From: Escherichia coli | Lineage (GTDB): Bacteria > Pseudomonadota > Gammaproteobacteria > Enterobacterales > Enterobacteriaceae | Assembly (NCBI RefSeq): GCF_030013595.1 | Contig: NZ_CP122768.1 | Reading direction: 5' to 3' (one strand) | DNA: 64,000 nucleotides | Shown: positions 1 to 64,000 of the stretch, piece by piece | Layout of the letters: each line of letters starts with the position of its first letter | How positions within the stretch are numbered: the first letter of the stretch is position 1 | Notes under the pieces: model-generated | The model's input: only the letters and a program-made list of their open reading frames with translations | What the model was told of the DNA's origin: nothing | Database searches by the model: none | Program-made: the position numbers and the translations under genes

Positions 1-161
1 TGGTTATCCAGAGGAACGCCACAATGAACCAGATGCAGCACAAGACAAACATGCGCGCACTCATGAGATAACCCGTAGTTTAATTTCGCTATAGCACATA
101 CGAAATCCCACTAATTCCCTGTCATTGCGCCCTATCGTCAGACAGACGATAGGGCATCGGG

Positions 162-1664
162 TTATTCCACCACCCACTGCGGATTTTTTGCCACTCTGCT
201 GCAATAGTTCTGGTAAATCGCCATCGCTAACAGCGAGAAGAAGACAGGGCCGCCAATCATCCACAATGTGCTGTCCCAGTCTCCGGCTTCAACCACAGGT
301 TGAATGATGGTGAAGACGTTCGCAAATGTCACAACCAGTACGACAACCACCGTCGCAATCATTGCCGACATACGCGTTTTGAAAATCACAAACGGTCTGT
401 CGAGATCCTGACGTGCTTTAAAGAATGGGAAAGCCAGCGCGAGGAACAAGTAAGGAAGCGTCATAGACACGTTCGCCATCAGAGTCAGTTTGTTAAAGAA
501 CGCCGATGCGGTGCCACCGCCAAACGAAACCAGCAGGATGAAGACAGTAACCAGCCCGCACTGCATCCACATGGCGATAGACGGCATACCCATCGTATTC
601 AGGCGCGTCATCGGTTCCGGCCACAATGCTTTCGGCGTTCCCTGGATGATGGCTTTCAGCGGTGAATAGCAAAGCGTAAAGAACGCACCGGTATAAGCGA
701 GGAACATCGAAAGCCCGGTAATACGCGCAAACCATACGCCCAGCGACAATGACGCTTCTGGTGACAAATGCAGTGCGTTACCCAGCGTCACCCCGAGGCT
801 CTTCATCAGCACATAGGTAATATTGCCGAGGTTAACGGAACCATTACTTAATACCTGCTGCCAGTTTGTGCTGACGCCCCATAAAAATATTGCCAGCGAA
901 TAACCGATTGAAATAACAATAGCGGCAAAAACAATACCTTTGGCAAAGTTCTTTTCTGGATTTTCCGTTTTATCGACCAGACCACCAACCGCTTCAATTC
1001 CGCCATAGGCAAAAATAGCAAATACCACAAACGATAGCATTGCCAGACCGGACTGATAACCCGGGTTCGGTGATGCAAGGAAATTAATATCCTGCGCGAA
1101 ATGCCCACCATTTAATAACAAAATAGTAATGCTTACTAACAGCAATACTAAATTCAGACACATTACTGCAATACCGCCCACCGCAGTAATGCGGGCAATT
1201 TTATTAATCCCTTTTGAAGCAACGACGGTGACCAGAATCATCCATGCCACTGCCAGCAGACCAACCACCTGCGTAGGCTCCAGTCCGGCAATATGCCAGT
1301 GCTGGGTCATGTCGCTACCATAGAGGAATGTTGAGAACGGTACCCAAACTTTCGCGGAGGTACTCACCATCCAGATGATATAAGAGGAAAACCACATAAA
1401 CGTACCAATGAAGGCAAAACGTGGTCCGACACTATTATTCATCCAGGAATAGATACCGCCTTCTTCTTTGCGATAAGCAGCTCCCATTTCAGCCATCATT
1501 AAGGCGAATGGAATAAAGAATAACAATGCAGAAAATATATAAAAGGGAATCGCACTATAACCCATTAAGTAATAAGCCGATGGGCTATTGGCAAATCCAA
1601 ATACGGAAGTAAAGATCATCAATATGAGTCCTATCAGACTCATCTTTTTTATCGTGTGAGGCAT
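162..1664 (-). CDS. yjeM: APC-superfamily amino acid/polyamine transporter YjeM
   Basis: Long hydrophobic multi-TM ORF; conserved position next to epmA; start set at MPHTIKK (500 codons) although the ORF extends to 1706. Confidence 0.8.
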   Translation of the reverse strand: MPHTIKKMSLIGLILMIFTSVFGFANSPSAYYLMGYSAIPFYIFSALLFFIPFALMMAEMGAAYRKEEGGIYSWMNNSVGPRFAFIGTFMWFSSYIIWMVSTSAKVWVPFSTFLYGSDMTQHWHIAGLEPTQVVGLLAVAWMILVTVVASKGINKIARITAVGGIAVMCLNLVLLLVSITILLLNGGHFAQDINFLASPNPGYQSGLAMLSFVVFAIFAYGGIEAVGGLVDKTENPEKNFAKGIVFAAIVISIGYSLAIFLWGVSTNWQQVLSNGSVNLGNITYVLMKSLGVTLGNALHLSPEASLSLGVWFARITGLSMFLAYTGAFFTLCYSPLKAIIQGTPKALWPEPMTRLNTMGMPSIAMWMQCGLVTVFILLVSFGGGTASAFFNKLTLMANVSMTLPYLFLALAFPFFKARQDLDRPFVIFKTRMSAMIATVVVVLVVTFANVFTIIQPVVEAGDWDSTLWMIGGPVFFSLLAMAIYQNYCSRVAKNPQWVVE

Positions 1665-1882
1665 GAAACCATCCTTCATTTCAGCGCGTGTATAAAACGC
1701 GCCCACTGAACTGCACTGCCCAACATTGAGCGGGCAGCGTAAAAACCAATACAGAATTGATACCTGGATGATATCAAATATCCAGTCTTAAATTGTGGCC
1801 TTTAGCGGAAAAATGAAAACATATGCTACAGAATGGCGCTTATCACGCCATTCTTCGCGGTTAATTCAGTAATTTTTCAGAA

Positions 1883-2860
1883 TTATGCCCGGTCAACGCT
1901 AAAGGCGATGACTTCAGCCAGTGTCTCCGCGCCCAGCGCCAACATCACCAGACGATCAACACCTAATGCCACGCCGGAACAGTCAGGCATACCGACTTTC
2001 AAGGCTTCAATCAGATTCTGGTCAATGGGGTGCTGCGGCAAACCGCGCGCCGCGCGCTTACGGTTATCTTGTTCAAAGCGTTGTTGCTGCTCACGGGCAT
2101 CCGTCAATTCATGGAAACCATTCGCCAGCTCAATACCTTTATAATAAACCTCAAAGCGTTCAGCGACCCGATGATCTTCGGTACTGATTTGCGCCAGTGA
2201 TGCCTGGCTGGCTGGAAAGTGGTACACAAAGGTCGGTTTTTCTTTGCCAATATTTGGCTCTACGCCAAAGGTAAACAGCAATTGTAGAAGCGTGTCGCGG
2301 TCTTCTTCAGTATCGGCAACGTTGCTCAAATCCAGTTTCGCTGCCACTTCCCGCAGTTGCGTTTTGTCGGCAGAGAGTGGGTCAATTTCCAGATAACGCA
2401 AGAAAGCTTGTTGATAAGAAAGGCTTTCTGCTGCCGGGCAGTCCAGCACTTGTTGTAAGAGATCGTCCACCTCGTTCATCAACCGGTACATATCATAGTG
2501 CGGTCGATACCACTCAAGCATAGTGAACTCAGGGTTGTGATAACGCCCCATCTCTTCATTACGGAAGCTGCGGCACAGCTGGAATACCGGCCCACAACCG
2601 GCAACCAGCAGGCGTTTCATATGGTATTCCGGGCTGGTCATTAACCAGAGATTCATCCCCTGCGAATGCCCAGGGCCAACGAAACGTGTCTCAAACGGGA
2701 CCAAATGAATATCGGTTACCGTCGCCTGGCTCATACAAGGCGTCTCCACCTCCAGCACTCCACGATCGGCAAAGAAACGACGGATCTCCGCCATAATCGC
2801 CGCGCGTTTTAATAAGTTAGGAATGGATGCGCTCGGCTGCCAGGATGCCGTTTCGCTCAT
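1883..2860 (-). CDS. epmA: EF-P beta-lysine ligase EpmA (PoxA/YjeA, class II LysRS paralogue)
   Basis: Translation recognised as EpmA; start set at MSETASW (325 aa), ORF track over-extends to 2905. Confidence 0.9.
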
Positions 2861-3184
2861 AGTTAAATCTCCAGTTTTTGACAAGGGCACGAAGTCTACT
2901 CGCAACGCGACGGCGAGACAAATTTTACGCAGGAATCAAACAAGGGTGGGCAGTGACTAAAAAAAGCACGATCTGATGGTTTAGTAATTAAATTAATCAT
3001 CTTCAGTGATAATTTAGCCCTCTTGCGCACTAAAAAAATCGATCTCGTCAAATTTCAGACTTATCCATCAGACTATACTGTTGTACCTATAAAGGAGCAG
3101 TGGAATAGCGTTCGCAGACCGTAACTTTCAGGCACTTACCCTGAAGTACGGGGCTGTGGGATAAAAACAATCTGGAGGAATGTC

Positions 3185-4985
3185 GTGCAAACCTTTCAAG
3201 CCGATCTTGCCATTGTAGGCGCCGGTGGCGCGGGATTACGTGCTGCAATTGCTGCCGCGCAGGCAAATCCAAATGCAAAAATCGCACTAATCTCAAAAGT
3301 ATACCCGATGCGTAGCCATACCGTTGCTGCAGAAGGGGGCTCCGCCGCTGTCGCGCAGGATCATGACAGCTTCGAATATCACTTTCACGATACAGTAGCG
3401 GGTGGCGACTGGTTGTGTGAGCAGGATGTCGTGGATTATTTCGTCCACCACTGCCCAACCGAAATGACCCAACTGGAACTGTGGGGATGCCCATGGAGCC
3501 GTCGCCCGGATGGTAGCGTCAACGTACGTCGCTTCGGCGGCATGAAAATCGAGCGTACCTGGTTCGCCGCCGATAAGACCGGCTTCCATATGCTGCACAC
3601 GCTGTTCCAGACCTCTCTGCAATTCCCGCAGATCCAGCGTTTTGACGAACATTTCGTGCTGGATATTCTGGTTGATGATGGTCATATTCGCGGCCTGGTA
3701 GCAATGAACATGATGGAAGGCACGCTGGTGCAGATCCGTGCTAACGCGGTCGTTATGGCTACCGGCGGTGCAGGTCGCGTTTATCGTTACAACACCAACG
3801 GCGGCATCGTTACCGGTGACGGTATGGGTATGGCGCTAAGCCACGGCGTTCCTCTGCGTGACATGGAATTCGTTCAGTATCACCCAACCGGTCTGCCCGG
3901 TTCCGGTATCCTGATGACAGAAGGCTGCCGCGGTGAAGGTGGTATTCTGGTCAACAAAAATGGCTACCGTTATCTGCAAGATTACGGCATGGGCCCGGAA
4001 ACTCCGCTGGGCGAGCCGAAAAACAAATATATGGAACTGGGGCCACGCGACAAAGTTTCTCAGGCCTTCTGGCACGAATGGCGTAAAGGCAACACCATCT
4101 CCACGCCGCGTGGCGATGTGGTTTATCTCGACCTGCGTCACCTCGGCGAGAAAAAACTGCATGAACGTCTGCCGTTCATCTGCGAACTGGCGAAAGCGTA
4201 CGTTGGCGTCGATCCGGTTAAAGAACCGATTCCGGTACGTCCGACCGCACACTACACCATGGGCGGTATCGAAACCGATCAGAACTGTGAAACCCGCATT
4301 AAAGGTCTGTTCGCCGTGGGTGAATGTTCCTCTGTTGGTCTGCACGGTGCAAACCGTCTGGGCTCCAACTCCCTGGCGGAACTGGTGGTCTTCGGTCGTC
4401 TGGCCGGTGAGCAAGCGACAGAGCGTGCAGCAACTGCTGGTAATGGCAACGAAGCGGCAATTGAAGCGCAGGCAGCTGGCGTTGAACAACGTCTGAAAGA
4501 TCTGGTTAACCAGGATGGCGGCGAAAACTGGGCGAAGATCCGCGACGAAATGGGCCTGGCTATGGAAGAAGGTTGCGGTATCTACCGTACGCCGGAACTG
4601 ATGCAGAAAACCATCGACAAGCTGGCTGAGCTGCAGGAACGCTTCAAGCGCGTGCGCATCACTGACACTTCCAGCGTGTTCAACACCGACCTGCTCTACA
4701 CCATTGAACTGGGCCACGGTCTGAACGTTGCTGAATGTATGGCGCACTCCGCAATGGCACGTAAAGAGTCCCGCGGCGCACACCAGCGTCTGGACGAAGG
4801 TTGCACCGAGCGTGACGACGTCAACTTCCTCAAACACACCCTCGCCTTCCGCGATGCTGATGGCACGACTCGCCTGGAGTACAGCGACGTGAAGATTACT
4901 ACGCTGCCGCCAGCTAAACGTGTTTACGGTGGCGAAGCGGATGCAGCCGATAAGGCGGAAGCAGCCAATAAGAAGGAGAAGGCGA

Positions 4986-4993
<8 letters not shown>
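3185..4993 (+). CDS. frdA: fumarate reductase flavoprotein subunit FrdA
   Basis: 602-aa ORF with N-terminal FAD-binding GAGGAG motif; full-length match to FrdA from memory; followed by frdBCD. Confidence 0.97.
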
Positions 4994-6126
<1,133 letters not shown>

Positions 6127-6136
6127 GGAGCCTGAG

Positions 6137-7692
<1,556 letters not shown>

Positions 7693-7780
7693 AATTTCAT
7701 CGGGTCCGAATTTTTGGACCTTTTCTCCGCTTTTCCTTGCTGTCATCTACAATTAGAAAAAAACCAGTAAGGAAACATTT

Positions 7781-8314
7781 ATGCGCCTGCTCCCTCTCGT
7801 TGCCGCAGCGACAGCTGCATTTCTGGTCGTTGCCTGCAGTTCTCCTACGCCGCCCCGTGGCGTGACCGTAGTGAATAATTTCGATGCTAAACGCTATCTC
7901 GGTACCTGGTATGAGATTGCCCGTTTTGATCACCGCTTTGAACGTGGACTGGAAAAAGTCACCGCAACATACAGCCTGAGGGATGATGGCGGCCTGAATG
8001 TCATTAATAAAGGCTATAACCCTGACAGAGAAATGTGGCAGCAGAGTGAAGGGAAAGCGTACTTTACCGGCGCACCAACTCGCGCTGCGCTGAAAGTGTC
8101 ATTCTTTGGTCCTTTCTATGGCGGTTATAACGTTATTGCACTCGATCGGGAATACCGCCATGCGCTGGTTTGCGGCCCGGACCGCGACTACCTGTGGATA
8201 CTCTCCCGCACGCCAACCATTTCTGACGAAGTGAAACAGGAGATGCTGGCAGTCGCGACCCGGGAAGGGTTTGATGTCAGTAAGTTTATTTGGGTACAAC
8301 AGCCCGGTAGTTAG
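7781..8314 (+). CDS. blc: outer-membrane lipocalin Blc
   Basis: 177 aa, lipoprotein signal with LVVACSS lipobox; conserved neighbour of ampC. Confidence 0.9.
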
Positions 8315-8628
8315 TGAGTGCTGAGTTTCAGACCAATAATCCCCAATACGATTAACGCCAGACTCGCCAGGCGCATCGGGTTAGCGGACTCGCCGAGCAG
8401 CACAATGCCGGTGATGGCCGCGCCGACTGCGCCAATACCCGTCCACACGGCATAAGCCGTCCCTACTGGTAACGATTTCATCGCCCAGGCAAGTAGCGCC
8501 ATACTGACAATCATCGCCGTCACGGTAATAACACTTGGCGTCAAACGACTAAAGCCGTGGGTATATTTCAGGCCAACGGCCCATACCACTTCCAGCAGAC
8601 CAGCAATAACTAAGATAATCCAGGACAT
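8311..8628 (-). CDS. sugE: SMR-family guanidinium/quaternary ammonium exporter SugE (Gdx)
   Basis: Four-TM small protein; start set at [10 protein letters not shown] (105 aa), ORF track over-extends. Confidence 0.88.
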
Positions 8629-8802
8629 ATCAGGCTCCGGAGAATTGGGGCCGTCCCCGGTGAAAAGAGGCGTTTGCAGGTCGTCCTGCAAAGCTGATGG
8701 TTGAACGGATATTTTGCCAGGTGGCAGGGGAATTTCAACTATTACCTTTGTGACTATCGCAAAAAAACAAACGGCACGACATAACTGTCGTACCGTTATT
8801 GC

Positions 8803-8949
8803 TTACTGCTGCGCTTTCGTTGCTGCGCCAGAAATCGCGTTACCGCCATCAGAAATGTCTTCACCAACGCCACGCGTGGTGTTGCAGGCAGTTAATACTG
8901 TTGAAAGCACCAGAACAGAAAAGATCGCTGCAATTGTCTTCTTCACCAT
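8803..8949 (-). CDS. ecnB: entericidin B lipoprotein
   Basis: 48-aa lipoprotein [48 protein letters not shown] read by hand from minus strand; not in ORF track because of its length. Confidence 0.85.
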
Positions 8950-9059
8950 AACGTCTTCCTTTTAGGTAATGTTATTTATGTTTGCCTATAGCAAATTAAT
9001 AATAGACAACATCACCAAAAATGATGGAAATCTGATGATTTTTCGGAAGAGAAGAAAAA

Positions 9060-9185
9060 TTAGCTGGCAGCGCGGGAGATGGAATTACCGAGATGTTTAA
9101 TGTCTTCACCAAAACCGCGAGCGGTGTTACAGCCCGTGAGCAGCGCACTGGCAAGCAAAACAAGAACGATAAGGCGTTTCATCAT
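9060..9185 (-). CDS. ecnA: entericidin A lipoprotein
   Basis: 41-aa lipoprotein MMKRLIVLVLLASALLTGCNTARGFGEDIKHLGNSISRAAS read by hand from minus strand. Confidence 0.85.
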   Translation of the reverse strand: MMKRLIVLVLLASALLTGCNTARGFGEDIKHLGNSISRAAS

Positions 9186-9236
9186 CTCTGACCTGAATAA
9201 GTGATGGTGCAGCCTGCAGGCCGCACCACAACCGCA

Positions 9237-9803
9237 TTACTTCACGCGAGAGACGTATTCACCAGAGCGGGTATCCACTTTGATGACTTCGCCGATTTGT
9301 ACAAACAGCGGAACTTTAACCACAGCGCCAGTAGACAGGGTAGCCGGTTTGCCGCCAGTACCTGCGGTATCACCTTTCAGGCCCGGATCGGTATCCACGA
9401 TTTCCAGTTCAACGAAGTTCGGCGGAGTAACGGAGATCGGCTGACCATTCCACAGAGTTACGATACACTCTGCCTGATCCAGCAGCCATTTCGCGTTGTC
9501 GCCAATTGCTTTTGCATCAGCAGACAGCTGCTCGAAAGTTTCGTTGTTCATGAAGTGCCAGAACTCACCGTCGTTGTACAGGTAAGTCAGGTTCATATCG
9601 ACAACATCAGCGCCTTCAGCGGAATCAGTAGATTTGAAGGTTTTTTCTACACGAGTACCGGTCAGCAGACGACGCAGTTTAACGCGAGCAAATGCCTGGC
9701 CTTTACCCGGTTTTACGAATTCACTCGCTTCAACCGCGTAAGGTTCGCCGTCTAACATGATTTTAAGACCAGCACGAAAATCGTTGCTATAGTACGTTGC
9801 CAT
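9237..9803 (-). CDS. efp: translation elongation factor P
   Basis: 188 aa, full-length match to EF-P including the modified-lysine loop region (PGKGQAF). Confidence 0.97.
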
Positions 9804-9844
9804 AAGGCCCTCTGAAATTTGTTAATTGGTAGCTAAGCCACAAA

Positions 9845-10873
9845 ATGGCGCATATTGTAACCCTAAATACCCCATCCAGAGAAGATTGGTTAACGCAACT
9901 TGCCGATGTTGTGACCGATCCTGATGAACTTCTGCGTCTTTTGAATATAGACGCGGACGAAAAACTGTTGGCCGGACGCAGCGCCAAAAAGCTTTTTGCC
10001 CTGCGTGTGCCCCGCTCATTTATCGATCGCATGGAGAAAGGCAATCCGGACGATCCTCTTTTGCGTCAGGTACTTACCTCGCAAGATGAGTTTGTCGTCG
10101 CGCCCGGATTCTCCACCGACCCACTGGAAGAACAGCACAGCGTAGTGCCTGGTTTGTTGCATAAATACCACAACCGGGCGCTTTTGCTGGTCAAAGGCGG
10201 CTGCGCGGTAAATTGCCGCTATTGCTTCCGTCGCCACTTCCCCTATGCCGAAAATCAGGGCAACAAGCGTAACTGGCAAACTGCACTTGAGTATGTTGCT
10301 GCGCATCCGGAACTGGACGAGATGATTTTCTCCGGCGGCGATCCGCTGATGGCGAAAGATCACGAGCTGGACTGGTTGCTCACACAACTGGAAGCCATCC
10401 CGCATATCAAACGTCTGCGGATTCACAGCCGTCTGCCGATTGTGATCCCGGCACGCATCACAGATGCGCTGGTTGAACGCTTTTCACATTCTACGCTGCA
10501 AATCTTGCTGGTGAATCACATCAACCATGCCAATGAGATAGATGAAACATTCCGTCAGGCGATGGCTAAGTTGCGCCGGGTCGGCGTTACTTTGCTCAAC
10601 CAGAGCGTTCTGTTACGTGGCGTGAACGATAACGCGCAAACGCTGGCAAACCTGAGTAATGCGTTGTTCGATGCCGGCGTGATGCCGTATTACCTGCATG
10701 TGCTCGATAAAGTACAGGGCGCGGCGCATTTTATGGTGAGTGATGACGAAGCACGGCAGATTATGCGTGAGTTGCTGACACTGGTGTCGGGATATCTGGT
10801 GCCTAAACTGGCGCGAGAAATTGGCGGCGAACCCAGCAAAACGCCGCTGGATCTCCAGCTACGCCAGCAGTAA
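9845..10873 (+). CDS. epmB: lysine 2,3-aminomutase-like radical SAM enzyme EpmB (YjeK)
   Basis: 342 aa with CAVNCRYCFRR radical-SAM cysteine motif; divergent from efp. Confidence 0.93.
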   Translation: MAHIVTLNTPSREDWLTQLADVVTDPDELLRLLNIDADEKLLAGRSAKKLFALRVPRSFIDRMEKGNPDDPLLRQVLTSQDEFVVAPGFSTDPLEEQHSVVPGLLHKYHNRALLLVKGGCAVNCRYCFRRHFPYAENQGNKRNWQTALEYVAAHPELDEMIFSGGDPLMAKDHELDWLLTQLEAIPHIKRLRIHSRLPIVIPARITDALVERFSHSTLQILLVNHINHANEIDETFRQAMAKLRRVGVTLLNQSVLLRGVNDNAQTLANLSNALFDAGVMPYYLHVLDKVQGAAHFMVSDDEARQIMRELLTLVSGYLVPKLAREIGGEPSKTPLDLQLRQQ

Positions 10874-11107
10874 CTGATTAAACAGGGAAGTTTAATCTTT
10901 GCACGTTGCATAACCTTTAATTATTCATATACATTGCTGTTATTACTTTTTATATAACCAACACCAATAATTAACCTTTCTTTTCTGTTTATATAGAGTG
11001 AGCACGGCTATTTATGTTATTTTAACAACTATTACTACCAAGCCCATTTATCTGGCTTATAAATTAAAATTAATTATTTAATTGAGAAATGGTTAGGGAG
11101 AACCTAC

Positions 11108-11977
11108 ATGGCCATAAGCATCAAGGGTGTTAATACCGGTGTTATTCGCAAGAGCAATAATTTCATTGCACTGGCGCTGAAAATTAAAGAGCCTCGCAAT
11201 AAAGAATCGTTGTTCTTTCTGTCTGTCATGGAACTGCGCGACCTTCTGATTGCGCTGGAAAGCCGTCTGCATCAAAAGCATAAACTGGATGCTGCTGCAC
11301 GCCTTCAGTATGAGCAAGCTCGCGATAAAGTCATTAAGAAAATGGCAGAAAACATCCCAGAAATTCTGGTTGATGAGCTTAAAAATGCCGATATTAATCG
11401 TCGGGTTAACACGCTGGAACTTACCGATAATCAAGGCGAAAATCTTACCTTCGTATTAACGCTACATGACGGTAGCAAATATGAGTTAGTCGTCAATGAG
11501 TTGCAGATTGAAATGCTGGCGCGAGCAATCATTCATGCAATTAATAATGCGGAAATGCGTGAACTGGCATTACGTATTACCTCACTGTTAGATTTCCTGC
11601 CGTTATATGACGTTGACTGCCAGGAAAATGGCAATCTGGAATATGACACCTATTCCCAACCGGAATGGAAACATAACTTGTTCGACCATTATCTGGCGGT
11701 GCTTTACCGCTTTAAAGATGAAAGTGGCAAAGAACAATTTAGCGGCGCAGTGGTGAAAACGCGTGAAGCAACGCCGGGTAAAGAAATAGAGGCGATCACT
11801 CGCCGAATGCTTGATTTCAGCCCACGACTGAAAAAACTCGCGGGTGTACCATGTCAGGTCTATGTTCGCACCGTAGCGGCAAATAACGCCCAACCGCTAA
11901 CCCAGGATCAATGCTTACGCGCGCTGCATCACTTACGTGTTCAATCCACCAGCAAAACTGCACCACAGGCGAAATAA
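11108..11977 (+). CDS. yjeJ: uncharacterised protein YjeJ
   Basis: 289-aa ORF in conserved position, preceded by an AT-rich leader. Confidence 0.75.
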   Translation: MAISIKGVNTGVIRKSNNFIALALKIKEPRNKESLFFLSVMELRDLLIALESRLHQKHKLDAAARLQYEQARDKVIKKMAENIPEILVDELKNADINRRVNTLELTDNQGENLTFVLTLHDGSKYELVVNELQIEMLARAIIHAINNAEMRELALRITSLLDFLPLYDVDCQENGNLEYDTYSQPEWKHNLFDHYLAVLYRFKDESGKEQFSGAVVKTREATPGKEIEAITRRMLDFSPRLKKLAGVPCQVYVRTVAANNAQPLTQDQCLRALHHLRVQSTSKTAPQAK

Positions 11978-12026
11978 TCCCATCTGTTTTACTACGAGGC
12001 TGGAAGTATCCAGCCTCTGGATCCCA

Positions 12027-12380
12027 TCAGTTCGGGCACTTATATACCTGGCCGATAATCTGGCTATCCGTCGGGACAAAACTGGACAACATCCCCTGCG
12101 ACGGGCTGCTGATGCCATAAATCACGTTACCGCCCATTGCAGCCGCCTGGTTGCGCAGATCGTTTGCTGCGCCGCGCATAGAACCGCCCTCTTCACCGTG
12201 TTGCCCGGAAAGCCAGTTGCTTTGCTTACCTGTCGCAGTACCAATCAGCTGGCACTCTGCGCCTGGCTGCTCGTCCACAATGCGTACACTCTGACCGGCA
12301 GCACTCAATTCGTTGCTGGAGCTACAACCCGCCATCAGTAGCGCGGCACCGACAATCCCTGCTAAGTATTTTACGTGCAT
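12027..12380 (-). CDS. yjeI: DUF-type lipoprotein YjeI
   Basis: Start set at MHVKYLAGIVGAALLMAGCSS (lipobox), 117 aa. Confidence 0.8.
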   Translation of the reverse strand: MHVKYLAGIVGAALLMAGCSSSNELSAAGQSVRIVDEQPGAECQLIGTATGKQSNWLSGQHGEEGGSMRGAANDLRNQAAAMGGNVIYGISSPSQGMLSSFVPTDSQIIGQVYKCPN

Positions 12381-12457
12381 GTTATTCCCCATAATCAATG
12401 AGCTGGACGCCACTCGCGTCGTCCGTGTCTGAATCTTATACTAGAAAGATGACCAAA

Positions 12458-12500
12458 AGAAAAACCCCCAGACATTTCTGCCCGGGGGTTTGTTTATTTC
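12458..12500. terminator. bidirectional rho-independent terminator downstream of groL
   Basis: Inverted repeat aaaccccc...gggggttt flanked by T/A runs on both strands. Confidence 0.6.
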
Positions 12501-12517
12501 TGCGAGGTGCAGGGCAA

Positions 12518-14176
<1,659 letters not shown>

Positions 14177-14207
14177 TTAAATTCGTATGTTCAGTGTCGT
14201 GCGCGGA

Positions 14208-14552
<345 letters not shown>

Positions 14553-14580
14553 TTACGTGGTTTCCCGGCTGGTGACCAGA

Positions 14581-14615
14581 GAAATGGGGATGAGGCTTCG
14601 CCCCTTCAAGGGGGA
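14581..14615 (-). promoter_or_regulatory. sigma-32 heat-shock promoter of groSL
   Basis: Minus-strand CCCCCTTGAA (-35) and CCCCATTTC (-10) elements upstream of groS, matching the sigma-32 consensus. Confidence 0.7.
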
Positions 14616-14775
14616 AAAAGAAAAAAATTCTGATCAGCACAAAATCGGGTGAAAACCCTGATTCACCTCACATTTCATCGCAATTTCTTCATCACCGTCA
14701 TAAGCGAATCTGATTGTGCTACCATCGAAAATCTACGCAGTTGCCCATAATTTGGGCGCAATCGGACATCAACCC

Positions 14776-16032
14776 ATGAGTGGACTCAAACAAGAACTGG
14801 GACTGGCCCAGGGCATTGGCCTGCTATCGACGTCATTATTAGGCACTGGCGTGTTTGCCGTTCCTGCGTTAGCTGCGCTGGTAGCGGGCAATAACAGCCT
14901 GTGGGCGTGGCCCGTTTTGATTATCTTAGTGTTCCCGATTGCGATTGTGTTTGCGATTCTGGGTCGCCACTATCCCAGCGCAGGCGGCGTCGCGCACTTC
15001 GTCGGTATGGCGTTTGGTTCGCGGCTTGAGCGAGTCACCGGCTGGCTGTTTTTATCAGTCATTCCCGTGGGTTTGCCTGCCGCACTACAAATTGCAGCCG
15101 GATTCGGCCAGGCAATGTTTGGCTGGCATAGCTGGCAACTGTTGTTGGCAGAACTCGGTACGCTGGCGCTGGTGTGGTATATCGGTACTCGCGGTGCTAG
15201 TTCCAGTGCTAATCTACAAACAGTTATTGCCGGACTTATCGTCGCGCTGATTGTCGCTATCTGGTGGGCGGGCGATATCAAACCTGCGAATATCCCCTTC
15301 CCTGCACCTGGTAATATCGAACTTACCGGGTTATTTGCTGCGTTATCAGTGATGTTCTGGTGCTTTGTCGGTCTGGAGGCATTTGCCCATCTTGCCTCGG
15401 AATTTAAAAATCCAGAGCGTGATTTTCCTCGTGCTTTGATGATTGGTCTGCTGCTGGCAGGATTAGTCTACTGGGGCTGTACGGTAGTCGTCTTACACTT
15501 CGACGCCTATGGTGAACAAATGGCCGCGGCAGCATCGCTTCCAAAAATTGTAGTGCAGTTGTTCGGTGTAGGAGCGTTATGGATTGCCTGCGTGATTGGC
15601 TATCTGGCCTGCTTTGCCAGTCTCAACATTTATATACAGAGCTTCGCCCGCCTGGTCTGGTCGCAGGCGCAACATAATCCTGACCACTACCTGGCACGCC
15701 TCTCTTCTCGCCATATCCCGAATAATGCCCTCAATGCGGTGCTCGGCTGCTGCGTGGTGAGCACGCTGGTGATTCATGCTTTAGAGATCAATCTGGACGC
15801 TCTTATTATTTATGCCAATGGCATCTTTATTATGATTTATCTGTTATGCATGCTGGCAGGTTGTAAATTATTGCAAGGACGTTATCGACTACTGGCGGTG
15901 GTTGGCGGGCTGTTATGCGTTCTGTTACTGGCAATGATCGGCTGGAAAAGTCTCTATGCGCTGATCATGCTGGCGGGGTTATGGCTGTTTCTGCCAAAAC
16001 GAAAAACGCCGGAAAATGGCATAACCACATAA
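14776..16032 (+). CDS. yjeH: APC-family amino acid exporter YjeH
   Basis: Start at MSGLKQELGLAQGIG (418 aa); multi-TM. Confidence 0.85.
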   Translation: MSGLKQELGLAQGIGLLSTSLLGTGVFAVPALAALVAGNNSLWAWPVLIILVFPIAIVFAILGRHYPSAGGVAHFVGMAFGSRLERVTGWLFLSVIPVGLPAALQIAAGFGQAMFGWHSWQLLLAELGTLALVWYIGTRGASSSANLQTVIAGLIVALIVAIWWAGDIKPANIPFPAPGNIELTGLFAALSVMFWCFVGLEAFAHLASEFKNPERDFPRALMIGLLLAGLVYWGCTVVVLHFDAYGEQMAAAASLPKIVVQLFGVGALWIACVIGYLACFASLNIYIQSFARLVWSQAQHNPDHYLARLSSRHIPNNALNAVLGCCVVSTLVIHALEINLDALIIYANGIFIMIYLLCMLAGCKLLQGRYRLLAVVGGLLCVLLLAMIGWKSLYALIMLAGLWLFLPKRKTPENGITT

Positions 16033-16047
16033 TCCGGCGTTTCGACA

Positions 16048-16524
16048 TTAATCCTGGCGATCGTCTTTATGATCAAGGCGGTCGCGGTCATCATCCTTTC
16101 GCTGGTACTCACCATCAAAAGTATTACCGCCACCGGTCCCGGCGCTAAAACCGCCGCCTGGCATGCGAGAAAAGCGCAAATGCGGCATCAACTTCACTGT
16201 CAGATGCTTTTGCACCGGCGGCAATAAAAGCAGAAGACCGAGGAAGTCGGTGAAAAAGCCCGGTAATAAAAGCAGCAAACCGGCAATGATCAGCGAAACA
16301 CTTTTAATCATCTCCGCCGCTGGGTTTTCACCCGCCGCCATTTTTTGCTGCATCAGCACGAAATTCTTAAAGCCCTGGTTGCGTACCAGTGACATACCGA
16401 TAACTGACGTGAATATAACCAGCACGAGGGTCAGCAATACCCCCAATACATGGGCAACCTGAATAAAGATTGAAATCTCAATATAGACATAAAGGAAAAT
16501 GGCAATAAAAGGTAACCAGCGCAA
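16048..16524 (-). CDS. fxsA: inner-membrane protein FxsA
   Basis: 158 aa, hydrophobic N-terminus and acidic/basic C-tail; conserved neighbour of aspA. Confidence 0.85.
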   Translation of the reverse strand: MRWLPFIAIFLYVYIEISIFIQVAHVLGVLLTLVLVIFTSVIGMSLVRNQGFKNFVLMQQKMAAGENPAAEMIKSVSLIIAGLLLLLPGFFTDFLGLLLLLPPVQKHLTVKLMPHLRFSRMPGGGFSAGTGGGNTFDGEYQRKDDDRDRLDHKDDRQD

Positions 16525-16860
16525 GGGTTTCTCCTGTAATAGCAGCCGGTTAACCCCGGCTACCTGAATGGGTTGCGAATCGCGTTTAGCTTATATTGTG
16601 GTCATTAGCAAAATTTCAAGATGTTTGCGCAACTATTTTTGGTAGTAATCCCAAAGCGGTGATCTATTTCACAAATTAATAATTAAGGGGTAAAAACCGA
16701 CACTTAAAGTGATCCAGATTACGGTAGAAATCCTCAAGCAGCATATGATCTCGGGTATTCGGTCGATGCAGGGGATAATCGTCGGTCGAAAAACATTCGA
16801 AACCACATATATTCTGTGTGTTTAAAGCAAATCATTGGCAGCTTGAAAAAGAAGGTTCAC

Positions 16861-18297
16861 ATGTCAAACAACATTCGTATCGAAGAAGATCTGTTGGGTA
16901 CCAGGGAAGTTCCAGCTGATGCCTACTATGGTGTTCACACTCTGAGAGCGATTGAAAACTTCTATATCAGCAACAACAAAATCAGTGATATTCCTGAATT
17001 TGTTCGCGGTATGGTAATGGTTAAAAAAGCCGCAGCTATGGCAAACAAAGAGCTGCAAACCATTCCTAAAAGTGTAGCGAATGCCATCATTGCCGCATGT
17101 GATGAAGTCCTGAACAACGGAAAATGCATGGATCAGTTCCCGGTAGACGTCTACCAGGGCGGCGCAGGTACTTCCGTAAACATGAACACCAACGAAGTGC
17201 TGGCCAATATCGGTCTGGAACTGATGGGTCACCAGAAAGGTGAATATCAGTACCTGAACCCGAACGACCATGTTAACAAATGTCAGTCCACTAACGACGC
17301 CTACCCGACCGGTTTCCGTATCGCAGTTTACTCTTCCCTGATTAAGCTGGTAGATGCGATTAACCAACTGCGTGAAGGCTTTGAACGTAAAGCTGTCGAA
17401 TTCCAGGACATCCTGAAAATGGGTCGTACCCAGCTGCAGGACGCAGTACCGATGACCCTCGGTCAGGAATTCCGCGCTTTCAGCATCCTGCTGAAAGAAG
17501 AAGTGAAAAATATCCAACGTACCGCTGAACTGCTGCTGGAAGTTAACCTTGGCGCAACAGCAATCGGTACTGGTCTGAACACGCCGAAAGAGTACTCTCC
17601 GCTGGCAGTGAAAAAACTGGCTGAAGTCACTGGCTTCCCATGCGTACCGGCTGAAGACCTGATCGAAGCGACCTCTGACTGCGGCGCTTATGTTATGGTT
17701 CACGGCGCGTTGAAACGCCTGGCTGTGAAGATGTCCAAAATCTGTAACGACCTGCGCTTGCTCTCTTCTGGTCCACGTGCCGGCCTGAACGAGATCAACC
17801 TGCCGGAACTGCAGGCGGGCTCTTCCATCATGCCAGCTAAAGTAAACCCGGTTGTTCCGGAAGTGGTTAACCAGGTATGCTTCAAAGTCATCGGTAACGA
17901 CACCACTGTTACCATGGCAGCAGAAGCAGGTCAGCTGCAGTTGAACGTTATGGAGCCGGTCATTGGCCAGGCTATGTTCGAATCCGTTCACATTCTGACC
18001 AACGCTTGCTACAACCTGCTGGAAAAATGCATTAACGGCATCACTGCTAACAAAGAAGTGTGCGAAGGTTACGTTTACAACTCTATCGGTATCGTTACTT
18101 ACCTGAACCCGTTCATCGGTCACCACAACGGTGACATCGTGGGTAAAATCTGTGCCGAAACCGGTAAGAGTGTACGTGAAGTCGTTCTGGAACGCGGTCT
18201 GTTGACTGAAGCGGAACTTGACGATATTTTCTCCGTACAGAATCTGATGCACCCGGCTTACAAAGCAAAACGCTATACTGATGAAAGCGAACAGTAA
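16861..18297 (+). CDS. aspA: aspartate ammonia-lyase
   Basis: Start at [17 protein letters not shown] (478 aa); fumarase/aspartase family signature [10 protein letters not shown] present. Confidence 0.96.
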
Positions 18298-18321
18298 TCG
18301 TACAGGGTAGTACAAATAGAG

Positions 18322-18350
18322 AAGGCACGTCAGATGACGTGCCTTTTTTC
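18322..18350 (+). terminator. rho-independent terminator after aspA
   Basis: aaggcacgtca-gat-gacgtgcctt hairpin followed by T-run. Confidence 0.75.
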
Positions 18351-18414
18351 TTGTGAGCAGTAACTTAAAAATAACAATCTAATATCAACTTGTTAAAAAA
18401 CAAGGAAGGCTAAT

Positions 18415-19716
18415 ATGCTAGTTGTAGAACTCATCATAGTTTTGCTGGCGATCTTCTTGGGCGCCAGATTGGGGGGAATAGGTATTGGTTTTGCAGGCGG
18501 ATTGGGGGTGCTGGTTCTTGCCGCTATTGGCGTTAAACCCGGTAACATCCCGTTCGATGTCATTTCCATTATCATGGCGGTTATCGCCGCTATTTCTGCC
18601 ATGCAGGTTGCTGGCGGTCTGGACTATCTGGTTCATCAGACAGAAAAGCTGCTGCGCCGTAACCCGAAATACATCACGATCCTCGCACCGATCGTGACCT
18701 ATTTCCTGACAATCTTTGCTGGTACTGGCAACATCTCTCTGGCGACACTGCCAGTTATCGCTGAAGTTGCGAAGGAACAAGGCGTTAAACCTTGCCGTCC
18801 GCTGTCTACTGCAGTGGTATCCGCGCAGATTGCGATCACCGCATCGCCAATCTCAGCGGCAGTGGTTTACATGTCTTCCGTAATGGAAGGTCATGGCATC
18901 AGCTACCTCCATCTGCTCTCCGTGGTCATCCCGTCCACCCTGCTGGCGGTTCTGGTGATGTCCTTCCTGGTCACTATGCTGTTCAACTCCAAACTCTCTG
19001 ACGATCCGATTTATCGCAAGCGTCTGGAAGAGGGCCTGGTTGAACTGCGCGGTGAAAAGCAGATTGAAATCAAATCCGGTGCAAAAACGTCCGTCTGGCT
19101 GTTCCTGCTGGGCGTAGTTGGCGTGGTTATCTATGCAATCATCAACAGCCCAAGCATGGGTCTGGTTGAAAAACCGCTGATGAACACCACCAACGCAATC
19201 CTGATCATTATGCTCAGCGTTGCAACTCTGACCACCGTTATCTGTAAAGTCGATACCGACAACATCCTCAACTCCAGCACCTTCAAAGCAGGTATGAGCG
19301 CCTGTATTTGTATCCTGGGTGTTGCGTGGCTGGGCGATACTTTCGTTTCCAACAACATCGACTGGATCAAAGATACCGCTGGTGAAGTGATTCAGGGTCA
19401 TCCGTGGCTGCTGGCCGTCATCTTCTTCTTTGCTTCTGCTCTGCTGTACTCTCAGGCTGCAACCGCAAAAGCACTGATGCCGATGGCTCTGGCACTGAAC
19501 GTTTCTCCGCTGACCGCTGTTGCTTCTTTCGCTGCGGTGTCAGGTCTGTTCATTCTGCCGACCTACCCGACGCTGGTTGCTGCGGTACAGATGGATGACA
19601 CGGGTACTACCCGTATCGGTAAATTCGTCTTCAACCATCCGTTCTTCATCCCGGGTACTCTGGGTGTTGCCCTGGCCGTTTGCTTCGGCTTCGTGCTGGG
19701 TAGCTTCATGCTGTAA
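18415..19716 (+). CDS. dcuA: anaerobic C4-dicarboxylate transporter DcuA
   Basis: 433 aa multi-TM protein, conserved downstream of aspA. Confidence 0.95.
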   Translation: MLVVELIIVLLAIFLGARLGGIGIGFAGGLGVLVLAAIGVKPGNIPFDVISIIMAVIAAISAMQVAGGLDYLVHQTEKLLRRNPKYITILAPIVTYFLTIFAGTGNISLATLPVIAEVAKEQGVKPCRPLSTAVVSAQIAITASPISAAVVYMSSVMEGHGISYLHLLSVVIPSTLLAVLVMSFLVTMLFNSKLSDDPIYRKRLEEGLVELRGEKQIEIKSGAKTSVWLFLLGVVGVVIYAIINSPSMGLVEKPLMNTTNAILIIMLSVATLTTVICKVDTDNILNSSTFKAGMSACICILGVAWLGDTFVSNNIDWIKDTAGEVIQGHPWLLAVIFFFASALLYSQAATAKALMPMALALNVSPLTAVASFAAVSGLFILPTYPTLVAAVQMDDTGTTRIGKFVFNHPFFIPGTLGVALAVCFGFVLGSFML

Positions 19717-19724
19717 TGATCAAT

Positions 19725-19751
19725 CGCGGGGCGTTCACGCCCCGCTTTCTT
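19725..19751 (+). terminator. rho-independent terminator after dcuA
   Basis: gcggggcg-ttca-cgccccgc hairpin followed by tttcttt. Confidence 0.75.
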
Positions 19752-19831
19752 TCCCGCCGACTAACATCCTTCCCCCGTCCGTTGTATAGTGACCTCTCTC
19801 TTGCGGTTCCATCTGTTCTTGCGAGGTGTTT

Positions 19832-20170
19832 ATGCTTGATGAAAAAAGTTCGAATACCGCGTCTGTCGTGGTGCTATGTACCGCACCGGATGAAGCGACA
19901 GCCCAGGATTTAGCCGCCAAAGTGCTGGCGGAAAAACTGGCGGCCTGCGCGACCTTGATCCCCGGCGCAACCTCTCTTTATTACTGGGAAGGTAAGCTGG
20001 AGCAAGAATACGAAGTGCAGATGATTTTAAAAACTACCGTATCTCTCCAGCAGGCACTGCTGGAATGCCTGAAGTCTCATCATCCATATCAAACCCCGGA
20101 ACTTCTGGTTTTACCTGTTACACACGGAGACACAGATTACCTCTCATGGCTCAACGCATCTTTACGCTGA
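19832..20170 (+). CDS. cutA: divalent-cation tolerance protein CutA
   Basis: Start at [14 protein letters not shown] (112 aa); overlaps dsbD start. Confidence 0.9.
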
Positions 20171-21843
20171 TCCTGCTACTTTGCAGCACTTCCGTTTTTG
20201 CCGGATTATTCGACGCGCCGGGACGTTCACAATTTGTCCCGGCGGATCAAGCCTTTGCTTTTGATTTTCAGCAAAACCAACATGACCTTAATCTGACCTG
20301 GCAGATCAAAGACGGTTACTACCTCTACCGTAAACAGATCCGCATTACGCCGGAACACGCGAAAATTGCCGACGTGCAGCTGCCGCAAGGCGTCTGGCAT
20401 GAAGATGAGTTTTACGGCAAAAGCGAGATTTACCGCGATCGGCTGACGCTTCCCGTAACCATCAACCAGGCGAGTGCGGGAGCGACGTTAACTGTCACCT
20501 ACCAGGGCTGTGCTGATGCCGGTTTCTGTTATCCGCCAGAAACCAAAACCGTTCCGTTAAGCGAAGTGGTCGCCAACAACGCAGCGTCACAGCCTGTGTC
20601 TGTTCCGCAGCAAGAGCAGCCCACCGCGCAATTGCCCTTTTCCGCGCTCTGGGCGTTGTTGATCGGTATTGGTATCGCCTTTACGCCATGCGTGTTGCCA
20701 ATGTACCCACTGATTTCTGGCATCGTGCTGGGCGGTAAACAGCGGCTTTCCACTGCCAGGGCATTGTTGCTGACCTTTATTTATGTGCAGGGGATGGCGC
20801 TGACTTACACGGCACTGGGTCTGGTGGTTGCCGCCGCAGGGTTACAGTTCCAGGCGGCGCTACAGCACCCATACGTGCTCATTGGCCTCGCTATCGTCTT
20901 TACCTTGCTGGCGATGTCAATGTTTGGCTTGTTTACTCTGCAACTCCCCTCTTCGCTGCAAACACGTCTCACGCTGATGAGCAATCGCCAACAGGGCGGC
21001 TCACCTGGCGGTGTGTTTGTTATGGGAGCGATTGCCGGACTGATCTGTTCACCATGCACCACCGCACCGCTTAGCGCGATTCTGCTGTATATCGCCCAAA
21101 GCGGGAACATGTTGCTGGGGGGCGGCACGCTTTATCTCTATGCGTTGGGCATGGGCCTGCCGCTGATGCTAATAACCGTCTTTGGTAACCGCCTGCTGCC
21201 GAAAAGCGGCCCGTGGATGGAACAAGTCAAAACCGCGTTTGGTTTTGTGATCCTCGCACTGCCGGTCTTCCTGCTGGAGCGAGTGATTGGTGATATATGG
21301 GGATTACGCTTGTGGTCGGCGCTTGGTGTCGCATTCTTTGGCTGGGCCTTTATCACCAGCCTACAGGCCAAACGCGGCTGGATGCGCGTGGTGCAAATAA
21401 TCCTGCTGGCAGCGGCATTGGTTAGCGTGCGCCCACTTCAGGATTGGGCATTTGGTGCGACGCATACCGCGCAAACTCAGACGCATCTCAACTTTACACA
21501 AATCAAAACGGTAGATGAGTTAAATCAGGCGCTCGTTGAAGCCAAAGGCAAACCAGTGATGTTAGATCTCTATGCCGACTGGTGCGTCGCCTGTAAAGAG
21601 TTTGAGAAATACACCTTCAGCGACCCGCAGGTGCAAAAAGCGTTAGCAGACACGGTCTTACTTCAGGCTAACGTCACTGCCAACGACGCCCAAGATGTGG
21701 CGCTGTTAAAGCATCTTAATGTCCTTGGCCTACCGACAATTCTCTTTTTTGACGGACAAGGCCAGGAGCATCCACAAGCACGCGTCACGGGCTTTATGGA
21801 TGCTGAAACCTTTAGCGCACATTTGCGCGATCGCCAACCGTGA
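20146..21843 (+). CDS. dsbD: thiol:disulfide interchange protein DsbD (DipZ)
   Basis: Start at [19 protein letters not shown] (565 aa); central TM domain and C-terminal thioredoxin-like domain with WCVAC motif. Confidence 0.95.
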
Positions 21844-21879
21844 ACGACACTTGCAGTGGGAAAGACGGAGGAAAATAGC

Positions 21880-22455
21880 GTGCAACGTGAAGATGTACTG
21901 GGAGAAGCCCTGAAATTATTAGAATTACAAGGGATTGCCAACACCACGCTGGAGATGGTTGCTGAACGTGTGGATTATCCACTGGACGAGCTACGCCGCT
22001 TCTGGCCAGACAAAGAGGCAATCCTCTACGATGCGCTGCGTTATCTTAGCCAACAGATAGATGTCTGGCGTCGTCAGCTGATGCTGGACGAAACGCAAAC
22101 CGCCGAACAAAAGTTGCTGGCACGTTATCAGGCGTTATCGGAGTGCGTTAAAAACAACCGCTATCCGGGCTGTCTGTTTATCGCTGCCTGTACGTTTTAT
22201 CCCGATCCTGGCCACCCTATTCATCAACTGGCCGATCAGCAAAAAAGCGCGGCCTACGATTTCACCCACGAACTGTTAACCACACTGGAAGTTGACGATC
22301 CGGCGATGGTAGCAAAGCAGATGGAACTGGTGCTGGAAGGCTGTTTAAGCCGAATGCTGGTGAATCGTAGCCAGGCGGATGTCGACACCGCACATCGGCT
22401 GGCGGAAGATATCCTGCGCTTCGCCCGCTGCCGCCAGGGTGGTGCTTTGACCTGA
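21880..22455 (+). CDS. yjdC: TetR-family transcriptional regulator YjdC
   Basis: GTG start chosen for the 191-aa product; N-terminal HTH region; last backbone gene before tRNA-Phe. Confidence 0.75.
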
Positions 22456-22561
22456 CAGAAACACAGAAAAGAAGCGATTTGCCGCAATCTTAAGCAGTTG
22501 AATCGCTTTTACTGAAATTAGGTTGACGAGATGTGCAGATTACGGTTTAATGCGCCCCGTT

Positions 22562-22637
22562 GCCCGGATAGCTCAGTCGGTAGAGCAGGGGATTGAAAAT
22601 CCCCGTGTCCTTGGTTCGATTCCGAGTCCGGGCACCA
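22562..22637 (+). tRNA. pheU: tRNA-Phe (anticodon GAA)
   Basis: 76-nt sequence GCCCGGATAGCTCAGTCGGTAGAGCAGGGGATTGAAAATCCCC...GGGCACCA with GAA anticodon loop and encoded CCA; whether this is the pheU or the identical pheV copy is inferred from the flanking yjdC/cadC context. Confidence 0.97.
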
Positions 22638-22650
22638 AATTCATATCAAC

Positions 22651-22678
22651 GGACCTCCACGGAGGTCCGTTTTTCGTT
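22651..22678 (+). terminator. putative terminator downstream of tRNA-Phe
   Basis: ggacctccacggaggtcc hairpin followed by gtttttcg. Confidence 0.5.
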
Positions 22679-22834
22679 TCAGAACACCATGATTTAAGTG
22701 TTCTTCCTCCAAATCAATTCTACCGAACTCAACCAAATTCTCCCCACATCAACCTCATTGTGTGGGTATAATTGCGGGTATACCCCAGTTCGACAGAATT
22801 TGTACCCTCTTTAACGCATTCAGAAGGCTGAACT

Positions 22835-24097
22835 ATGGCACTGACTGACGCAAAAATCCGGGCTGCAAAGCCCACTGACAAGGCTTATAAACTCACTGAC
22901 GGGGCCGGCATGTTCCTGCTGGTTCATCCTAATGGTTCCCGTTACTGGCGTCTCCGTTATCGTATTCTGGGTAAGGAGAAGACTCTGGCACTTGGTGTGT
23001 ATCCGGAAGTTTCTCTCTCCGAAGCTCGTACAAAACGGGATGAGGCCCGAAAACTGATTTCAGAGGGGATTGACCCTTGCGAACAGAAAAGAGTTAAAAA
23101 AGTTGTCCCTGATTTACAGCTCTCTTTTGAACATATTGCACGACGCTGGCATGCCAGTAATAAACAATGGGCACAATCACACAGCGATAAAGTACTCAAA
23201 AGCCTCGAGACACACGTTTTCCCCTTTATCGGCAACCGGGATATCACAACACTCAATACCCCGGACCTGCTTATCCCTGTTCGTGCTGCAGAAGCAAAAC
23301 AAATTTATGAAATCGCCAGTCGTCTGCAGCAAAGAATATCTGCTGTAATGCGTTATGCCGTACAGTCTGGCATCATCAGATATAACCCGGCTCTGGATAT
23401 GGCTGGTGCATTGACCACGGTAAAACGCCAGCATCGCCCTGCTCTGGATCTTTCACGCCTGCCTGAACTTCTGTCGCGTATTGACGGTTATAAAGGCCAG
23501 CCTGTCACCCGACTGGCAGTTATGCTGAATTTACTGGTTTTTATTCGTTCCAGTGAACTCAGATATGCCCGCTGGTCTGAAATTGATATTGACAATGCCA
23601 TGTGGACTATTCCAGCCGAACGCGAACCTCTGCCAGGCGTAAAATTTTCATACCGGGGCTCCAAGATGCGAACACCACATCTTGTGCCACTCAGCCAACA
23701 GGCTGTAGCCATACTGGCAGAACTTCAGACATGGGCAGGTGAAAATGGTCTGATCTTTACGGGAGCACATGACCCACGTAAACCAATCAGTGAAAACACC
23801 GTAAATAAAGCCCTGAGGGTTATGGGGTATGACACAACCCAGGATGTCTGTGGTCATGGATTCCGGGCGATGGCATGTAGTGCATTAATAGAATCAGGTT
23901 TGTGGTCCCGCGATGCTGTGGAACGCCAGATGAGCCATCAGGAGCGTAATGGTGTACGTGCTGCGTATATCCATAAAGCCGAACATCTGGAAGAACGTCG
24001 ACTTATGCTACAGTGGTGGGCAGATTTTCTGGATGCGAACAGAGAACAATGTATCAGCCCGTTTGAATATGCAAAGATTAACAATCCATTAAAATAG
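22835..24097 (+). CDS. P4-type tyrosine integrase (island integrase)
   Basis: 420 aa; N-terminal MALTDAKIRAAKPTDKAYKLTDGAGMFLLVHPNGSRYWRLRYR arm-binding domain and C-terminal HGFRAMACSAL catalytic region typical of CP4/P4 integrases; sits directly 3' of a tRNA gene. Confidence 0.9.
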   Translation: MALTDAKIRAAKPTDKAYKLTDGAGMFLLVHPNGSRYWRLRYRILGKEKTLALGVYPEVSLSEARTKRDEARKLISEGIDPCEQKRVKKVVPDLQLSFEHIARRWHASNKQWAQSHSDKVLKSLETHVFPFIGNRDITTLNTPDLLIPVRAAEAKQIYEIASRLQQRISAVMRYAVQSGIIRYNPALDMAGALTTVKRQHRPALDLSRLPELLSRIDGYKGQPVTRLAVMLNLLVFIRSSELRYARWSEIDIDNAMWTIPAEREPLPGVKFSYRGSKMRTPHLVPLSQQAVAILAELQTWAGENGLIFTGAHDPRKPISENTVNKALRVMGYDTTQDVCGHGFRAMACSALIESGLWSRDAVERQMSHQERNGVRAAYIHKAEHLEERRLMLQWWADFLDANREQCISPFEYAKINNPLK

Positions 24098-24282
24098 TAA
24101 TCATCCCGGGCAGCTAGCCCGGGAATTATTTTCTGAATATTTTTCTTTGTGAGTAACTGGAAAAAGGATAGCGAAGTAAATTACTTTAATGAATTATTCC
24201 AGGGGCTCATTAAAGTTCTTTCGTAATACTTTGTAGTCAAACACGTTATGGCTGGCATCAAAAACCAGGTAATGACTCCAAC

Positions 24283-24780
24283 TTATTGATAGTGTTTTAT
24301 GTTCAGATAATGCCCGATGACCTTGTCATGCAGCTCCACCGATTTTGAGAACGACAGTGACTTCCGTCCCAGCCTTGCCAGATGTTGTCTCAGATTATGT
24401 CGCTCAATGCGCTGAGTGTAACGCTTGCTGATAACGTGCAGCTTTCCCTTCAGGCGTGATTCATACAGCGGCCAGCCATCCGTCATCTATACCACGACCT
24501 CAAAGGCCGACAGCAGGCTCAGAATACGCTCCAGTGTGGCCAGAGTGCGTTCACCGAAGACGTGCGCCACAACCGTCCTCCGTATCCTGTCATACGCGTA
24601 AAACAGCCAGCGCTGACGTGATTTAGCACCGACGTAGCCCCACTGTTCGTCCATTTCAGCGCAGACAATCACATCACTGCCCGGTTGTATGCGCGAGGTT
24701 ACCGACTGCGGCCTGAGTTTTTTAAGTGACGTAAAACCGTGTTGAGGCCAACGCCCATAATGCGTGCACTGGCGCGACAT
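24283..24780 (-). pseudogene. insB: IS1 insB, disrupted
   Basis: Split into 97-aa and 67-aa ORFs by a premature stop where copy B has Trp (VVV*MTDGW), and HNLRQ instead of HNLNLRQ. Confidence 0.8.
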
Positions 24781-24974
24781 CCGACGCCATTCATGGCCAT
24801 ATCAATGATTTTCTGGTGCTTACCGGGCTGAGAGGCGGTGTAAGTGAACTGTAGTTGCCATGTTTTACGGCAATGAGAGCAGAGATAGCGCTGATGTCCG
24901 GCAGTGCTTTTGCCGTTACGCACCACGCCTTCAGTAGCGGAGCAGGAAGGACATCTGATGGAAATGGAAGCCAC
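24699..24974 (-). CDS. insA: IS1 InsA
   Basis: 91-aa zinc-finger/HTH protein [23 protein letters not shown]... Confidence 0.9.
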
Positions 24975-25194
24975 GCAAGCACCTTAAAATCACCATCATA
25001 CACTAAATCAGTAAGTTGGCAGCATTACCGAAATCCCCATCCTTTAGGGCAGTGAGAATGTCAATAATAGCAGACCACATCATGAGTCATTTTGACCGAC
25101 ACATGCAGAAGCAGAGGCTCCATCCCATTTTATACCTACCCTATAACACTTAGAAAAACAACATGTTAAAAATGTCTATTGGAAACAATTTTAT

Positions 25195-25250
25195 TTCCAA
25201 TTGTAATGATAACCATTCTCATATTAATATGGCTACGTGATAATTAACTT
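25195..25250 (+). promoter_or_regulatory. fecI promoter region with Fur box
   Basis: tgtaatgataaccattctc (25202..25220) resembles the Fur-box consensus GATAATGATAATCATTATC; immediately upstream of fecI. Confidence 0.6.
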
Positions 25251-25264
25251 TTGATGCACTCCGC

Positions 25265-25782
25265 ATGTCTGACCGCGCCACTACCACAGCTTCCTTAACG
25301 TTCGAGTCGCTTTATGGCACACATCACGGCTGGTTGAAAAGCTGGCTGACGCGCAAACTCCAGTCTGCTTTTGATGCAGATGACATTGCCCAGGACACTT
25401 TTTTGCGGGTAATGGTCAGCGAAACGCTCTCGACGATCCGCGATCCTCGCTCCTTCCTGTGCACTATCGCCAAACGCGTGATGGTGGACCTGTTTCGCCG
25501 AAACGCGCTGGAAAAAGCGTATCTGGAGATGCTGGCGCTTATGCCGGAGGGGGGAGCGCCTTCACCTGAGGAACGCGAAAGCCAACTCGAGACCCTACAA
25601 CTCCTCGACAGCATGCTGGACGGGCTAAACGGCAAAACACGTGAAGCGTTTCTGCTTTCGCAACTGGATGGTCTGACATACAGCGAGATTGCGCACAAAC
25701 TCGGTGTTTCCATCAGCTCCGTGAAAAAATACGTGGCGAAAGCCGTCGAGCACTGCCTGCTGTTCCGTCTGGAGTATGGGTT

Positions 25783-25786
<4 letters not shown>
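25265..25786 (+). CDS. fecI: ECF sigma factor FecI
   Basis: 173 aa, sigma-70 region 2 and 4 features; followed by fecR. Confidence 0.95.
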
Positions 25787-29147
<3,361 letters not shown>

Positions 29148-29191
29148 TGTGTTAACGCCCGGCTTGCCGGGCTTTTAGCTGGAATGTGATT

Positions 29192-30094
29192 ATGTTGGCA
29201 TTTATCCGTTTTCTTTTTGCAGGCCTGCTGCTGGTGATCAGCCACGCCTTTGCCGCCACGGTTCAGGACGAACACGGCACGTTTACACTCGAAAAAACGC
29301 CACAACGGATTGTGGTGCTGGAACTCTCGTTCGCCGATGCGCTGGCCGCCGTGGACGTCAGCCCGATCGGTATTGCCGACGATAACGATGCAAAACGCAT
29401 CCTGCCCGAAGTGCGTGCGCACCTGAAACCGTGGCAGTCCGTCGGAACGCGCGCGCAGCCGAGCCTGGAAGCCATTGCCGCTCTGAAACCAGACCTGATC
29501 ATTGCCGACAGCAGTCGCCATGCGGGGGTTTACATCGCCTTGCAGCAAATCGCGCCGGTACTGCTGCTTAAGTCCCGCAACGAAACCTACGCTGAAAATT
29601 TGCAATCTGCGGCTATCATCGGCGAAATGGTGGGTAAAAAGCGAGAGATGCAGGCACGTCTGGAACAACATAAAGAGAGGATGGCGCAGTGGGCCAGCCA
29701 GCTTCCCAAAGGGACACGCGTGGCCTTTGGCACATCACGCGAACAGCAATTCAACCTGCATACTCAGGAGACCTGGACCGGCAGCGTGCTGGCCTCTCTG
29801 GGGCTGAACGTTCCCGCTGCGATGGCGGGTGCGTCCATGCCGTCCATCGGCCTGGAGCAACTGCTGGCGGTCAATCCTGCCTGGCTGCTGGTTGCCCACT
29901 ATCGCGAAGAGAGCATTGTTAAACGCTGGCAACAAGATCCGCTCTGGCAGATGTTAACCGCCGCGCAGAAGCAGCAGGTTGCTTCGGTCGACAGTAACAC
30001 CTGGGCGCGGATGCGCGGTATTTTTGCTGCAGAGCGTATTGCCGCTGACACGGTAAAAATCTTCCACCATCAGCCGCTTACCGTTGTGAAATGA
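29192..30094 (+). CDS. fecB: periplasmic ferric citrate-binding protein FecB
   Basis: Start at MLAFIRFLFAGLLLVISHAFA (300 aa). Confidence 0.93.
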   Translation: MLAFIRFLFAGLLLVISHAFAATVQDEHGTFTLEKTPQRIVVLELSFADALAAVDVSPIGIADDNDAKRILPEVRAHLKPWQSVGTRAQPSLEAIAALKPDLIIADSSRHAGVYIALQQIAPVLLLKSRNETYAENLQSAAIIGEMVGKKREMQARLEQHKERMAQWASQLPKGTRVAFGTSREQQFNLHTQETWTGSVLASLGLNVPAAMAGASMPSIGLEQLLAVNPAWLLVAHYREESIVKRWQQDPLWQMLTAAQKQQVASVDSNTWARMRGIFAAERIAADTVKIFHHQPLTVVK

Positions 30095-31089
30095 CCGCGA
30101 TAAAACACCCGGTGCTGCTGTGGGGGCTTCCCGTTGCAGCACTTATTATTATTTTCTGGCTGAGTCTGTTTTGCTACTCGGCCATTCCTGTTTCCGGAGC
30201 AGATGCAACCCGCGCCCTGCTGCCTGGACACACGCCAACGCTACCAGAAGCGCTGGTGCAAAACCTTCGTTTGCCACGAAGCCTCGTCGCCGTTCTGATC
30301 GGCGCAAGCCTGGCGCTCGCGGGCACGCTGCTGCAAACCCTGACCCACAACCCAATGGCCTCTCCTTCACTGCTCGGCATTAACAGCGGCGCGGCGCTGG
30401 CTATGGCGCTTACCAGCGCGCTGAGTCCGACGCCGATTGCAGGCTATTCTCTGTCGTTCATCGCGGCATGCGGGGGCGGCGTGAGCTGGCTGCTGGTCAT
30501 GACCGCAGGAGGCGGATTTCGTCATACCCATGACAGAAACAAACTGATCCTCGCGGGTATCGCGCTGTCGGCCTTTTGTATGGGCCTTACCCGCATCACC
30601 CTGCTGCTGGCCGAAGATCATGCTTACGGCATCTTTTACTGGCTGGCAGGCGGAGTGTCCCACGCCCGCTGGCAGGATGTCTGGCAGCTCTTGCCGGTGG
30701 TGGTCACTGCAGTCCCTGTCGTGTTGCTGCTGGCGAATCAACTGAACCTGCTCAACCTCAGCGACAGCACCGCCCATACGCTGGGAGTGAACCTGACGAG
30801 GCTACGTTTGGTCATCAATATGTTAGTGCTGCTTCTGGTTGGTGCGTGCGTCAGCGTGGCAGGTCCGGTGGCATTTATCGGTCTGCTGGTGCCACATCTG
30901 GCGCGCTTCTGGGCAGGCTTCGATCAGCGCAACGTACTGCCAGTGAGCATGCTGCTGGGGGCCACGCTGATGCTGCTGGCAGATGTACTCGCACGCGCGC
31001 TGGCCTTCCCCGGAGATCTGCCCGCAGGCGCAGTGCTGGCGCTGATTGGCAGCCCTTGCTTTGTCTGGCTTGTGAGGAGGCGAGGATGA
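30091..31089 (+). CDS. fecC: ferric citrate ABC permease FecC
   Basis: 332 aa FecCD-family permease. Confidence 0.93.
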   Translation: MTAIKHPVLLWGLPVAALIIIFWLSLFCYSAIPVSGADATRALLPGHTPTLPEALVQNLRLPRSLVAVLIGASLALAGTLLQTLTHNPMASPSLLGINSGAALAMALTSALSPTPIAGYSLSFIAACGGGVSWLLVMTAGGGFRHTHDRNKLILAGIALSAFCMGLTRITLLLAEDHAYGIFYWLAGGVSHARWQDVWQLLPVVVTAVPVVLLLANQLNLLNLSDSTAHTLGVNLTRLRLVINMLVLLLVGACVSVAGPVAFIGLLVPHLARFWAGFDQRNVLPVSMLLGATLMLLADVLARALAFPGDLPAGAVLALIGSPCFVWLVRRRG

Positions 31090-32042
31090 AAATTGCGCTG
31101 GTTATTTTCATCACCCTTGCCCTGGCGGGCTGTGCGCTGTTATCACTCCATATGGGAGTGATCCCCGTGCCGTGGCGCGCGCTGCTGACCGACTGGCAGG
31201 CCGGACGCGAGCATTATTATGTATTGATGGAGTACCGACTGCCGCGCTTGCTGCTGGCACTGTTTGTCGGTGCAGCCCTCGCCGTGGCGGGTGTGCTGAT
31301 ACAGGGGATTGTGCGCAACCCTCTGGCATCACCGGATATTCTCGGCGTTAACCATGCCGCCAGCCTGGTCTCTGTGGGGGCTCTACTTCTTATGCCGTCA
31401 CTGCCCGTGATGGTGCTGCCGCTGCTGGCCTTTGCGGGCGGCATGGCGGGGTTGATATTGCTGAAGATGCTGGCAAAGACCCACCAGCCGATGAAGCTGG
31501 CGCTCACCGGCGTGGCGCTTTCTGCATGCTGGGCCAGCCTGACGGATTATCTGATGCTCTCGCGCCCGCAGGATGTGAACAACGCCCTGCTGTGGCTGAC
31601 CGGCAGCTTATGGGGCCGTGACTGGAGCTTTGTGAAGATTGCCATCCCGCTGATGATTTTATTTCTGCCGCTGAGCCTGAGTTTTTGCCACGATCTCGAC
31701 CTCCTTGCACTCGGCGATGCGCGCGCCACCACGCTCGGTGTGTCGGTGCCCCATACCCGATTCTGGGCTTTGTTACTAGCTGTCGCCATGACATCTACCG
31801 GCGTGGCCGCCTGCGGCCCGATTAGCTTTATTGGTCTCGTGGTGCCGCATATGATGCGTAGCATCACCGGTGGACGTCACCGCAGACTGCTGCCTGTTTC
31901 GGCCCTGACAGGTGCGTTGCTGTTGGTGGTTGCCGATCTGCTGGCGAGAATTATTTATCCCCCACTGGAGCTCCCGGTTGGCGTGCTGACCGCCATTATC
32001 GGTGCGCCGTGGTTTGTCTGGTTGCTTGTGAGAATGCGATAA
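31086..32042 (+). CDS. fecD: ferric citrate ABC permease FecD
   Basis: Start at MKIALVIFITLALAG overlapping fecC stop; the 488-aa ORF in the track is an upstream over-extension in this GC-rich region. Confidence 0.92.
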   Translation: MKIALVIFITLALAGCALLSLHMGVIPVPWRALLTDWQAGREHYYVLMEYRLPRLLLALFVGAALAVAGVLIQGIVRNPLASPDILGVNHAASLVSVGALLLMPSLPVMVLPLLAFAGGMAGLILLKMLAKTHQPMKLALTGVALSACWASLTDYLMLSRPQDVNNALLWLTGSLWGRDWSFVKIAIPLMILFLPLSLSFCHDLDLLALGDARATTLGVSVPHTRFWALLLAVAMTSTGVAACGPISFIGLVVPHMMRSITGGRHRRLLPVSALTGALLLVVADLLARIIYPPLELPVGVLTAIIGAPWFVWLLVRMR

Positions 32043-32810
32043 ATGACTTTACGAACTGAAAATCTGACGGTCAGTTACGGGACAGACAAGGTACTTAACG
32101 ACGTTTCACTCTCACTGCCAACGGGGAAGATCACCGCCCTGATCGGTCCTAACGGTTGCGGGAAATCGACGCTGTTAAACTGTTTTTCGCGGCTTTTAAT
32201 GCCGCAGTCTGGCACCGTATTTCTCGGCGATAATCCCATAAATATGCTCTCATCGCGCCAGTTGGCCCGCAGGCTTTCGCTGCTGCCTCAGCACCATTTA
32301 ACGCCAGAGGGGATCACAGTCCAGGAGCTGGTTTCGTATGGTCGTAATCCCTGGCTGTCACTCTGGGGGCATCTCTCCGCTGAAGACAATGCACGAGTTA
32401 ATGTCGCCATGAACCAGACCCGGATTAATCATCTTGCCGTTCGTCGGTTAACCGAGCTTTCCGGCGGTCAGCGCCAGCGCGCATTTCTGGCGATGGTCCT
32501 GGCCCAGAATACGCCCGTTGTATTACTTGATGAACCAACCACCTATCTTGATATCAATCACCAGGTGGACCTGATGCGGTTGATGGGCGAACTCCGGACT
32601 CAGGGGAAAACGGTGGTCGCTGTGCTGCACGACCTTAATCAGGCTAGCCGGTACTGCGATCAACTGGTGGTAATGGCAAACGGGCATGTTATGGCGCAAG
32701 GCACACCAGAAGAGGTGATGACCCCAGGATTGCTGAGAACAGTATTCAGCGTGGAAGCGGAAATACACCCCGAGCCGGTATCTGGCAGGCCGATGTGCCT
32801 AATGAGGTAG
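32043..32810 (+). CDS. fecE: ferric citrate ABC ATPase FecE
   Basis: 255 aa with Walker A GPNGCGKST and ABC signature LSGGQRQR. Confidence 0.95.
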   Translation: MTLRTENLTVSYGTDKVLNDVSLSLPTGKITALIGPNGCGKSTLLNCFSRLLMPQSGTVFLGDNPINMLSSRQLARRLSLLPQHHLTPEGITVQELVSYGRNPWLSLWGHLSAEDNARVNVAMNQTRINHLAVRRLTELSGGQRQRAFLAMVLAQNTPVVLLDEPTTYLDINHQVDLMRLMGELRTQGKTVVAVLHDLNQASRYCDQLVVMANGHVMAQGTPEEVMTPGLLRTVFSVEAEIHPEPVSGRPMCLMR

Positions 32811-33347
32811 ATTGCACAGGCCGTAAGAACCAAACCACGACTGAATGAAACTGGACTGGCGCCAGCAAGCCAGTTCAGACTGGGGCTGAACTTTTCCGGA
32901 CTCTGAAAGATTACCAATACTCATCGTCCATCCGCTTGCTTTAGGCTGACAGGTTCATAATCAACGCAAACCAGAGCTGTACAGGCTTGGGCGCGGCTTT
33001 CAAACCAGTCGTGATCACGGCAATCAATTTTGAACTCTGCTTAACGGACATTTCTGTATAACCCTTACGGCAACGAAAAACGCGAAGTTAAAATTTTAGA
33101 AACCCAAAAACGTGACATGACTAAGTTTAGATTTCAGGGGGGAGATCAAAAAATTTCGCTCTGTGCCAGAGCGGACATTCATGGAGCTGGTTCATTACCA
33201 ATGAGGTTGGGCTTTTGAGGATAAATCAATGATCAGACGCCAACGTAAATCAAAAGCAACCCTGGAACGGAATTGCTAATCCAGTTTCTGACCATCGATT
33301 TTTCTAAAAAGTGTGCGTTTGCTACTACTTAGGTAGGTGCAGCTTTC

Positions 33348-34662
33348 TTAATCACCGGCAGCCACGCTGGTCTGTTTACTGTCGTACTTACTGGTGTCCT
33401 GCTGGCTGCTTATCAGCAGGTCGTGGCCCACATCGGCGATAATCCTGTTGCCGTTGACCTGAGCACCGTTCAGTACCGTATCCCGACCACTGTTGATGGT
33501 GACGGTTTTACCGCTGTCTGTTGTGGTTTCAGTCCACTCAGTACCGTTACCTTTCTCGCTGCCTTTTGCCGCATTAACGCTGGCAAAGACGCTGATACCG
33601 GCACCGTTACCACCGGCACCGATACTGACACCCACGCCACCGCCAGCCCCGGTTATCAATGGTGCTGAGGTAGTCACTCCATGAATACGTGTAATCCACC
33701 AGGGTATAGCCATACGGCAGACTGACACCGGCGGCAAAATTCCTCGCATCATGTGACACCGAAAAGTCACTGCTCCGTCCCCCGCTGACAAACCAGTTGT
33801 CAGCCAGCCCCAGAGGATTATTAAAGGAAAGGACACCATTTAACTGCCCCGTACCGGTATTCTTCTGCCCGCTGTTGTCGATGCCCACGCTCCCTGTGAC
33901 TGGCCATTCCGGCAATGCCGTCAGTGTCACCACCGACCATCCCTCACGGTCACCGGGCGATATTTCAATCTGTACCGGTTCCGTACGCAGACGATTAATC
34001 TGCTCCATCCCCTGCTCAATATCCCGCAGGTTCAGAACCTTCCCCTCCATTCCCGGGAAAACCATCTTCAGGGTGCGGGCAGGAAGGTCAGCGCCTTCCG
34101 CCCGGATTTGCTGCAGCCTGCCTTCCATGACCGTTATGTGCAGTACGCCCCCTGAAAGGTCCTGCTCTGTCAGAAAGGCCCGGCTGGTGATATATCCCCG
34201 GCGTATATAGCCGTCCGTCACGGCATCCGTGACCGCAGTCAGGCCGGTGATATTCAGACACTGATTCACCCACGGTGCCACCAGTCTGTCGGTTTCTGCA
34301 GACGTCAGTCGGGTGGCCCCACTGACAACAATGCGTGACACCGTAAAGCAGGGGCCTTCAGTACCGGCAGACGTTTCCGGAGACGGCGTGATAGTCAGCG
34401 GCGCACTGCGCTCCAGCGCATCACGCTGATGCTGGTTTTCATCCAGCAACTGCTGCTGTTGCTGCTGAATTGCACTGCGGTCACCCGGAGACAGCATGGC
34501 TGCCGGAGACGAAAATGCGGGGATAAAAAAACCAGAAAAAACGGAGAGGGAGAGATAGCATATCCACGGAGAGCCACGCCGGAACATATCACAACAGGGG
34601 ACAGACAACGCACGGGATAAAAGGGACGTTTTCGTCAGAATGTTGTTCTGCCGGCGCTGCAT
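33348..34662 (-). pseudogene. two-partner-secretion locus remnant: truncated TpsB (ShlB/FhaC/CdiB-family) transporter plus out-of-frame glycine-rich hemagglutinin-like fragment
   Basis: 351-aa ORF has signal-peptide region, poly-Gln stretch and POTRA-like N-terminal half but ends prematurely; an overlapping 163-aa ORF in another frame is Gly/Thr/Asn-rich like TpsA passenger repeats. Confidence 0.6.
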
Positions 34663-35177
34663 GTTCTCCCCGTATTCTGGCCTGTGTGATGCCAGTGTAA
34701 ATTCATGTCAAAAAGTGTCAGCGAGAAAATTTACACCTGAAAAAGTCTGTCATGAAACAGTTTTATGACAAGACATCAAAAAAATGTCAAAAACGTGATC
34801 TTTCTTCAGCTTTTCAGAATATTGAGTACCAGGAAGTCAATATCAATTCTGGGACACATATGCATTTACCATTAAAACCGGGCACAACAAGCTGTTCAGT
34901 CTCAATCCATACCCCGTGTTTTATCAATATCAGAATAAGAATATCTGCGGATAAATAAAAAAGGAATGTCGAGGGAGCTTACCGCAGAGGGCTCTCCACC
35001 TCACAAACCATTTACAAAAATGATACCGGCATATCTTTGGTCCCTGTCACAACCAGACATTGACAATCCAATATAACCCCAAATATATTTCGGGTAAGAA
35101 GTCTGGGATTTATACAGATATACTGTCTGTTATTACTATTTAATTATATAATTGTATTGCATACATAAGAGGCACTA

Positions 35178-35567
35178 ATGAAACGTTATATAAAATGGTT
35201 TGCCATCACAATTTTTATCAGTATGTTGAGTGCCTGTGCCCGTACGGCCCCAGTGCAACAGATAAGCACCACTGTCAGTGTGGGTCATACTCAGGAGCAG
35301 GTTAAAAATGCCATTTTGAAAGCAGGTGCGCAGCGCAAGTGGATTATGACGCAAGTGTCCCCTGGAGTTATTAAAGCTCGCTATCAAACACGAAATCACG
35401 TTGCAGAGGTTCGTATTACATATACAGCTACCTACTATAACATCAAATATGACAGTAGCCTGAATCTGCAGGCTTCTGATGGAAAAATTCATAAAAACTA
35501 TAACCGCTGGGTGCGTAACCTAGATAAAGATATACAGGTTAACTTATCTACAGGAGCAACGTTATAG
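35178..35567 (+). CDS. apeA: small lipoprotein, first gene of the APE-type cluster
   Basis: 129 aa with lipobox ISMLSAC; sits 64 bp upstream of the methyltransferase gene; symbol assigned by gene order in the published ape nomenclature. Confidence 0.6.
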   Translation: MKRYIKWFAITIFISMLSACARTAPVQQISTTVSVGHTQEQVKNAILKAGAQRKWIMTQVSPGVIKARYQTRNHVAEVRITYTATYYNIKYDSSLNLQASDGKIHKNYNRWVRNLDKDIQVNLSTGATL

Positions 35568-35631
35568 TGATGCTGATATCGGGCTGGAATGGCCCGATAG
35601 TATTTAACTTTCTCTATAAGAATGGTTATAT

Positions 35632-36690
35632 ATGTACGAACAGGACACGCTCAGCGCACTGGATGCCATCACCGAAGCACAGCGGATTGCCTTTGCTCCT
35701 ATGCTTTTCCAGGCAGCTTTGTGCCTGCGCAATGCAGGAATATTAGATTATTTGGATCAACAGGGTAAACAGGGAGCTCCCCTTAATGCGATTACTGAGC
35801 ACACAGTCCTGAATGAATATGCCGTGGGTGTGTTACTGGATATGGGCTTAAGCGGGCGAATTATTACCTGTAAAGAGGGAATTTATTACCTGGCGAAAAT
35901 CGGTCATTACCTCCTGCATGACACTATGACTCGCGTGAATATGGATTTCACCCAGGATGTCTGTTACCAGGGGCTCTTCTTCCTTGCCGATTCACTCAAT
36001 GAAGGAAAACCTTCCGGGTTAAAAGTATTTGGCGACTGGCCGACGATATATCCGGCACTTTCGCAATTACCAGACGCCGCACGTGATAGCTGGTTTGCGT
36101 TTGATCATTACTATTCAGATGGCGCATTTAACGCCGCACTGCCTTATGTATTCGCCAACAACCCCACAACCTTGTACGATGTGGGTGGCAATACGGGTAA
36201 GTGGGCTTTGCGCTGCTGCAAATTCAATGAAAACATCGCCGTTACGTTATTAGATCTGCCACAACAAATCGTACTGGCGAAAGAAAATATCGCGAATGCA
36301 GGTTTTTCTGATCGCATAGATTTCCATGCGGTGGATATGCTAAGCGATGCCCCATTACCAGGCGAGGCTGATATCTGGTGGATGAGCCAATTTTTAGACT
36401 GTTTTTCACCCGAACAAATAATTAGCATACTCAGCAAAATTGCCAGCGTAATGAAGCCTGGCGCAAAACTTTGCATCATGGAGTTGTTCTGGGATGCACA
36501 GCGGTTTGAAGCGACATCGTTTAGCCTGAATGCATCCTCACTTTATTTTACCTGCATGGCAAACGGTAACAGCCGTTTCTATAGTGCAGAGAAATTTTAC
36601 GACTATCTGAATAAAGCAGGATTCCAGGTAGCAGAGTGTCACGATAATTTAGGCGTTGGGCATACACTTTTGATATGCCAAAAGAAATAA
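35632..36690 (+). CDS. apeB: class I SAM-dependent O-methyltransferase
   Basis: 352 aa; motif I LYDVGGNTGKWAL and overall plant-type O-MT-like length with N-terminal dimerisation region. Confidence 0.75.
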   Translation: MYEQDTLSALDAITEAQRIAFAPMLFQAALCLRNAGILDYLDQQGKQGAPLNAITEHTVLNEYAVGVLLDMGLSGRIITCKEGIYYLAKIGHYLLHDTMTRVNMDFTQDVCYQGLFFLADSLNEGKPSGLKVFGDWPTIYPALSQLPDAARDSWFAFDHYYSDGAFNAALPYVFANNPTTLYDVGGNTGKWALRCCKFNENIAVTLLDLPQQIVLAKENIANAGFSDRIDFHAVDMLSDAPLPGEADIWWMSQFLDCFSPEQIISILSKIASVMKPGAKLCIMELFWDAQRFEATSFSLNASSLYFTCMANGNSRFYSAEKFYDYLNKAGFQVAECHDNLGVGHTLLICQKK

Positions 36691-36730
36691 TCGTCACTTA
36701 ATAATTTTGGTTTACCGCGGGCGCGCGTTG

Positions 36731-37453
36731 ATGAAATTTGCATTAAATATTACCAACTGGCAGGCACTGGCGCCTGGACTTAGCGATGTGCAGCAATGGC
36801 AAGCATGGTCGCGCCAGCCGTGGGCGATTGACCCTGCCGCGCCGTTGGCAAAATTAAGTGAACTGCCAATGATGACCGCTCGTCGTCTCAGTTCAGGCAG
36901 CAAACTGGCTGTTGAATGCGGTCTGACAATGCTACGCCGCCATCAGCCAGACGCTGTTTTGTATACCAGTCGTCATGGCGAACTGGAGCGCAATTACCGC
37001 ATTGTTCATGCACTGGCAACCGAACAGGCGCTTTCTCCGACGGACTTCGCGCTTTCCGTACACAACTCTTCCGTGGGTAACCTGACCATTGTGGCCAAAC
37101 AGCCGATCGTTTCGTCATCGCTTTCGGCTGGTCGCGACAGTTTCCAGCAAGGTTTGTGTGAAGTGCTTAGCCTGCTACAAGCGGGATACCAGCGCGTGTT
37201 GATGGTCGATTTTGATGGCTTTCTACCTGAGTTTTATCACCCGCAACTGCCCGCAGAAATGCCTACCTGGCCGTACGCCGTCGCGCTGGTGATTGAAGCT
37301 GGCGATGACTGGCAATGTGAAACGCAGCCAGCCATTGCGGTAAATGAAACAACACTGCCGCAAAGCATCTTGTTTTTACAGCACTATTTACAAAATGCAG
37401 ATGCTTTTTCACTGCCTGGCGAGCGCGTGCAATGGCGCTGGAGCCGCAGATGA
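36731..37453 (+). CDS. apeC: ketosynthase-like protein lacking active-site Cys (chain-length-factor candidate)
   Basis: 241 aa KS N-terminal-like fold without the ACSSS Cys motif or HGT/GHT histidines; start set at MKFALNITNW. Confidence 0.65.
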   Translation: MKFALNITNWQALAPGLSDVQQWQAWSRQPWAIDPAAPLAKLSELPMMTARRLSSGSKLAVECGLTMLRRHQPDAVLYTSRHGELERNYRIVHALATEQALSPTDFALSVHNSSVGNLTIVAKQPIVSSSLSAGRDSFQQGLCEVLSLLQAGYQRVLMVDFDGFLPEFYHPQLPAEMPTWPYAVALVIEAGDDWQCETQPAIAVNETTLPQSILFLQHYLQNADAFSLPGERVQWRWSRR

Positions 37454-38271
37454 GTAAGCTGATGTCGCGCCTGGGATGGGCATGGCGACTGGTCATGACC
37501 GGGTTATGTTTTGTCCTGTTTGGTCTCGGCGGCCTGCTGCTTTCAGTCGTGTGGTTTAACATATTGTTAGTTTTGGTGTGGGATACTTCCCGCCGCCGTC
37601 GTTTGGCACGTCGCAGCATTGCCGCCAGTTTTCGCCTGTTTTTAACTGTCGCGAAAGGGCTTGGCGTGCTGGATTATCGTATTGATGGCGCTGAAATTTT
37701 ACGTCAGGAACGCGGTTGCCTCGTCGTAGCCAATCATCCCACGCTGATCGATTACGTGCTGCTGGCATCAGTCATGCCAGAAACTGACTGCCTGGTGAAA
37801 AGCGCGCTGTTAAAAAATCCTTTTCTTGGCGGCGTCGTGCGAGCGGCAGATTATTTAATCAACAGCGAAGCAGAAACCCTGTTACCCCGCTGCCAACAGC
37901 GACTGGCACAGGGTGACACTATCCTGATTTTCCCCGAAGGCACACGAACGAAGCCCGGTGAAAAAATGACGTTACAGCGCGGTGCAGCGAATATTGCCGT
38001 GCGCTGCACCAGCGATTTACGCATCGTGACGATCGGCTGTAGCGAGCATCTGCTGGATAAACAAAGTAAGTGGTATGACGTCCCGCCTGCCAGGCCGTTT
38101 TTTACGGTTGAAGTCCGTGGGCGGGTAGAAATCAATAAATTTTACGATGCAACTTCACAAGAGCCGACGCTGGCTGCAAGACAGTTAAACCGGCATCTTT
38201 TGCTTCAATTACAGCAAGGTTGTTTACCTCTATCAGGAATAAATAATGCAAGCGCTTTATCTGGAAATTAA
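37450..38271 (+). CDS. apeD: PlsC-family lysophospholipid acyltransferase
   Basis: HX4D motif (ANHPTLIDY) and FPEGTR motif; N-terminal TM segment; ATGA overlap with apeC stop. Confidence 0.75.
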   Translation: MSKLMSRLGWAWRLVMTGLCFVLFGLGGLLLSVVWFNILLVLVWDTSRRRRLARRSIAASFRLFLTVAKGLGVLDYRIDGAEILRQERGCLVVANHPTLIDYVLLASVMPETDCLVKSALLKNPFLGGVVRAADYLINSEAETLLPRCQQRLAQGDTILIFPEGTRTKPGEKMTLQRGAANIAVRCTSDLRIVTIGCSEHLLDKQSKWYDVPPARPFFTVEVRGRVEINKFYDATSQEPTLAARQLNRHLLLQLQQGCLPLSGINNASALSGN

Positions 38272-38503
38272 AAACCTCATCATCAGCACCCTCAATCTGG
38301 ACGACTTGACTCCTGATGATATTGATATCAATGCGCCACTGTTTGGCGACGGTTTAGGGCTGGACTCTATCGATGCACTGGAACTGGGACTGGCAGTAAA
38401 AAATGAGTACGGCATCGTGCTCTCTGCGGAAAGCGAAGAAATGCGTCAGCACTTTTTCTCCGTCGCCACTCTGGCCTCTTTCATTGCTGCGCAACGTGCC
38501 TGA
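38246..38503 (+). CDS. apeE: acyl carrier protein
   Basis: 85 aa with phosphopantetheine attachment motif LGLDSIDALEL. Confidence 0.8.
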   Translation: MQALYLEIKNLIISTLNLDDLTPDDIDINAPLFGDGLGLDSIDALELGLAVKNEYGIVLSAESEEMRQHFFSVATLASFIAAQRA

Positions 38504-38514
38504 GGAAAACCATC

Positions 38515-38766
38515 ATGACAGACCAACAAACCATTTATCAGGAAGTCTCAGCCCTGCTGGTTAAGCTGTTTGAAATCGATCCGCAGGACATCAAACCTGA
38601 AGCGCGACTGTACGAAGATCTGGAACTGGACAGCATCGACGCCGTTGACATGATTGTGCACCTGCAAAAGAAAACCGGTAAGAAAATCAAGCCGGAAGAG
38701 TTTAAAGCAGTGCGTACAGTCCAGGATGTTGTCGAGGCTGTAGAACGCCTGCTACAAGAAGGCTAA
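38515..38766 (+). CDS. apeF: acyl carrier protein (second copy)
   Basis: 83 aa with LELDSIDAVDM motif. Confidence 0.8.
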   Translation: MTDQQTIYQEVSALLVKLFEIDPQDIKPEARLYEDLELDSIDAVDMIVHLQKKTGKKIKPEEFKAVRTVQDVVEAVERLLQEG

Positions 38767-38770
38767 TTTG

Positions 38771-39352
38771 ATGTCGGGCATTCGCTCGCTACCGATGATT
38801 AAGTTGCTGACCGGATTATTGCTGCTCGTCTGGCCTTTTTTAATCTGGCTAGGTTTGGTGCATAACAGCCTGCACTGGCTGTTGCCGCTGATGGCGCTGT
38901 TGCTTTTATTGCGCCTGCGCCAGCCCCGTCGCCAGACGGGGCCGCTCCAGGTCGTCACAAAAATCGTTGCTGTTGTGGGCATTGTATTGTGTGTCTCCAG
39001 TTTTCTGTTGAAAACGTACCAGTTACTGCTGTTTTACCCGGTAGTGGTTAACGCAGTCATGCTGGCGGTTTTTGGCGGTTCGCTGCGGTCGACAATGCCG
39101 ATAGTTGAGCGGCTGGCACGTTTGCAGGAGCCAGACCTCCCGGAAAAGGCCGTGCGATATACCCGCCGCGTAACGCAGGTCTGGTGCCTGTTTTTTATTT
39201 TCAATGGCAGTATTGCGTTATTTACCACCTTGTATGGCAACATGCCCTTGTGGACAGCCTGGAACGGTATCATTGCTTACCTTCTGATAGGTTTCCTGAC
39301 TGCAGGGGAATGGCTGATACGTCGTAAGATGATCAAACGGAAAACACCATGA
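38771..39352 (+). CDS. apeG: integral membrane protein (COG4648-like)
   Basis: Four or more hydrophobic segments; ATG at 38771 preferred over the TTG at 38768 used by the ORF track. Confidence 0.6.
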   Translation: MSGIRSLPMIKLLTGLLLLVWPFLIWLGLVHNSLHWLLPLMALLLLLRLRQPRRQTGPLQVVTKIVAVVGIVLCVSSFLLKTYQLLLFYPVVVNAVMLAVFGGSLRSTMPIVERLARLQEPDLPEKAVRYTRRVTQVWCLFFIFNGSIALFTTLYGNMPLWTAWNGIIAYLLIGFLTAGEWLIRRKMIKRKTP

Positions 39353-40707
39353 ATCAGACTCTCTCACTTTCACAGTGGTTGACAGCCTCTCGCCCTGTAA
39401 CAACTCCTGTTGCCTGGCTTGGGGAATATACCTGGACACTGGGGCATCTGCGGCATGATGTAGCGCTTTTGATCGACCATTTACGCGACCAGCCAGGCAA
39501 TCGCTGGGCACTTTGTTTTGAAAACAGCTATCTTTTTATTGTAGCGTTGTTGGCCACGCTACACTCAGGTAAAATCCCGGTAATCCCGGGCCATAATCGC
39601 GCCGCTTTGTTAAATGTACAACGCTCTTTGTTTGATTGCGTCCTGAGTGATAAAAGGCTGGGCTGGAACGGTCCACAGTTTGTTGTAAGCACATCTCACC
39701 AGATGACGACCAGCACGATAGCCTTTGATGATATTGCTTCTGACGCGTTTATTGAACTTTTCACATCGGGTTCAACCGGACAACCAAAACAAATTGCAAA
39801 ACCTGTTATCAGCCTTGATCAAGAAGCAAACATGCTGGCAACTCACTTTGCAGACCGACTACTGGGCTGTCGTTTTGTAGCATCCGTGATGCCTCAGCAC
39901 CTGTATGGGCTAACTTTCCGTATTTTTTTACCCATGGCACTTGGCCTGCCATTGCATGCCGCAATGCTCTGGTATTCTGAGCAACTTGCCGCATTAAGCC
40001 ATACCTACCGCTATGCCTTTGTCAGCAGCCCGGCGTTCCTTAAGCGACTCGACCTTCATCTGACGCCTCCCCCAGTGGAAATGATTCTCTCTGCCGGCGG
40101 TATGCTACCATGGCAGGATGTAGAGAAAACTTCCACCTGGCTGAATATATGGCCCGATGAAATCTATGGTAGTACCGAAACAGGTATTCTCGCATGGCGT
40201 TACCGTCAACAGGATAATATCCCCTGGTTTACTTTTTCTGATGTTCATCTTTCACAGGAAAGTGAGGGGGTTCGTGTCTTTTCGCCACTAATCCCTGCTG
40301 AAGGATTGGTGCTTGACGATATGTTGCAATTCAATGAAAACGGTCAGTTCCACCTGATCGGACGACGTGGTCGAGTGGTAAAAATAGAGGAGAAGCGGAT
40401 ATCACTGGTTGAAATCGAACAACGACTTCTGGCACTTGACGGTATTATGGATGTCGCTGCAATACCATTAATACGCAATGGCCGCCAGGCTATCGGTGTC
40501 GTGGTTGTACCAAATAAAGAGGCCCGTCAAATATGGCAATGCTCCGGAGGGAAAACTCTGGAGTTGTCCTGGCGCAAAGCACTATTACCATGGCTTGAAC
40601 CTGTTGCAGTACCTCGTTACTGGCGCATTATTGATGAAATACCAGTAAACAGTATGAACAAGCGTGTCTATGCGCAATTACAGGAGTTATTTCATGATAC
40701 GCCATGA
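39349..40707 (+). CDS. apeH: adenylate-forming acyl/aryl-ACP (or CoA) ligase
   Basis: 452 aa with AMP-binding core motifs TSGSTGQPK and YGSTETG; ATGA overlap with apeG. Confidence 0.8.
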   Translation: MNQTLSLSQWLTASRPVTTPVAWLGEYTWTLGHLRHDVALLIDHLRDQPGNRWALCFENSYLFIVALLATLHSGKIPVIPGHNRAALLNVQRSLFDCVLSDKRLGWNGPQFVVSTSHQMTTSTIAFDDIASDAFIELFTSGSTGQPKQIAKPVISLDQEANMLATHFADRLLGCRFVASVMPQHLYGLTFRIFLPMALGLPLHAAMLWYSEQLAALSHTYRYAFVSSPAFLKRLDLHLTPPPVEMILSAGGMLPWQDVEKTSTWLNIWPDEIYGSTETGILAWRYRQQDNIPWFTFSDVHLSQESEGVRVFSPLIPAEGLVLDDMLQFNENGQFHLIGRRGRVVKIEEKRISLVEIEQRLLALDGIMDVAAIPLIRNGRQAIGVVVVPNKEARQIWQCSGGKTLELSWRKALLPWLEPVAVPRYWRIIDEIPVNSMNKRVYAQLQELFHDTP

Positions 40708-41047
40708 AATTGAGCGCCATCTGGTTCAACCGCAGGAGATGGAAATCGTTCTATACCTTGACCCGATGCTCTACTGGTTTAATGGTCATTTTGCCGTACA
40801 GCCTCTGTTACCAGGCGTGGCCCAGTTGGACTGGGTAATGCATTATGCTACCACGCTGCTTGCTCCGGGCTGGCGTTTTCGTAGTATCCAGAATGTTAAA
40901 TTTCTGGCGCCACTTATACCTGAGACGACTGTTACCCTGCAATTAACATGGCAGGAAACAAGTCAGGTACTCACTTTCTGCTATCAGCGTCACGACGGTG
41001 ACGCCCGCCACACCGCCAGTAGCGGGAAGATCCGTCTATGTCGGTAA
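40694..41047 (+). CDS. apeI: hotdog-fold 3-hydroxyacyl-ACP dehydratase
   Basis: About 117 aa FabA/FabZ-like size; start set at MIRHEIER overlapping apeH end. Confidence 0.6.
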   Translation: MIRHEIERHLVQPQEMEIVLYLDPMLYWFNGHFAVQPLLPGVAQLDWVMHYATTLLAPGWRFRSIQNVKFLAPLIPETTVTLQLTWQETSQVLTFCYQRHDGDARHTASSGKIRLCR

Positions 41048-42714
41048 ACTTTTCTCCCTGCGTGTTGATCCCCTGCTACAACCACGGCGCGATGATGCCG
41101 GGCGTGCTGGCGCGTCTTAAGCCATTTAATCTGCCCTGTATTGTGGTGGATGACGGCAGCGATGCCGCCACGCAACAGCAACTGGATAATCTGGTTAGCG
41201 AACAGCCTGGCGTGACCTTAATTCGCCTGGCAGAAAACGCAGGTAAAGGCGCAGCGGTGATGCGTGGCTTGCAGGCAGCGGCAGACGCAGGGTTCAGCCA
41301 TGCGGTGCAGGTGGATGCTGACGGTCAACATGCGATTGAAGATATCCCCAAACTGCTGGCACTCGCTGAACAACACCCTGTGGCGCTGATCTCCGGTCAG
41401 CCAATTTACGATGACTCCATTCCCCGCTCACGGCTGTACGGGCGCTGGGTCACCCACGTCTGGGTATGGATCGAAACGCTCTCCCTGCAACTGAAAGACA
41501 GCATGTGCGGTTTTCGCGTTTATCCGGTTGCGCCGACGCTGCAACTGGCAAAACGCGCCACCATCGGCAAGCGGATGGATTTCGACACCGAAGTGATGGT
41601 GCGCCTCTACTGGCAGGGAAATACCAGCTATTTCGTGCCGACCCGCGTCACCTATCCACTGGACGGGCTTTCGCATTTTGATGCCCTGAAAGATAACGTC
41701 CGCATCTCGCTCATGCACACGCGTCTGTTTTTCGGCATGTTGCCGCGTATTCCTTCACTGCTGATGTGCCACTCTTCCAGCCACTGGGCGCGGCAGAGTG
41801 AAGTTAAAGGGTTATGGGGAATGCGCCTGATGCTGCTGGTCTGGCGTCTGCTGGGAAGAACGGCGTTTACCGCGCTGCTTTACCCGGTGGTTGGCGTCTA
41901 CTGGCTCACCGCTGCTCGTGCGCGTAAAGCGTCGCAAGACTGGCTCGCCCGTGTGCGCCAACAACAACCACAGGCAGCAAAAATCAACAGCTATCAGCAC
42001 TTTCTACGTTTCGGCAACGCCATGCTCGACAAAATCGCCAGCTGGCGCGGCGAGCTGCAACTCGGGCGTGATGTGCTGTTTGCGCCAGGCGCAGAAGCGG
42101 CGCTTGACGTCCGCGATCCGCGCGGCAAATTGCTGCTGGCCTCACATCTTGGCGATGTGGAAGTGTGCCGGGCGCTGGCAAAAATTGAGGGCTACAAAAC
42201 CATTAACGCGCTGGTGTTTAGCGAAAACGCCCAACGCTTTAAACAGATAATGCAGGAGATGGCTCCCCAGGCAGGCATTAACCTGATGCCGGTAACAGAT
42301 ATCGGCCCGGAAACCGCCATCCTGCTGAAAGAGAAGCTGGATAACGGCGAATGGGTGGCGATTGTCGGTGACCGCATCGCCGTCACCCCGCAACGCGGCG
42401 GCGACTGGCGCGTCTGCTGGAGTCCGTTTATGGGCCAGCCTGCGCCCTTCCCACAGGGGCCGTTTATTCTCGCCTCTATTTTGCGCTGCCCGGTGAATCT
42501 GATTTTCGCCCTACGCCAGCACGGCAAGCTGCATATTCACTGCGAAACCTTTGCCGACCCGCTGCTGTTGCCGCGTGGCGAACGCCAACAGGCGCTGCAA
42601 AACGCTATCGACCACTACGCCGCGCGTCTGGAACATTACGCGCTCCAGTCGCCCCTCGACTGGTTTAATTTTTTCGATTTCTGGCAACTGCCGGAAATTC
42701 AGGACAAGGAGTAA
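41038..42714 (+). CDS. apeJ: bifunctional GT2 glycosyltransferase / LpxL-like lipid A-type acyltransferase fusion
   Basis: N-terminal family-2 GT features (CVLIPCYNHG, VVDDGSD, VDADGQH) followed by a C-terminal half resembling HtrB/MsbB late acyltransferases. Confidence 0.7.
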   Translation: MSVNFSPCVLIPCYNHGAMMPGVLARLKPFNLPCIVVDDGSDAATQQQLDNLVSEQPGVTLIRLAENAGKGAAVMRGLQAAADAGFSHAVQVDADGQHAIEDIPKLLALAEQHPVALISGQPIYDDSIPRSRLYGRWVTHVWVWIETLSLQLKDSMCGFRVYPVAPTLQLAKRATIGKRMDFDTEVMVRLYWQGNTSYFVPTRVTYPLDGLSHFDALKDNVRISLMHTRLFFGMLPRIPSLLMCHSSSHWARQSEVKGLWGMRLMLLVWRLLGRTAFTALLYPVVGVYWLTAARARKASQDWLARVRQQQPQAAKINSYQHFLRFGNAMLDKIASWRGELQLGRDVLFAPGAEAALDVRDPRGKLLLASHLGDVEVCRALAKIEGYKTINALVFSENAQRFKQIMQEMAPQAGINLMPVTDIGPETAILLKEKLDNGEWVAIVGDRIAVTPQRGGDWRVCWSPFMGQPAPFPQGPFILASILRCPVNLIFALRQHGKLHIHCETFADPLLLPRGERQQALQNAIDHYAARLEHYALQSPLDWFNFFDFWQLPEIQDKE

Positions 42715-42717
42715 AGG

Positions 42718-43140
42718 GTGCTTAACGATCCCCGATTTACCGCTGAAGTCGAGCTGACCATTCCCTTTCACGACGTCGATATGATGGGCGTGGCCTGGCA
42801 CGGTAACTATTTTCGCTACTTTGAAGTGGCCCGCGAGGCGCTGCTCAACCAGTTCAATTACGGCTATCGGCAGATGAAAGAGTCCGGTTATTTGTGGCCA
42901 GTGGTCGATGCGCGGGTGAAATATCGCCACGCCCTCACCTTTGAGCAACGCATCCGCGTGCGTGCGCATATCGAAGAGTTCGAAAACCGTCTGCGGATTG
43001 GCTATCAGATTTTCGATGCCGAAACGGGCAAACGCGCCACCACCGGATACACCATTCAGGTCGCAGTCGACGAGCAAAGCCGCGAACTGTGCTTTGTCAG
43101 CCCCGATATTCTGTTTGAACGCATGGGAGTCAAACCATGA
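42718..43140 (+). CDS. apeK: 4HBT/YbgC-type hotdog thioesterase
   Basis: 140 aa, GTG start; conserved N-terminal HDVD...GVAWHGNYFRYFE region typical of 4-hydroxybenzoyl-CoA thioesterase family. Confidence 0.75.
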   Translation: MLNDPRFTAEVELTIPFHDVDMMGVAWHGNYFRYFEVAREALLNQFNYGYRQMKESGYLWPVVDARVKYRHALTFEQRIRVRAHIEEFENRLRIGYQIFDAETGKRATTGYTIQVAVDEQSRELCFVSPDILFERMGVKP

Positions 43141-43742
43141 AATTTTTACCGCTGCTGGCGCTGCTGATTAGCCCGTTTGTGAGCGCCCTGACCCGGGACG
43201 ATCTTCAGCAACGCTTTACCGAACAACCGGTGATCCGCGCCCATTTCGATCAAACCCGGACGATTAAAGATCTGCCGCAGCCGCTGCGATCTCAGGGTCA
43301 GATGTTGATCGCCCGCGACCAGGGGTTATTGTGGGATCAAACCTCACCGTTCCCCATGCAACTATTACTGGACGATAAACGCATGGTGCAGGTGATCAAC
43401 GGTCAGCCGCCGCAAATCATCACGGCAGAAAACAACCCACAGATGTTCCAGTTTAACCACCTGCTGCGCGCGCTGTTCCAGGCCGATCGCAAAGTGCTGG
43501 AACAAAACTTCCGCGTCGAATTTGCCGACAAAGGCGAAGGCCGCTGGACGCTGCGCCTGACGCCGACCACCACGCCGCTGGACAAAATTTTCAACACCAT
43601 CGATCTCGCCGGGCAAACCTATCTGGAGAGCATTCAGCTTAATGATAAACAGGGCGATCGCACCGATATCGCTCTTACCCAACATCAACTGACACCAGCG
43701 CAACTGACCGATGACGAACGCCAACGCTTTGCCACCCAGTAA
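43137..43742 (+). CDS. apeL: LolA-like outer-membrane lipoprotein carrier protein
   Basis: 201 aa with signal peptide MKFLPLLALLISPFVSA; size and composition of LolA/LolB fold. Confidence 0.65.
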   Translation: MKFLPLLALLISPFVSALTRDDLQQRFTEQPVIRAHFDQTRTIKDLPQPLRSQGQMLIARDQGLLWDQTSPFPMQLLLDDKRMVQVINGQPPQIITAENNPQMFQFNHLLRALFQADRKVLEQNFRVEFADKGEGRWTLRLTPTTTPLDKIFNTIDLAGQTYLESIQLNDKQGDRTDIALTQHQLTPAQLTDDERQRFATQ

Positions 43743-46029
43743 ACGCCCCGCGCTGTTATGGGGGCTAGTCTGCCTGGTCATGGCGGCGGCGTTGCTGATC
43801 CTGCTGCCACAATCACGACTGAACAGTAGCGTGCTGGCTATGTTACCCAAACAGGCGATGGGCGATATTCCTCCGGCGCTGAATGACGGCTTTATGCAGC
43901 GTCTGGACCGCCAACTGGTGTGGCTGGTCAGCCCCGGTAAAGAGGCTAATCCCAGGGTGGCTCAGGAGTGGCTGACGCTGCTGCAAAAATCCGCTGCGCT
44001 CGGCGACATTAAAGGGCCAATGGATGCCGCCAGCCAGCAGGCGTGGGGAGCGTTTTTCTGGCAGCACCGCAACGGCCTGATTGACCCCGACACCCGCGCC
44101 CGCCTGCAAAATGGCGGCGAAGCGCAGGCGAAGTGGATCCTCTCCCAGCTTTATTCTGCGTTCTCCGGGGTAAGCGGCAAGGAGCTGCAAAACGATCCGC
44201 TGATGTTAATGCGCGGCTCGCAGCTGGCGATGGCGAAAAATGGCCAGCGTTTACGACTAATGGACGGCTGGCTGGTGACGCAGGATCCCCAGGGCAATTA
44301 CTGGTATCTGCTGCACGGCGAACTGGCGGGATCGTCGTTTGATATGCAGCAAACCCACCAGCTCATCACGACCCTGAATACGCTGGAAAAGGCTCTGAAA
44401 ACGCGTTACCCGCAGGCGCAGTTGCTCTCACGCGGCACGGTGTTTTACAGCGATTACGCCAGCCAACAGGCGAAGCAGGATATCTCCACCCTGGGCGTGG
44501 CAACGCTGCTGGGGGTGATATTGCTGATTGTGGCGGTGTTCCGCTCTTTGCGCCCGTTGCTGCTTTGCGTGATTTCCATCGGCATCGGCGCGCTGGCGGG
44601 AACGGCCGCCACATTGTTGATTTTCGGTGAATTACACCTGATGACGCTGGTGATGAGCATGAGCGTTATCGGCATTTCCGCTGACTACACGCTCTATTAT
44701 CTCACCGAGCGGATGGTGCACGGCAACGACGTTTCGCCGTGGCAAAGCCTGGCGAAAGTACGCAATGCCCTGCTGCTGGCGCTGCTCACAACCGTGGCGG
44801 CATATCTGATTATGATGCTCGCCCCCTTCCCCGGCATTCGCCAGATGGCGATTTTTGCCGCCGTCGGGTTGAGCGCCTCTTGTCTGACCGTCCTGTTCTG
44901 GCATCCGTGGCTGTGCCGTGGTCTGCCGGTGCGCCCGGTTCCGGCGATGGCGCTGATGCTACGCTGGCTGGCAGCGTGGCGGCGCAATAAAAAACTGTCG
45001 CGGGGTCTGCCCGTTGCGCTGGCGCTGTTTTCGCTGGCGGGGATGTCAATGCTGCGCGTCGATGACGATATCTCGCAGTTACAGGCGCTGCCGCAGCACA
45101 TTCTGGCGCAGGAGAAAGCCATTACCGCCCTGACCGGACAAAGCGTCGATCAAAAATGGTTTGTAGTTTACGGCGACTCCCCACAGCAAACATTGCGGCG
45201 ACTGGAGAAATATACCGCCTCACTTGAGTATGCGAAAAAAGAGGGGCTTATCAGCAACTACCGCACTATTCCGCTGAACTCCCTGGCGCGGCAGGAGGAA
45301 GACTTAGACCTGCTGAAAACGGCTGCCCCGACGGTAACAAAAGCACTGCAAAATGCAGGGCTGACGGCGGTGAAACCAGATCTCAACGCCATGCCGGTGA
45401 AGGTCGATGAATGGCTGGCAAGCCCCGCCAGTGAAGGCTGGCGTCTGCTGTGGCTGACGCTGGAAAACGGCGAAAGCGGTGTACTGGTGCCGGTTGAAGG
45501 GGTTAAAAGTAGCGCATTGTTGCAGGAAATCGCCAGCTATTACCCTTGCGGCATTGCCTGGGTTGATCGCAAAAGCTCCTTTGATGAATTGTTCGCACTT
45601 TACCGCTACGTCTTAACCGGCTTGTTGCTGGTGGCGCTGGCAGTGATTGCCTGCGGCGCAGTGGCCCGTCTCGGCTGGCGCAAAGGGCTTATCAGCCTGG
45701 TGCCTTCGGTGCTTTCGCTGGGCTGTGGTCTGGCGGTGCTGGCGATGAGCGGGCAGGCGGTGAATCTCTTTTCGCTGCTGGCGCTGGTGCTGGTGCTTGG
45801 CATCGGTATCAACTACACGCTGTTTTTCAGTAATCCGCGCGGTACACCGTTAACTTCGCTACTGGCGATCGCGCTGGCAATGCTCACCACCTTGCTGACG
45901 CTGGGAATGCTGGTATTCAGCGCCACCCAGGCCATCAGCAGTTTTGGCATTGTGCTGGTGAGCGGTATTTTCACCGCCTTCCTGCTTTCGCCGCTGGCTA
46001 TGCCCGATAAAAAGAGAACAAAAAAATGA
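43711..46029 (+). CDS. apeM: MMPL/RND-superfamily membrane exporter
   Basis: 772 aa with two hydrophobic TM bundles separated by soluble domains; start uncertain (ATG at 43711 or TTG at 43729). Confidence 0.75.
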   Translation: MTNANALPPSKRPALLWGLVCLVMAAALLILLPQSRLNSSVLAMLPKQAMGDIPPALNDGFMQRLDRQLVWLVSPGKEANPRVAQEWLTLLQKSAALGDIKGPMDAASQQAWGAFFWQHRNGLIDPDTRARLQNGGEAQAKWILSQLYSAFSGVSGKELQNDPLMLMRGSQLAMAKNGQRLRLMDGWLVTQDPQGNYWYLLHGELAGSSFDMQQTHQLITTLNTLEKALKTRYPQAQLLSRGTVFYSDYASQQAKQDISTLGVATLLGVILLIVAVFRSLRPLLLCVISIGIGALAGTAATLLIFGELHLMTLVMSMSVIGISADYTLYYLTERMVHGNDVSPWQSLAKVRNALLLALLTTVAAYLIMMLAPFPGIRQMAIFAAVGLSASCLTVLFWHPWLCRGLPVRPVPAMALMLRWLAAWRRNKKLSRGLPVALALFSLAGMSMLRVDDDISQLQALPQHILAQEKAITALTGQSVDQKWFVVYGDSPQQTLRRLEKYTASLEYAKKEGLISNYRTIPLNSLARQEEDLDLLKTAAPTVTKALQNAGLTAVKPDLNAMPVKVDEWLASPASEGWRLLWLTLENGESGVLVPVEGVKSSALLQEIASYYPCGIAWVDRKSSFDELFALYRYVLTGLLLVALAVIACGAVARLGWRKGLISLVPSVLSLGCGLAVLAMSGQAVNLFSLLALVLVLGIGINYTLFFSNPRGTPLTSLLAIALAMLTTLLTLGMLVFSATQAISSFGIVLVSGIFTAFLLSPLAMPDKKRTKK

Positions 46030-46610
46030 TCAAATCCACATTCTGGCGAGCGTTCGCCCTGACCGCTACGCTTATCCTCACCGGCTGTAGCCACTCGCAA
46101 CCAGAACAGGAAGGCCGCCCGCAGGCGTGGCTGCAACCTGGCACGCGCATCACGCTGCCGGCACCAGGGATTTCACCCGCAGTCAATTCGCAGCAACTGT
46201 TGACCGGCAGCTTCAACGGCAAAACCCAGTCGCTGTTAGTGATGCTTAACGCCGACGATCAGAAAATCACCCTTGCCGGGCTGTCGTCGGTCGGCATTCG
46301 CCTGTTTCTGGTGACCTACGATGCGCAAGGGCTACGCGCCGAGCAATCCATCGTCGTCCCACAGTTACCGCCCGCAAGTCAGGTACTGGCTGACGTGATG
46401 CTCAGCCACTGGCCGATTAGCGCCTGGGAGGCGCAACTTCCCGCAGGATGGACACTTCGCGACAACGGTGACAAACGCGAGCTGCGTAACGCCAGCGGCA
46501 AACTGGTCACGGAAATCACCTATCTGAATCGCCAGGGAAAACGCGTGCCAATCAGAATTGAGCAGCATGTCTTTAAATACCACATCACCATTCAATACTT
46601 AGGTGAATGA
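46026..46610 (+). CDS. apeN: DUF3261-type lipoprotein
   Basis: 194 aa, lipobox LTGCSHS; ATGA overlap with apeM. Confidence 0.6.
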   Translation: MIKSTFWRAFALTATLILTGCSHSQPEQEGRPQAWLQPGTRITLPAPGISPAVNSQQLLTGSFNGKTQSLLVMLNADDQKITLAGLSSVGIRLFLVTYDAQGLRAEQSIVVPQLPPASQVLADVMLSHWPISAWEAQLPAGWTLRDNGDKRELRNASGKLVTEITYLNRQGKRVPIRIEQHVFKYHITIQYLGE

Positions 46611-46611
46611 T

Positions 46612-47781
46612 ATGATTTATATTTCCGCCGTCGGCATGATCAACGCCCTGGGAAATAACCTTGACGAAATCGCAGCCAACCTGGCTCGCGGTGTCGCCCC
46701 CGGCATGCGCCCACGCGCAGGCTGGTTGCAGGGGCATCCGCAGGCGGTCCTGGCTGGCGTGGATGGCGAGCTTCCGCTTATCCCGGAAAAATTCGCTGCG
46801 CATCGCTCGCGCAACAATCAGATCCTGCTGGCGGCGCTGGCGCAGCTCCAGCCGCAGGTTGATGACGCTATCGCGAAATATGGCTGCGAGCGCATCGCGA
46901 TTGTGCTTGGCACCAGCACCTCCGGCCTGCATGAAGGCGACACGCACGTTAACCTGCACACCCACGGGCAGCCGAGCACCACGTGGCACTATGCACAACA
47001 AGAACTCGGCGATCCGTCGCGTTTTCTCAGCCACTGGCTGGCGCTCGACGGCCCGGCTTATACCCTTTCAACCGCCTGCTCCTCCAGTGCCAGAGCAATG
47101 ATCAGCGGGCGCAGGCTTATCGAAGCGGGGCTGGTCGATGCCGCCATTGTGGGTGGCGCAGACACCCTGAGCCGAATGCCGATTAACGGTTTTCACAGCC
47201 TCGAATCGCTCTCGCCAACCTTATGTCAGCCGTTTAGTCGTGACCGCGCAGGTATCACCATTGGTGAAGGGGCGGGGCTAATGCTGCTGACCCGGGAACC
47301 GCAGCCCATCGCGTTGCTGGGCGTTGGTGAATCGAGCGACGCTTACCATATTTCAGCCCCGCATCCGCAGGGCGAAGGAGCGATCCGCGCTATTAATCAG
47401 GCGCTGACCGATGCGCAGCTTACGCCGGATGACGTCGGCTATATCAACCTGCACGGCACCGCCACACAGCTCAACGACCAGATTGAATCAATGGTGGTTA
47501 ACGCCCTGTTTGGCGAACGCGTACCGTGCAGCTCCACCAAACATTTGACCGGACACACGCTCGGCGCGGCTGGCATTACCGAGGCGGCAATTAGTATGTT
47601 GATTTTACAGCGTGATTTACCGCTGCCCGCTCAGGACTTCAGCCTGTCGCCGCGCGATCCCACGCTGCCACCGTGTGGCATTATCGAAAAACCGCAGCCG
47701 CTGGCACGTCCGGTGATCCTGTCCAATTCCTTCGCCTTTGGCGGCAATAACGCCAGCATTCTGCTCGGGAGGGTTTCGTGA
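46612..47781 (+). CDS. apeO: beta-ketoacyl-ACP synthase (KS)
   Basis: Active-site motif STACSSSARAM plus LHGTATQ and GHTLGAAG histidines; start set at MIYISAVG (ORF track starts at GTG 46603). Confidence 0.85.
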   Translation: MIYISAVGMINALGNNLDEIAANLARGVAPGMRPRAGWLQGHPQAVLAGVDGELPLIPEKFAAHRSRNNQILLAALAQLQPQVDDAIAKYGCERIAIVLGTSTSGLHEGDTHVNLHTHGQPSTTWHYAQQELGDPSRFLSHWLALDGPAYTLSTACSSSARAMISGRRLIEAGLVDAAIVGGADTLSRMPINGFHSLESLSPTLCQPFSRDRAGITIGEGAGLMLLTREPQPIALLGVGESSDAYHISAPHPQGEGAIRAINQALTDAQLTPDDVGYINLHGTATQLNDQIESMVVNALFGERVPCSSTKHLTGHTLGAAGITEAAISMLILQRDLPLPAQDFSLSPRDPTLPPCGIIEKPQPLARPVILSNSFAFGGNNASILLGRVS

Positions 47782-48242
47782 GCCACTATTTATCCCCCGG
47801 CGCTTATCTGCCCCACGACGCGCCCATGTTACTGCTGGAAGACGTGGTGAGCGTCAGCGATGACAGCGCGGTGTGCCGCGTGACGGTTTCGCCCAGTGGC
47901 GTACTGGCACCGTTTCTCGACCCGGACGGCAATCTCCCTGGCTGGTTTGCCCTTGAACTGATGGCGCAAACCGTCGGCGTCTGGTCTGGCTGGCATCGCC
48001 ACCAGCAGGGCAAAAACAGTATTGAGTTAGGGATGATACTGGGCGCGCGTGAATTGCTTTGCACCACTGGCATTCTGCCCGCAGGCCAGACGCTGACCAT
48101 TACCGTCAAACTGCTGATGCAGGACGATCGCTTCGGCAGCTTTGAGTGCAGCATCAACGACGGCGAGGCGACGGGCCGCATTAACACCTTCCAGCCGACC
48201 GCGGAAGAACTTACCACCCTGTTTCAACAAGGAGCGTCCTGA
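47778..48242 (+). CDS. apeP: hotdog-fold 3-hydroxyacyl-ACP dehydratase
   Basis: 154 aa FabA-like; GTGA overlap with apeO stop. Confidence 0.65.
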   Translation: MSHYLSPGAYLPHDAPMLLLEDVVSVSDDSAVCRVTVSPSGVLAPFLDPDGNLPGWFALELMAQTVGVWSGWHRHQQGKNSIELGMILGARELLCTTGILPAGQTLTITVKLLMQDDRFGSFECSINDGEATGRINTFQPTAEELTTLFQQGAS

Positions 48243-48973
48243 TGAGTCGTTCAGTTCTGGTTACTGGTGCCAGCAAAGGCATTGGTCGCGCCATCGCCTG
48301 CAAGCTTGCGGCAGACGGCTTTAACATTGGCGTTCACTATCACCGTGACGCCACAGGCGCTCAGGAAACGCTGAATGCCATTGTCGCCAACGGGGGTAAC
48401 GGGCGTTTGCTCAGTTTCGACGTCGCAAACCGCGAACAGTGTCGGGAAGTGCTGGAGCATGAGATCGCGCAACACGGTGCCTGGTACGGCGTGGTCAGTA
48501 ACGCCGGGATCGCCCGCGATGCCGCTTTTCCGGCTTTAAGCGATGACGACTGGGATGCGGTGATCCACACCAACCTCGACAGTTTCTACAACGTCATTCA
48601 GCCGTGCATTATGCCAATGATCGGCGCGCGCCAGGGTGGGCGCATCATCACGCTGTCCTCGGTTTCCGGCGTAATGGGCAATCGCGGCCAGGTGAATTAC
48701 AGCGCAGCCAAAGCCGGAATTATCGGCGCAACAAAAGCACTGGCTATCGAACTCGCAAAGCGCAAAATCACCGTCAATTGCATCGCGCCAGGGCTTATTG
48801 ATACCGGGATGATCGAAATGGAAGAAAGCGCTCTGAAAGAGGCAATGTCGATGATCCCCATGAAACGTATGGGCCAGGCGGAAGAAGTTGCCGGGCTTGC
48901 CAGTTATTTAATGTCTGATATTGCGGGTTACGTCACCCGCCAGGTTATTTCCATCAACGGAGGGATGTTATGA
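48242..48973 (+). CDS. apeQ: SDR-family 3-oxoacyl-ACP reductase (FabG-like)
   Basis: Rossmann motif VTGASKGIGRAIA and catalytic YSAAK. Confidence 0.85.
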   Translation: MSRSVLVTGASKGIGRAIACKLAADGFNIGVHYHRDATGAQETLNAIVANGGNGRLLSFDVANREQCREVLEHEIAQHGAWYGVVSNAGIARDAAFPALSDDDWDAVIHTNLDSFYNVIQPCIMPMIGARQGGRIITLSSVSGVMGNRGQVNYSAAKAGIIGATKALAIELAKRKITVNCIAPGLIDTGMIEMEESALKEAMSMIPMKRMGQAEEVAGLASYLMSDIAGYVTRQVISINGGML

Positions 48974-50199
48974 CACGTCGCGTAGTGATTACAGGAATGG
49001 GCGGCGTGACTGCCTTTGGTGAAAACTGGCAGGACGTTTCTGCACGCTTACTGGCGTATGAAAATGCGGTGCGCAAAATGCCGGAGTGGCAGGTCTACGA
49101 TGGGCTGCACACCCTGCTTGGCGCGCCTGTTGATGATTTCACGCTACCGGAGCACTACACCCGCAAGCGTATCCGTGCGATGGGCCGCGTGTCGCAAATG
49201 TCGACCCGTGCCAGCGAGCTGGCGTTAGAGCAGGCAGGGTTGATTGGCGATCCGATATTAACCAGCGGCGAAACGGGCATTGCGTACGGTTCATCGACCG
49301 GCAGTACCGGTCCGGTGAGCGAATTTGCCACCATGCTGACTGAAAAGCACACGAACAACATCACTGGCACCACCTATGTGCAGATGATGCCGCACACCAC
49401 CGCTGTTAATACTGGCCTCTTTTTCGGCCTGCGCGGGCGGGTGATCCCAACCTCCAGCGCCTGTACCTCCGGCAGCCAGGCGATCGGTTATGCGTGGGAA
49501 GCCATTCGCCACGGTTATCAAACGGTGATGGTTGCCGGTGGTGCCGAAGAGTTATGCCCTTCAGAAGCAGCAGTGTTTGATACCCTTTTTGCCACCAGCC
49601 AGCACAATGATGCGCCGAAAACCACACCTTCACCGTTCGATGAAAACCGCGACGGACTGGTGATTGGTGAAGGCGCAGGTACGCTCATTCTCGAAGAACT
49701 GGAGCATGCCAAAGCGCGCGGCGCGACCATTTACGGTGAAATCGTCGGCTTTGCGACGAACTGCGACGCGGCACATATTACCCAGCCGCAGCGCGAAACC
49801 ATGCAGTATTGTATGGAGCAATCGCTGAAAATCGCAGGGTTAAGCGCACAAGATATCGGCTATATTTCAGCGCATGGTACGGCGACCGATCGCGGTGATA
49901 TGGCAGAAAGTCTGGCGACAGCAACCATTTACGGTGATAATGTGCCGCTCTCCTCGCTGAAAAGTTATTTTGGTCATACGCTTGGTGCCTGTGGCGCGCT
50001 CGAAGCCTGGATGAGTCTGCAAATGATGCGCGAAGGTTGGTTTGCGCCTACGCTAAACCTGAATAAACCAGACCCGAATTGTGGCGCGCTGGATTACATC
50101 ATGCATGAAGCCCGCAGGGTTGATTGTGAGTTTTTGCAGAGTAACAACTTTGCCTTTGGCGGCATTAATACATCCATCATTATTAAGCGCTGGCCCTGA
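48970..50199 (+). CDS. apeR: beta-ketoacyl-ACP synthase (FabB/FabF-like)
   Basis: 409 aa with TSSACTSGSQAIG active-site Cys, AHGTATD and GHTLGACG histidines; ATGA overlap with apeQ. Confidence 0.85.
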   Translation: MTRRVVITGMGGVTAFGENWQDVSARLLAYENAVRKMPEWQVYDGLHTLLGAPVDDFTLPEHYTRKRIRAMGRVSQMSTRASELALEQAGLIGDPILTSGETGIAYGSSTGSTGPVSEFATMLTEKHTNNITGTTYVQMMPHTTAVNTGLFFGLRGRVIPTSSACTSGSQAIGYAWEAIRHGYQTVMVAGGAEELCPSEAAVFDTLFATSQHNDAPKTTPSPFDENRDGLVIGEGAGTLILEELEHAKARGATIYGEIVGFATNCDAAHITQPQRETMQYCMEQSLKIAGLSAQDIGYISAHGTATDRGDMAESLATATIYGDNVPLSSLKSYFGHTLGACGALEAWMSLQMMREGWFAPTLNLNKPDPNCGALDYIMHEARRVDCEFLQSNNFAFGGINTSIIIKRWP

Positions 50200-51038
50200 G
50201 TTATACAACCACATGGACATCCCATGTGGTGATTCTTCAAAAAATCTGAATCAATGAATATGAACCTCAAATTCTCTTACGCATACTGAAGAGCATTCCG
50301 TATAACGATTCAGCAGACAAAACTTTATCAGTCCACACGAATCAACGGATGCACAGATGACACGCCCGGTTATCACCGGGCAATGGTTGCCATAACGGGT
50401 AACATAAGGGACTGAACAGTTGTCTTTAGCGCAACGAACTGATCTAACGTACCTGAACGGACAACCTGAAAACAGTCTTTCACCCTGCATTGTCCGCCAG
50501 TGCTTATTACCAACCACGTCTGTTGCAGTAAAGTAATCAGTTGCGAACATTATTTATCAATCGTGACGCTGGCTCGCGCATGGCAGAAAAGGTCCTGACT
50601 GAGCAACAACAGGCATCGTACTGTTGCTGCTCCATGTTGTTTATATGAACGCATCCCGTTTGCAAGGCTTCCGTGTTTTTGACGTTGACGGTAGATTGCT
50701 GCTCTATATCCTTATTGCAGCCGGTGCTGCGGGCCTCAATGAGATTCGCTGACTCTCGCCTTATTCACGCAACGAGCTTTAAGCTCAGAAAAACATCCAA
50801 GTTTGGTGAGTCACAGTCTTACCTGTCGTTGTCATCAATATAGGAATGGATAATCTGGAGAGCGATACTGCAGGCTGATATTGCGGTTTTGCGACAAGTT
50901 TTTAGCATCCGCTTCTACGCCAAATACCTGAAGTAGGAATGGATGCGTTAGCAGCATACATCCGGAACTGCGCGGGGAATAGCCGGAAACGGCTATCCCT
51001 ACCACAATAGCTAACTTTGTAATAGCGCTCTTTTAGGC

Positions 51039-52070
51039 TCATGTACTCTGACGTAATTCTATCTGGTAGTTGAATTGCACGATACGCGACTCTTCTGATT
51101 CATCATGATTATTATTCAATAGTCCAATCAGTAACTTACCTGTCTCTATCCCCATTTTTTTGTAGTCAATACGGATGGATGTCAAAGTTGGGTGTGTTTG
51201 ATCGCAATTGTCTGAACCGTCAAGACAAGCTACAGCGATATTTCCAGGGATTTTTAACAAACGCCGCTGGCACTCAAACATTATACCCAGCGCAATCTCT
51301 TCGTGGCTGCAAATCACAGCATCCAGCTCTGGTTGTCGCAGTAATATCTCGTTTAATGCGTAACGCCCCAATTGCAGACTTGCGGCATCCGGCATGGTGA
51401 TAACAAGATCAGTGTTCTGGTAATGGCTCAGCATTGCTTTATGCCAGCCGTTCAGTTGCTGACGTTGCAGGCGGTTGTCCATATGCGCACCGATAAATCC
51501 GATATTCTTATAACCCTGCTCCAGCAGATGTTCGGTCAGTTTATGTGATGCTTCAAAAAATGCTGTTTCGATGGTAATTTGAGCCGGACTGAAAGGGGAA
51601 CCGATAACGTTAATGGTAGGTATATTTGTTTTCTCGAGTATCTGGTGAGTTTTATCAGCCAACTGAGAACCAAAAATAACTAACGCCGCCGGGTTGCCTT
51701 GAAGAAGCGTCATCAGAATTTCAGCTTCTTTGAGCTGATTATACTCATGACACCCAAGCAGTAGCTGGAATTCATTTTTATTAAGCACCTGCTGTAATGA
51801 CTGCATAAAGCGGGAGCTGGCTTTATCTGTCAGGGAAGGAACCAGTACGGCGACTGTATGACTGTGACCAGATGCAAGGGCGCCAGCAGTTCTGTTGGGA
51901 ATATAACCCAACTCTTCTACGGCCTGTTCTATCTTTTCCCTCAGCTTGTCAGAAACCTGTTCCGGTGTTCTCAGCGCGCGGGAAACGGTCATAGTTCCGA
52001 CACCTGCAAAGTTAGCGACCTCCTGCAGCGTCACCCGTCCGGTACCACGGCGCTTACGTGTTTTTTCCAT
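51039..52070 (-). CDS. LacI-family transcriptional regulator
   Basis: N-terminal HTH VTLQEVANFAGVGTMTVSRAL and periplasmic-binding-protein-like effector domain; divergent from the PTS genes. Confidence 0.85.
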   Translation of the reverse strand: MEKTRKRRGTGRVTLQEVANFAGVGTMTVSRALRTPEQVSDKLREKIEQAVEELGYIPNRTAGALASGHSHTVAVLVPSLTDKASSRFMQSLQQVLNKNEFQLLLGCHEYNQLKEAEILMTLLQGNPAALVIFGSQLADKTHQILEKTNIPTINVIGSPFSPAQITIETAFFEASHKLTEHLLEQGYKNIGFIGAHMDNRLQRQQLNGWHKAMLSHYQNTDLVITMPDAASLQLGRYALNEILLRQPELDAVICSHEEIALGIMFECQRRLLKIPGNIAVACLDGSDNCDQTHPTLTSIRIDYKKMGIETGKLLIGLLNNNHDESEESRIVQFNYQIELRQST

Positions 52071-52340
52071 TTCGACTCCATGGATAATTACAACCAGCTG
52101 TTTTCATTACTTTTATTTCACCATTACTCTTTCCAGTTTTTGCCCACGGTAGCAAATATCCTGTTGCATTGTATATGCAGGAACCGAATATAGCCAAAGC
52201 ATGGCGGCAGAGAAATGATAGCGCTATCACAAAGATTGGTAGCGTTATCAGATAGCGCTATCAAATGCGACAATCATCACATTAATTAATGCGTAAAATA
52301 TCTACTCTCCTGTTAATTATCATCGGGAGTTATCAGTAGC

Positions 52341-52784
52341 ATGTTAAAAAATCTATTAAATACAGAGGTCGTTCAGGTCGTGGAACAGGTCAAAGACTGG
52401 CGGGAAGCCGTGGCGATTTCATGCCGACCGTTGATTGAAAACGGCTCTATCGAACCGCGTTATGTTGATGCGATCTATCACTCGCACGACACTATCGGTC
52501 CGTACTATGTGGTTGGCCCTGGTATTGCGATGCCTCATGCGCGCCCGGAAGAGGGGGCTAACAAGCTGTCATTAGCACTGACCCTGATCCCTTCAGGTGT
52601 GAATTTTGATGCCGATGAAAACGATCCAGTGAAATTACTGATTGTGCTGGCTGCAACCGACAGTACCAGCCACATTGAAGCGATTTCTCAACTCGCCAAG
52701 TTATTCGATAACGAAAAAGACATACAGGCCATTTTGACGGCCAAAACGACGCAGGACATTTTGTCTGTTATTGCGCGCTATTAA
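52341..52784 (+). CDS. PTS EIIA component (PTS_EIIA_2 type)
   Basis: 147 aa, phosphorylatable His in GIAMPHARP. Confidence 0.8.
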   Translation: MLKNLLNTEVVQVVEQVKDWREAVAISCRPLIENGSIEPRYVDAIYHSHDTIGPYYVVGPGIAMPHARPEEGANKLSLALTLIPSGVNFDADENDPVKLLIVLAATDSTSHIEAISQLAKLFDNEKDIQAILTAKTTQDILSVIARY

Positions 52785-52799
52785 TCCAGAGGAACATTT

Positions 52800-53087
52800 A
52801 TGAAAATTACAGTGGTTTGCGGTAACGGCTTAGGCACCAGCCTGATGATGGAAATGAGCATTAAAAGCATTTTGAAGGATTTGTCCGTCAGCGCTGATGT
52901 TGATCACGTCGACCTGGGCTCCGCGAAAGGGACGCCGAGTGATATCTATGTCGGCACCAAAGACATTGCCGAGCAGTTAGCCGCGCAGTCTGTCGCAGGC
53001 AAAATCGTCGCACTGGAAAATATGATTGATAAGAAAGCCATGAGAGAACGTTTGTCCGTGGTATTAACCGAATTAGGCGCACTGTAA
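52800..53087 (+). CDS. PTS EIIB component (ascorbate/SgaB-like)
   Basis: 95 aa, active-site Cys in VVCGNGLGTS. Confidence 0.8.
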   Translation: MKITVVCGNGLGTSLMMEMSIKSILKDLSVSADVDHVDLGSAKGTPSDIYVGTKDIAEQLAAQSVAGKIVALENMIDKKAMRERLSVVLTELGAL

Positions 53088-53099
53088 GCTGGGGGCGAT

Positions 53100-54356
53100 A
53101 TGGATTTCTTTCGTTTTTTGATGAGCGATGTACTTTCCGAACCCGCAGTGCTGGTCGGTTTAATCGCCCTGATTGGCCTGATTGCACAGAAAAAACCGGT
53201 AACCGAATGCATTAAAGGTACCGTCAAGACCATTATGGGGTTTGTGATTTTAGGCGCAGGGGCGGGTTTAGTTGTGTCGTCACTGGGTGACTTCGCAAAC
53301 ATTTTCCAGCATGCCTTTGGTATTCAGGGTGTAGTGCCGAACAATGAAGCCATTGTTTCCGTAGCGCAGAAAAGCTTCGGGAAAGAAATGGCGATGATTA
53401 TGTTCTTTGCGATGGTTATCAACATTATGATTGCCCGTTTCACACCGTGGAAATTTATCTTCCTGACCGGTCATCACACGTTGTTTATGTCGATGATGGT
53501 AGCGGTAATTCTGGCAACAGCAGGCATGACCGGCATTACGCTTATAGCCGTTGGCTCTTTGGTTGTTGGCGTGGCAATGGTCTTTTTCCCGGCTATTGCG
53601 CATCCGTACATGAAGAAAGTGACCGGTTCTGATGACGTTGCCATCGGCCACTTCTCAACATTATCTTATGTATTGGCCGGTTTCATCGGCAGCAAGTTTG
53701 GTAATAAAGAGCACTCGACTGAAGACATGAATGTGCCGAAAAGTCTGCTGTTCTTGCGCGACACGCCGGTTGCTATCTCTTTTACCATGAGCATAATTTT
53801 CCTGGTGACGTGCCTGTTTGCGGGTGCAGATGCGGTGAAAGAGCTTAGCGGTGGTAAAAACTGGTTCATGTTCTCTATCATGCAATCCATTACCTTCGCA
53901 GCTGGCGTGTACATCATTCTGCAGGGTGTGCGCATGGTGATTGCGGAGATTGTCCCGGCATTCAAAGGTATTTCAGACAAGCTGGTTCCGAATGCCAGAC
54001 CTGCTCTCGATTGCCCGGTCGTCTTCCCTTACGCACCTAACGCTGTACTGGTTGGTTTCCTGAGTAGCTTTGCTGCAGGTTTAATCGGTATGTTCACGTT
54101 GTATCTGCTGAACATGATCGTGATTATTCCTGGTGTGGTGCCGCACTTCTTCGTAGGTGCAGCTGCAGGGGTATTCGGTAATGCAACGGGTGGACGTCGT
54201 GGTGCGATTTTGGGTGCCTTCGCTCAGGGCTTGCTTATTACCTTCCTGCCAGTATTCTTATTGCCGGTGCTGGGTGATATTGGTTTTGCTAACACCACCT
54301 TCAGTGATGCTGACTTTGGCGCACTGGGTATTTTGTTAGGGATTATCGTTCGCTAA
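53100..54356 (+). CDS. PTS EIIC permease (ascorbate/UlaA-SgaT family)
   Basis: 418 aa polytopic membrane protein directly after EIIB. Confidence 0.8.
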   Translation: MDFFRFLMSDVLSEPAVLVGLIALIGLIAQKKPVTECIKGTVKTIMGFVILGAGAGLVVSSLGDFANIFQHAFGIQGVVPNNEAIVSVAQKSFGKEMAMIMFFAMVINIMIARFTPWKFIFLTGHHTLFMSMMVAVILATAGMTGITLIAVGSLVVGVAMVFFPAIAHPYMKKVTGSDDVAIGHFSTLSYVLAGFIGSKFGNKEHSTEDMNVPKSLLFLRDTPVAISFTMSIIFLVTCLFAGADAVKELSGGKNWFMFSIMQSITFAAGVYIILQGVRMVIAEIVPAFKGISDKLVPNARPALDCPVVFPYAPNAVLVGFLSSFAAGLIGMFTLYLLNMIVIIPGVVPHFFVGAAAGVFGNATGGRRGAILGAFAQGLLITFLPVFLLPVLGDIGFANTTFSDADFGALGILLGIIVR

Positions 54357-54571
54357 TATTTTGATGACATTAATATCCTCCAGGATTTCAGGAACGTGGA
54401 GGATATTAATTCCTCTTATTTTCTCCATTTTTCTTTCTTCCAGTCAGGACTGCATCCGATTAATCGTAAGCGCTCCGAGAAGTACGTAGCGTAAGGATTA
54501 TTTTACAGCTGAGAAGTTTCAGTGCAGCAGTTCATGCACACGGTTCGACGGCTAGTCATTGATCTTCATAA

Positions 54572-54856
54572 TTACCTCGCGTAAAAAACGGGGTAAGGCC
54601 GCTCATCCAGCGTCATCTCCACAGGTAATAATTCAACGCCAATGCCAGAAGAGTTCGTTACCGGAAGACGCCGTGATATACGCCCTTTGATCAGCGAGAG
54701 CCTGAGCCATTTGAACAGAAGATTATCATTGATATCATGCTCCCGGGCAATACGGGCAACAGAACCCCTTGGTTGTAAAGCCAGTTTAACCATTTGAAGT
54801 TTAAACTCATTTGAAAATGACCTGCGGGGTTCAACTGATAATGTTTTTTGTTCCAT
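54572..54856 (-). mobile_element. IS3-family transposase OrfA-like fragment
   Basis: 94-aa ORF with HTH transposase-8 pattern (FSNEFKLQMVKLALQPRGSVARIAREHDINDNLLFKWLR) but no adjacent OrfB or inverted repeats identified. Confidence 0.5.
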
Positions 54857-55277
54857 AACAGGTGTCCACTAGTTGAAAAGGTGGGTACCTATGTTACCAA
54901 TACTGGCTTAATGGCTACATACAGCAGTCGGTTTACGCATACACTTTTATAGTGCACTCCGGCCTCATGAATATAACGGTGGATTACCGCCGAACGAATC
55001 GGAAAATAGATACTGGAAAAAAACTGAAATTGTGACCAGTTTTTGTTGACCACTACAAATAAATAAAAGAGTTGCAGTGCTTGCTCGGTAAGAAAACAAT
55101 GGAGGTTAAGCTCCTCAAAGAAGCTGTGGAGTACACCACTCTACAGTAGTTGCGCAAATTTGGAGTGGACGATAATGTGATCGTCTATAAGGGCAACGCT
55201 ATCATAGTCTTGTCCTGGCGGGTAAAAAAACGCGCTTACCTTAACGATAAGCGCGCCGCTGTTCAGGCCTTGAGTGG

Positions 55278-56291
55278 TTATTCAATTCCTGTGGTGACTG
55301 TAAAAGTGCGCGTTTGCTGCGGTGCAACCTGAATCAGCGTGCCATTACGTTGCGCGGCAAGATACCCCTCAGGCCGACAGGTTGCAGGTAATGCAAAGGC
55401 GGCTACCTGTTGCTCTCCGTTATAAAGGATCCAGCGTGTCACATAATTTAGTTCAGCACTGTAGAAACGAGTAACAAACGTAGTGCCATCGGGAGAGATC
55501 ATGCGAAACTCTGGCTGATCTGTATAAGCGTCCAGTTTGTCTGCAAAGAAGACAATTTCTGGATCATAAAATTCCGGTTGACTCAGCGTCGACAGAGAGG
55601 CTTCTCCCTGCATAATCCGTTGATTAAACGCCAGCCACTGAGCGGTGGGATTAACATGCGAAGGCACTGATTCACGCAATCTTAATATTTCGTCCGGGAT
55701 ATTCTGGCTGAATGTAGCATTTGGTATATATGCATAATTCATGTGGCACATATATTGTAGTGGCATATCTACAGAAGCCAGATTGGTTACGGCCATCTTA
55801 ATATCGAACAGTGTAGAGGATTTGTGAAGGACCACTGTTGGCTGAGCCAGATAATGATGACCGAAACCCATTACATACTCGTAACGCCCGTTAAGGCGTA
55901 ACATATCTCCGTCTAATTCCAGCCATGCTTCATCCATCGCGGCACAGGCCATTTCACCGTGTAGCAGATGAGTATCTTCCACAGATGGGCAGCCATTAGC
56001 CAGCAAACCTGAATGAAAAGCAAAACAGCCATAGGTCTCTATCACCTCTGTCGCCGGTTTAGGCTGGCGAAACATATTGCACATGGTGAGGCCGTGTCCA
56101 TCAAATTGCGCATCCCAAATCATCTGCCCCATCCAGGGAAGAATAATCAAATGTCCACGACTGTTTGCAATTTTAAGCCCCTCGACACCGCTGTCATATC
56201 GAAAAGACGTGACAGTAAAATCACTATTTTCCAGCAAGATACGAGGTTTCTCGCCAAAAAGCGCCCGCCACAAATTAATACGCGTACTCAT
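55278..56291 (-). CDS. deoX: DeoX-like protein of unknown function (third gene of deoKPX-type module)
   Basis: 337-aa ORF downstream of the permease gene; assignment by operon context and recollection of the deoQKPX organisation; fold not verified. Confidence 0.45.
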   Translation of the reverse strand: MSTRINLWRALFGEKPRILLENSDFTVTSFRYDSGVEGLKIANSRGHLIILPWMGQMIWDAQFDGHGLTMCNMFRQPKPATEVIETYGCFAFHSGLLANGCPSVEDTHLLHGEMACAAMDEAWLELDGDMLRLNGRYEYVMGFGHHYLAQPTVVLHKSSTLFDIKMAVTNLASVDMPLQYMCHMNYAYIPNATFSQNIPDEILRLRESVPSHVNPTAQWLAFNQRIMQGEASLSTLSQPEFYDPEIVFFADKLDAYTDQPEFRMISPDGTTFVTRFYSAELNYVTRWILYNGEQQVAAFALPATCRPEGYLAAQRNGTLIQVAPQQTRTFTVTTGIE

Positions 56292-56302
56292 AACGATTCT
56301 CC

Positions 56303-57619
56303 TCAGGACGCTGTGACTTCAGCCAGTGCGGTACGTACTTTGCTTTCACGCCAGAAGTAGACTCCGACATAGACAAAGCAGAGCATAGAAACCAGGAATG
56401 AAAGCTGTAGTGAGTGGAACATATCTGCAATATATCCCTGAATTGCCGGAACCACCGCGGCACCGACAATAGCCATAACAATGACTGCTCCTGCCATTTC
56501 TGTATGTTCGTTATCAACTGTATCCAGTGTTCCTGCATAGATCGTCGCCCAGCAAGGGCCAAACAAAACACTTACCAGGACGGCGACATAGACCGCGCTG
56601 AAACTTGGAGCCAGTGCAACATATGCCAGGAACAGCGCCCCTATAACGGAATAGAGAATCAATACTTTTTCCGGATTAAAACGCGTCATAAGGATATTGG
56701 CTATAAACTTGCCAATAAAGAAGCAGGCAAAGCTATAGACCATGAAGTTTGAAGCATCACGTTCGTTGATATCGCCCAACTCCAGCGCCAGACGGATGGT
56801 AAATGACCATACTGCGACCTGCATACCCACATAAAGGAACTGCGCCACAATACCGCGACGAAAGCGCGGATTTCTAGCCAGATAGCGCAGCGTATCCATT
56901 GCTGACGGGCGTTTATGGTGACTTGTCTGTGCCACTTTACAGGTTGGGAAGCGGGTTAAAAGGAACAACACCATGACCACAACCAGAATCATAATCATAT
57001 ACTTATACGGTTCAAGGGTGTTCTCTAACATCAGCACCTTAAAGTTGTGAATTTGCTCGGCGTTCATTCCTGACATCTGCTTTTCAAGGCTTTCCCCCTC
57101 GGAGAAAACCAGATATTTGCCCAATAAAATACCAGACGCAGCACCAATCGGATAAAAGGTCTGGCTGATATTGAGCCGCAATGTGGCATAGGCTTTTGGA
57201 CCGATCATTGAACTGTATGTGTTCGCTGCAGTTTCAAGGAAACTCAGGCCAATCGCAATCGCAAAAATAGCTGCAAGGAACATAGTGTAGGTTGCCATAT
57301 GCGAGGCAGGGAAAAAAAGTGTACAACCACCAATATACAGCGTCAGGCCAATTAAAATTGCCACCTTATAACTGGTCTTTTTAATCACAAGGGATGCTGG
57401 TATTGCAATTAAAAAATAACCTCCATAAAATGCGCTCTGCACCAATGCTGAAGCAAAGTTACTTAGCGAAAATACACTTTTGAATTGAGTGATTAATATG
57501 TCATTTAATGCAGCTGCGCATCCCCATAGCGGGAATAAACACGATAACAAAATAAACTGGAACAAGGGAGTCTTATTCAGATACCCATCAGGCATCTGAA
57601 TGATGTTTTTATCGTTCAT
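56303..57619 (-). CDS. deoP: MFS sugar permease (FucP-like), putative deoxyribose permease
   Basis: 438 aa, 12-TM MFS profile; between kinase and deoX-like genes. Confidence 0.6.
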   Translation of the reverse strand: MNDKNIIQMPDGYLNKTPLFQFILLSCLFPLWGCAAALNDILITQFKSVFSLSNFASALVQSAFYGGYFLIAIPASLVIKKTSYKVAILIGLTLYIGGCTLFFPASHMATYTMFLAAIFAIAIGLSFLETAANTYSSMIGPKAYATLRLNISQTFYPIGAASGILLGKYLVFSEGESLEKQMSGMNAEQIHNFKVLMLENTLEPYKYMIMILVVVMVLFLLTRFPTCKVAQTSHHKRPSAMDTLRYLARNPRFRRGIVAQFLYVGMQVAVWSFTIRLALELGDINERDASNFMVYSFACFFIGKFIANILMTRFNPEKVLILYSVIGALFLAYVALAPSFSAVYVAVLVSVLFGPCWATIYAGTLDTVDNEHTEMAGAVIVMAIVGAAVVPAIQGYIADMFHSLQLSFLVSMLCFVYVGVYFWRESKVRTALAEVTAS

Positions 57620-57646
57620 AGTGCTACCTTTAACTGTGCAGGATGA

Positions 57647-58540
57647 TTATTCGTTTAAGGTTAAAAATTCATTAAATTGTTCAATACTCGGATAAGATGA
57701 TTGCGTACCTTTCCCTGTGACGCTGAAAGCGGCAAAGAGAGCGGCTTTTTTCAAAGCGGCTTCAACATCACCGCTTTGAACATAATAATGGGAAAAGCAA
57801 CCAATAAATGCGTCACCAGCGCCACTAGTATCAACAGCATTTACTTTGAATGCAGGAACATGGACTTCCTGATCGCGGGTCATCCATAATGCGCCTTTTT
57901 CGCTCATGGTAACAATAATATTGTTCAGCCCTTTATCAACTAACGAACGTGCGGCCAAACGAATATGATCATAAGTATCAACCGACATACCGGTTAATAT
58001 TTCCAGTTCTGTTTCATTCGGGATAAAGAAATCACATTTGCAGGCATAAGACATATCTAACTCACGCAATGCCGGAGCCGGATTTAATAACACTTCAATA
58101 CCATTTTTCTTACCAAACTCAATCGCGTGGTAAACTGTTTCCAGTTGAACTTCCAGTTGTAAAACGATCAATTTGCATTTTTTCAGATCTTCTGCAGCTC
58201 GATCGATATCTTCCGGGGAAAGAAATTTATTCGCTCCCTTAATTATTAATATACTATTGCTCGAGTTGGCATTAACAAAGATCGGTGCAACACCACTGCT
58301 GGTACAGGGGACTTTCTCAACATAAGTGGTATTAATTCCCCATGATTCGAGATTACGAATAGTATTATCCGCAAAAATATCATCACCTACTTTAGTCAGC
58401 ATCAGGACTTTTGAATTCAATTTAGCCGCCGCCACCGCTTGATTAGCACCTTTCCCACCACATCCGATTTTGAAGGCAGGTGCTTCCAGAGTTTCTCCTT
58501 CTTTAGGCATCTGATTAGTGTAAGTAATGAGATCCACCAT
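57647..58540 (-). CDS. deoK: ribokinase-family sugar kinase, putative deoxyribokinase; 5' end cut by IS1
   Basis: Ribokinase motifs GGKGANQAVAAA and DTSGAGDAF; upstream in-frame codons ...VIGSN run straight into the IS1 terminal repeat, so the native start codon and promoter are missing. Confidence 0.65.
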   Translation of the reverse strand: MVDLITYTNQMPKEGETLEAPAFKIGCGGKGANQAVAAAKLNSKVLMLTKVGDDIFADNTIRNLESWGINTTYVEKVPCTSSGVAPIFVNANSSNSILIIKGANKFLSPEDIDRAAEDLKKCKLIVLQLEVQLETVYHAIEFGKKNGIEVLLNPAPALRELDMSYACKCDFFIPNETELEILTGMSVDTYDHIRLAARSLVDKGLNNIIVTMSEKGALWMTRDQEVHVPAFKVNAVDTSGAGDAFIGCFSHYYVQSGDVEAALKKAALFAAFSVTGKGTQSSYPSIEQFNEFLTLNE

Positions 58541-58572
58541 ATTGGAACCAATAACTGGGTAATGACTCCAAC

Positions 58573-59076
58573 TTACTGATAGTGTTTTATGTTCAGATAA
58601 TGCCCGATGACCTTGTCATGCAGCTCCACCGATTTTGAGAACGACAGTGACTTCCGTCCCAGCCTTGCCAGATGTTGTCTCAGATTCAGGTTATGCCGCT
58701 CAATGCGCTGAGTATAACGCTTGCTGATAACGTGCAGCTTTCCCTTCAGGCGTGATTCATACAGCGGCCAGCCATCCGTCATCCATACCACGACCTCAAA
58801 GGCCGACAGCAGGCTCAGAAGACGCTCCAGTGTGGCCAGAGTGCGTTCACCGAAGACGTGCGCCACAACCGTCCTCCGCATCCTGTCATACGCGTAAAAC
58901 AGCCAGCGCTGACGTGATTTAGCACCGACGTAGCCCCACTGTTCGTCCATTTCAGCGCAGACAATCACATCACTGCCCGGTTGTATGCGCGAGGTTACCG
59001 ACTGCGGCCTGAGTTTTTTAAGTGGCGGAAAATCGTGTTGAGGCCAACGCCAATAATGCGTGCACTGGCGCGACAT
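58573..59076 (-). CDS. insB: IS1 InsB (expressed as InsAB' by frameshifting)
   Basis: 167-aa ORF overlapping insA in the -1 frame. Confidence 0.85.
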
Positions 59077-59270
59077 CCGACGCCATTCATGGCCATATCA
59101 ATGATTTTCTGGTGCGTACCGGGCTGAGAGGCGGCGTAAGTGAACTGTAGTTGCCATGTTTTACGGCAGTGAGAGCAGAGATAGCGCTGATGTCCGGCGG
59201 TGCTTTTGCCGTTACGCACCACCCCGTCAGTAGCTGAACAGGAGGGACAGCTGATAGAAACAGAAGCCAC
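58995..59270 (-). CDS. insA: IS1 InsA
   Basis: 91-aa [23 protein letters not shown]... Confidence 0.9.
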
Positions 59271-59325
59271 TGGAGCACCTCAAAAACACCATCATACACT
59301 AAATCAGTAAGTTGGCAGCATCACC

Positions 59326-60027
59326 GACAATGCAGATGGTTCAACCATGCTGGATAAACGTTATGTCATCACTAACGGTAATCAGCTGGCGATTCAAAAT
59401 GATTTACTGGAGAGTTTATCAAAAGCGTTAAACCAACCGTGGCCACAACGAATGCAGGAGATGCTCCAGCAAATTTTGCCTCATCGTGGTGCGTTATTAA
59501 CTAATTTTTATCAGGCACATGATTATTTACTGCATGGCGATGATAAATCATTGAACCGTGCCAGTGAATTATTAGGTGAGATTGTTCAATCATCCCCAGA
59601 ATTTACCTACGCGAGAGCAGAAAAAGCATTAGTTGATATCGTGCGCCATTCTCAACATCCTTTAGATGAAAAACAATTAGCAGCACTGAACACAGACATA
59701 GATAACATTGTTACACTACCGGAATTGAATAACCTGTCCATTATATATCAAATAAAAGCGGTCAGTGCTCTGGTAAAAGGTAAAACAGATGAGTCTTACC
59801 AGGCGATAAATACTGGCATTGATCTTGAAATGTCCTGGCTAAATTATGTGTTGCTTGGCAAGGTTTATGAAATGAAGGGGATGAACCGGGAAGCAGCTGA
59901 TGCATATCTCACCGCCTTTAATTTACGCCCAGGGGCAAACACCCTTTACTGGATTGAAAATGGTATATTCCAGACTTCTGTTCCTTATGTTGTACCTTAT
60001 CTCGACAAATTTCTCGCTTCAGAATAA
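59326..60027 (+). pseudogene. cadC: cadC 3' fragment (C-terminal periplasmic sensor domain only), truncated by IS1
   Basis: Reading frame continues from the IS1 boundary and ends ...NTLYWIENGIFQTSVPYVVPYLDKFLASE, the CadC C-terminus; the N-terminal DNA-binding and TM regions are absent. Confidence 0.85.
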
Positions 60028-60392
60028 GTAACTCCCGGGTTGATTTATGCTCGGCAAGATTTGTTGTTGAGTTTTTGTATGTTTCTGTTGGTATAATATG
60101 TTGCGGCAATTTATTTGCCGCATAATTTTTATTACATAAATTTAACCAGAAAATGTCCCACAATCCATTGTAAATATTGAATGTTTATCTTTTCATGATA
60201 TCAACTTGCGATCCTGATGTGTTAATAAAAAACCTCAAGTTCTCACTTACAGAAACTTTTGTGTTATTTCACCTAATCTTTAGGATTAATCCTTTTTTCG
60301 TGAGTATTCTTAGCGCCAGTTTGGTCTGGTCAGGAAATAGTTATACATCATGACCCGGACTCCAAATTCAAAAATGAAATTAGGAGAAGAGC
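60028..60392 (+). promoter_or_regulatory. cadBA promoter region (Pcad, CadC-dependent)
   Basis: AT-rich 365-bp intergenic region between cadC remnant and cadB; individual binding sites not mapped. Confidence 0.5.
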
Positions 60393-61727
60393 ATGAGTTC
60401 TGCCAAGAAGATCGGGCTATTTGCCTGTACCGGTGTTGTTGCCGGTAATATGATGGGGAGCGGTATTGCATTATTACCTGCGAACCTAGCAAGTATCGGT
60501 GGTATTGCTATCTGGGGTTGGATTATCTCTATTATTGGTGCAATGTCGCTGGCGTATGTATATGCCCGACTGGCAACAAAAAACCCGCAACAAGGTGGCC
60601 CAATTGCTTATGCCGGAGAAATTTCCCCTGCATTTGGTTTTCAGACAGGTGTTCTTTATTACCATGCTAACTGGATTGGTAACCTGGCGATTGGTATTAC
60701 CGCTGTATCTTATCTTTCCACCTTCTTCCCAGTATTAAATGATCCTGTTCCGGCGGGTATCGCCTGTATTGCTATCGTCTGGGTATTTACCTTTGTAAAT
60801 ATGCTCGGCGGTACCTGGGTAAGCCGTTTAACCACTATTGGTCTGGTGCTGGTTCTTATTCCTGTGGTAATGACAGCTATTGTTGGCTGGCATTGGTTTG
60901 ATGCTGCGACTTATGCTGCTAACTGGAATACTGCGGATACCACCGATGGTCATGCGATCATTAAAAGTATTCTGCTCTGCCTGTGGGCCTTCGTGGGTGT
61001 TGAATCCGCAGCTGTAAGTACTGGTATGGTTAAAAACCCGAAACGTACCGTTCCGCTGGCAACCATGCTGGGTACTGGTTTAGCAGGTATTGTTTATATC
61101 GCTGCGACTCAGGTGCTTTCCGGTATGTATCCGTCTTCTGTAATGGCAGCTTCCGGTGCTCCGTTTGCAATCAGTGCTTCAACTATCCTCGGTAACTGGG
61201 CTGCGCCGCTGGTTTCTGCATTCACCGCCTTTGCGTGCCTGACCTCTCTGGGCTCCTGGATGATGTTGGTAGGCCAGGCAGGTGTACGTGCCGCTAACGA
61301 CGGTAACTTCCCGAAAGTTTATGGTGAAGTCGACAGCAACGGTATTCCGAAAAAAGGTCTGCTGCTGGCTGCAGTGAAAATGACTGCCCTGATGATCCTC
61401 ATCACTCTGATGAACTCTGCCGGTGGTAAAGCATCTGACCTGTTCGGTGAACTGACCGGTATCGCAGTACTGCTGACTATGCTGCCGTACTTCTACTCTT
61501 GCGTTGACCTGATTCGTTTTGAAGGCGTTAACATCCGCAACTTTGTCAGCCTGATCTGCTCTGTACTGGGTTGCGTGTTCTGCTTCATCGCGCTGATGGG
61601 CGCAAGCTCCTTCGAGCTGGCAGGTACCTTCATCGTCAGCCTGATTATCCTGATGTTCTACGCTCGCAAAATGCACGAGCGCCAGAGCCACTCAATGGAT
61701 AACCACACAGCGTCTAACGCACATTAA
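60393..61727 (+). CDS. cadB: lysine/cadaverine antiporter CadB
   Basis: 444 aa APC-family transporter upstream of cadA. Confidence 0.95.
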   Translation: MSSAKKIGLFACTGVVAGNMMGSGIALLPANLASIGGIAIWGWIISIIGAMSLAYVYARLATKNPQQGGPIAYAGEISPAFGFQTGVLYYHANWIGNLAIGITAVSYLSTFFPVLNDPVPAGIACIAIVWVFTFVNMLGGTWVSRLTTIGLVLVLIPVVMTAIVGWHWFDAATYAANWNTADTTDGHAIIKSILLCLWAFVGVESAAVSTGMVKNPKRTVPLATMLGTGLAGIVYIAATQVLSGMYPSSVMAASGAPFAISASTILGNWAAPLVSAFTAFACLTSLGSWMMLVGQAGVRAANDGNFPKVYGEVDSNGIPKKGLLLAAVKMTALMILITLMNSAGGKASDLFGELTGIAVLLTMLPYFYSCVDLIRFEGVNIRNFVSLICSVLGCVFCFIALMGASSFELAGTFIVSLIILMFYARKMHERQSHSMDNHTASNAH

Positions 61728-61742
61728 TTAAAAGTATTTTCC

Positions 61743-61790
61743 GAGGCTCCTCCTTTCATTTTGTCCCATGTGTTGGGAGGGGCCTTTTTT
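61743..61790 (+). terminator. putative attenuating terminator between cadB and cadA
   Basis: Imperfect GC-rich inverted repeat ggctcctcc...gggaggggcc followed by tttttt. Confidence 0.45.
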
Positions 61791-61806
61791 ACCTGGAGAT
61801 ATGACT

Positions 61807-63954
61807 ATGAACGTTATTGCAATATTGAATCACATGGGGGTTTATTTTAAAGAAGAACCCATCCGTGAACTTCATCGCGCGCTTGAACGTCTGAACTTCC
61901 AGATTGTTTACCCGAACGACCGTGACGACTTATTAAAACTGATCGAAAACAATGCGCGTCTGTGCGGCGTTATTTTTGACTGGGATAAATATAATCTCGA
62001 GCTGTGCGAAGAAATTAGCAAAATGAACGAGAACCTGCCGTTGTACGCGTTCGCTAATACGTATTCCACTCTCGATGTAAGCCTGAATGACCTGCGTTTA
62101 CAGATTAGCTTCTTTGAATATGCGCTGGGTGCTGCTGAAGATATTGCTAACAAGATCAAGCAGACCACTGACGAATATATCAACACTATTCTGCCTCCGC
62201 TGACCAAAGCACTGTTTAAATATGTTCGTGAAGGTAAATATACTTTCTGTACTCCTGGTCACATGGGCGGTACTGCATTCCAGAAAAGCCCGGTAGGTAG
62301 CCTGTTCTATGATTTCTTTGGTCCGAACACCATGAAATCTGATATTTCCATTTCAGTATCTGAACTGGGTTCTCTGCTGGATCACAGTGGTCCACACAAA
62401 GAAGCAGAACAGTATATCGCTCGCGTCTTTAACGCAGACCGCAGCTACATGGTGACCAACGGTACTTCCACTGCGAACAAAATTGTTGGTATGTACTCTG
62501 CTCCAGCAGGCAGCACCATTCTGATTGACCGTAACTGCCACAAATCGCTGACCCACCTGATGATGATGAGCGATGTTACGCCAATCTATTTCCGCCCGAC
62601 CCGTAACGCTTACGGTATTCTTGGTGGTATCCCACAGAGTGAATTCCAGCACGCTACCATTGCTAAGCGCGTGAAAGAAACACCAAACGCAACCTGGCCG
62701 GTACATGCTGTAATTACTAACTCTACCTATGATGGTCTGCTGTACAACACCGACTTCATCAAGAAAACACTGGATGTGAAATCCATCCACTTTGACTCCG
62801 CGTGGGTGCCTTACACCAACTTCTCACCGATTTACGAAGGTAAATGCGGTATGAGCGGTGGCCGTGTAGAAGGGAAAGTGATTTACGAAACCCAGTCTAC
62901 TCACAAACTGCTGGCGGCGTTCTCTCAGGCTTCCATGATCCACGTTAAAGGTGACGTAAACGAAGAAACCTTTAACGAAGCCTACATGATGCACACCACC
63001 ACTTCTCCGCACTACGGTATCGTGGCGTCCACTGAAACCGCTGCGGCGATGATGAAAGGCAATGCAGGTAAGCGTCTGATCAACGGTTCCATTGAACGTG
63101 CGATCAAATTCCGTAAAGAGATCAAACGTCTGAGAACGGAATCTGATGGCTGGTTCTTTGATGTATGGCAGCCGGATCATATCGATACGACTGAATGCTG
63201 GCCGCTGCGTTCTGACAGCACCTGGCACGGCTTCAAAAACATCGATAACGAGCACATGTATCTTGACCCGATCAAAGTCACCCTGCTGACTCCGGGGATG
63301 GAAAAAGACGGCACCATGAGCGACTTTGGTATTCCGGCCAGCATCGTGGCGAAATACCTCGACGAACATGGCATCGTTGTTGAGAAAACCGGTCCGTATA
63401 ACCTGCTGTTCCTGTTCAGCATCGGTATCGATAAGACCAAAGCACTGAGCCTGCTGCGTGCTCTGACAGACTTCAAACGTGCGTTCGATCTGAACCTGCG
63501 TGTGAAAAACATGCTGCCGTCTCTGTATCGTGAAGATCCTGAATTCTATGAAAACATGCGTATTCAGGAACTGGCTCAGAATATCCACAAACTGATTGTT
63601 CACCACAATCTGCCGGATCTGATGTATCGCGCATTTGAAGTTCTGCCGACCATGGTAATGACTCCGTATGCTGCGTTCCAGAAAGAGCTGCACGGTATGA
63701 CCGAAGAAGTTTACCTCGACGAAATGGTAGGTCGTATTAACGCCAATATGATCCTTCCGTATCCGCCGGGAGTTCCTCTGGTAATGCCGGGTGAAATGAT
63801 CACCGAAGAAAGCCGTCCGGTTCTGGAGTTCCTGCAGATGCTGTGTGAAATCGGCGCTCACTATCCGGGCTTTGAAACCGATATTCACGGTGCATACCGT
63901 CAGGCTGATGGCCGCTATACCGTTAAGGTATTGAAAGAAGAAAGCAAAAAATAA
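61807..63954 (+). CDS. cadA: inducible lysine decarboxylase CadA
   Basis: Start at MNVIAILNHMGVYFKEEP (715 aa); PLP-binding region with STHKLL present. Confidence 0.97.
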   Translation: MNVIAILNHMGVYFKEEPIRELHRALERLNFQIVYPNDRDDLLKLIENNARLCGVIFDWDKYNLELCEEISKMNENLPLYAFANTYSTLDVSLNDLRLQISFFEYALGAAEDIANKIKQTTDEYINTILPPLTKALFKYVREGKYTFCTPGHMGGTAFQKSPVGSLFYDFFGPNTMKSDISISVSELGSLLDHSGPHKEAEQYIARVFNADRSYMVTNGTSTANKIVGMYSAPAGSTILIDRNCHKSLTHLMMMSDVTPIYFRPTRNAYGILGGIPQSEFQHATIAKRVKETPNATWPVHAVITNSTYDGLLYNTDFIKKTLDVKSIHFDSAWVPYTNFSPIYEGKCGMSGGRVEGKVIYETQSTHKLLAAFSQASMIHVKGDVNEETFNEAYMMHTTTSPHYGIVASTETAAAMMKGNAGKRLINGSIERAIKFRKEIKRLRTESDGWFFDVWQPDHIDTTECWPLRSDSTWHGFKNIDNEHMYLDPIKVTLLTPGMEKDGTMSDFGIPASIVAKYLDEHGIVVEKTGPYNLLFLFSIGIDKTKALSLLRALTDFKRAFDLNLRVKNMLPSLYREDPEFYENMRIQELAQNIHKLIVHHNLPDLMYRAFEVLPTMVMTPYAAFQKELHGMTEEVYLDEMVGRINANMILPYPPGVPLVMPGEMITEESRPVLEFLQMLCEIGAHYPGFETDIHGAYRQADGRYTVKVLKEESKK

Positions 63955-63965
63955 TTAGCTCGTAC

Positions 63966-63996
63966 AAGGGAAGTGGCTTGCCACTTCCCTTTTTTG
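63966..63996 (+). terminator. rho-independent terminator after cadA
   Basis: aagggaagtggc-ttg-ccacttccctt hairpin followed by ttttttg. Confidence 0.8.
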
Positions 63997-64000
63997 CTCA

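Follow-up and report, generated by a model that had tools for sequence, protein, structure and literature searches.

An orphan transposase-like reading frame between the vpe and deoK operons of Escherichia coli lies in an internally deleted IS66-family relic

A short reading frame with a transposase-type HTH stands alone between two operons of an Escherichia coli genomic island, raising the questions of which mobile element it came from and whether it still does anything at this site. The window analyzed here is a stretch of 64,000 nucleotides of contig NZ_CP122768.1 (assembly GCF_030013595.1). The island starts at a tRNA-Phe gene (22562..22637), followed by an integrase gene (22835..24097); the position of the tRNA gene downstream of dsbD and yjdC identifies the insertion site as pheU. 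The island cargo includes fec and an aryl-polyene-type cluster. A LacI regulator and the IIA, IIB, and IIC components of an ascorbate-type PTS occupy 51039..54356. Past a 921-bp spacer (54357..55277), the minus strand of 55278..58540 carries an aldose-1-epimerase-like gene, a FucP-like permease, and a ribokinase-like kinase.

In the literature, the PTS cluster is the vpe operon and the kinase cluster is the deoK operon with deoM, deoP, and deoK (PMC6455142); deoK on PAI(AL862) has been reviewed (PMC7545054). In the table describing the LAC PAI of LEE-negative STEC, the entry that stands between vpeC and deoM is an 'ORF38 transposase' (PMC6455142, supplementary file 17). That locus and the window have the same order of vpeR, vpeABC, transposase fragment, deoM, deoP, and deoK; however, the published ORF38 is a 73-aa version for which no IS family is given, whereas the window copy is a 94-aa allele. 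The ORF is also present in RefSeq (WP_000436084.1, WP_001327567.1, and WP_000239754.1). The locus is an ordinary IS scar that has already been annotated and published as ORF38, and its origin can be read from the features of the spacer, listed here from left to right:

54369..54410, plus strand: perfect 14-bp inverted repeat, ATTAATATCCTCCA N14 TGGAGGATATTAAT, located 13 bp past the vpeC stop and followed by a T-rich tail.
54466..54489, minus strand: right terminal inverted repeat, ISSfl3-like (GTAAGCGCTCCGAGAAGTACGTAG), recognized from its GTAAGCG start and by BLAST to ISSfl3.
54498..54590, minus strand: dead 3' remnant of tnpC, the last ~31-34 codons, identified by translations and DNA matches.
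54572..54856, minus strand: tnpA-derived ORF, in which codons 1-85 are tnpA, with the HTH at residues 11-55, and the last ~9 codons (ERPYPVFYAR) are foreign.
54601..54942, minus strand: IS682-like left end, comprising the left inverted repeat, a 62-bp leader, and tnpA codons 1-85, identified by DNA identity to IS682.
54919..54942, minus strand: left terminal inverted repeat (plus-strand letters ATACAGCAGTCGGTTTACGCATAC), identical to the IS682 IRL at 20/24 positions.
54943..55057, no strand assigned: 115 bp of filler that separate the IS66 relic from the IS2-like one, with strain-to-strain homology breakpoints at both edges.
55058..55150, plus strand: 3' remnant of an IS3-family (IS2-group) orfA, identified by alignment of its peptide to IS2 InsC.
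55229..55257, minus strand: intrinsic terminator of the deoK-deoP-deoM operon, a 12-bp stem followed by TTTTTT, which forms the right bound of the IS debris.

The ORF listing of the window gives a minus-strand frame at 54572..54856 that begins with ATG and encodes exactly 94 aa. Its product matches the Pfam domain HTH_Tnp_1 (PF01527) at residues 11-55 with an E-value of 1.3e-13 and 51 bits against a cutoff of 24; a match so far above chance means that the ORF is real and not a chance frame, and the initial annotation of a transposase-type HTH protein at this position holds. The same annotation had assigned the ORF to the IS3 family, as an isolated OrfA fragment without OrfB or terminal repeats. 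PF01527 does occur in IS3-family OrfA proteins. IS3-family elements carry orfA and then an overlapping orfB, which encodes the DDE/rve transposase, with a -1 frameshift between them; their inverted repeats have the form 5'-TG...CA-3', and their target duplication is 3-5 bp. Elements of the IS66 family carry tnpA-tnpB-tnpC, have inverted repeats starting with 5'-GTAAGCG, and generate an 8-bp target-site duplication.

Profile ranking places the 94-aa ORF with IS66. The top NCBIfam matches are IS66 TnpA models (NF038385, E = 2.5e-18; NF047595, E = 2.5e-16), which outscore the IS3 model by 13-14 orders of magnitude; the match to transpos_IS3 is weak (E = 8.9e-5, 21.9 bits, cutoff 160). As no more than 85 of ~141 codons are left, both IS66 scores lie under the cutoffs curated for the whole protein. 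Direct comparison to the 141-aa TnpA of IS682 reveals 80% identity over 90 aa, with specific homology stopping at about residue 85, and the last ~9 codons of the ORF are an out-of-frame reading of the tnpC remnant across a deletion junction. An apparent extension of TnpA homology to residue 110 by tblastn was rejected as read-through noise, since the DNA there matches the tnpC end of ISSfl3. A PDB sequence search with the 94-aa ORF returned nothing meaningful.

The case for an IS3 OrfA would draw on the PF01527 domain, on the sub-cutoff transpos_IS3 match, and on a true IS3-family remnant, the IS2-like orfA piece at 55058..55150, which lies ~200 bp from the ORF on the opposite strand. The DNA of this piece is 77% identical to IS2 and IS3-family copies, and a longer form of it is an annotated transposase pseudogene in strain L2_E1649 (locus L004, 2846..3079). 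The 94-aa ORF belongs to the same HTH_Tnp_1 class as the IS2 group but lacks orfB and TG...CA ends: downstream of it we found no orfB but a C-terminal remnant of an IS66 tnpC, and the ends of the relic are not of the IS3 type but of the IS66 GTAAGCG type. A tblastn comparison of IS2 OrfAB with the ORF gave 31% identity over 45 aa (E = 1e-3) and no specific similarity. Judged by profile and sequence matches, the 94-aa ORF is the N-terminal 85 codons of the IS66-family accessory protein TnpA with its N-terminal HTH. The assignment to IS3 is almost certainly wrong, given the much better IS66 profiles, the terminal repeats, and the close match of the surrounding DNA to IS682.

This match covers 54601..54942, which is 89.5% identical over 342 bp to positions 2192..2533 of the 2533-bp IS682. 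It extends to the final base of the element, so the relic retains the left inverted repeat, at 54919..54942. In intact relatives, the corresponding genes are annotated as 'IS66-like element accessory protein TnpA', followed by tnpB and then tnpC, the 'IS66-like element IS682 family transposase'. The reference IS682 was delimited in NZ_CP032808.1 (1810..4342 of the fetched locus L002); its inverted repeats, GTAAGCGTCAACGGAGCACCGTAT and ATACGGCGGTCAGTTTACGCTTAC (the IRL), are of the GTAAGCG type, and this copy, which served as a control, is bordered on both sides by the 8-bp target duplication GAGAAAGA. The left terminus of the window relic, ...TTTACGCATAC at 54942, differs by 1 base from CGCTTAC (heptamer GTATGCG instead of GTAAGCG), and the relic and IS682 share the terminus type …TTTACGC(T/A)TAC.

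The opposite end has a different closest relative. A direct reading from 54466 starts with GTAAGCG and gives the terminus GTAAGCGCTCC.... The segment 54465..54584 is 87.5% identical over 120 bp (BLAST) to the right end of ISSfl3, an IS66-family element of the Shigella flexneri virulence plasmid. Similarly, 54464..54584 is 90% identical over 121 bp to an IS66-family tnpC 3' remnant beside the pheV integrase of E. coli 08_3418. Both matches, which comprise the inverted repeat and the tnpC C-terminus, start 1-2 bases from the terminus at 54466. The right end of the relic has no significant similarity to the right end of IS682. Conversely, ISSfl3 tnpA matches the tnpA part of the window at 78% over 86 bp only, and the 224-aa ISSfl3 TnpA shares with the 94-aa ORF only the 42-residue HTH core, at 71% identity. 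The tnpC remnant reads FLREVIMKIND*PSNRVHELLH*NFSAVK* (asterisks mark stops), as compared to ...WLREVIVKLNDWPSNRVHELLPWNCSTVK* in a relative with an intact frame; both Trp codons are now stops, so that, unlike in ISSfl3, the ~34 tnpC codons left contain two premature in-frame stops.

In its minus-strand orientation, 54466..54942 is thus a ~477-bp internally deleted IS66-family relic, in which an IS682-like left piece and an ISSfl3-like right piece lie in the same orientation and are joined at about 54590-54601. The terminal repeats that had been reported missing are both there, and the relic has IS homology without being a complete element. Of the tnpA-tnpB-tnpC set, tnpB is gone and tnpC is a stub, which makes this a relic of the IS66 family and not a functional member of it. 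The description of the ORF as an orphan without a partner transposase is correct: tblastn with IS682 TnpB and TnpC detected no tnpB or tnpC adjacent to the relic or elsewhere in the 64-kb window, and blastn and tblastn with IS682, ISSfl3, ISEc23, ISEc43, and IS2 did not locate the missing halves in the window. Relative to IS682, the relic lacks TnpA residues ~86-141, tnpB, ~94% of tnpC, and the 8-bp target duplication; its flanks, GATTAATC and ACTTTTAT, do not repeat each other. An inverted-repeat search of 54300..55300 did not report the two termini as a pair because they are too dissimilar, agreeing in the first 7 bases only, one of which is mutated; they were recognized through homology instead.

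The relic is probably a hybrid of two IS66 members. We infer that the two inserted adjoining or into each other and that an illegitimate deletion at about 54590-54601 afterwards joined the pieces, in this presumed order. The deletion would have taken the C-terminal 56 residues of TnpA, the whole of tnpB, and ~94% of tnpC. Two elements and a deletion would make the simplest account; alternatively, the parent could have been a single IS66 member that combined an IS682-like left end with an ISSfl3-like right end. We looked for an intact element uniting both ends in 5,426 E. coli genomes (megablast with the spacer and with a unit of 479 bp, 54464..54942), in 72,556 plasmids (blastn with the two halves separately), and, by exact matching of 31-mers, in the GTDB representative genomes, and found none; the single GTDB match was a MAG contig with a rearranged IS682-like sequence. 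After these searches, the best intact relatives are IS682 for the left half (89.5%) and ISSfl3 for the right half (87.5%).

What the ORF has become can be read from its sequence and from its variation among strains. A C-terminal motif that is nearly invariant in TnpA of IS682, ISEc23, and ISEc43, CKVEF(R/H)(H/Y)G(N/K)M.LENPSPELLTVLIRELTGRGR, is missing from the ORF, and the conserved WLRLWQ(N/R)E(G/R)R has turned into WLRLSLIKGR through a run of nonsynonymous substitutions. A dN/dS of 0.33 relative to IS682 blends the time spent as a working gene with the time spent as a relic and is uninformative on decay; we therefore replaced it by counts of polymorphism within the relic. Codons 1-85 of eight relic copies contain 12 nonsynonymous and 5 synonymous variants, a nonsynonymous share of 71% versus a neutral expectation of 76% (binomial p = 0.58), although eight copies at 1-3% divergence give this comparison little power. 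The start codon is gone in one lineage (ATG to ATA), another carries a 5-bp frameshift deletion inside the HTH, and +1 or -1 indels shift the tail of the ORF in further strains. Start loss and indels leave an annotated ORF of 94, 84, 79, or 78 aa, depending on the strain. The first ~80 codons, including the HTH, are open in most lineages sampled. A search of its own strand for a sigma-70-like promoter upstream gave none, and the ORF is presumably not expressed. Together, these patterns are those expected of a drifting pseudogene, and in a sample of this size and low divergence weak selection is possible.

Could the relic nevertheless be active in some form? Truncated transposase N-termini act as inhibitors or modulators in IS1, IS911, and Tn5. 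By analogy, the truncated TnpA might be a retained DNA-binding protein, either a trans-acting inhibitor or modulator of IS66-family elements or a co-opted regulator of vpe or deoK. Consistent with such a role, HTH residues 11-55 are intact in the window copy, most sampled strains keep the ORF open, RefSeq annotates it as protein WP_000436084.1, and the spacer occurs in about 940-1,330 of 5,426 complete E. coli genomes. Yet natural lineages tolerate start loss and frameshifts, the polymorphism is indistinguishable from neutral, the conserved C-terminal part is gone and a conserved motif scrambled, a promoter-like site is lacking upstream, and hitch-hiking with the flanking operons explains the wide distribution. 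We consider a functional protein very unlikely. Mobility of the DNA itself appears less likely still. The 477-bp unit, which has kept IS66-type termini on both sides and in proper inverted orientation, resembles a non-autonomous, MITE-like IS66 deletion derivative that full-length elements could mobilize in trans, and its tnpC'-tnpA' junction recurs in another context on pAA virulence plasmids (97% over 297 bp; E. coli FDAARGOS_401, locus L005, 4001..4409). However, both ends of the pAA copy are truncated, all complete copies examined adjoin vpeC, the 8-bp target duplication is absent, and the termini stem from different IS66 lineages. Complete 477-bp copies at unrelated loci with 8-bp direct repeats were not present among the loci examined, and mobilization of the unit is extremely unlikely. 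On these enteroaggregative pAA plasmids, the junction copy has an S6-peptidase pseudogene on one side and the aat genes for dispersin export on the other, and a further ISSfl3-like right end directly abuts it.

A third possible activity is suggested by similarity to the small RNA AfaR. The Rfam model RF02515 aligns over its full length to the plus strand at 54839..55043, with high posterior probability at model positions 1-107, but the score of 33 bits (E = 5e-4 to 1e-3) is far under the gathering score of 100. Nucleotides ~9-105 of AfaR, taken from the afaE/afaD spacer of an afa-8 strain (locus L016, 2759..3293), align with the terminal 94 bp of IS682 at 80% identity over 97 bp, as far as the tip of the IS, and with the relic of the window at 76.5% identity. 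For the sigma-E promoter region and the 3' half of afaR, the window contains no counterpart. An afaR orthologue was rejected for this reason, the homology being confined to the IS66-derived 5' ~100 nt. That the plus strand of 54839..55043 encodes an AfaR-like small RNA is exceedingly improbable, as shared ancestry from an IS682-like left end explains the similarity. Both the AfaR locus (RF02515; PMC3664800) and the relic hold the antisense strand of such an end, and by this alignment pattern the match is one between two independent relics of related IS66 left ends. The AfaR paper attributes the 3' end of afaR to IS2 (PMC3664800). We detected no IS2 similarity in afaR by blastn at E <= 0.01 and found the IS682 match instead; hence, the 5' ~100 nt of the published AfaR appear to derive from an IS682-like IS66 left end.

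Taken together, the best explanation, to which we assign a probability of about 0.9, is that the ORF is a pseudogene fragment in a dead, internally deleted IS66-family relic. The observations behind it are the family assignment, both termini, the truncation, the decay, the neutral polymorphism, and the recurrent IS insertion at the site described below. Such a relic would be unable to transpose on its own, and nothing points to selection on it. It is very improbable that it is not inert, with the truncated HTH protein still binding the ends of IS66-family elements and damping IS682-like transposition or the IS left end driving or forming a plus-strand AfaR-like RNA, as a paralogous IS682-like left end appears to have been co-opted in the afa-8 cluster; if this were true, the relic would be a second IS66-end-derived regulator in the same island family.

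The pseudogene fragment shares the spacer with other debris; by these alignments, the entire spacer is a mosaic to which at least three IS relics contribute. On its left, the IS66 relic is bounded by the 54369..54410 hairpin, which lies outside it and overlaps a terminator-like site on the plus strand (54398..54416). The hairpin is probably the terminator region of the vpe PTS operon; being AT-rich, it could be a weak terminator or a palindrome bound by a protein. Intact elements have entered the same region in other strains: strain B771 carries an intact IS2 at the equivalent of 55180-55184 with a 5-bp duplication (locus L009, 3717..5047), strain WP3-S18 has an intact ISEc23 at the equivalent of 55037-55045 (locus L010, 3582..6112), and in a Klebsiella plasmid an intact ISEc22 lies in or adjoining vpeC. 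The vpe-deoK spacer is a recurrent IS landing site.

Insertions are also found elsewhere in the island. In the reference strain 2015C-3163 (locus L006, 13338..17077), an IS3-family element and a complete ISEc43 adjoin a truncated ShlB/FhaC-type gene; both insertions are absent from the window (~34744..34750), and apart from them the two islands share 99.8-99.9% identity between pheU and deoK. In the window, an IS1 copy at ~58543..59331 (DDE_Tnp_IS1, E = 1e-74) truncates deoK at its 5' end, leaving 297 aa as compared to 306 aa in the reference. Across 58543..60027, IS1 replaces deoQ and the remainder of the island and abuts a truncated cadC, of which only the C-terminal domain is left; cadB and cadA come next. 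As a result, the deoK operon of this strain is without its regulator and native promoter, and cadC is disrupted, which may cause a lysine-decarboxylase-negative phenotype.

The fragment had also been proposed to mark a junction between modules, and comparison of strains supports this view. In strain L2_E1649, the deoK cluster occurs without the vpe PTS, and homology to the window starts at 55058. Conversely, two plasmids, K. pneumoniae pINF102.6 and E. coli pRHBSTW-00304_2 (IncY and IncFIB), carry vpeR-vpeABC and the relic, but not deoK, between IS26 copies; their homology to the window stops at 54941/54942, the IS terminus. The separate occurrence of the deoK and vpe modules, with breaks at these two positions, indicates that the fragment marks the seam between them, and the location of the vpe module and relic between IS26 copies argues that this island module was captured by plasmids and reached Klebsiella. 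The 921-bp spacer is 100% identical in many complete E. coli genomes, at least 80% of it is present in about 944/5,426, and the relic is carried by about 1,330 of the E. coli genomes.

These results correct the annotation of the ORF, which belongs to an IS66 TnpA relic with its termini present and not to an IS3 OrfA. The only point of wider reach is that the 5' ~100 nt of AfaR apparently come from an IS682-like IS66 left end. The significance of the relic itself is historical, in that it marks a stretch between vpe and deoK where insertion sequences have repeatedly landed and modules have been joined. As a landing pad and seam, the vpe-deoK spacer of pheU/pheV islands helps to reconstruct how these islands were assembled and how vpe was transferred to plasmids.

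Follow-up and report, generated by a model that had tools for sequence, protein, structure and literature searches.

Intact deoxyribose modules begin with a complete kinase gene and a divergently encoded regulator. How did the module studied here come to start inside an IS1 element, and can it still be expressed? We analysed a 64,000-nucleotide stretch of Escherichia coli DNA (hereafter the window), in which the deoKPX module lies in a genomic island at tRNA-Phe (pheU), upstream of cadCBA. The evidence makes it highly probable that the IS1 element marks a deletion of ~21 kb, which trimmed the start of deoK at one edge and the front half of cadC at the other, and that the deo and cad functions are likely off.

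The locus

The features on which the argument draws are as follows.

22562-22637, + strand: tRNA-Phe (pheU), identified with ARAGORN; attachment site and left end of the deoKPX island
22835-24097, + strand: island integrase (tyrosine recombinase), from its open reading frame and the annotation of the 99.9% identical P13-6 segment
51039-54356: vpe-type module adjoining deoKPX, from the ORF list and RefSeq names of intact loci
51039-52070, - strand: LacI-family regulator of the vpe-type module, from the ORF list
52341-54356, + strand: PTS IIA, IIB and IIC genes of the vpe-type module, from the ORF list
55278-56291, - strand: deoX, 337 aa, aldose-1-epimerase-like (DUF4432), intact, from the ORF list and Pfam
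56303-57619, - strand: deoP, 438 aa, FucP-like MFS permease, intact, from the ORF list
57647-58557, - strand: deoK remnant, a PfkB/ribokinase-family deoxyribokinase whose coding sequence is without its first 10 nt
58558-59325, - strand: IS1, complete, 768 bp; deoK adjoins its right end
59326-60027, + strand: cadC remnant, limited to codons 280-512 (a portion of the periplasmic sensor domain)
60393-61727, + strand: cadB, lysine/cadaverine antiporter, 444 aa, intact
61807-63954, + strand: cadA, lysine decarboxylase, 715 aa, intact

The three deo genes share one strand and the gene order of the deoQKPX locus, with deoP and deoX downstream of the kinase. The coordinates that an earlier note on this DNA gave for the module and for the IS1 edge all hold. 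DeoK matches TIGR02152 (366 bits) and is 96% identical to a Salmonella protein named deoxyribokinase. DeoP matches NCBIfam TIGR00885 (fucP; 324 bits, over the cut-off) and Pfam MFS_1, and the DeoX counterparts in intact loci carry the RefSeq name "aldose 1-epimerase family protein". The other flank of IS1, which the earlier note overlooked, holds cadC codons 280-512 followed by intact cadBA.

The island itself is a truncated member of the vpe-deoK-Ag43 type found at tRNA-Phe (pheU/pheV). It retains the tRNA, the integrase, vpe and deoKPX but has lost Ag43 and the right direct repeat. Operons of the vpe and deoK kinds are neighbours in E. coli islands (PMC6455142). Because its right att repeat is lost, the island would now be fixed in place.

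IS1 marks a 21-kb deletion

The IS1 element is complete. It spans 768 bp, with ends GGTAATGACTCC... and ...GGCAGCATCACC, and has imperfect terminal inverted repeats of ~23 bp (ends GGTGATGCTGCCAACTTACTGAT and GGTAATGACTCCAACTTACTGAT). Its insA (59270-58995) and insB' (59076-58573) genes, both matched by NF033558, are accompanied by the A6C motif for -1 frameshifting (TTAAAAAAC at IS1 position 304). Both genes lie on the - strand, so IS1 transcription does read into the kinase, as had been noticed earlier. A search for an 8-9 bp target-site duplication around the element found none, the flanks being CAATAACTG and GACAATGCA, which points to a deletion and not to a simple insertion.

Comparison with P13-6, an E. 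coli O141:H4 strain with the same pheU island and the same tRNA-integrase-IS1-fec layout, defines that deletion. Window positions 54001-58557 are 100% identical to positions 161-4717 of the P13-6 locus (L004), deoP and deoX each being 100% identical to their P13-6 copies, and positions 59326-64000 match 25879-30552 of the same locus. The two flanks are colinear and share one orientation, but 21,161 bp that separate them in P13-6 are missing, and a single IS1 stands in their place. The gap begins at deoK nucleotide 11, extends to cadC codon 279 and corresponds to positions 4459717-4480877 of the P13-6 sequence NZ_CP080223.1. The rest of the window contains no part of the missing segment except the 137-bp pheU/att repeat. 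An inversion or translocation was rejected, since the flanks keep the order and orientation of the intact island and the lost DNA does not reappear in the window. The earlier note had taken the event for an IS1 insertion at the kinase; the kinase junction is instead one edge of a deletion whose other edge lies in cadC, at 59326.

In the intact island, deoK is followed by deoQ, an ilvN remnant, small zinc-ribbon, YfjJ and Hha genes, YfjI, a GTPase and Ag43. Beyond Ag43 come a CP4-like antirestriction and YeeU-CbtA block, the right att repeat, an integrase remnant and then cadC. Judged against P13-6, the window has therefore lost deoQ, Ag43, the CP4-like module, the right att repeat of the island and cadC codons 1-279. 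For the deoxyribose module, this removes the divergent DeoR-family gene deoQ and the 302-bp control region. Among ~1,600 deoK-positive complete E. coli genomes, 1,596 have deoQ, with a gap of 302 bp to deoK, and the gene is also present in the intact loci L001 and L004. This comparison with intact loci bears out the earlier suggestion that the first codons of the kinase, its promoter and a divergent regulator are missing.

How the deletion arose

We propose the following route. IS1 would first have inserted into cadC, a recurrent target of this element. From there it would have transposed replicatively within the same molecule, in the manner of the classical IS1 "adjacent deletion", to the AT-rich beginning of deoK. 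The IS1 copy would have stayed, with everything between the two sites erased, including one copy of the target duplication. Intramolecular transposition of IS1 is known to leave the element without direct repeats (PMC9330008).

A second route leads to the same product. IS1 could have inserted twice and independently, into the first codons of deoK and, similarly oriented, into cadC. Homologous recombination between the two copies would then have deleted the interval and likewise left a lone IS1 whose flanking repeats do not match (PMC9330008). IS elements demonstrably target both sites: IS1 has struck cadC three times independently, and in locus L005 an IS3-family element struck the deoK start 3 nt away. 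However, this route needs two insertions and a recombination instead of one insertion and one transposition event. Moreover, neither single insertion occurs at the exact position among 5,426 complete genomes, and no intermediate with IS1 at only one of the sites was found among them. We regard two-copy recombination as possible but rather unlikely. The first insertion may have been in cadC or in deoK, and the route may have been one-ended transposition or two-copy recombination. Gene loss of this kind is ordinary and well understood; the deletion is low in novelty and raises no new mechanistic question.

The deoxyribose module is probably silent

The kinase of intact loci has 306 amino acids and the N-terminus MDIAVIGSNMVDL (MDIAVIGSNM), a start that is kept in the deoxyribokinases of three genera, E. 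coli, Salmonella and Citrobacter. Exactly 10 nt of this coding sequence are missing from the window, comprising M1, D2, I3 and one base of A4, and the ribosome-binding site AAGAGG is absent along with them. Residues 10-306 are identical to the intact protein. Reading the open frame, we see the VIGSN codons continue straight into the IS1 terminal repeat, as the earlier note described. Across the junction the frame reads ...HYP-VIGSN-M-VDLITY, with an in-frame stop 22 codons upstream, inside IS1.

Translation of this remnant would have to begin at Met10 (58538-58540), the first ATG left. Between the upstream IS1 stop and Met10 the deoK frame has no ATG, GTG or TTG, and a search for an alternative start within IS1 found none. 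An InsB-DeoK fusion was considered and rejected, as insB' stops in a different frame 33 nt upstream. Shine-Dalgarno pairing at Met10 is -2.2 kcal/mol, equal to the background median, compared with -7.1 kcal/mol at the native kinase start. Gene callers do output a 297-aa kinase from Met10. Conserved residues 3-9, which would be missing from this product, match the N-terminal segment in alignments with solved ribokinases; those structures align to DeoK from residue 3 onward. AlphaFold2 run on full-length DeoK with a 5-sequence alignment gave a model of low confidence (mean pLDDT 45.7, with residues 1-118 below 50), too low to show residues 1-9 as a core strand, and the argument on the N-terminal residues rests on the alignments to solved ribokinases and the textbook ribokinase fold. 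On the evidence of its sequence, deoK is a 5'-truncated pseudogene that has lost its promoter, ribosome-binding site and start codon. With no Shine-Dalgarno sequence at Met10 and the protein's first conserved segment lost, the module is probably silent.

Transcription from the insA promoter is weak and subject to autorepression, and IS1 insertions are known classically for their polar effects. The deoxyribose pathway is most likely off, because deoP and deoX, although intact, lie downstream of 0.9 kb of untranslated remnant and of an IS1 whose transcription is weak and autorepressed. Two weak promoter-like matches inside deoK, upstream of deoP (57997-57968 and 57939-57912), may allow low-level transcription of deoP and deoX. 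Salmonella without deoK does not grow on deoxyribose (PMC13432705), and growth of this strain on 2-deoxy-D-ribose should be negative.

The earlier note had offered two outcomes, silencing or constitutive expression by IS1 read-through from the Met at 58540; silencing is the likelier. Constitutive use of deoxyribose would require that read-through or a fusion promoter drive the DeoQ-free module and that DeoK started at Met10 be active. IS1 transcription is indeed directed into deoK, the repressor gene is lost, and deoP and deoX are intact with ribosome-binding sites of their own (-4.1 and -9.2 kcal/mol). IS1 can also switch on neighbouring genes through fusion promoters (PMC9330008). At this junction, however, no hybrid promoter between IS1 and its flank was found: the best match is 7/12, and no -10 hexamer is suitably spaced from the IS1 end. 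The weakness and autorepression of the insA promoter, the polarity of IS1 insertions and the defects of the Met10 start (poor pairing, no upstream start codon, no fusion frame from insB' and loss of residues 3-9) weigh in the same direction, and we consider constitutive expression quite improbable. Silencing of the module remains our reading.

Lysine decarboxylase activity is probably lost

At the other edge of the deletion, cadC is broken exactly after codon 279 of 512. The match of the remnant to NCBIfam NF007540 is confined to profile positions 292-515; promoter, DNA-binding domain and transmembrane helix have all been lost. In the closest backbone genome, HCP5S3_I2, cadC is intact and the pheU site is empty, and neither cadB nor cadA differs from the copy in the window. 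With cadBA intact and its obligatory activator CadC missing, the strain is probably lysine-decarboxylase negative, as in enteroinvasive E. coli (EIEC). EIEC with defective cadC and intact cadBA makes no cadaverine until cadC is supplied (PMC4156367).

The closest backbone genomes are pig faecal isolates, and the window holds no pathotype marker or sign of invasiveness. The cadC lesion of STEC O117:H7, in which aerobactin genes are inserted, was considered as a counterpart and set aside as a different rearrangement.

Recurrence of the junctions

Both junctions recur beyond the window. An independent draft assembly (L006) reproduces the deoK-IS1 junction byte for byte, and the IS1-cadC junction is exact in the independent drafts L013-L016, in at least 25 samples. 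Neither junction is present in the 5,426 complete RefSeq E. coli genomes. EH2252 and CD09 were examined as junction matches, and both proved to be different IS1 sites.

Short-read drafts break inside IS1, and in them the two junctions are not linked across the element. An assembly artefact, in which two IS1 copies were collapsed into one and the intervening 21 kb dropped, could exploit exactly this gap, and two simple insertions merged in such a way would also show no target duplication. Yet the window assembles cleanly through another IS1 copy (24268-25029) and several other repeats, both junction halves recur in many independent assemblies, and the truncated kinase is on record in a closed chromosome of 5.58 Mb. 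The simple insertions that a collapse requires are absent from the 5,426 complete genomes as well, which leaves an artefact very improbable. That the kinase natively starts at Met 58540 with no regulator upstream, the case the earlier note named against its own reading, is scarcely conceivable: gene callers do give the 297-aa product, but the MDIAVIGSNM form of 306 aa spans three genera, deoQ lies 302 bp upstream of deoK in 1,596 complete genomes, and ribokinase structures align from residue 3.

These observations support a genuine deletion carried by a lineage. One might go further and see in it an adaptive single step in a clonally expanding lineage, represented by the isolates with the junction (at least 25), and not neutral decay. 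Cadaverine synthesis and Ag43 aggregation would have been lost at once, and the deoxyribose permease and DeoX would have come under DeoQ-independent IS1 transcription. We consider this a long shot.

The deletion bears on how such genomes are read. The "ribokinase" and the 226-aa "CadC" reported by gene callers are pseudogene fragments in this lineage. In phenotype scoring, the strain is predicted to be deoxyribose negative and lysine-decarboxylase negative despite intact deoP, deoX, cadB and cadA. Beyond the classical EIEC/Shigella setting, the locus also adds one more case in which IS1 has hit cadC, its recurrent target, and has trimmed a pheU island.

Comparison with known systems

IS1-mediated adjacent deletions were reportedly described by Reif and Saedler in 1975 and by Turlan and Chandler in 1995. 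The window shares their features: a complete IS1 at the edge, no flanking direct repeats, colinear flanks and the loss of tens of kb. It differs in that the mechanism here is inferred, and two-copy IS1 recombination would yield an identical product.

Simple insertions of the same element are found in cadC of other strains. EC556 carries IS1 388 bp away from the window site, 100% identical over 769 bp and with the duplication CACTACCGG, and EH2252 carries IS1 only 12 bp away, with the duplication GGTTCAACC. Element, orientation and gene are the same as in the window. Unlike the window, each of these two insertions is flanked by a 9-bp target duplication, and both strains still have the upstream DNA and the two halves of cadC.

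The deo genes follow the structural gene order of Salmonella enterica deoQKPX and of the deoK operons in E. coli pheV/pheU islands (PAI I/II AL862 and the LAC PAI), with a kinase 96% identical to that of Salmonella. The vpe-type PTS neighbour and the tRNA-Phe site are likewise shared with these islands (PMC6455142, PMC7545054). Unlike them, the window is without deoQ, the control region, the kinase start codon and the Ag43 end.

The closest parallel for the cad edge comes from EIEC, whose cadC lesions were reportedly described by Casalino et al. in 2003. In the cadC-silenced alleles of that group, an IS destroys cadC while cadB and cadA stay intact, as in the window (PMC4156367, PMC5723341), and cadBA-intact, lysine-decarboxylase-negative EIEC alleles of this kind are also associated with Campilongo et al. 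2014. Those alleles are simple insertions in a K-12-colinear locus, whereas the window has a deletion extending 20 kb upstream, into the pheU island.

Structure of the deoxyribose module

An IS1 element separates a three-gene deoxyribose module from the remainder of cadC:

55278-56291, minus strand: deoX, 337 aa, DUF4432, named "aldose 1-epimerase family protein" by RefSeq in intact loci
56303-57619, minus strand: deoP, 438 aa, FucP-type MFS permease (TIGR00885, 324 bits)
57647-58540, minus strand: deoK ORF from its first ATG, 297 aa, PfkB/ribokinase-family kinase (TIGR02152, 366 bits)
58558-59325, minus strand: complete 768-bp IS1 with both inverted repeats, insA, insB' and the TTAAAAAAC frameshift site
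59347-60027, plus strand: 226-aa ORF, the C-terminal portion of CadC (NF007540 match at profile positions 292-515), followed by cadB and cadA

ORF and IS1 boundary mapping confirmed the earlier note's reading that the kinase frame stays open 5' of the ATG at 58538-58540 (...HYP-VIGSN-M) and enters the IS1 terminal repeat, whose first base is 58558. Its reading that IS1 transcription points toward the kinase also held, with insA and insB' on the minus strand. deoK-type modules occur in ~1,600 of 5,426 complete RefSeq E. coli genomes, and the kinase 5' end, intergenic region and regulator form one contiguous stretch in 1,596. Intact loci, such as those of O103:H2 FWSEC0007 and O141:H4 P13-6, encode a 306-aa kinase with a divergent DeoR-family regulator (deoQ) 302 bp upstream. 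The N-terminus of the intact kinase, MDIAVIGSNMVDL, is shared without change by Salmonella and Citrobacter proteins named deoxyribokinase (95-96% identity overall for both), and alignments of solved ribokinases to DeoK begin at residue 3. The native start is therefore not the window's first ATG, which encodes the tenth residue (Met10). The possibility that Met10 is native and that no regulator lies upstream fails against the intact loci. The window follows the intact locus as far as 58557. Beyond that point it lacks, as had been proposed, the first codons (10 nt of coding sequence exactly, ATGGACATTG), the promoter region and deoQ, and it also lacks the AAGAGG ribosome-binding site.

Salmonella lacking deoK does not grow on deoxyribose (PMC13432705). 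In the window, IS1 contains an in-frame stop, and from there to Met10 no start codon was found; insB' terminates 33 nt upstream in a different frame. Predicted Shine-Dalgarno pairing is -2.2 kcal/mol at Met10, equal to the median over all positions of the region, and -7.1 kcal/mol at the native deoK start, within the top 4.5%. Translation from Met10 would leave out residues 3-9, the conserved N-terminal segment of the fold in ribokinase alignments, which we take to be the first strand of the central sheet in E. coli ribokinase; AlphaFold, run on a shallow alignment, gave no usable model (pLDDT 45.7). No sigma-70-like site was found at the IS1-deoK junction, and the best IS1-flank hybrid promoter scored 7/12. 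Transcription of insA starts from a weak, autorepressed promoter, and insertion of IS1 is polar. Because start codon, ribosome binding, N-terminal segment and junction promoter all appear to be missing, and given IS1 polarity and the Salmonella precedent, we conclude that deoK is a putative pseudogene and the deoxyribose pathway probably off, though trace deoP and deoX transcription could persist. Between the two states the earlier note had allowed, silencing is thus the predicted one; constitutive expression by IS1 read-through from Met10 fits poorly with the pairing energy and promoter score.

A 21,161-bp deletion and its proposed origin

Alignment to P13-6 (100% identity across 22.5 kb of island) places window 54001-58557 at positions 161-4717 of its locus and 59326-64000 at 25879-30552, with order and orientation kept and 21,161 bp missing in between. 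The missing stretch comprises deoQ, an ilvN remnant, zinc-ribbon genes, a YfjJ gene (interrupted by IS2 in P13-6), Hha, YfjI, a GTPase and Ag43, together with a block of antirestriction, JAB and YeeU-CbtA genes, an integrase remnant and codons 1-279 of cadC. Elsewhere in the window, none of it was found except the 3' end of pheU, of which a 137-bp copy is present. In cadC the break comes directly after codon 279 of 512, removing the DNA-binding domain and membrane helix of CadC. The mechanical cadA ORF (61768-63954, 728 aa) begins at an upstream ATG; from the native start at 61807 the 715-aa product is identical to cadA of the pig isolate HCP5S3_I2.

Because its 9-bp flanks differ (CAATAACTG versus GACAATGCA), the IS1 at deoK is not a simple insertion. 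IS1 is a textbook cause of deletions that begin at one end of the element, retain it and leave no direct repeats around it (PMC9330008; see also Reif and Saedler 1975, as cited in PMC8860574). Two E. coli strains carry simple IS1 insertions in cadC: in EC556 the element is 100% identical to the window's and lies 388 bp further into the gene (duplication CACTACCGG), and in EH2252 it lies 12 bp from the window's breakpoint (duplication GGTTCAACC). These insertions show cadC to be a repeated IS1 target. Since IS1 is known for such deletions and cadC is repeatedly hit, we favour a route in which IS1 would first have inserted into cadC and then transposed intramolecularly into the AT-rich deoK start.

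Recombination between two IS1 copies would yield the same product and is a serious alternative, the more so as the deoK start is also an IS target. In one assembly (GCA_036456605.1, locus positions 5850-6040), an IS3-family element sits between a retained deoQ and deoK. Only 3 nt separate its end from the IS1 junction of the window (...GGTTCA followed by TTGCAGTTATTGG), an independent event in the first deoK codons that suggests an IS hot spot.

Collapse of two IS1 copies into one during assembly is unlikely, since independent public drafts reproduce both junctions to the base. One draft contig (GCA_036246605.1) crosses from deoK into IS1 for 247 nt, and others begin within IS1 and continue into cadC-cadB-cadA (L013-L016; 99.98-100% identity; at least 25 samples). 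Neither junction was found in 5,426 complete genomes. The exact 297-aa kinase product is recorded on 38 contigs of up to 5.58 Mb. In other lineages, five draft contigs (L007-L011) break off 0-2 nt before the Met10 ATG and so stop 15-17 nt short of the IS1 junction; L007 and L009, the two compared, share 99.9% and 99.65% identity with the window. Looking up the exact protein favours contigs with such coincident ends, but something must still break these assemblies near Met10.

The pheU island and its backbone

The deoxyribose module ends an island that begins at pheU:

22562-22637, plus strand: tRNA-Phe (pheU), followed by the integrase
22615-22751: pheU 3'-end repeat, a 137-bp direct repeat forming the island's left att
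24268-25029, same orientation as the IS1 at 58558: second IS1, 95.4% identical to that copy

After the integrase come the second IS1, fecIRABCDE, a fatty-acid/polyene-type cluster, a LacI-PTS (vpe-type) module and deoXPK. In P13-6, whose island is identical, the annotation gives the second IS1 an internal stop; it is a degenerate resident that did not give rise to the active copy. In this type of pheU island, vpe, deoK and Ag43 travel together (PMC6455142, PMC7545054). The right-hand att partner occurs only in the deleted segment (about 24404-24539 of the P13-6 locus), and therefore the island can no longer excise through its own recombination sites.

The large cluster at 35600-50200 encodes an acyl-CoA synthetase, glycosyltransferase, LolA-like protein, MMPL transporter, DUF3261 protein, ketoacyl-ACP synthases, ApeP dehydratase and FabG2, and resembles clusters of the aryl-polyene type. 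A 94-aa remnant of an IS66-family TnpA accessory protein (54572-54856), situated between the vpe-type PTS module and deoX, is found in intact islands too.

To the left of pheU, the core DNA matches that of two pig isolates at 100% identity; these have an empty pheU site, intact cadC, and CadB and CadA proteins identical to the window's. The island matches P13-6 at 100%, whereas the cad region is 99.06% identical to P13-6 versus 99.98% to HCP5S3_I2, indicating horizontal acquisition into a different backbone. Given the empty pheU site and intact cadC of the pig relatives, the lineage gained the island first and subsequently lost its distal third with half of cadC.

Consequences and relation to known systems

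Enteroinvasive E. coli whose cadC is defective but whose cadBA is intact produce cadaverine only after cadC has been provided (PMC4156367, PMC5723341). As cadBA requires CadC, and by this precedent, the strain should be lysine-decarboxylase negative. The deletion matters mainly for annotation and phenotype prediction; only selection for it in an expanding clone, through loss of cadaverine and Ag43, would raise its interest if true.

No description of the deoK-IS1-cadC allele was found in the open literature searched. Its components are known: the deoK operon of tRNA-Phe islands, IS1 adjacent deletions, and IS-mediated silencing of cadC. What is specific here is the allele, in which one IS1 joins deoK nucleotide 11 to cadC codon 280.

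Follow-up and report, generated by a model that had tools for sequence, protein, structure and literature searches.

Deletion of about 23 kb at an IS1 copy links a ribokinase gene of the pheU island to codon 280 of cadC in Escherichia coli, with a predicted loss of lysine decarboxylase activity

Organization of the island, IS1 and cad genes

The window, by which we mean the whole 64-kb stretch of E. coli DNA that was analyzed, contains a genomic island attached at the tRNA-Phe gene pheU, followed by a ribokinase gene shortened at its 5' end, an intact IS1, the 3' part of the activator gene cadC, and the cadB and cadA genes. The coordinates of these features are collected in Table 1; those of the island genes were transferred from the annotation of a matching locus.

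Table 1. Features of the pheU-cad region, in window coordinates.
Feature	Position	Strand	Evidence or remark
tRNA-Phe (pheU), island attachment site	22562..22637	+	ARAGORN
Remaining proximal pheU island	22638..58557		now reaches up to IS1
Island integrase	22835-24097
Degenerate IS1 in the island	24268-25029
Ribokinase gene (rbsK-like), left breakpoint	57647..58557	-	NCBIfam TIGR02152, 366 bits
Intact IS1	58558..59325	-	768 bp; lies where ~23 kb was deleted
insB ORF	58573-59076	-	167 aa
insA ORF	58995-59270	-	91 aa
cadC 3' remnant, codons 280-512 and stop	59326..60027	+	nt 838-1539 of full-length cadC
cadC-cadB intergenic region with the CadC-dependent promoter Pcad	60028..60392	+	365 nt, complete
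Two terminator-like hairpins	60049-60072, 60102-60122	+	consensus scan only; just 3' of the cadC stop
Cad1, upstream CadC-binding site of the cadBA promoter	60168..60208	+	match to the 41-mer printed in PMC5430869
cadB, lysine/cadaverine antiporter, intact	60393..61727	+	444 aa, 100% identical to WP_000092909.1
cadA, inducible lysine decarboxylase, intact	61807..63954	+	715 aa, 100% identical to WP_001295383.1

In island-free relatives the same tRNA-Phe gene lies immediately upstream of cadC. In the window it is followed by the island, which carries, besides its integrase and a degenerate IS1, the fecIRABCDE genes, the remnant of a two-partner-secretion system, an aryl-polyene-type (ape) cluster, a LacI regulator with PTS IIA/IIB/IIC genes, and an operon of aldose epimerase, fucP and ribokinase. 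The island is matched in one piece at 99.9% identity by E. coli O141:H4 P13-6 and at 99.93% by E. coli 2015C-3163 (NZ_CP027219.1), and it is common to porcine and bovine isolates, O103:H2 and other human stool isolates. The nearest relative of the backbone is the pig faecal commensal E. coli HCP5S3_I2 (NZ_CM149870.1), which is 99.9-100% identical on both sides and lacks the island, its pheU being directly followed by an intact cadC. At the end facing IS1, the first 10 nt of the ribokinase gene (ATGGACATTG) are missing from the window, and so are its promoter and the divergently oriented DeoR regulator. The alignment to an island-bearing reference locus ends correspondingly at base 19158 of that locus, where the annotated ribokinase gene extends to 19168.

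The element next to the ribokinase gene is bounded by imperfect terminal inverted repeats of 23 nt (58558-58580 and 59303-59325; 83% complementary) and in matching genomes its annotation is IS1 family transposase. Its two open reading frames jointly span the NCBIfam IS1 transposase profile NF033558 (transpos_IS1), covering positions 1-81 and 76-199 of 199, and the A6C frameshift motif, TTAAAAAAC, can be read on the minus strand near 59010-59020. The transposase genes point toward the shortened ribokinase gene and away from cadC. In size, inverted repeats and the insA and insB frames, the element is thus a regular IS1. The 9-bp target duplication of a simple insertion is absent from its flanks, which read AATAACTGG on the left and GACAATGCA on the right. 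A deletion mediated by the element would be expected to leave no duplication. The absence speaks against a simple insertion but not against the identity of the element as IS1.

On the other side of IS1, alignment placed base 59326, the first after the element, at nt 838 of the 1539-nt cadC gene, that is, at the first base of codon 280. An earlier reading of the window, made from the sequence only, had put the surviving part of cadC at roughly 230 codons that begin exactly at the IS1 boundary and had stated that the DNA-binding and transmembrane parts were gone. Both points were borne out: 233 codons are kept, up to a stop codon at 60025-60027, and codons 1-279 (837 nt) are missing. The remnant encodes the same amino acids as residues 280-512 of the nearest relative's CadC protein, WP_064225826.1. 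In full-length CadC, Pfam places the winged-helix DNA-binding domain (Trans_reg_C) at residues 24-100 and CadC_C1 at residues 191-324; the transmembrane helix occupies roughly residues 160-180 and the periplasmic sensor residues 188-512. The same reading had equated the remnant with the periplasmic sensor domain. This holds as far as the origin of the sequence is concerned, but the sensor is incomplete, because codon 280 sits within CadC_C1 and the breakpoint therefore falls inside it. Altogether the gene has lost its promoter, start codon, DNA-binding domain, linker, membrane helix and about the first third of the periplasmic sensor. Residues C208 and C272, which we take to be the periplasmic disulfide pair of CadC, are both absent as well.

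Against the NCBIfam CadC equivalog NF007540, whose cutoff is 400 bits, the remnant scored 325 bits over profile positions 285-515 only. It therefore falls short of a functional CadC in every respect considered, having no winged-helix domain, no membrane helix with a complete sensor, and a score below the equivalog cutoff. The 5' part of cadC was not found elsewhere in the 64-kb window. Since the remnant is without promoter, start codon, winged-helix domain and membrane anchor, it is a null allele.

Downstream of the remnant, the cad genes proved to be full length with their promoter region, as the sequence-only reading had also claimed. Both open reading frames are whole, Cad1 is present, and the cadC-cadB intergenic region equals the references in length, the differences from them being 1 to 8 substitutions, without indels. 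A longer frame that opens at 61768 is merely an in-frame upstream extension of cadA. Across the 4,675 bp that comprise the cadC remnant, cadB and cadA, the sole difference from HCP5S3_I2 is a C-to-T change at 60175, which falls in the quasi-palindromic 17-mer of Cad1. We considered this change as a sign of promoter decay or as a compensating mutation and rejected both: a 50-mer with the T allele is present in 9 complete genomes, and cadC is intact in both of the 2 that were inspected. Because it is found in genomes with intact cadC, we regard the T allele as a rare natural polymorphism with no function attached to it.

Origin and distribution of the ribokinase-IS1-cadC joint

In 2015C-3163 (NZ_CP027219.1) the two breakpoints lie 23,315 bp apart. 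The order past the ribokinase gene in that genome is the DeoR regulator, a CP4-like module that includes YfjI, a GTPase, Ag43 and YeeU/CbtA, a repeat of the pheU 3' region, and an intact cadC. A single IS1 in the window thus links sequences that are not adjacent in close relatives, and the genes on both of its sides are shortened, as in an adjacent deletion. A lone IS1 at a novel joint without a target duplication is the classic outcome of intramolecular transposition or of recombination between IS1 copies. As judged from these junctions, about 23 kb was deleted in association with IS1, and the deletion joined the ribokinase gene of the pheU island to codon 280 of cadC.

Two routes could have produced it. 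By one, a single IS1 would have made an adjacent deletion through intramolecular transposition; by the other, recombination would have taken place between two IS1 copies in direct orientation, one in cadC and one at the ribokinase 5' end. By either route the ribokinase gene would have lost its first 10 nt and its promoter, and cadC its promoter and codons 1-279. The DeoR regulator would have gone with them, as would the CP4-like distal module and the right-hand attachment repeat of the island, and the result would be one IS1 between two shortened genes that were about 23 kb apart in the ancestor. Neither possible intermediate, one with IS1 at the ribokinase site and the distal island intact or one with IS1 at cadC nt 837 and the 5' half intact, was seen among the matches listed from 5,426 complete E. 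coli genomes. Loss of the right attachment repeat has probably fixed the island in the chromosome. An inversion or translocation of the missing DNA was also considered and set aside, as the only hits in a search of the 64-kb window came from the pheU attachment repeat and from homology to the integrase.

The sequence-only reading had implied that the truncation came from insertion of an IS element into cadC, and this part of it did not survive. Simple IS1 insertions in cadC do exist. In EH2252 (NZ_AP027176.1) an IS1 of the same orientation lies 13 bp downstream of the window breakpoint, with a duplication of GGTTCAACC and both halves of cadC present, and in EC556, EC571 and EC581 (NZ_AP027440.1 and relatives) an IS1 sits at cadC nt 1233; several further cases of IS1 in cadC were found among the matches listed from the 5,426 complete E. 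coli genomes. A simple transposition, however, would place the 5' half of cadC beyond the element, where the window has the ribokinase gene, and no 5' cadC occurs anywhere in the 64 kb. With the 9-bp duplication also absent, the sequence at the IS1 flanks already refutes a simple insertion, and its probability is practically nil. A second alternative is that the joint is an artefact of assembly, in which separate IS1 copies beside the ribokinase gene and beside the cadC remnant were collapsed into one while the intervening DNA was kept or moved. IS1 is a multi-copy element (a median of 11 places per E. coli genome match a query that contains IS1), and the independent draft contigs described below all break inside it, so that none spans the element. 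Against an artefact, the sequence of the window runs without a break across the element, which is a clean IS1 of 768 bp. We judge this alternative improbable, and even if it held, cadC would be split at codon 280 and non-functional.

The exact ribokinase-IS1-cadC junction is absent from the 5,426 complete E. coli genomes, and the left junction alone did not appear among the matches listed from that set. Public draft assemblies do contain the junctions. The right one, in which the IS1 end is followed by GACAATGCAGATGG, is identical in 5 public contigs that represent about 29 samples, including GCA_008326365.1, and the left one is identical in GCA_036246605.1 and GCA_049544575.1, with zero mismatches over 3.9 kb; these draft contigs end inside IS1, so that they confirm the two junctions separately and not their sharing of one IS1 copy. 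An exact look-up of the 297-aa ribokinase ORF is to be read with the reservation that this ORF is also called in intact genes, the IS1 junction being present in two assemblies only. Sequencing runs SRR30668404, SRR30668523, ERR14362488 and SRR19716120 are also among the public data that share junctions with the window. The shortened CadC product is recorded on just a handful of distinct contigs. Since each junction is reproduced exactly in independent draft assemblies, the two mark a real but rare clone, every contig of which also carries the 60175 T allele.

A more ambitious description would make this a distinct, previously undescribed E. coli clone of about 30 public samples, in which one IS1 event had three effects: cadaverine would be silenced, the fec/aryl-polyene island locked in place, and a fucose-type sugar operon left without its DeoR regulator and promoter. 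We regard this description as unlikely. Should the clone prove to be an emerging pathogen or a host-adapted lineage, its lysine decarboxylase (LDC)-negative trait would be a diagnostic marker, and the loss of LDC a candidate adaptive step outside EIEC and Shigella.

Predicted phenotype and possible reasons for the loss of cadC

Transcription from Pcad needs CadC bound at both Cad1 and Cad2 (PMC5430869). An MG1655 delta-cadC strain is LDC-negative, and EIEC strains in which cadC is defective but cadBA intact produce cadaverine only once they are given a plasmid-borne cadC (PMC4156367). Because Pcad transcription depends strictly on CadC, the intact cadBA genes of the window are expected to be silent. 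The sequence-only reading had likewise predicted an LDC-negative strain despite an intact cadA, and this part of it is supported. Without CadC at Cad1 and Cad2, cadB and cadA would stay unexpressed, the cells would be LDC-negative and free of cadaverine, and a plasmid-borne cadC should reverse this state. By analogy with the published strains, we hold it very probable that cadBA is silent and that the LDC-negative phenotype can be rescued by cadC, and we place equally high confidence in the explanation as a whole, which runs from the IS1 deletion through the cadC null allele and silent cadBA to an LDC-negative, cadC-reversible phenotype. LdcC, a second and weakly expressed lysine decarboxylase encoded outside the window, could produce a weak or delayed reaction in certain assays.

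A second copy of the cad locus is very rare in E. coli. The segment from the cadC 3' end to cadB occurs in at most 2 copies per genome, and only 3 plasmid-borne copies were found in 5,237 genomes.

The strain could nonetheless be LDC-positive if cadBA were expressed without CadC, be it through read-through from IS1, an outward promoter of the element or the change at 60175. IS elements can activate neighbouring genes, and the sole SNP that separates the 4.7 kb from the nearest relative does sit in the Cad1 palindrome. The transposase genes of this IS1 are directed away from cad, however, and a consensus scan of the plus strand between IS1 and cadB found no outward sigma-70-like promoter match. 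Moreover, the two terminator-like hairpins after the cadC stop should, if they function as their sequence suggests, halt read-through from IS1 and the cadC remnant before it reaches Pcad. The distribution of the T allele, with cadC intact in both genomes inspected, argues against a role for the SNP, and published cadC-null strains with intact cadBA produce no cadaverine. CadC-independent expression is accordingly assigned a very small probability, and the silent state of cadBA remains the predicted one.

As to why cadC was lost, the sequence-only reading had invoked the pathoadaptive route of EIEC and Shigella. Silencing of cadC is indeed the typical EIEC route (PMC5723341). We nevertheless lean towards the view that the loss was a by-product of IS1-driven island remodelling, or served general fitness at acidic or fluctuating pH, rather than being an anti-virulence step. 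The deletion takes 22 kb of island DNA along with cadC, the backbone equals that of a pig commensal, and IS1 hits in cadC occur in pig, gull and human isolates. No EIEC- or Shigella-specific sequence was seen in the 64-kb window. Low-pH laboratory evolution of K-12 also selects loss of cadC, IS-mediated loss included, according to the summary of Harden 2015 and He 2017 given in PMC12956098. Since cadC loss is selected in plain low-pH evolution too, pathoadaptation is only one possible reason for it. The label "pathoadaptive" is thus not justified by the evidence, and it is no less likely that the loss was neutral or served general fitness.

Significance and comparison with known cad lesions

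The allele is a fresh instance of the well-known loss of cadC through IS1, and its only particular feature is the 23-kb deletion that caused it. It opens no new biological question, and its practical value is modest. It predicts an atypical profile, LDC-negative despite an intact cadA, which can confuse the phenotypic distinction of E. coli from Shigella and which gene-presence screens that score cadA alone would miss. It is also a further independent case in which cadC and not cadA is the recurrent target in the loss of cadaverine synthesis, with IS1 as a frequent agent, and it indicates that the remodelling of an island can entail this loss as a side effect.

Among known lesions, one close parallel is with EIEC, which typically becomes LDC-negative by inactivation of cadC with cadBA intact (PMC5723341). 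In strains HN280, 4608 and 53638 cadC is defective and cadBA intact, according to the accounts of Casalino et al. 2003 given in PMC4156367 and PMC5723341, and in strain 6.81 an IS1 lies in cadC (PMC4156367, PMC5723341). The window resembles these strains in that the activator is lost while cadB, cadA and their promoter are intact, and the LDC-negative state of EIEC is reversed by cadC. It differs from them in the nature of the lesion, which is an IS1-flanked deletion of about 23 kb that took part of the pheU island, whereas EIEC has insertions or point mutations in a locus colinear with that of K-12. Unlike EIEC, moreover, the nearest relatives of the window are animal-associated E. coli, and nothing within the 64 kb points to an invasive background.

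With EH2252 and with EC556, EC571 and EC581, the window shares an IS1 in cadC and intact cadBA downstream. Both halves of the gene survive in those genomes; in the window there is only the 3' half, and no duplication accompanies it. When set beside the classical adjacent deletions of IS1, the window shares the lone element, the lack of a duplication and flanks that were not adjacent in the ancestor, and has nothing distinctive.

In Shigella it is cadA itself that is missing or inactivated, and in STEC O117:K1:H7 cadC is split by a large inserted fragment with aerobactin genes (PMC3739510). We considered whether the window is identical with the O117:K1:H7 rearrangement and set this aside, since the published version has the aerobactin genes inside the split cadC. 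The common ground with the cad "black holes" of Shigella and with O117:K1:H7 is the loss of LDC, here predicted, through rearrangement of the cad locus, and in the laboratory such lineages can be confused with Shigella. Unlike in either of them, cadBA is untouched in the window, and the adjoining island carries fec and aryl-polyene genes.

The pheU island and its truncated right end

The genomic island integrated at tRNA-Phe (pheU) carries an integrase, fecIRABCDE, a ShlB/FhaC-type two-partner-secretion remnant, an aryl-polyene-type (ape) biosynthetic cluster, and a LacI regulator with ascorbate-type PTS genes. Its right-hand pheU 3' repeat, of which a reference copy lies at L016 8860-8995 (a reference stretch containing the island's right end), was lost through the IS1 deletion; the island is therefore probably unable to excise. 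A short transposase fragment separates the epimerase gene from the PTS genes and was retained in all island-bearing relatives that we examined.

The same deletion left the epimerase-fucP-ribokinase operon without its promoter and its DeoR-type regulator, and cut 10 nt from the 5' end of the ribokinase gene. Since the transposase genes of the intact IS1 (58558-59325) are oriented into the operon, read-through from this element may now be its sole source of transcription. Within the ribokinase gene, the next ATG in frame is at 58540; no ribosome-binding site is obvious ahead of it, and initiation there would cost the protein its conserved N-terminal G-S-N residues.

A second, degenerate IS1 copy, 95.4% identical to the intact element, is placed between the island integrase and fecI. 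Its counterpart in P13-6, an E. coli O141:H4 strain bearing the same island, is annotated with an internal stop. This copy is an ancestral component of the island, found in P13-6 within a single 99.9% match. Together the two IS1 copies, in direct orientation, enclose 33.5 kb.

Features of the island and its right-hand operon
Feature	Position	Strand or orientation	Remarks
Genomic island	22562-58557		~36 kb; integration site tRNA-Phe (pheU)
Second IS1, degenerate	24268-25029	same as IS1 at 58558	762 bp
Transposase fragment	54572-54856	minus	94 aa; IS3-family orfA-like; 'transposase' in reference genome annotation
Epimerase-fucP-ribokinase operon	55278-58557	minus	

A substitution in the Cad1 site

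Across the 4,675 bp compared in the cad region, the sole difference from the nearest relative is a C-to-T change at position 60175, which falls within the quasi-palindrome of Cad1, the upstream CadC-binding site of the cadBA promoter (TAAACATT to TAAATATT). The T allele is present in all contigs of the clone bearing this deletion. Because it also occurs in nine complete genomes, with cadC intact in both of the two that were inspected, its distribution identifies it as a rare natural polymorphism.

Comparison with other E. coli

Several independent IS1 insertions were found in cadC of unrelated E. coli isolated from pigs, gulls and humans, among them E. coli EH2252 (NZ_AP027176.1, L017 4143-6458). 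One such insertion lies 13 bp from the breakpoint in the window, in the same orientation. This recurrence suggests that IS1 inserts preferentially into this stretch of cadC, or that selection tolerates or favours alleles of this kind. Elsewhere in the backbone, the nearest relative, HCP5S3_I2, has an IS4-like ISVsa5 between epmB and yjeJ (L018 20172-21499) that is absent from the window; the two alignment blocks flanking the element overlap by 10 bp (window 11036-11045), which looks like the ISVsa5 target duplication.
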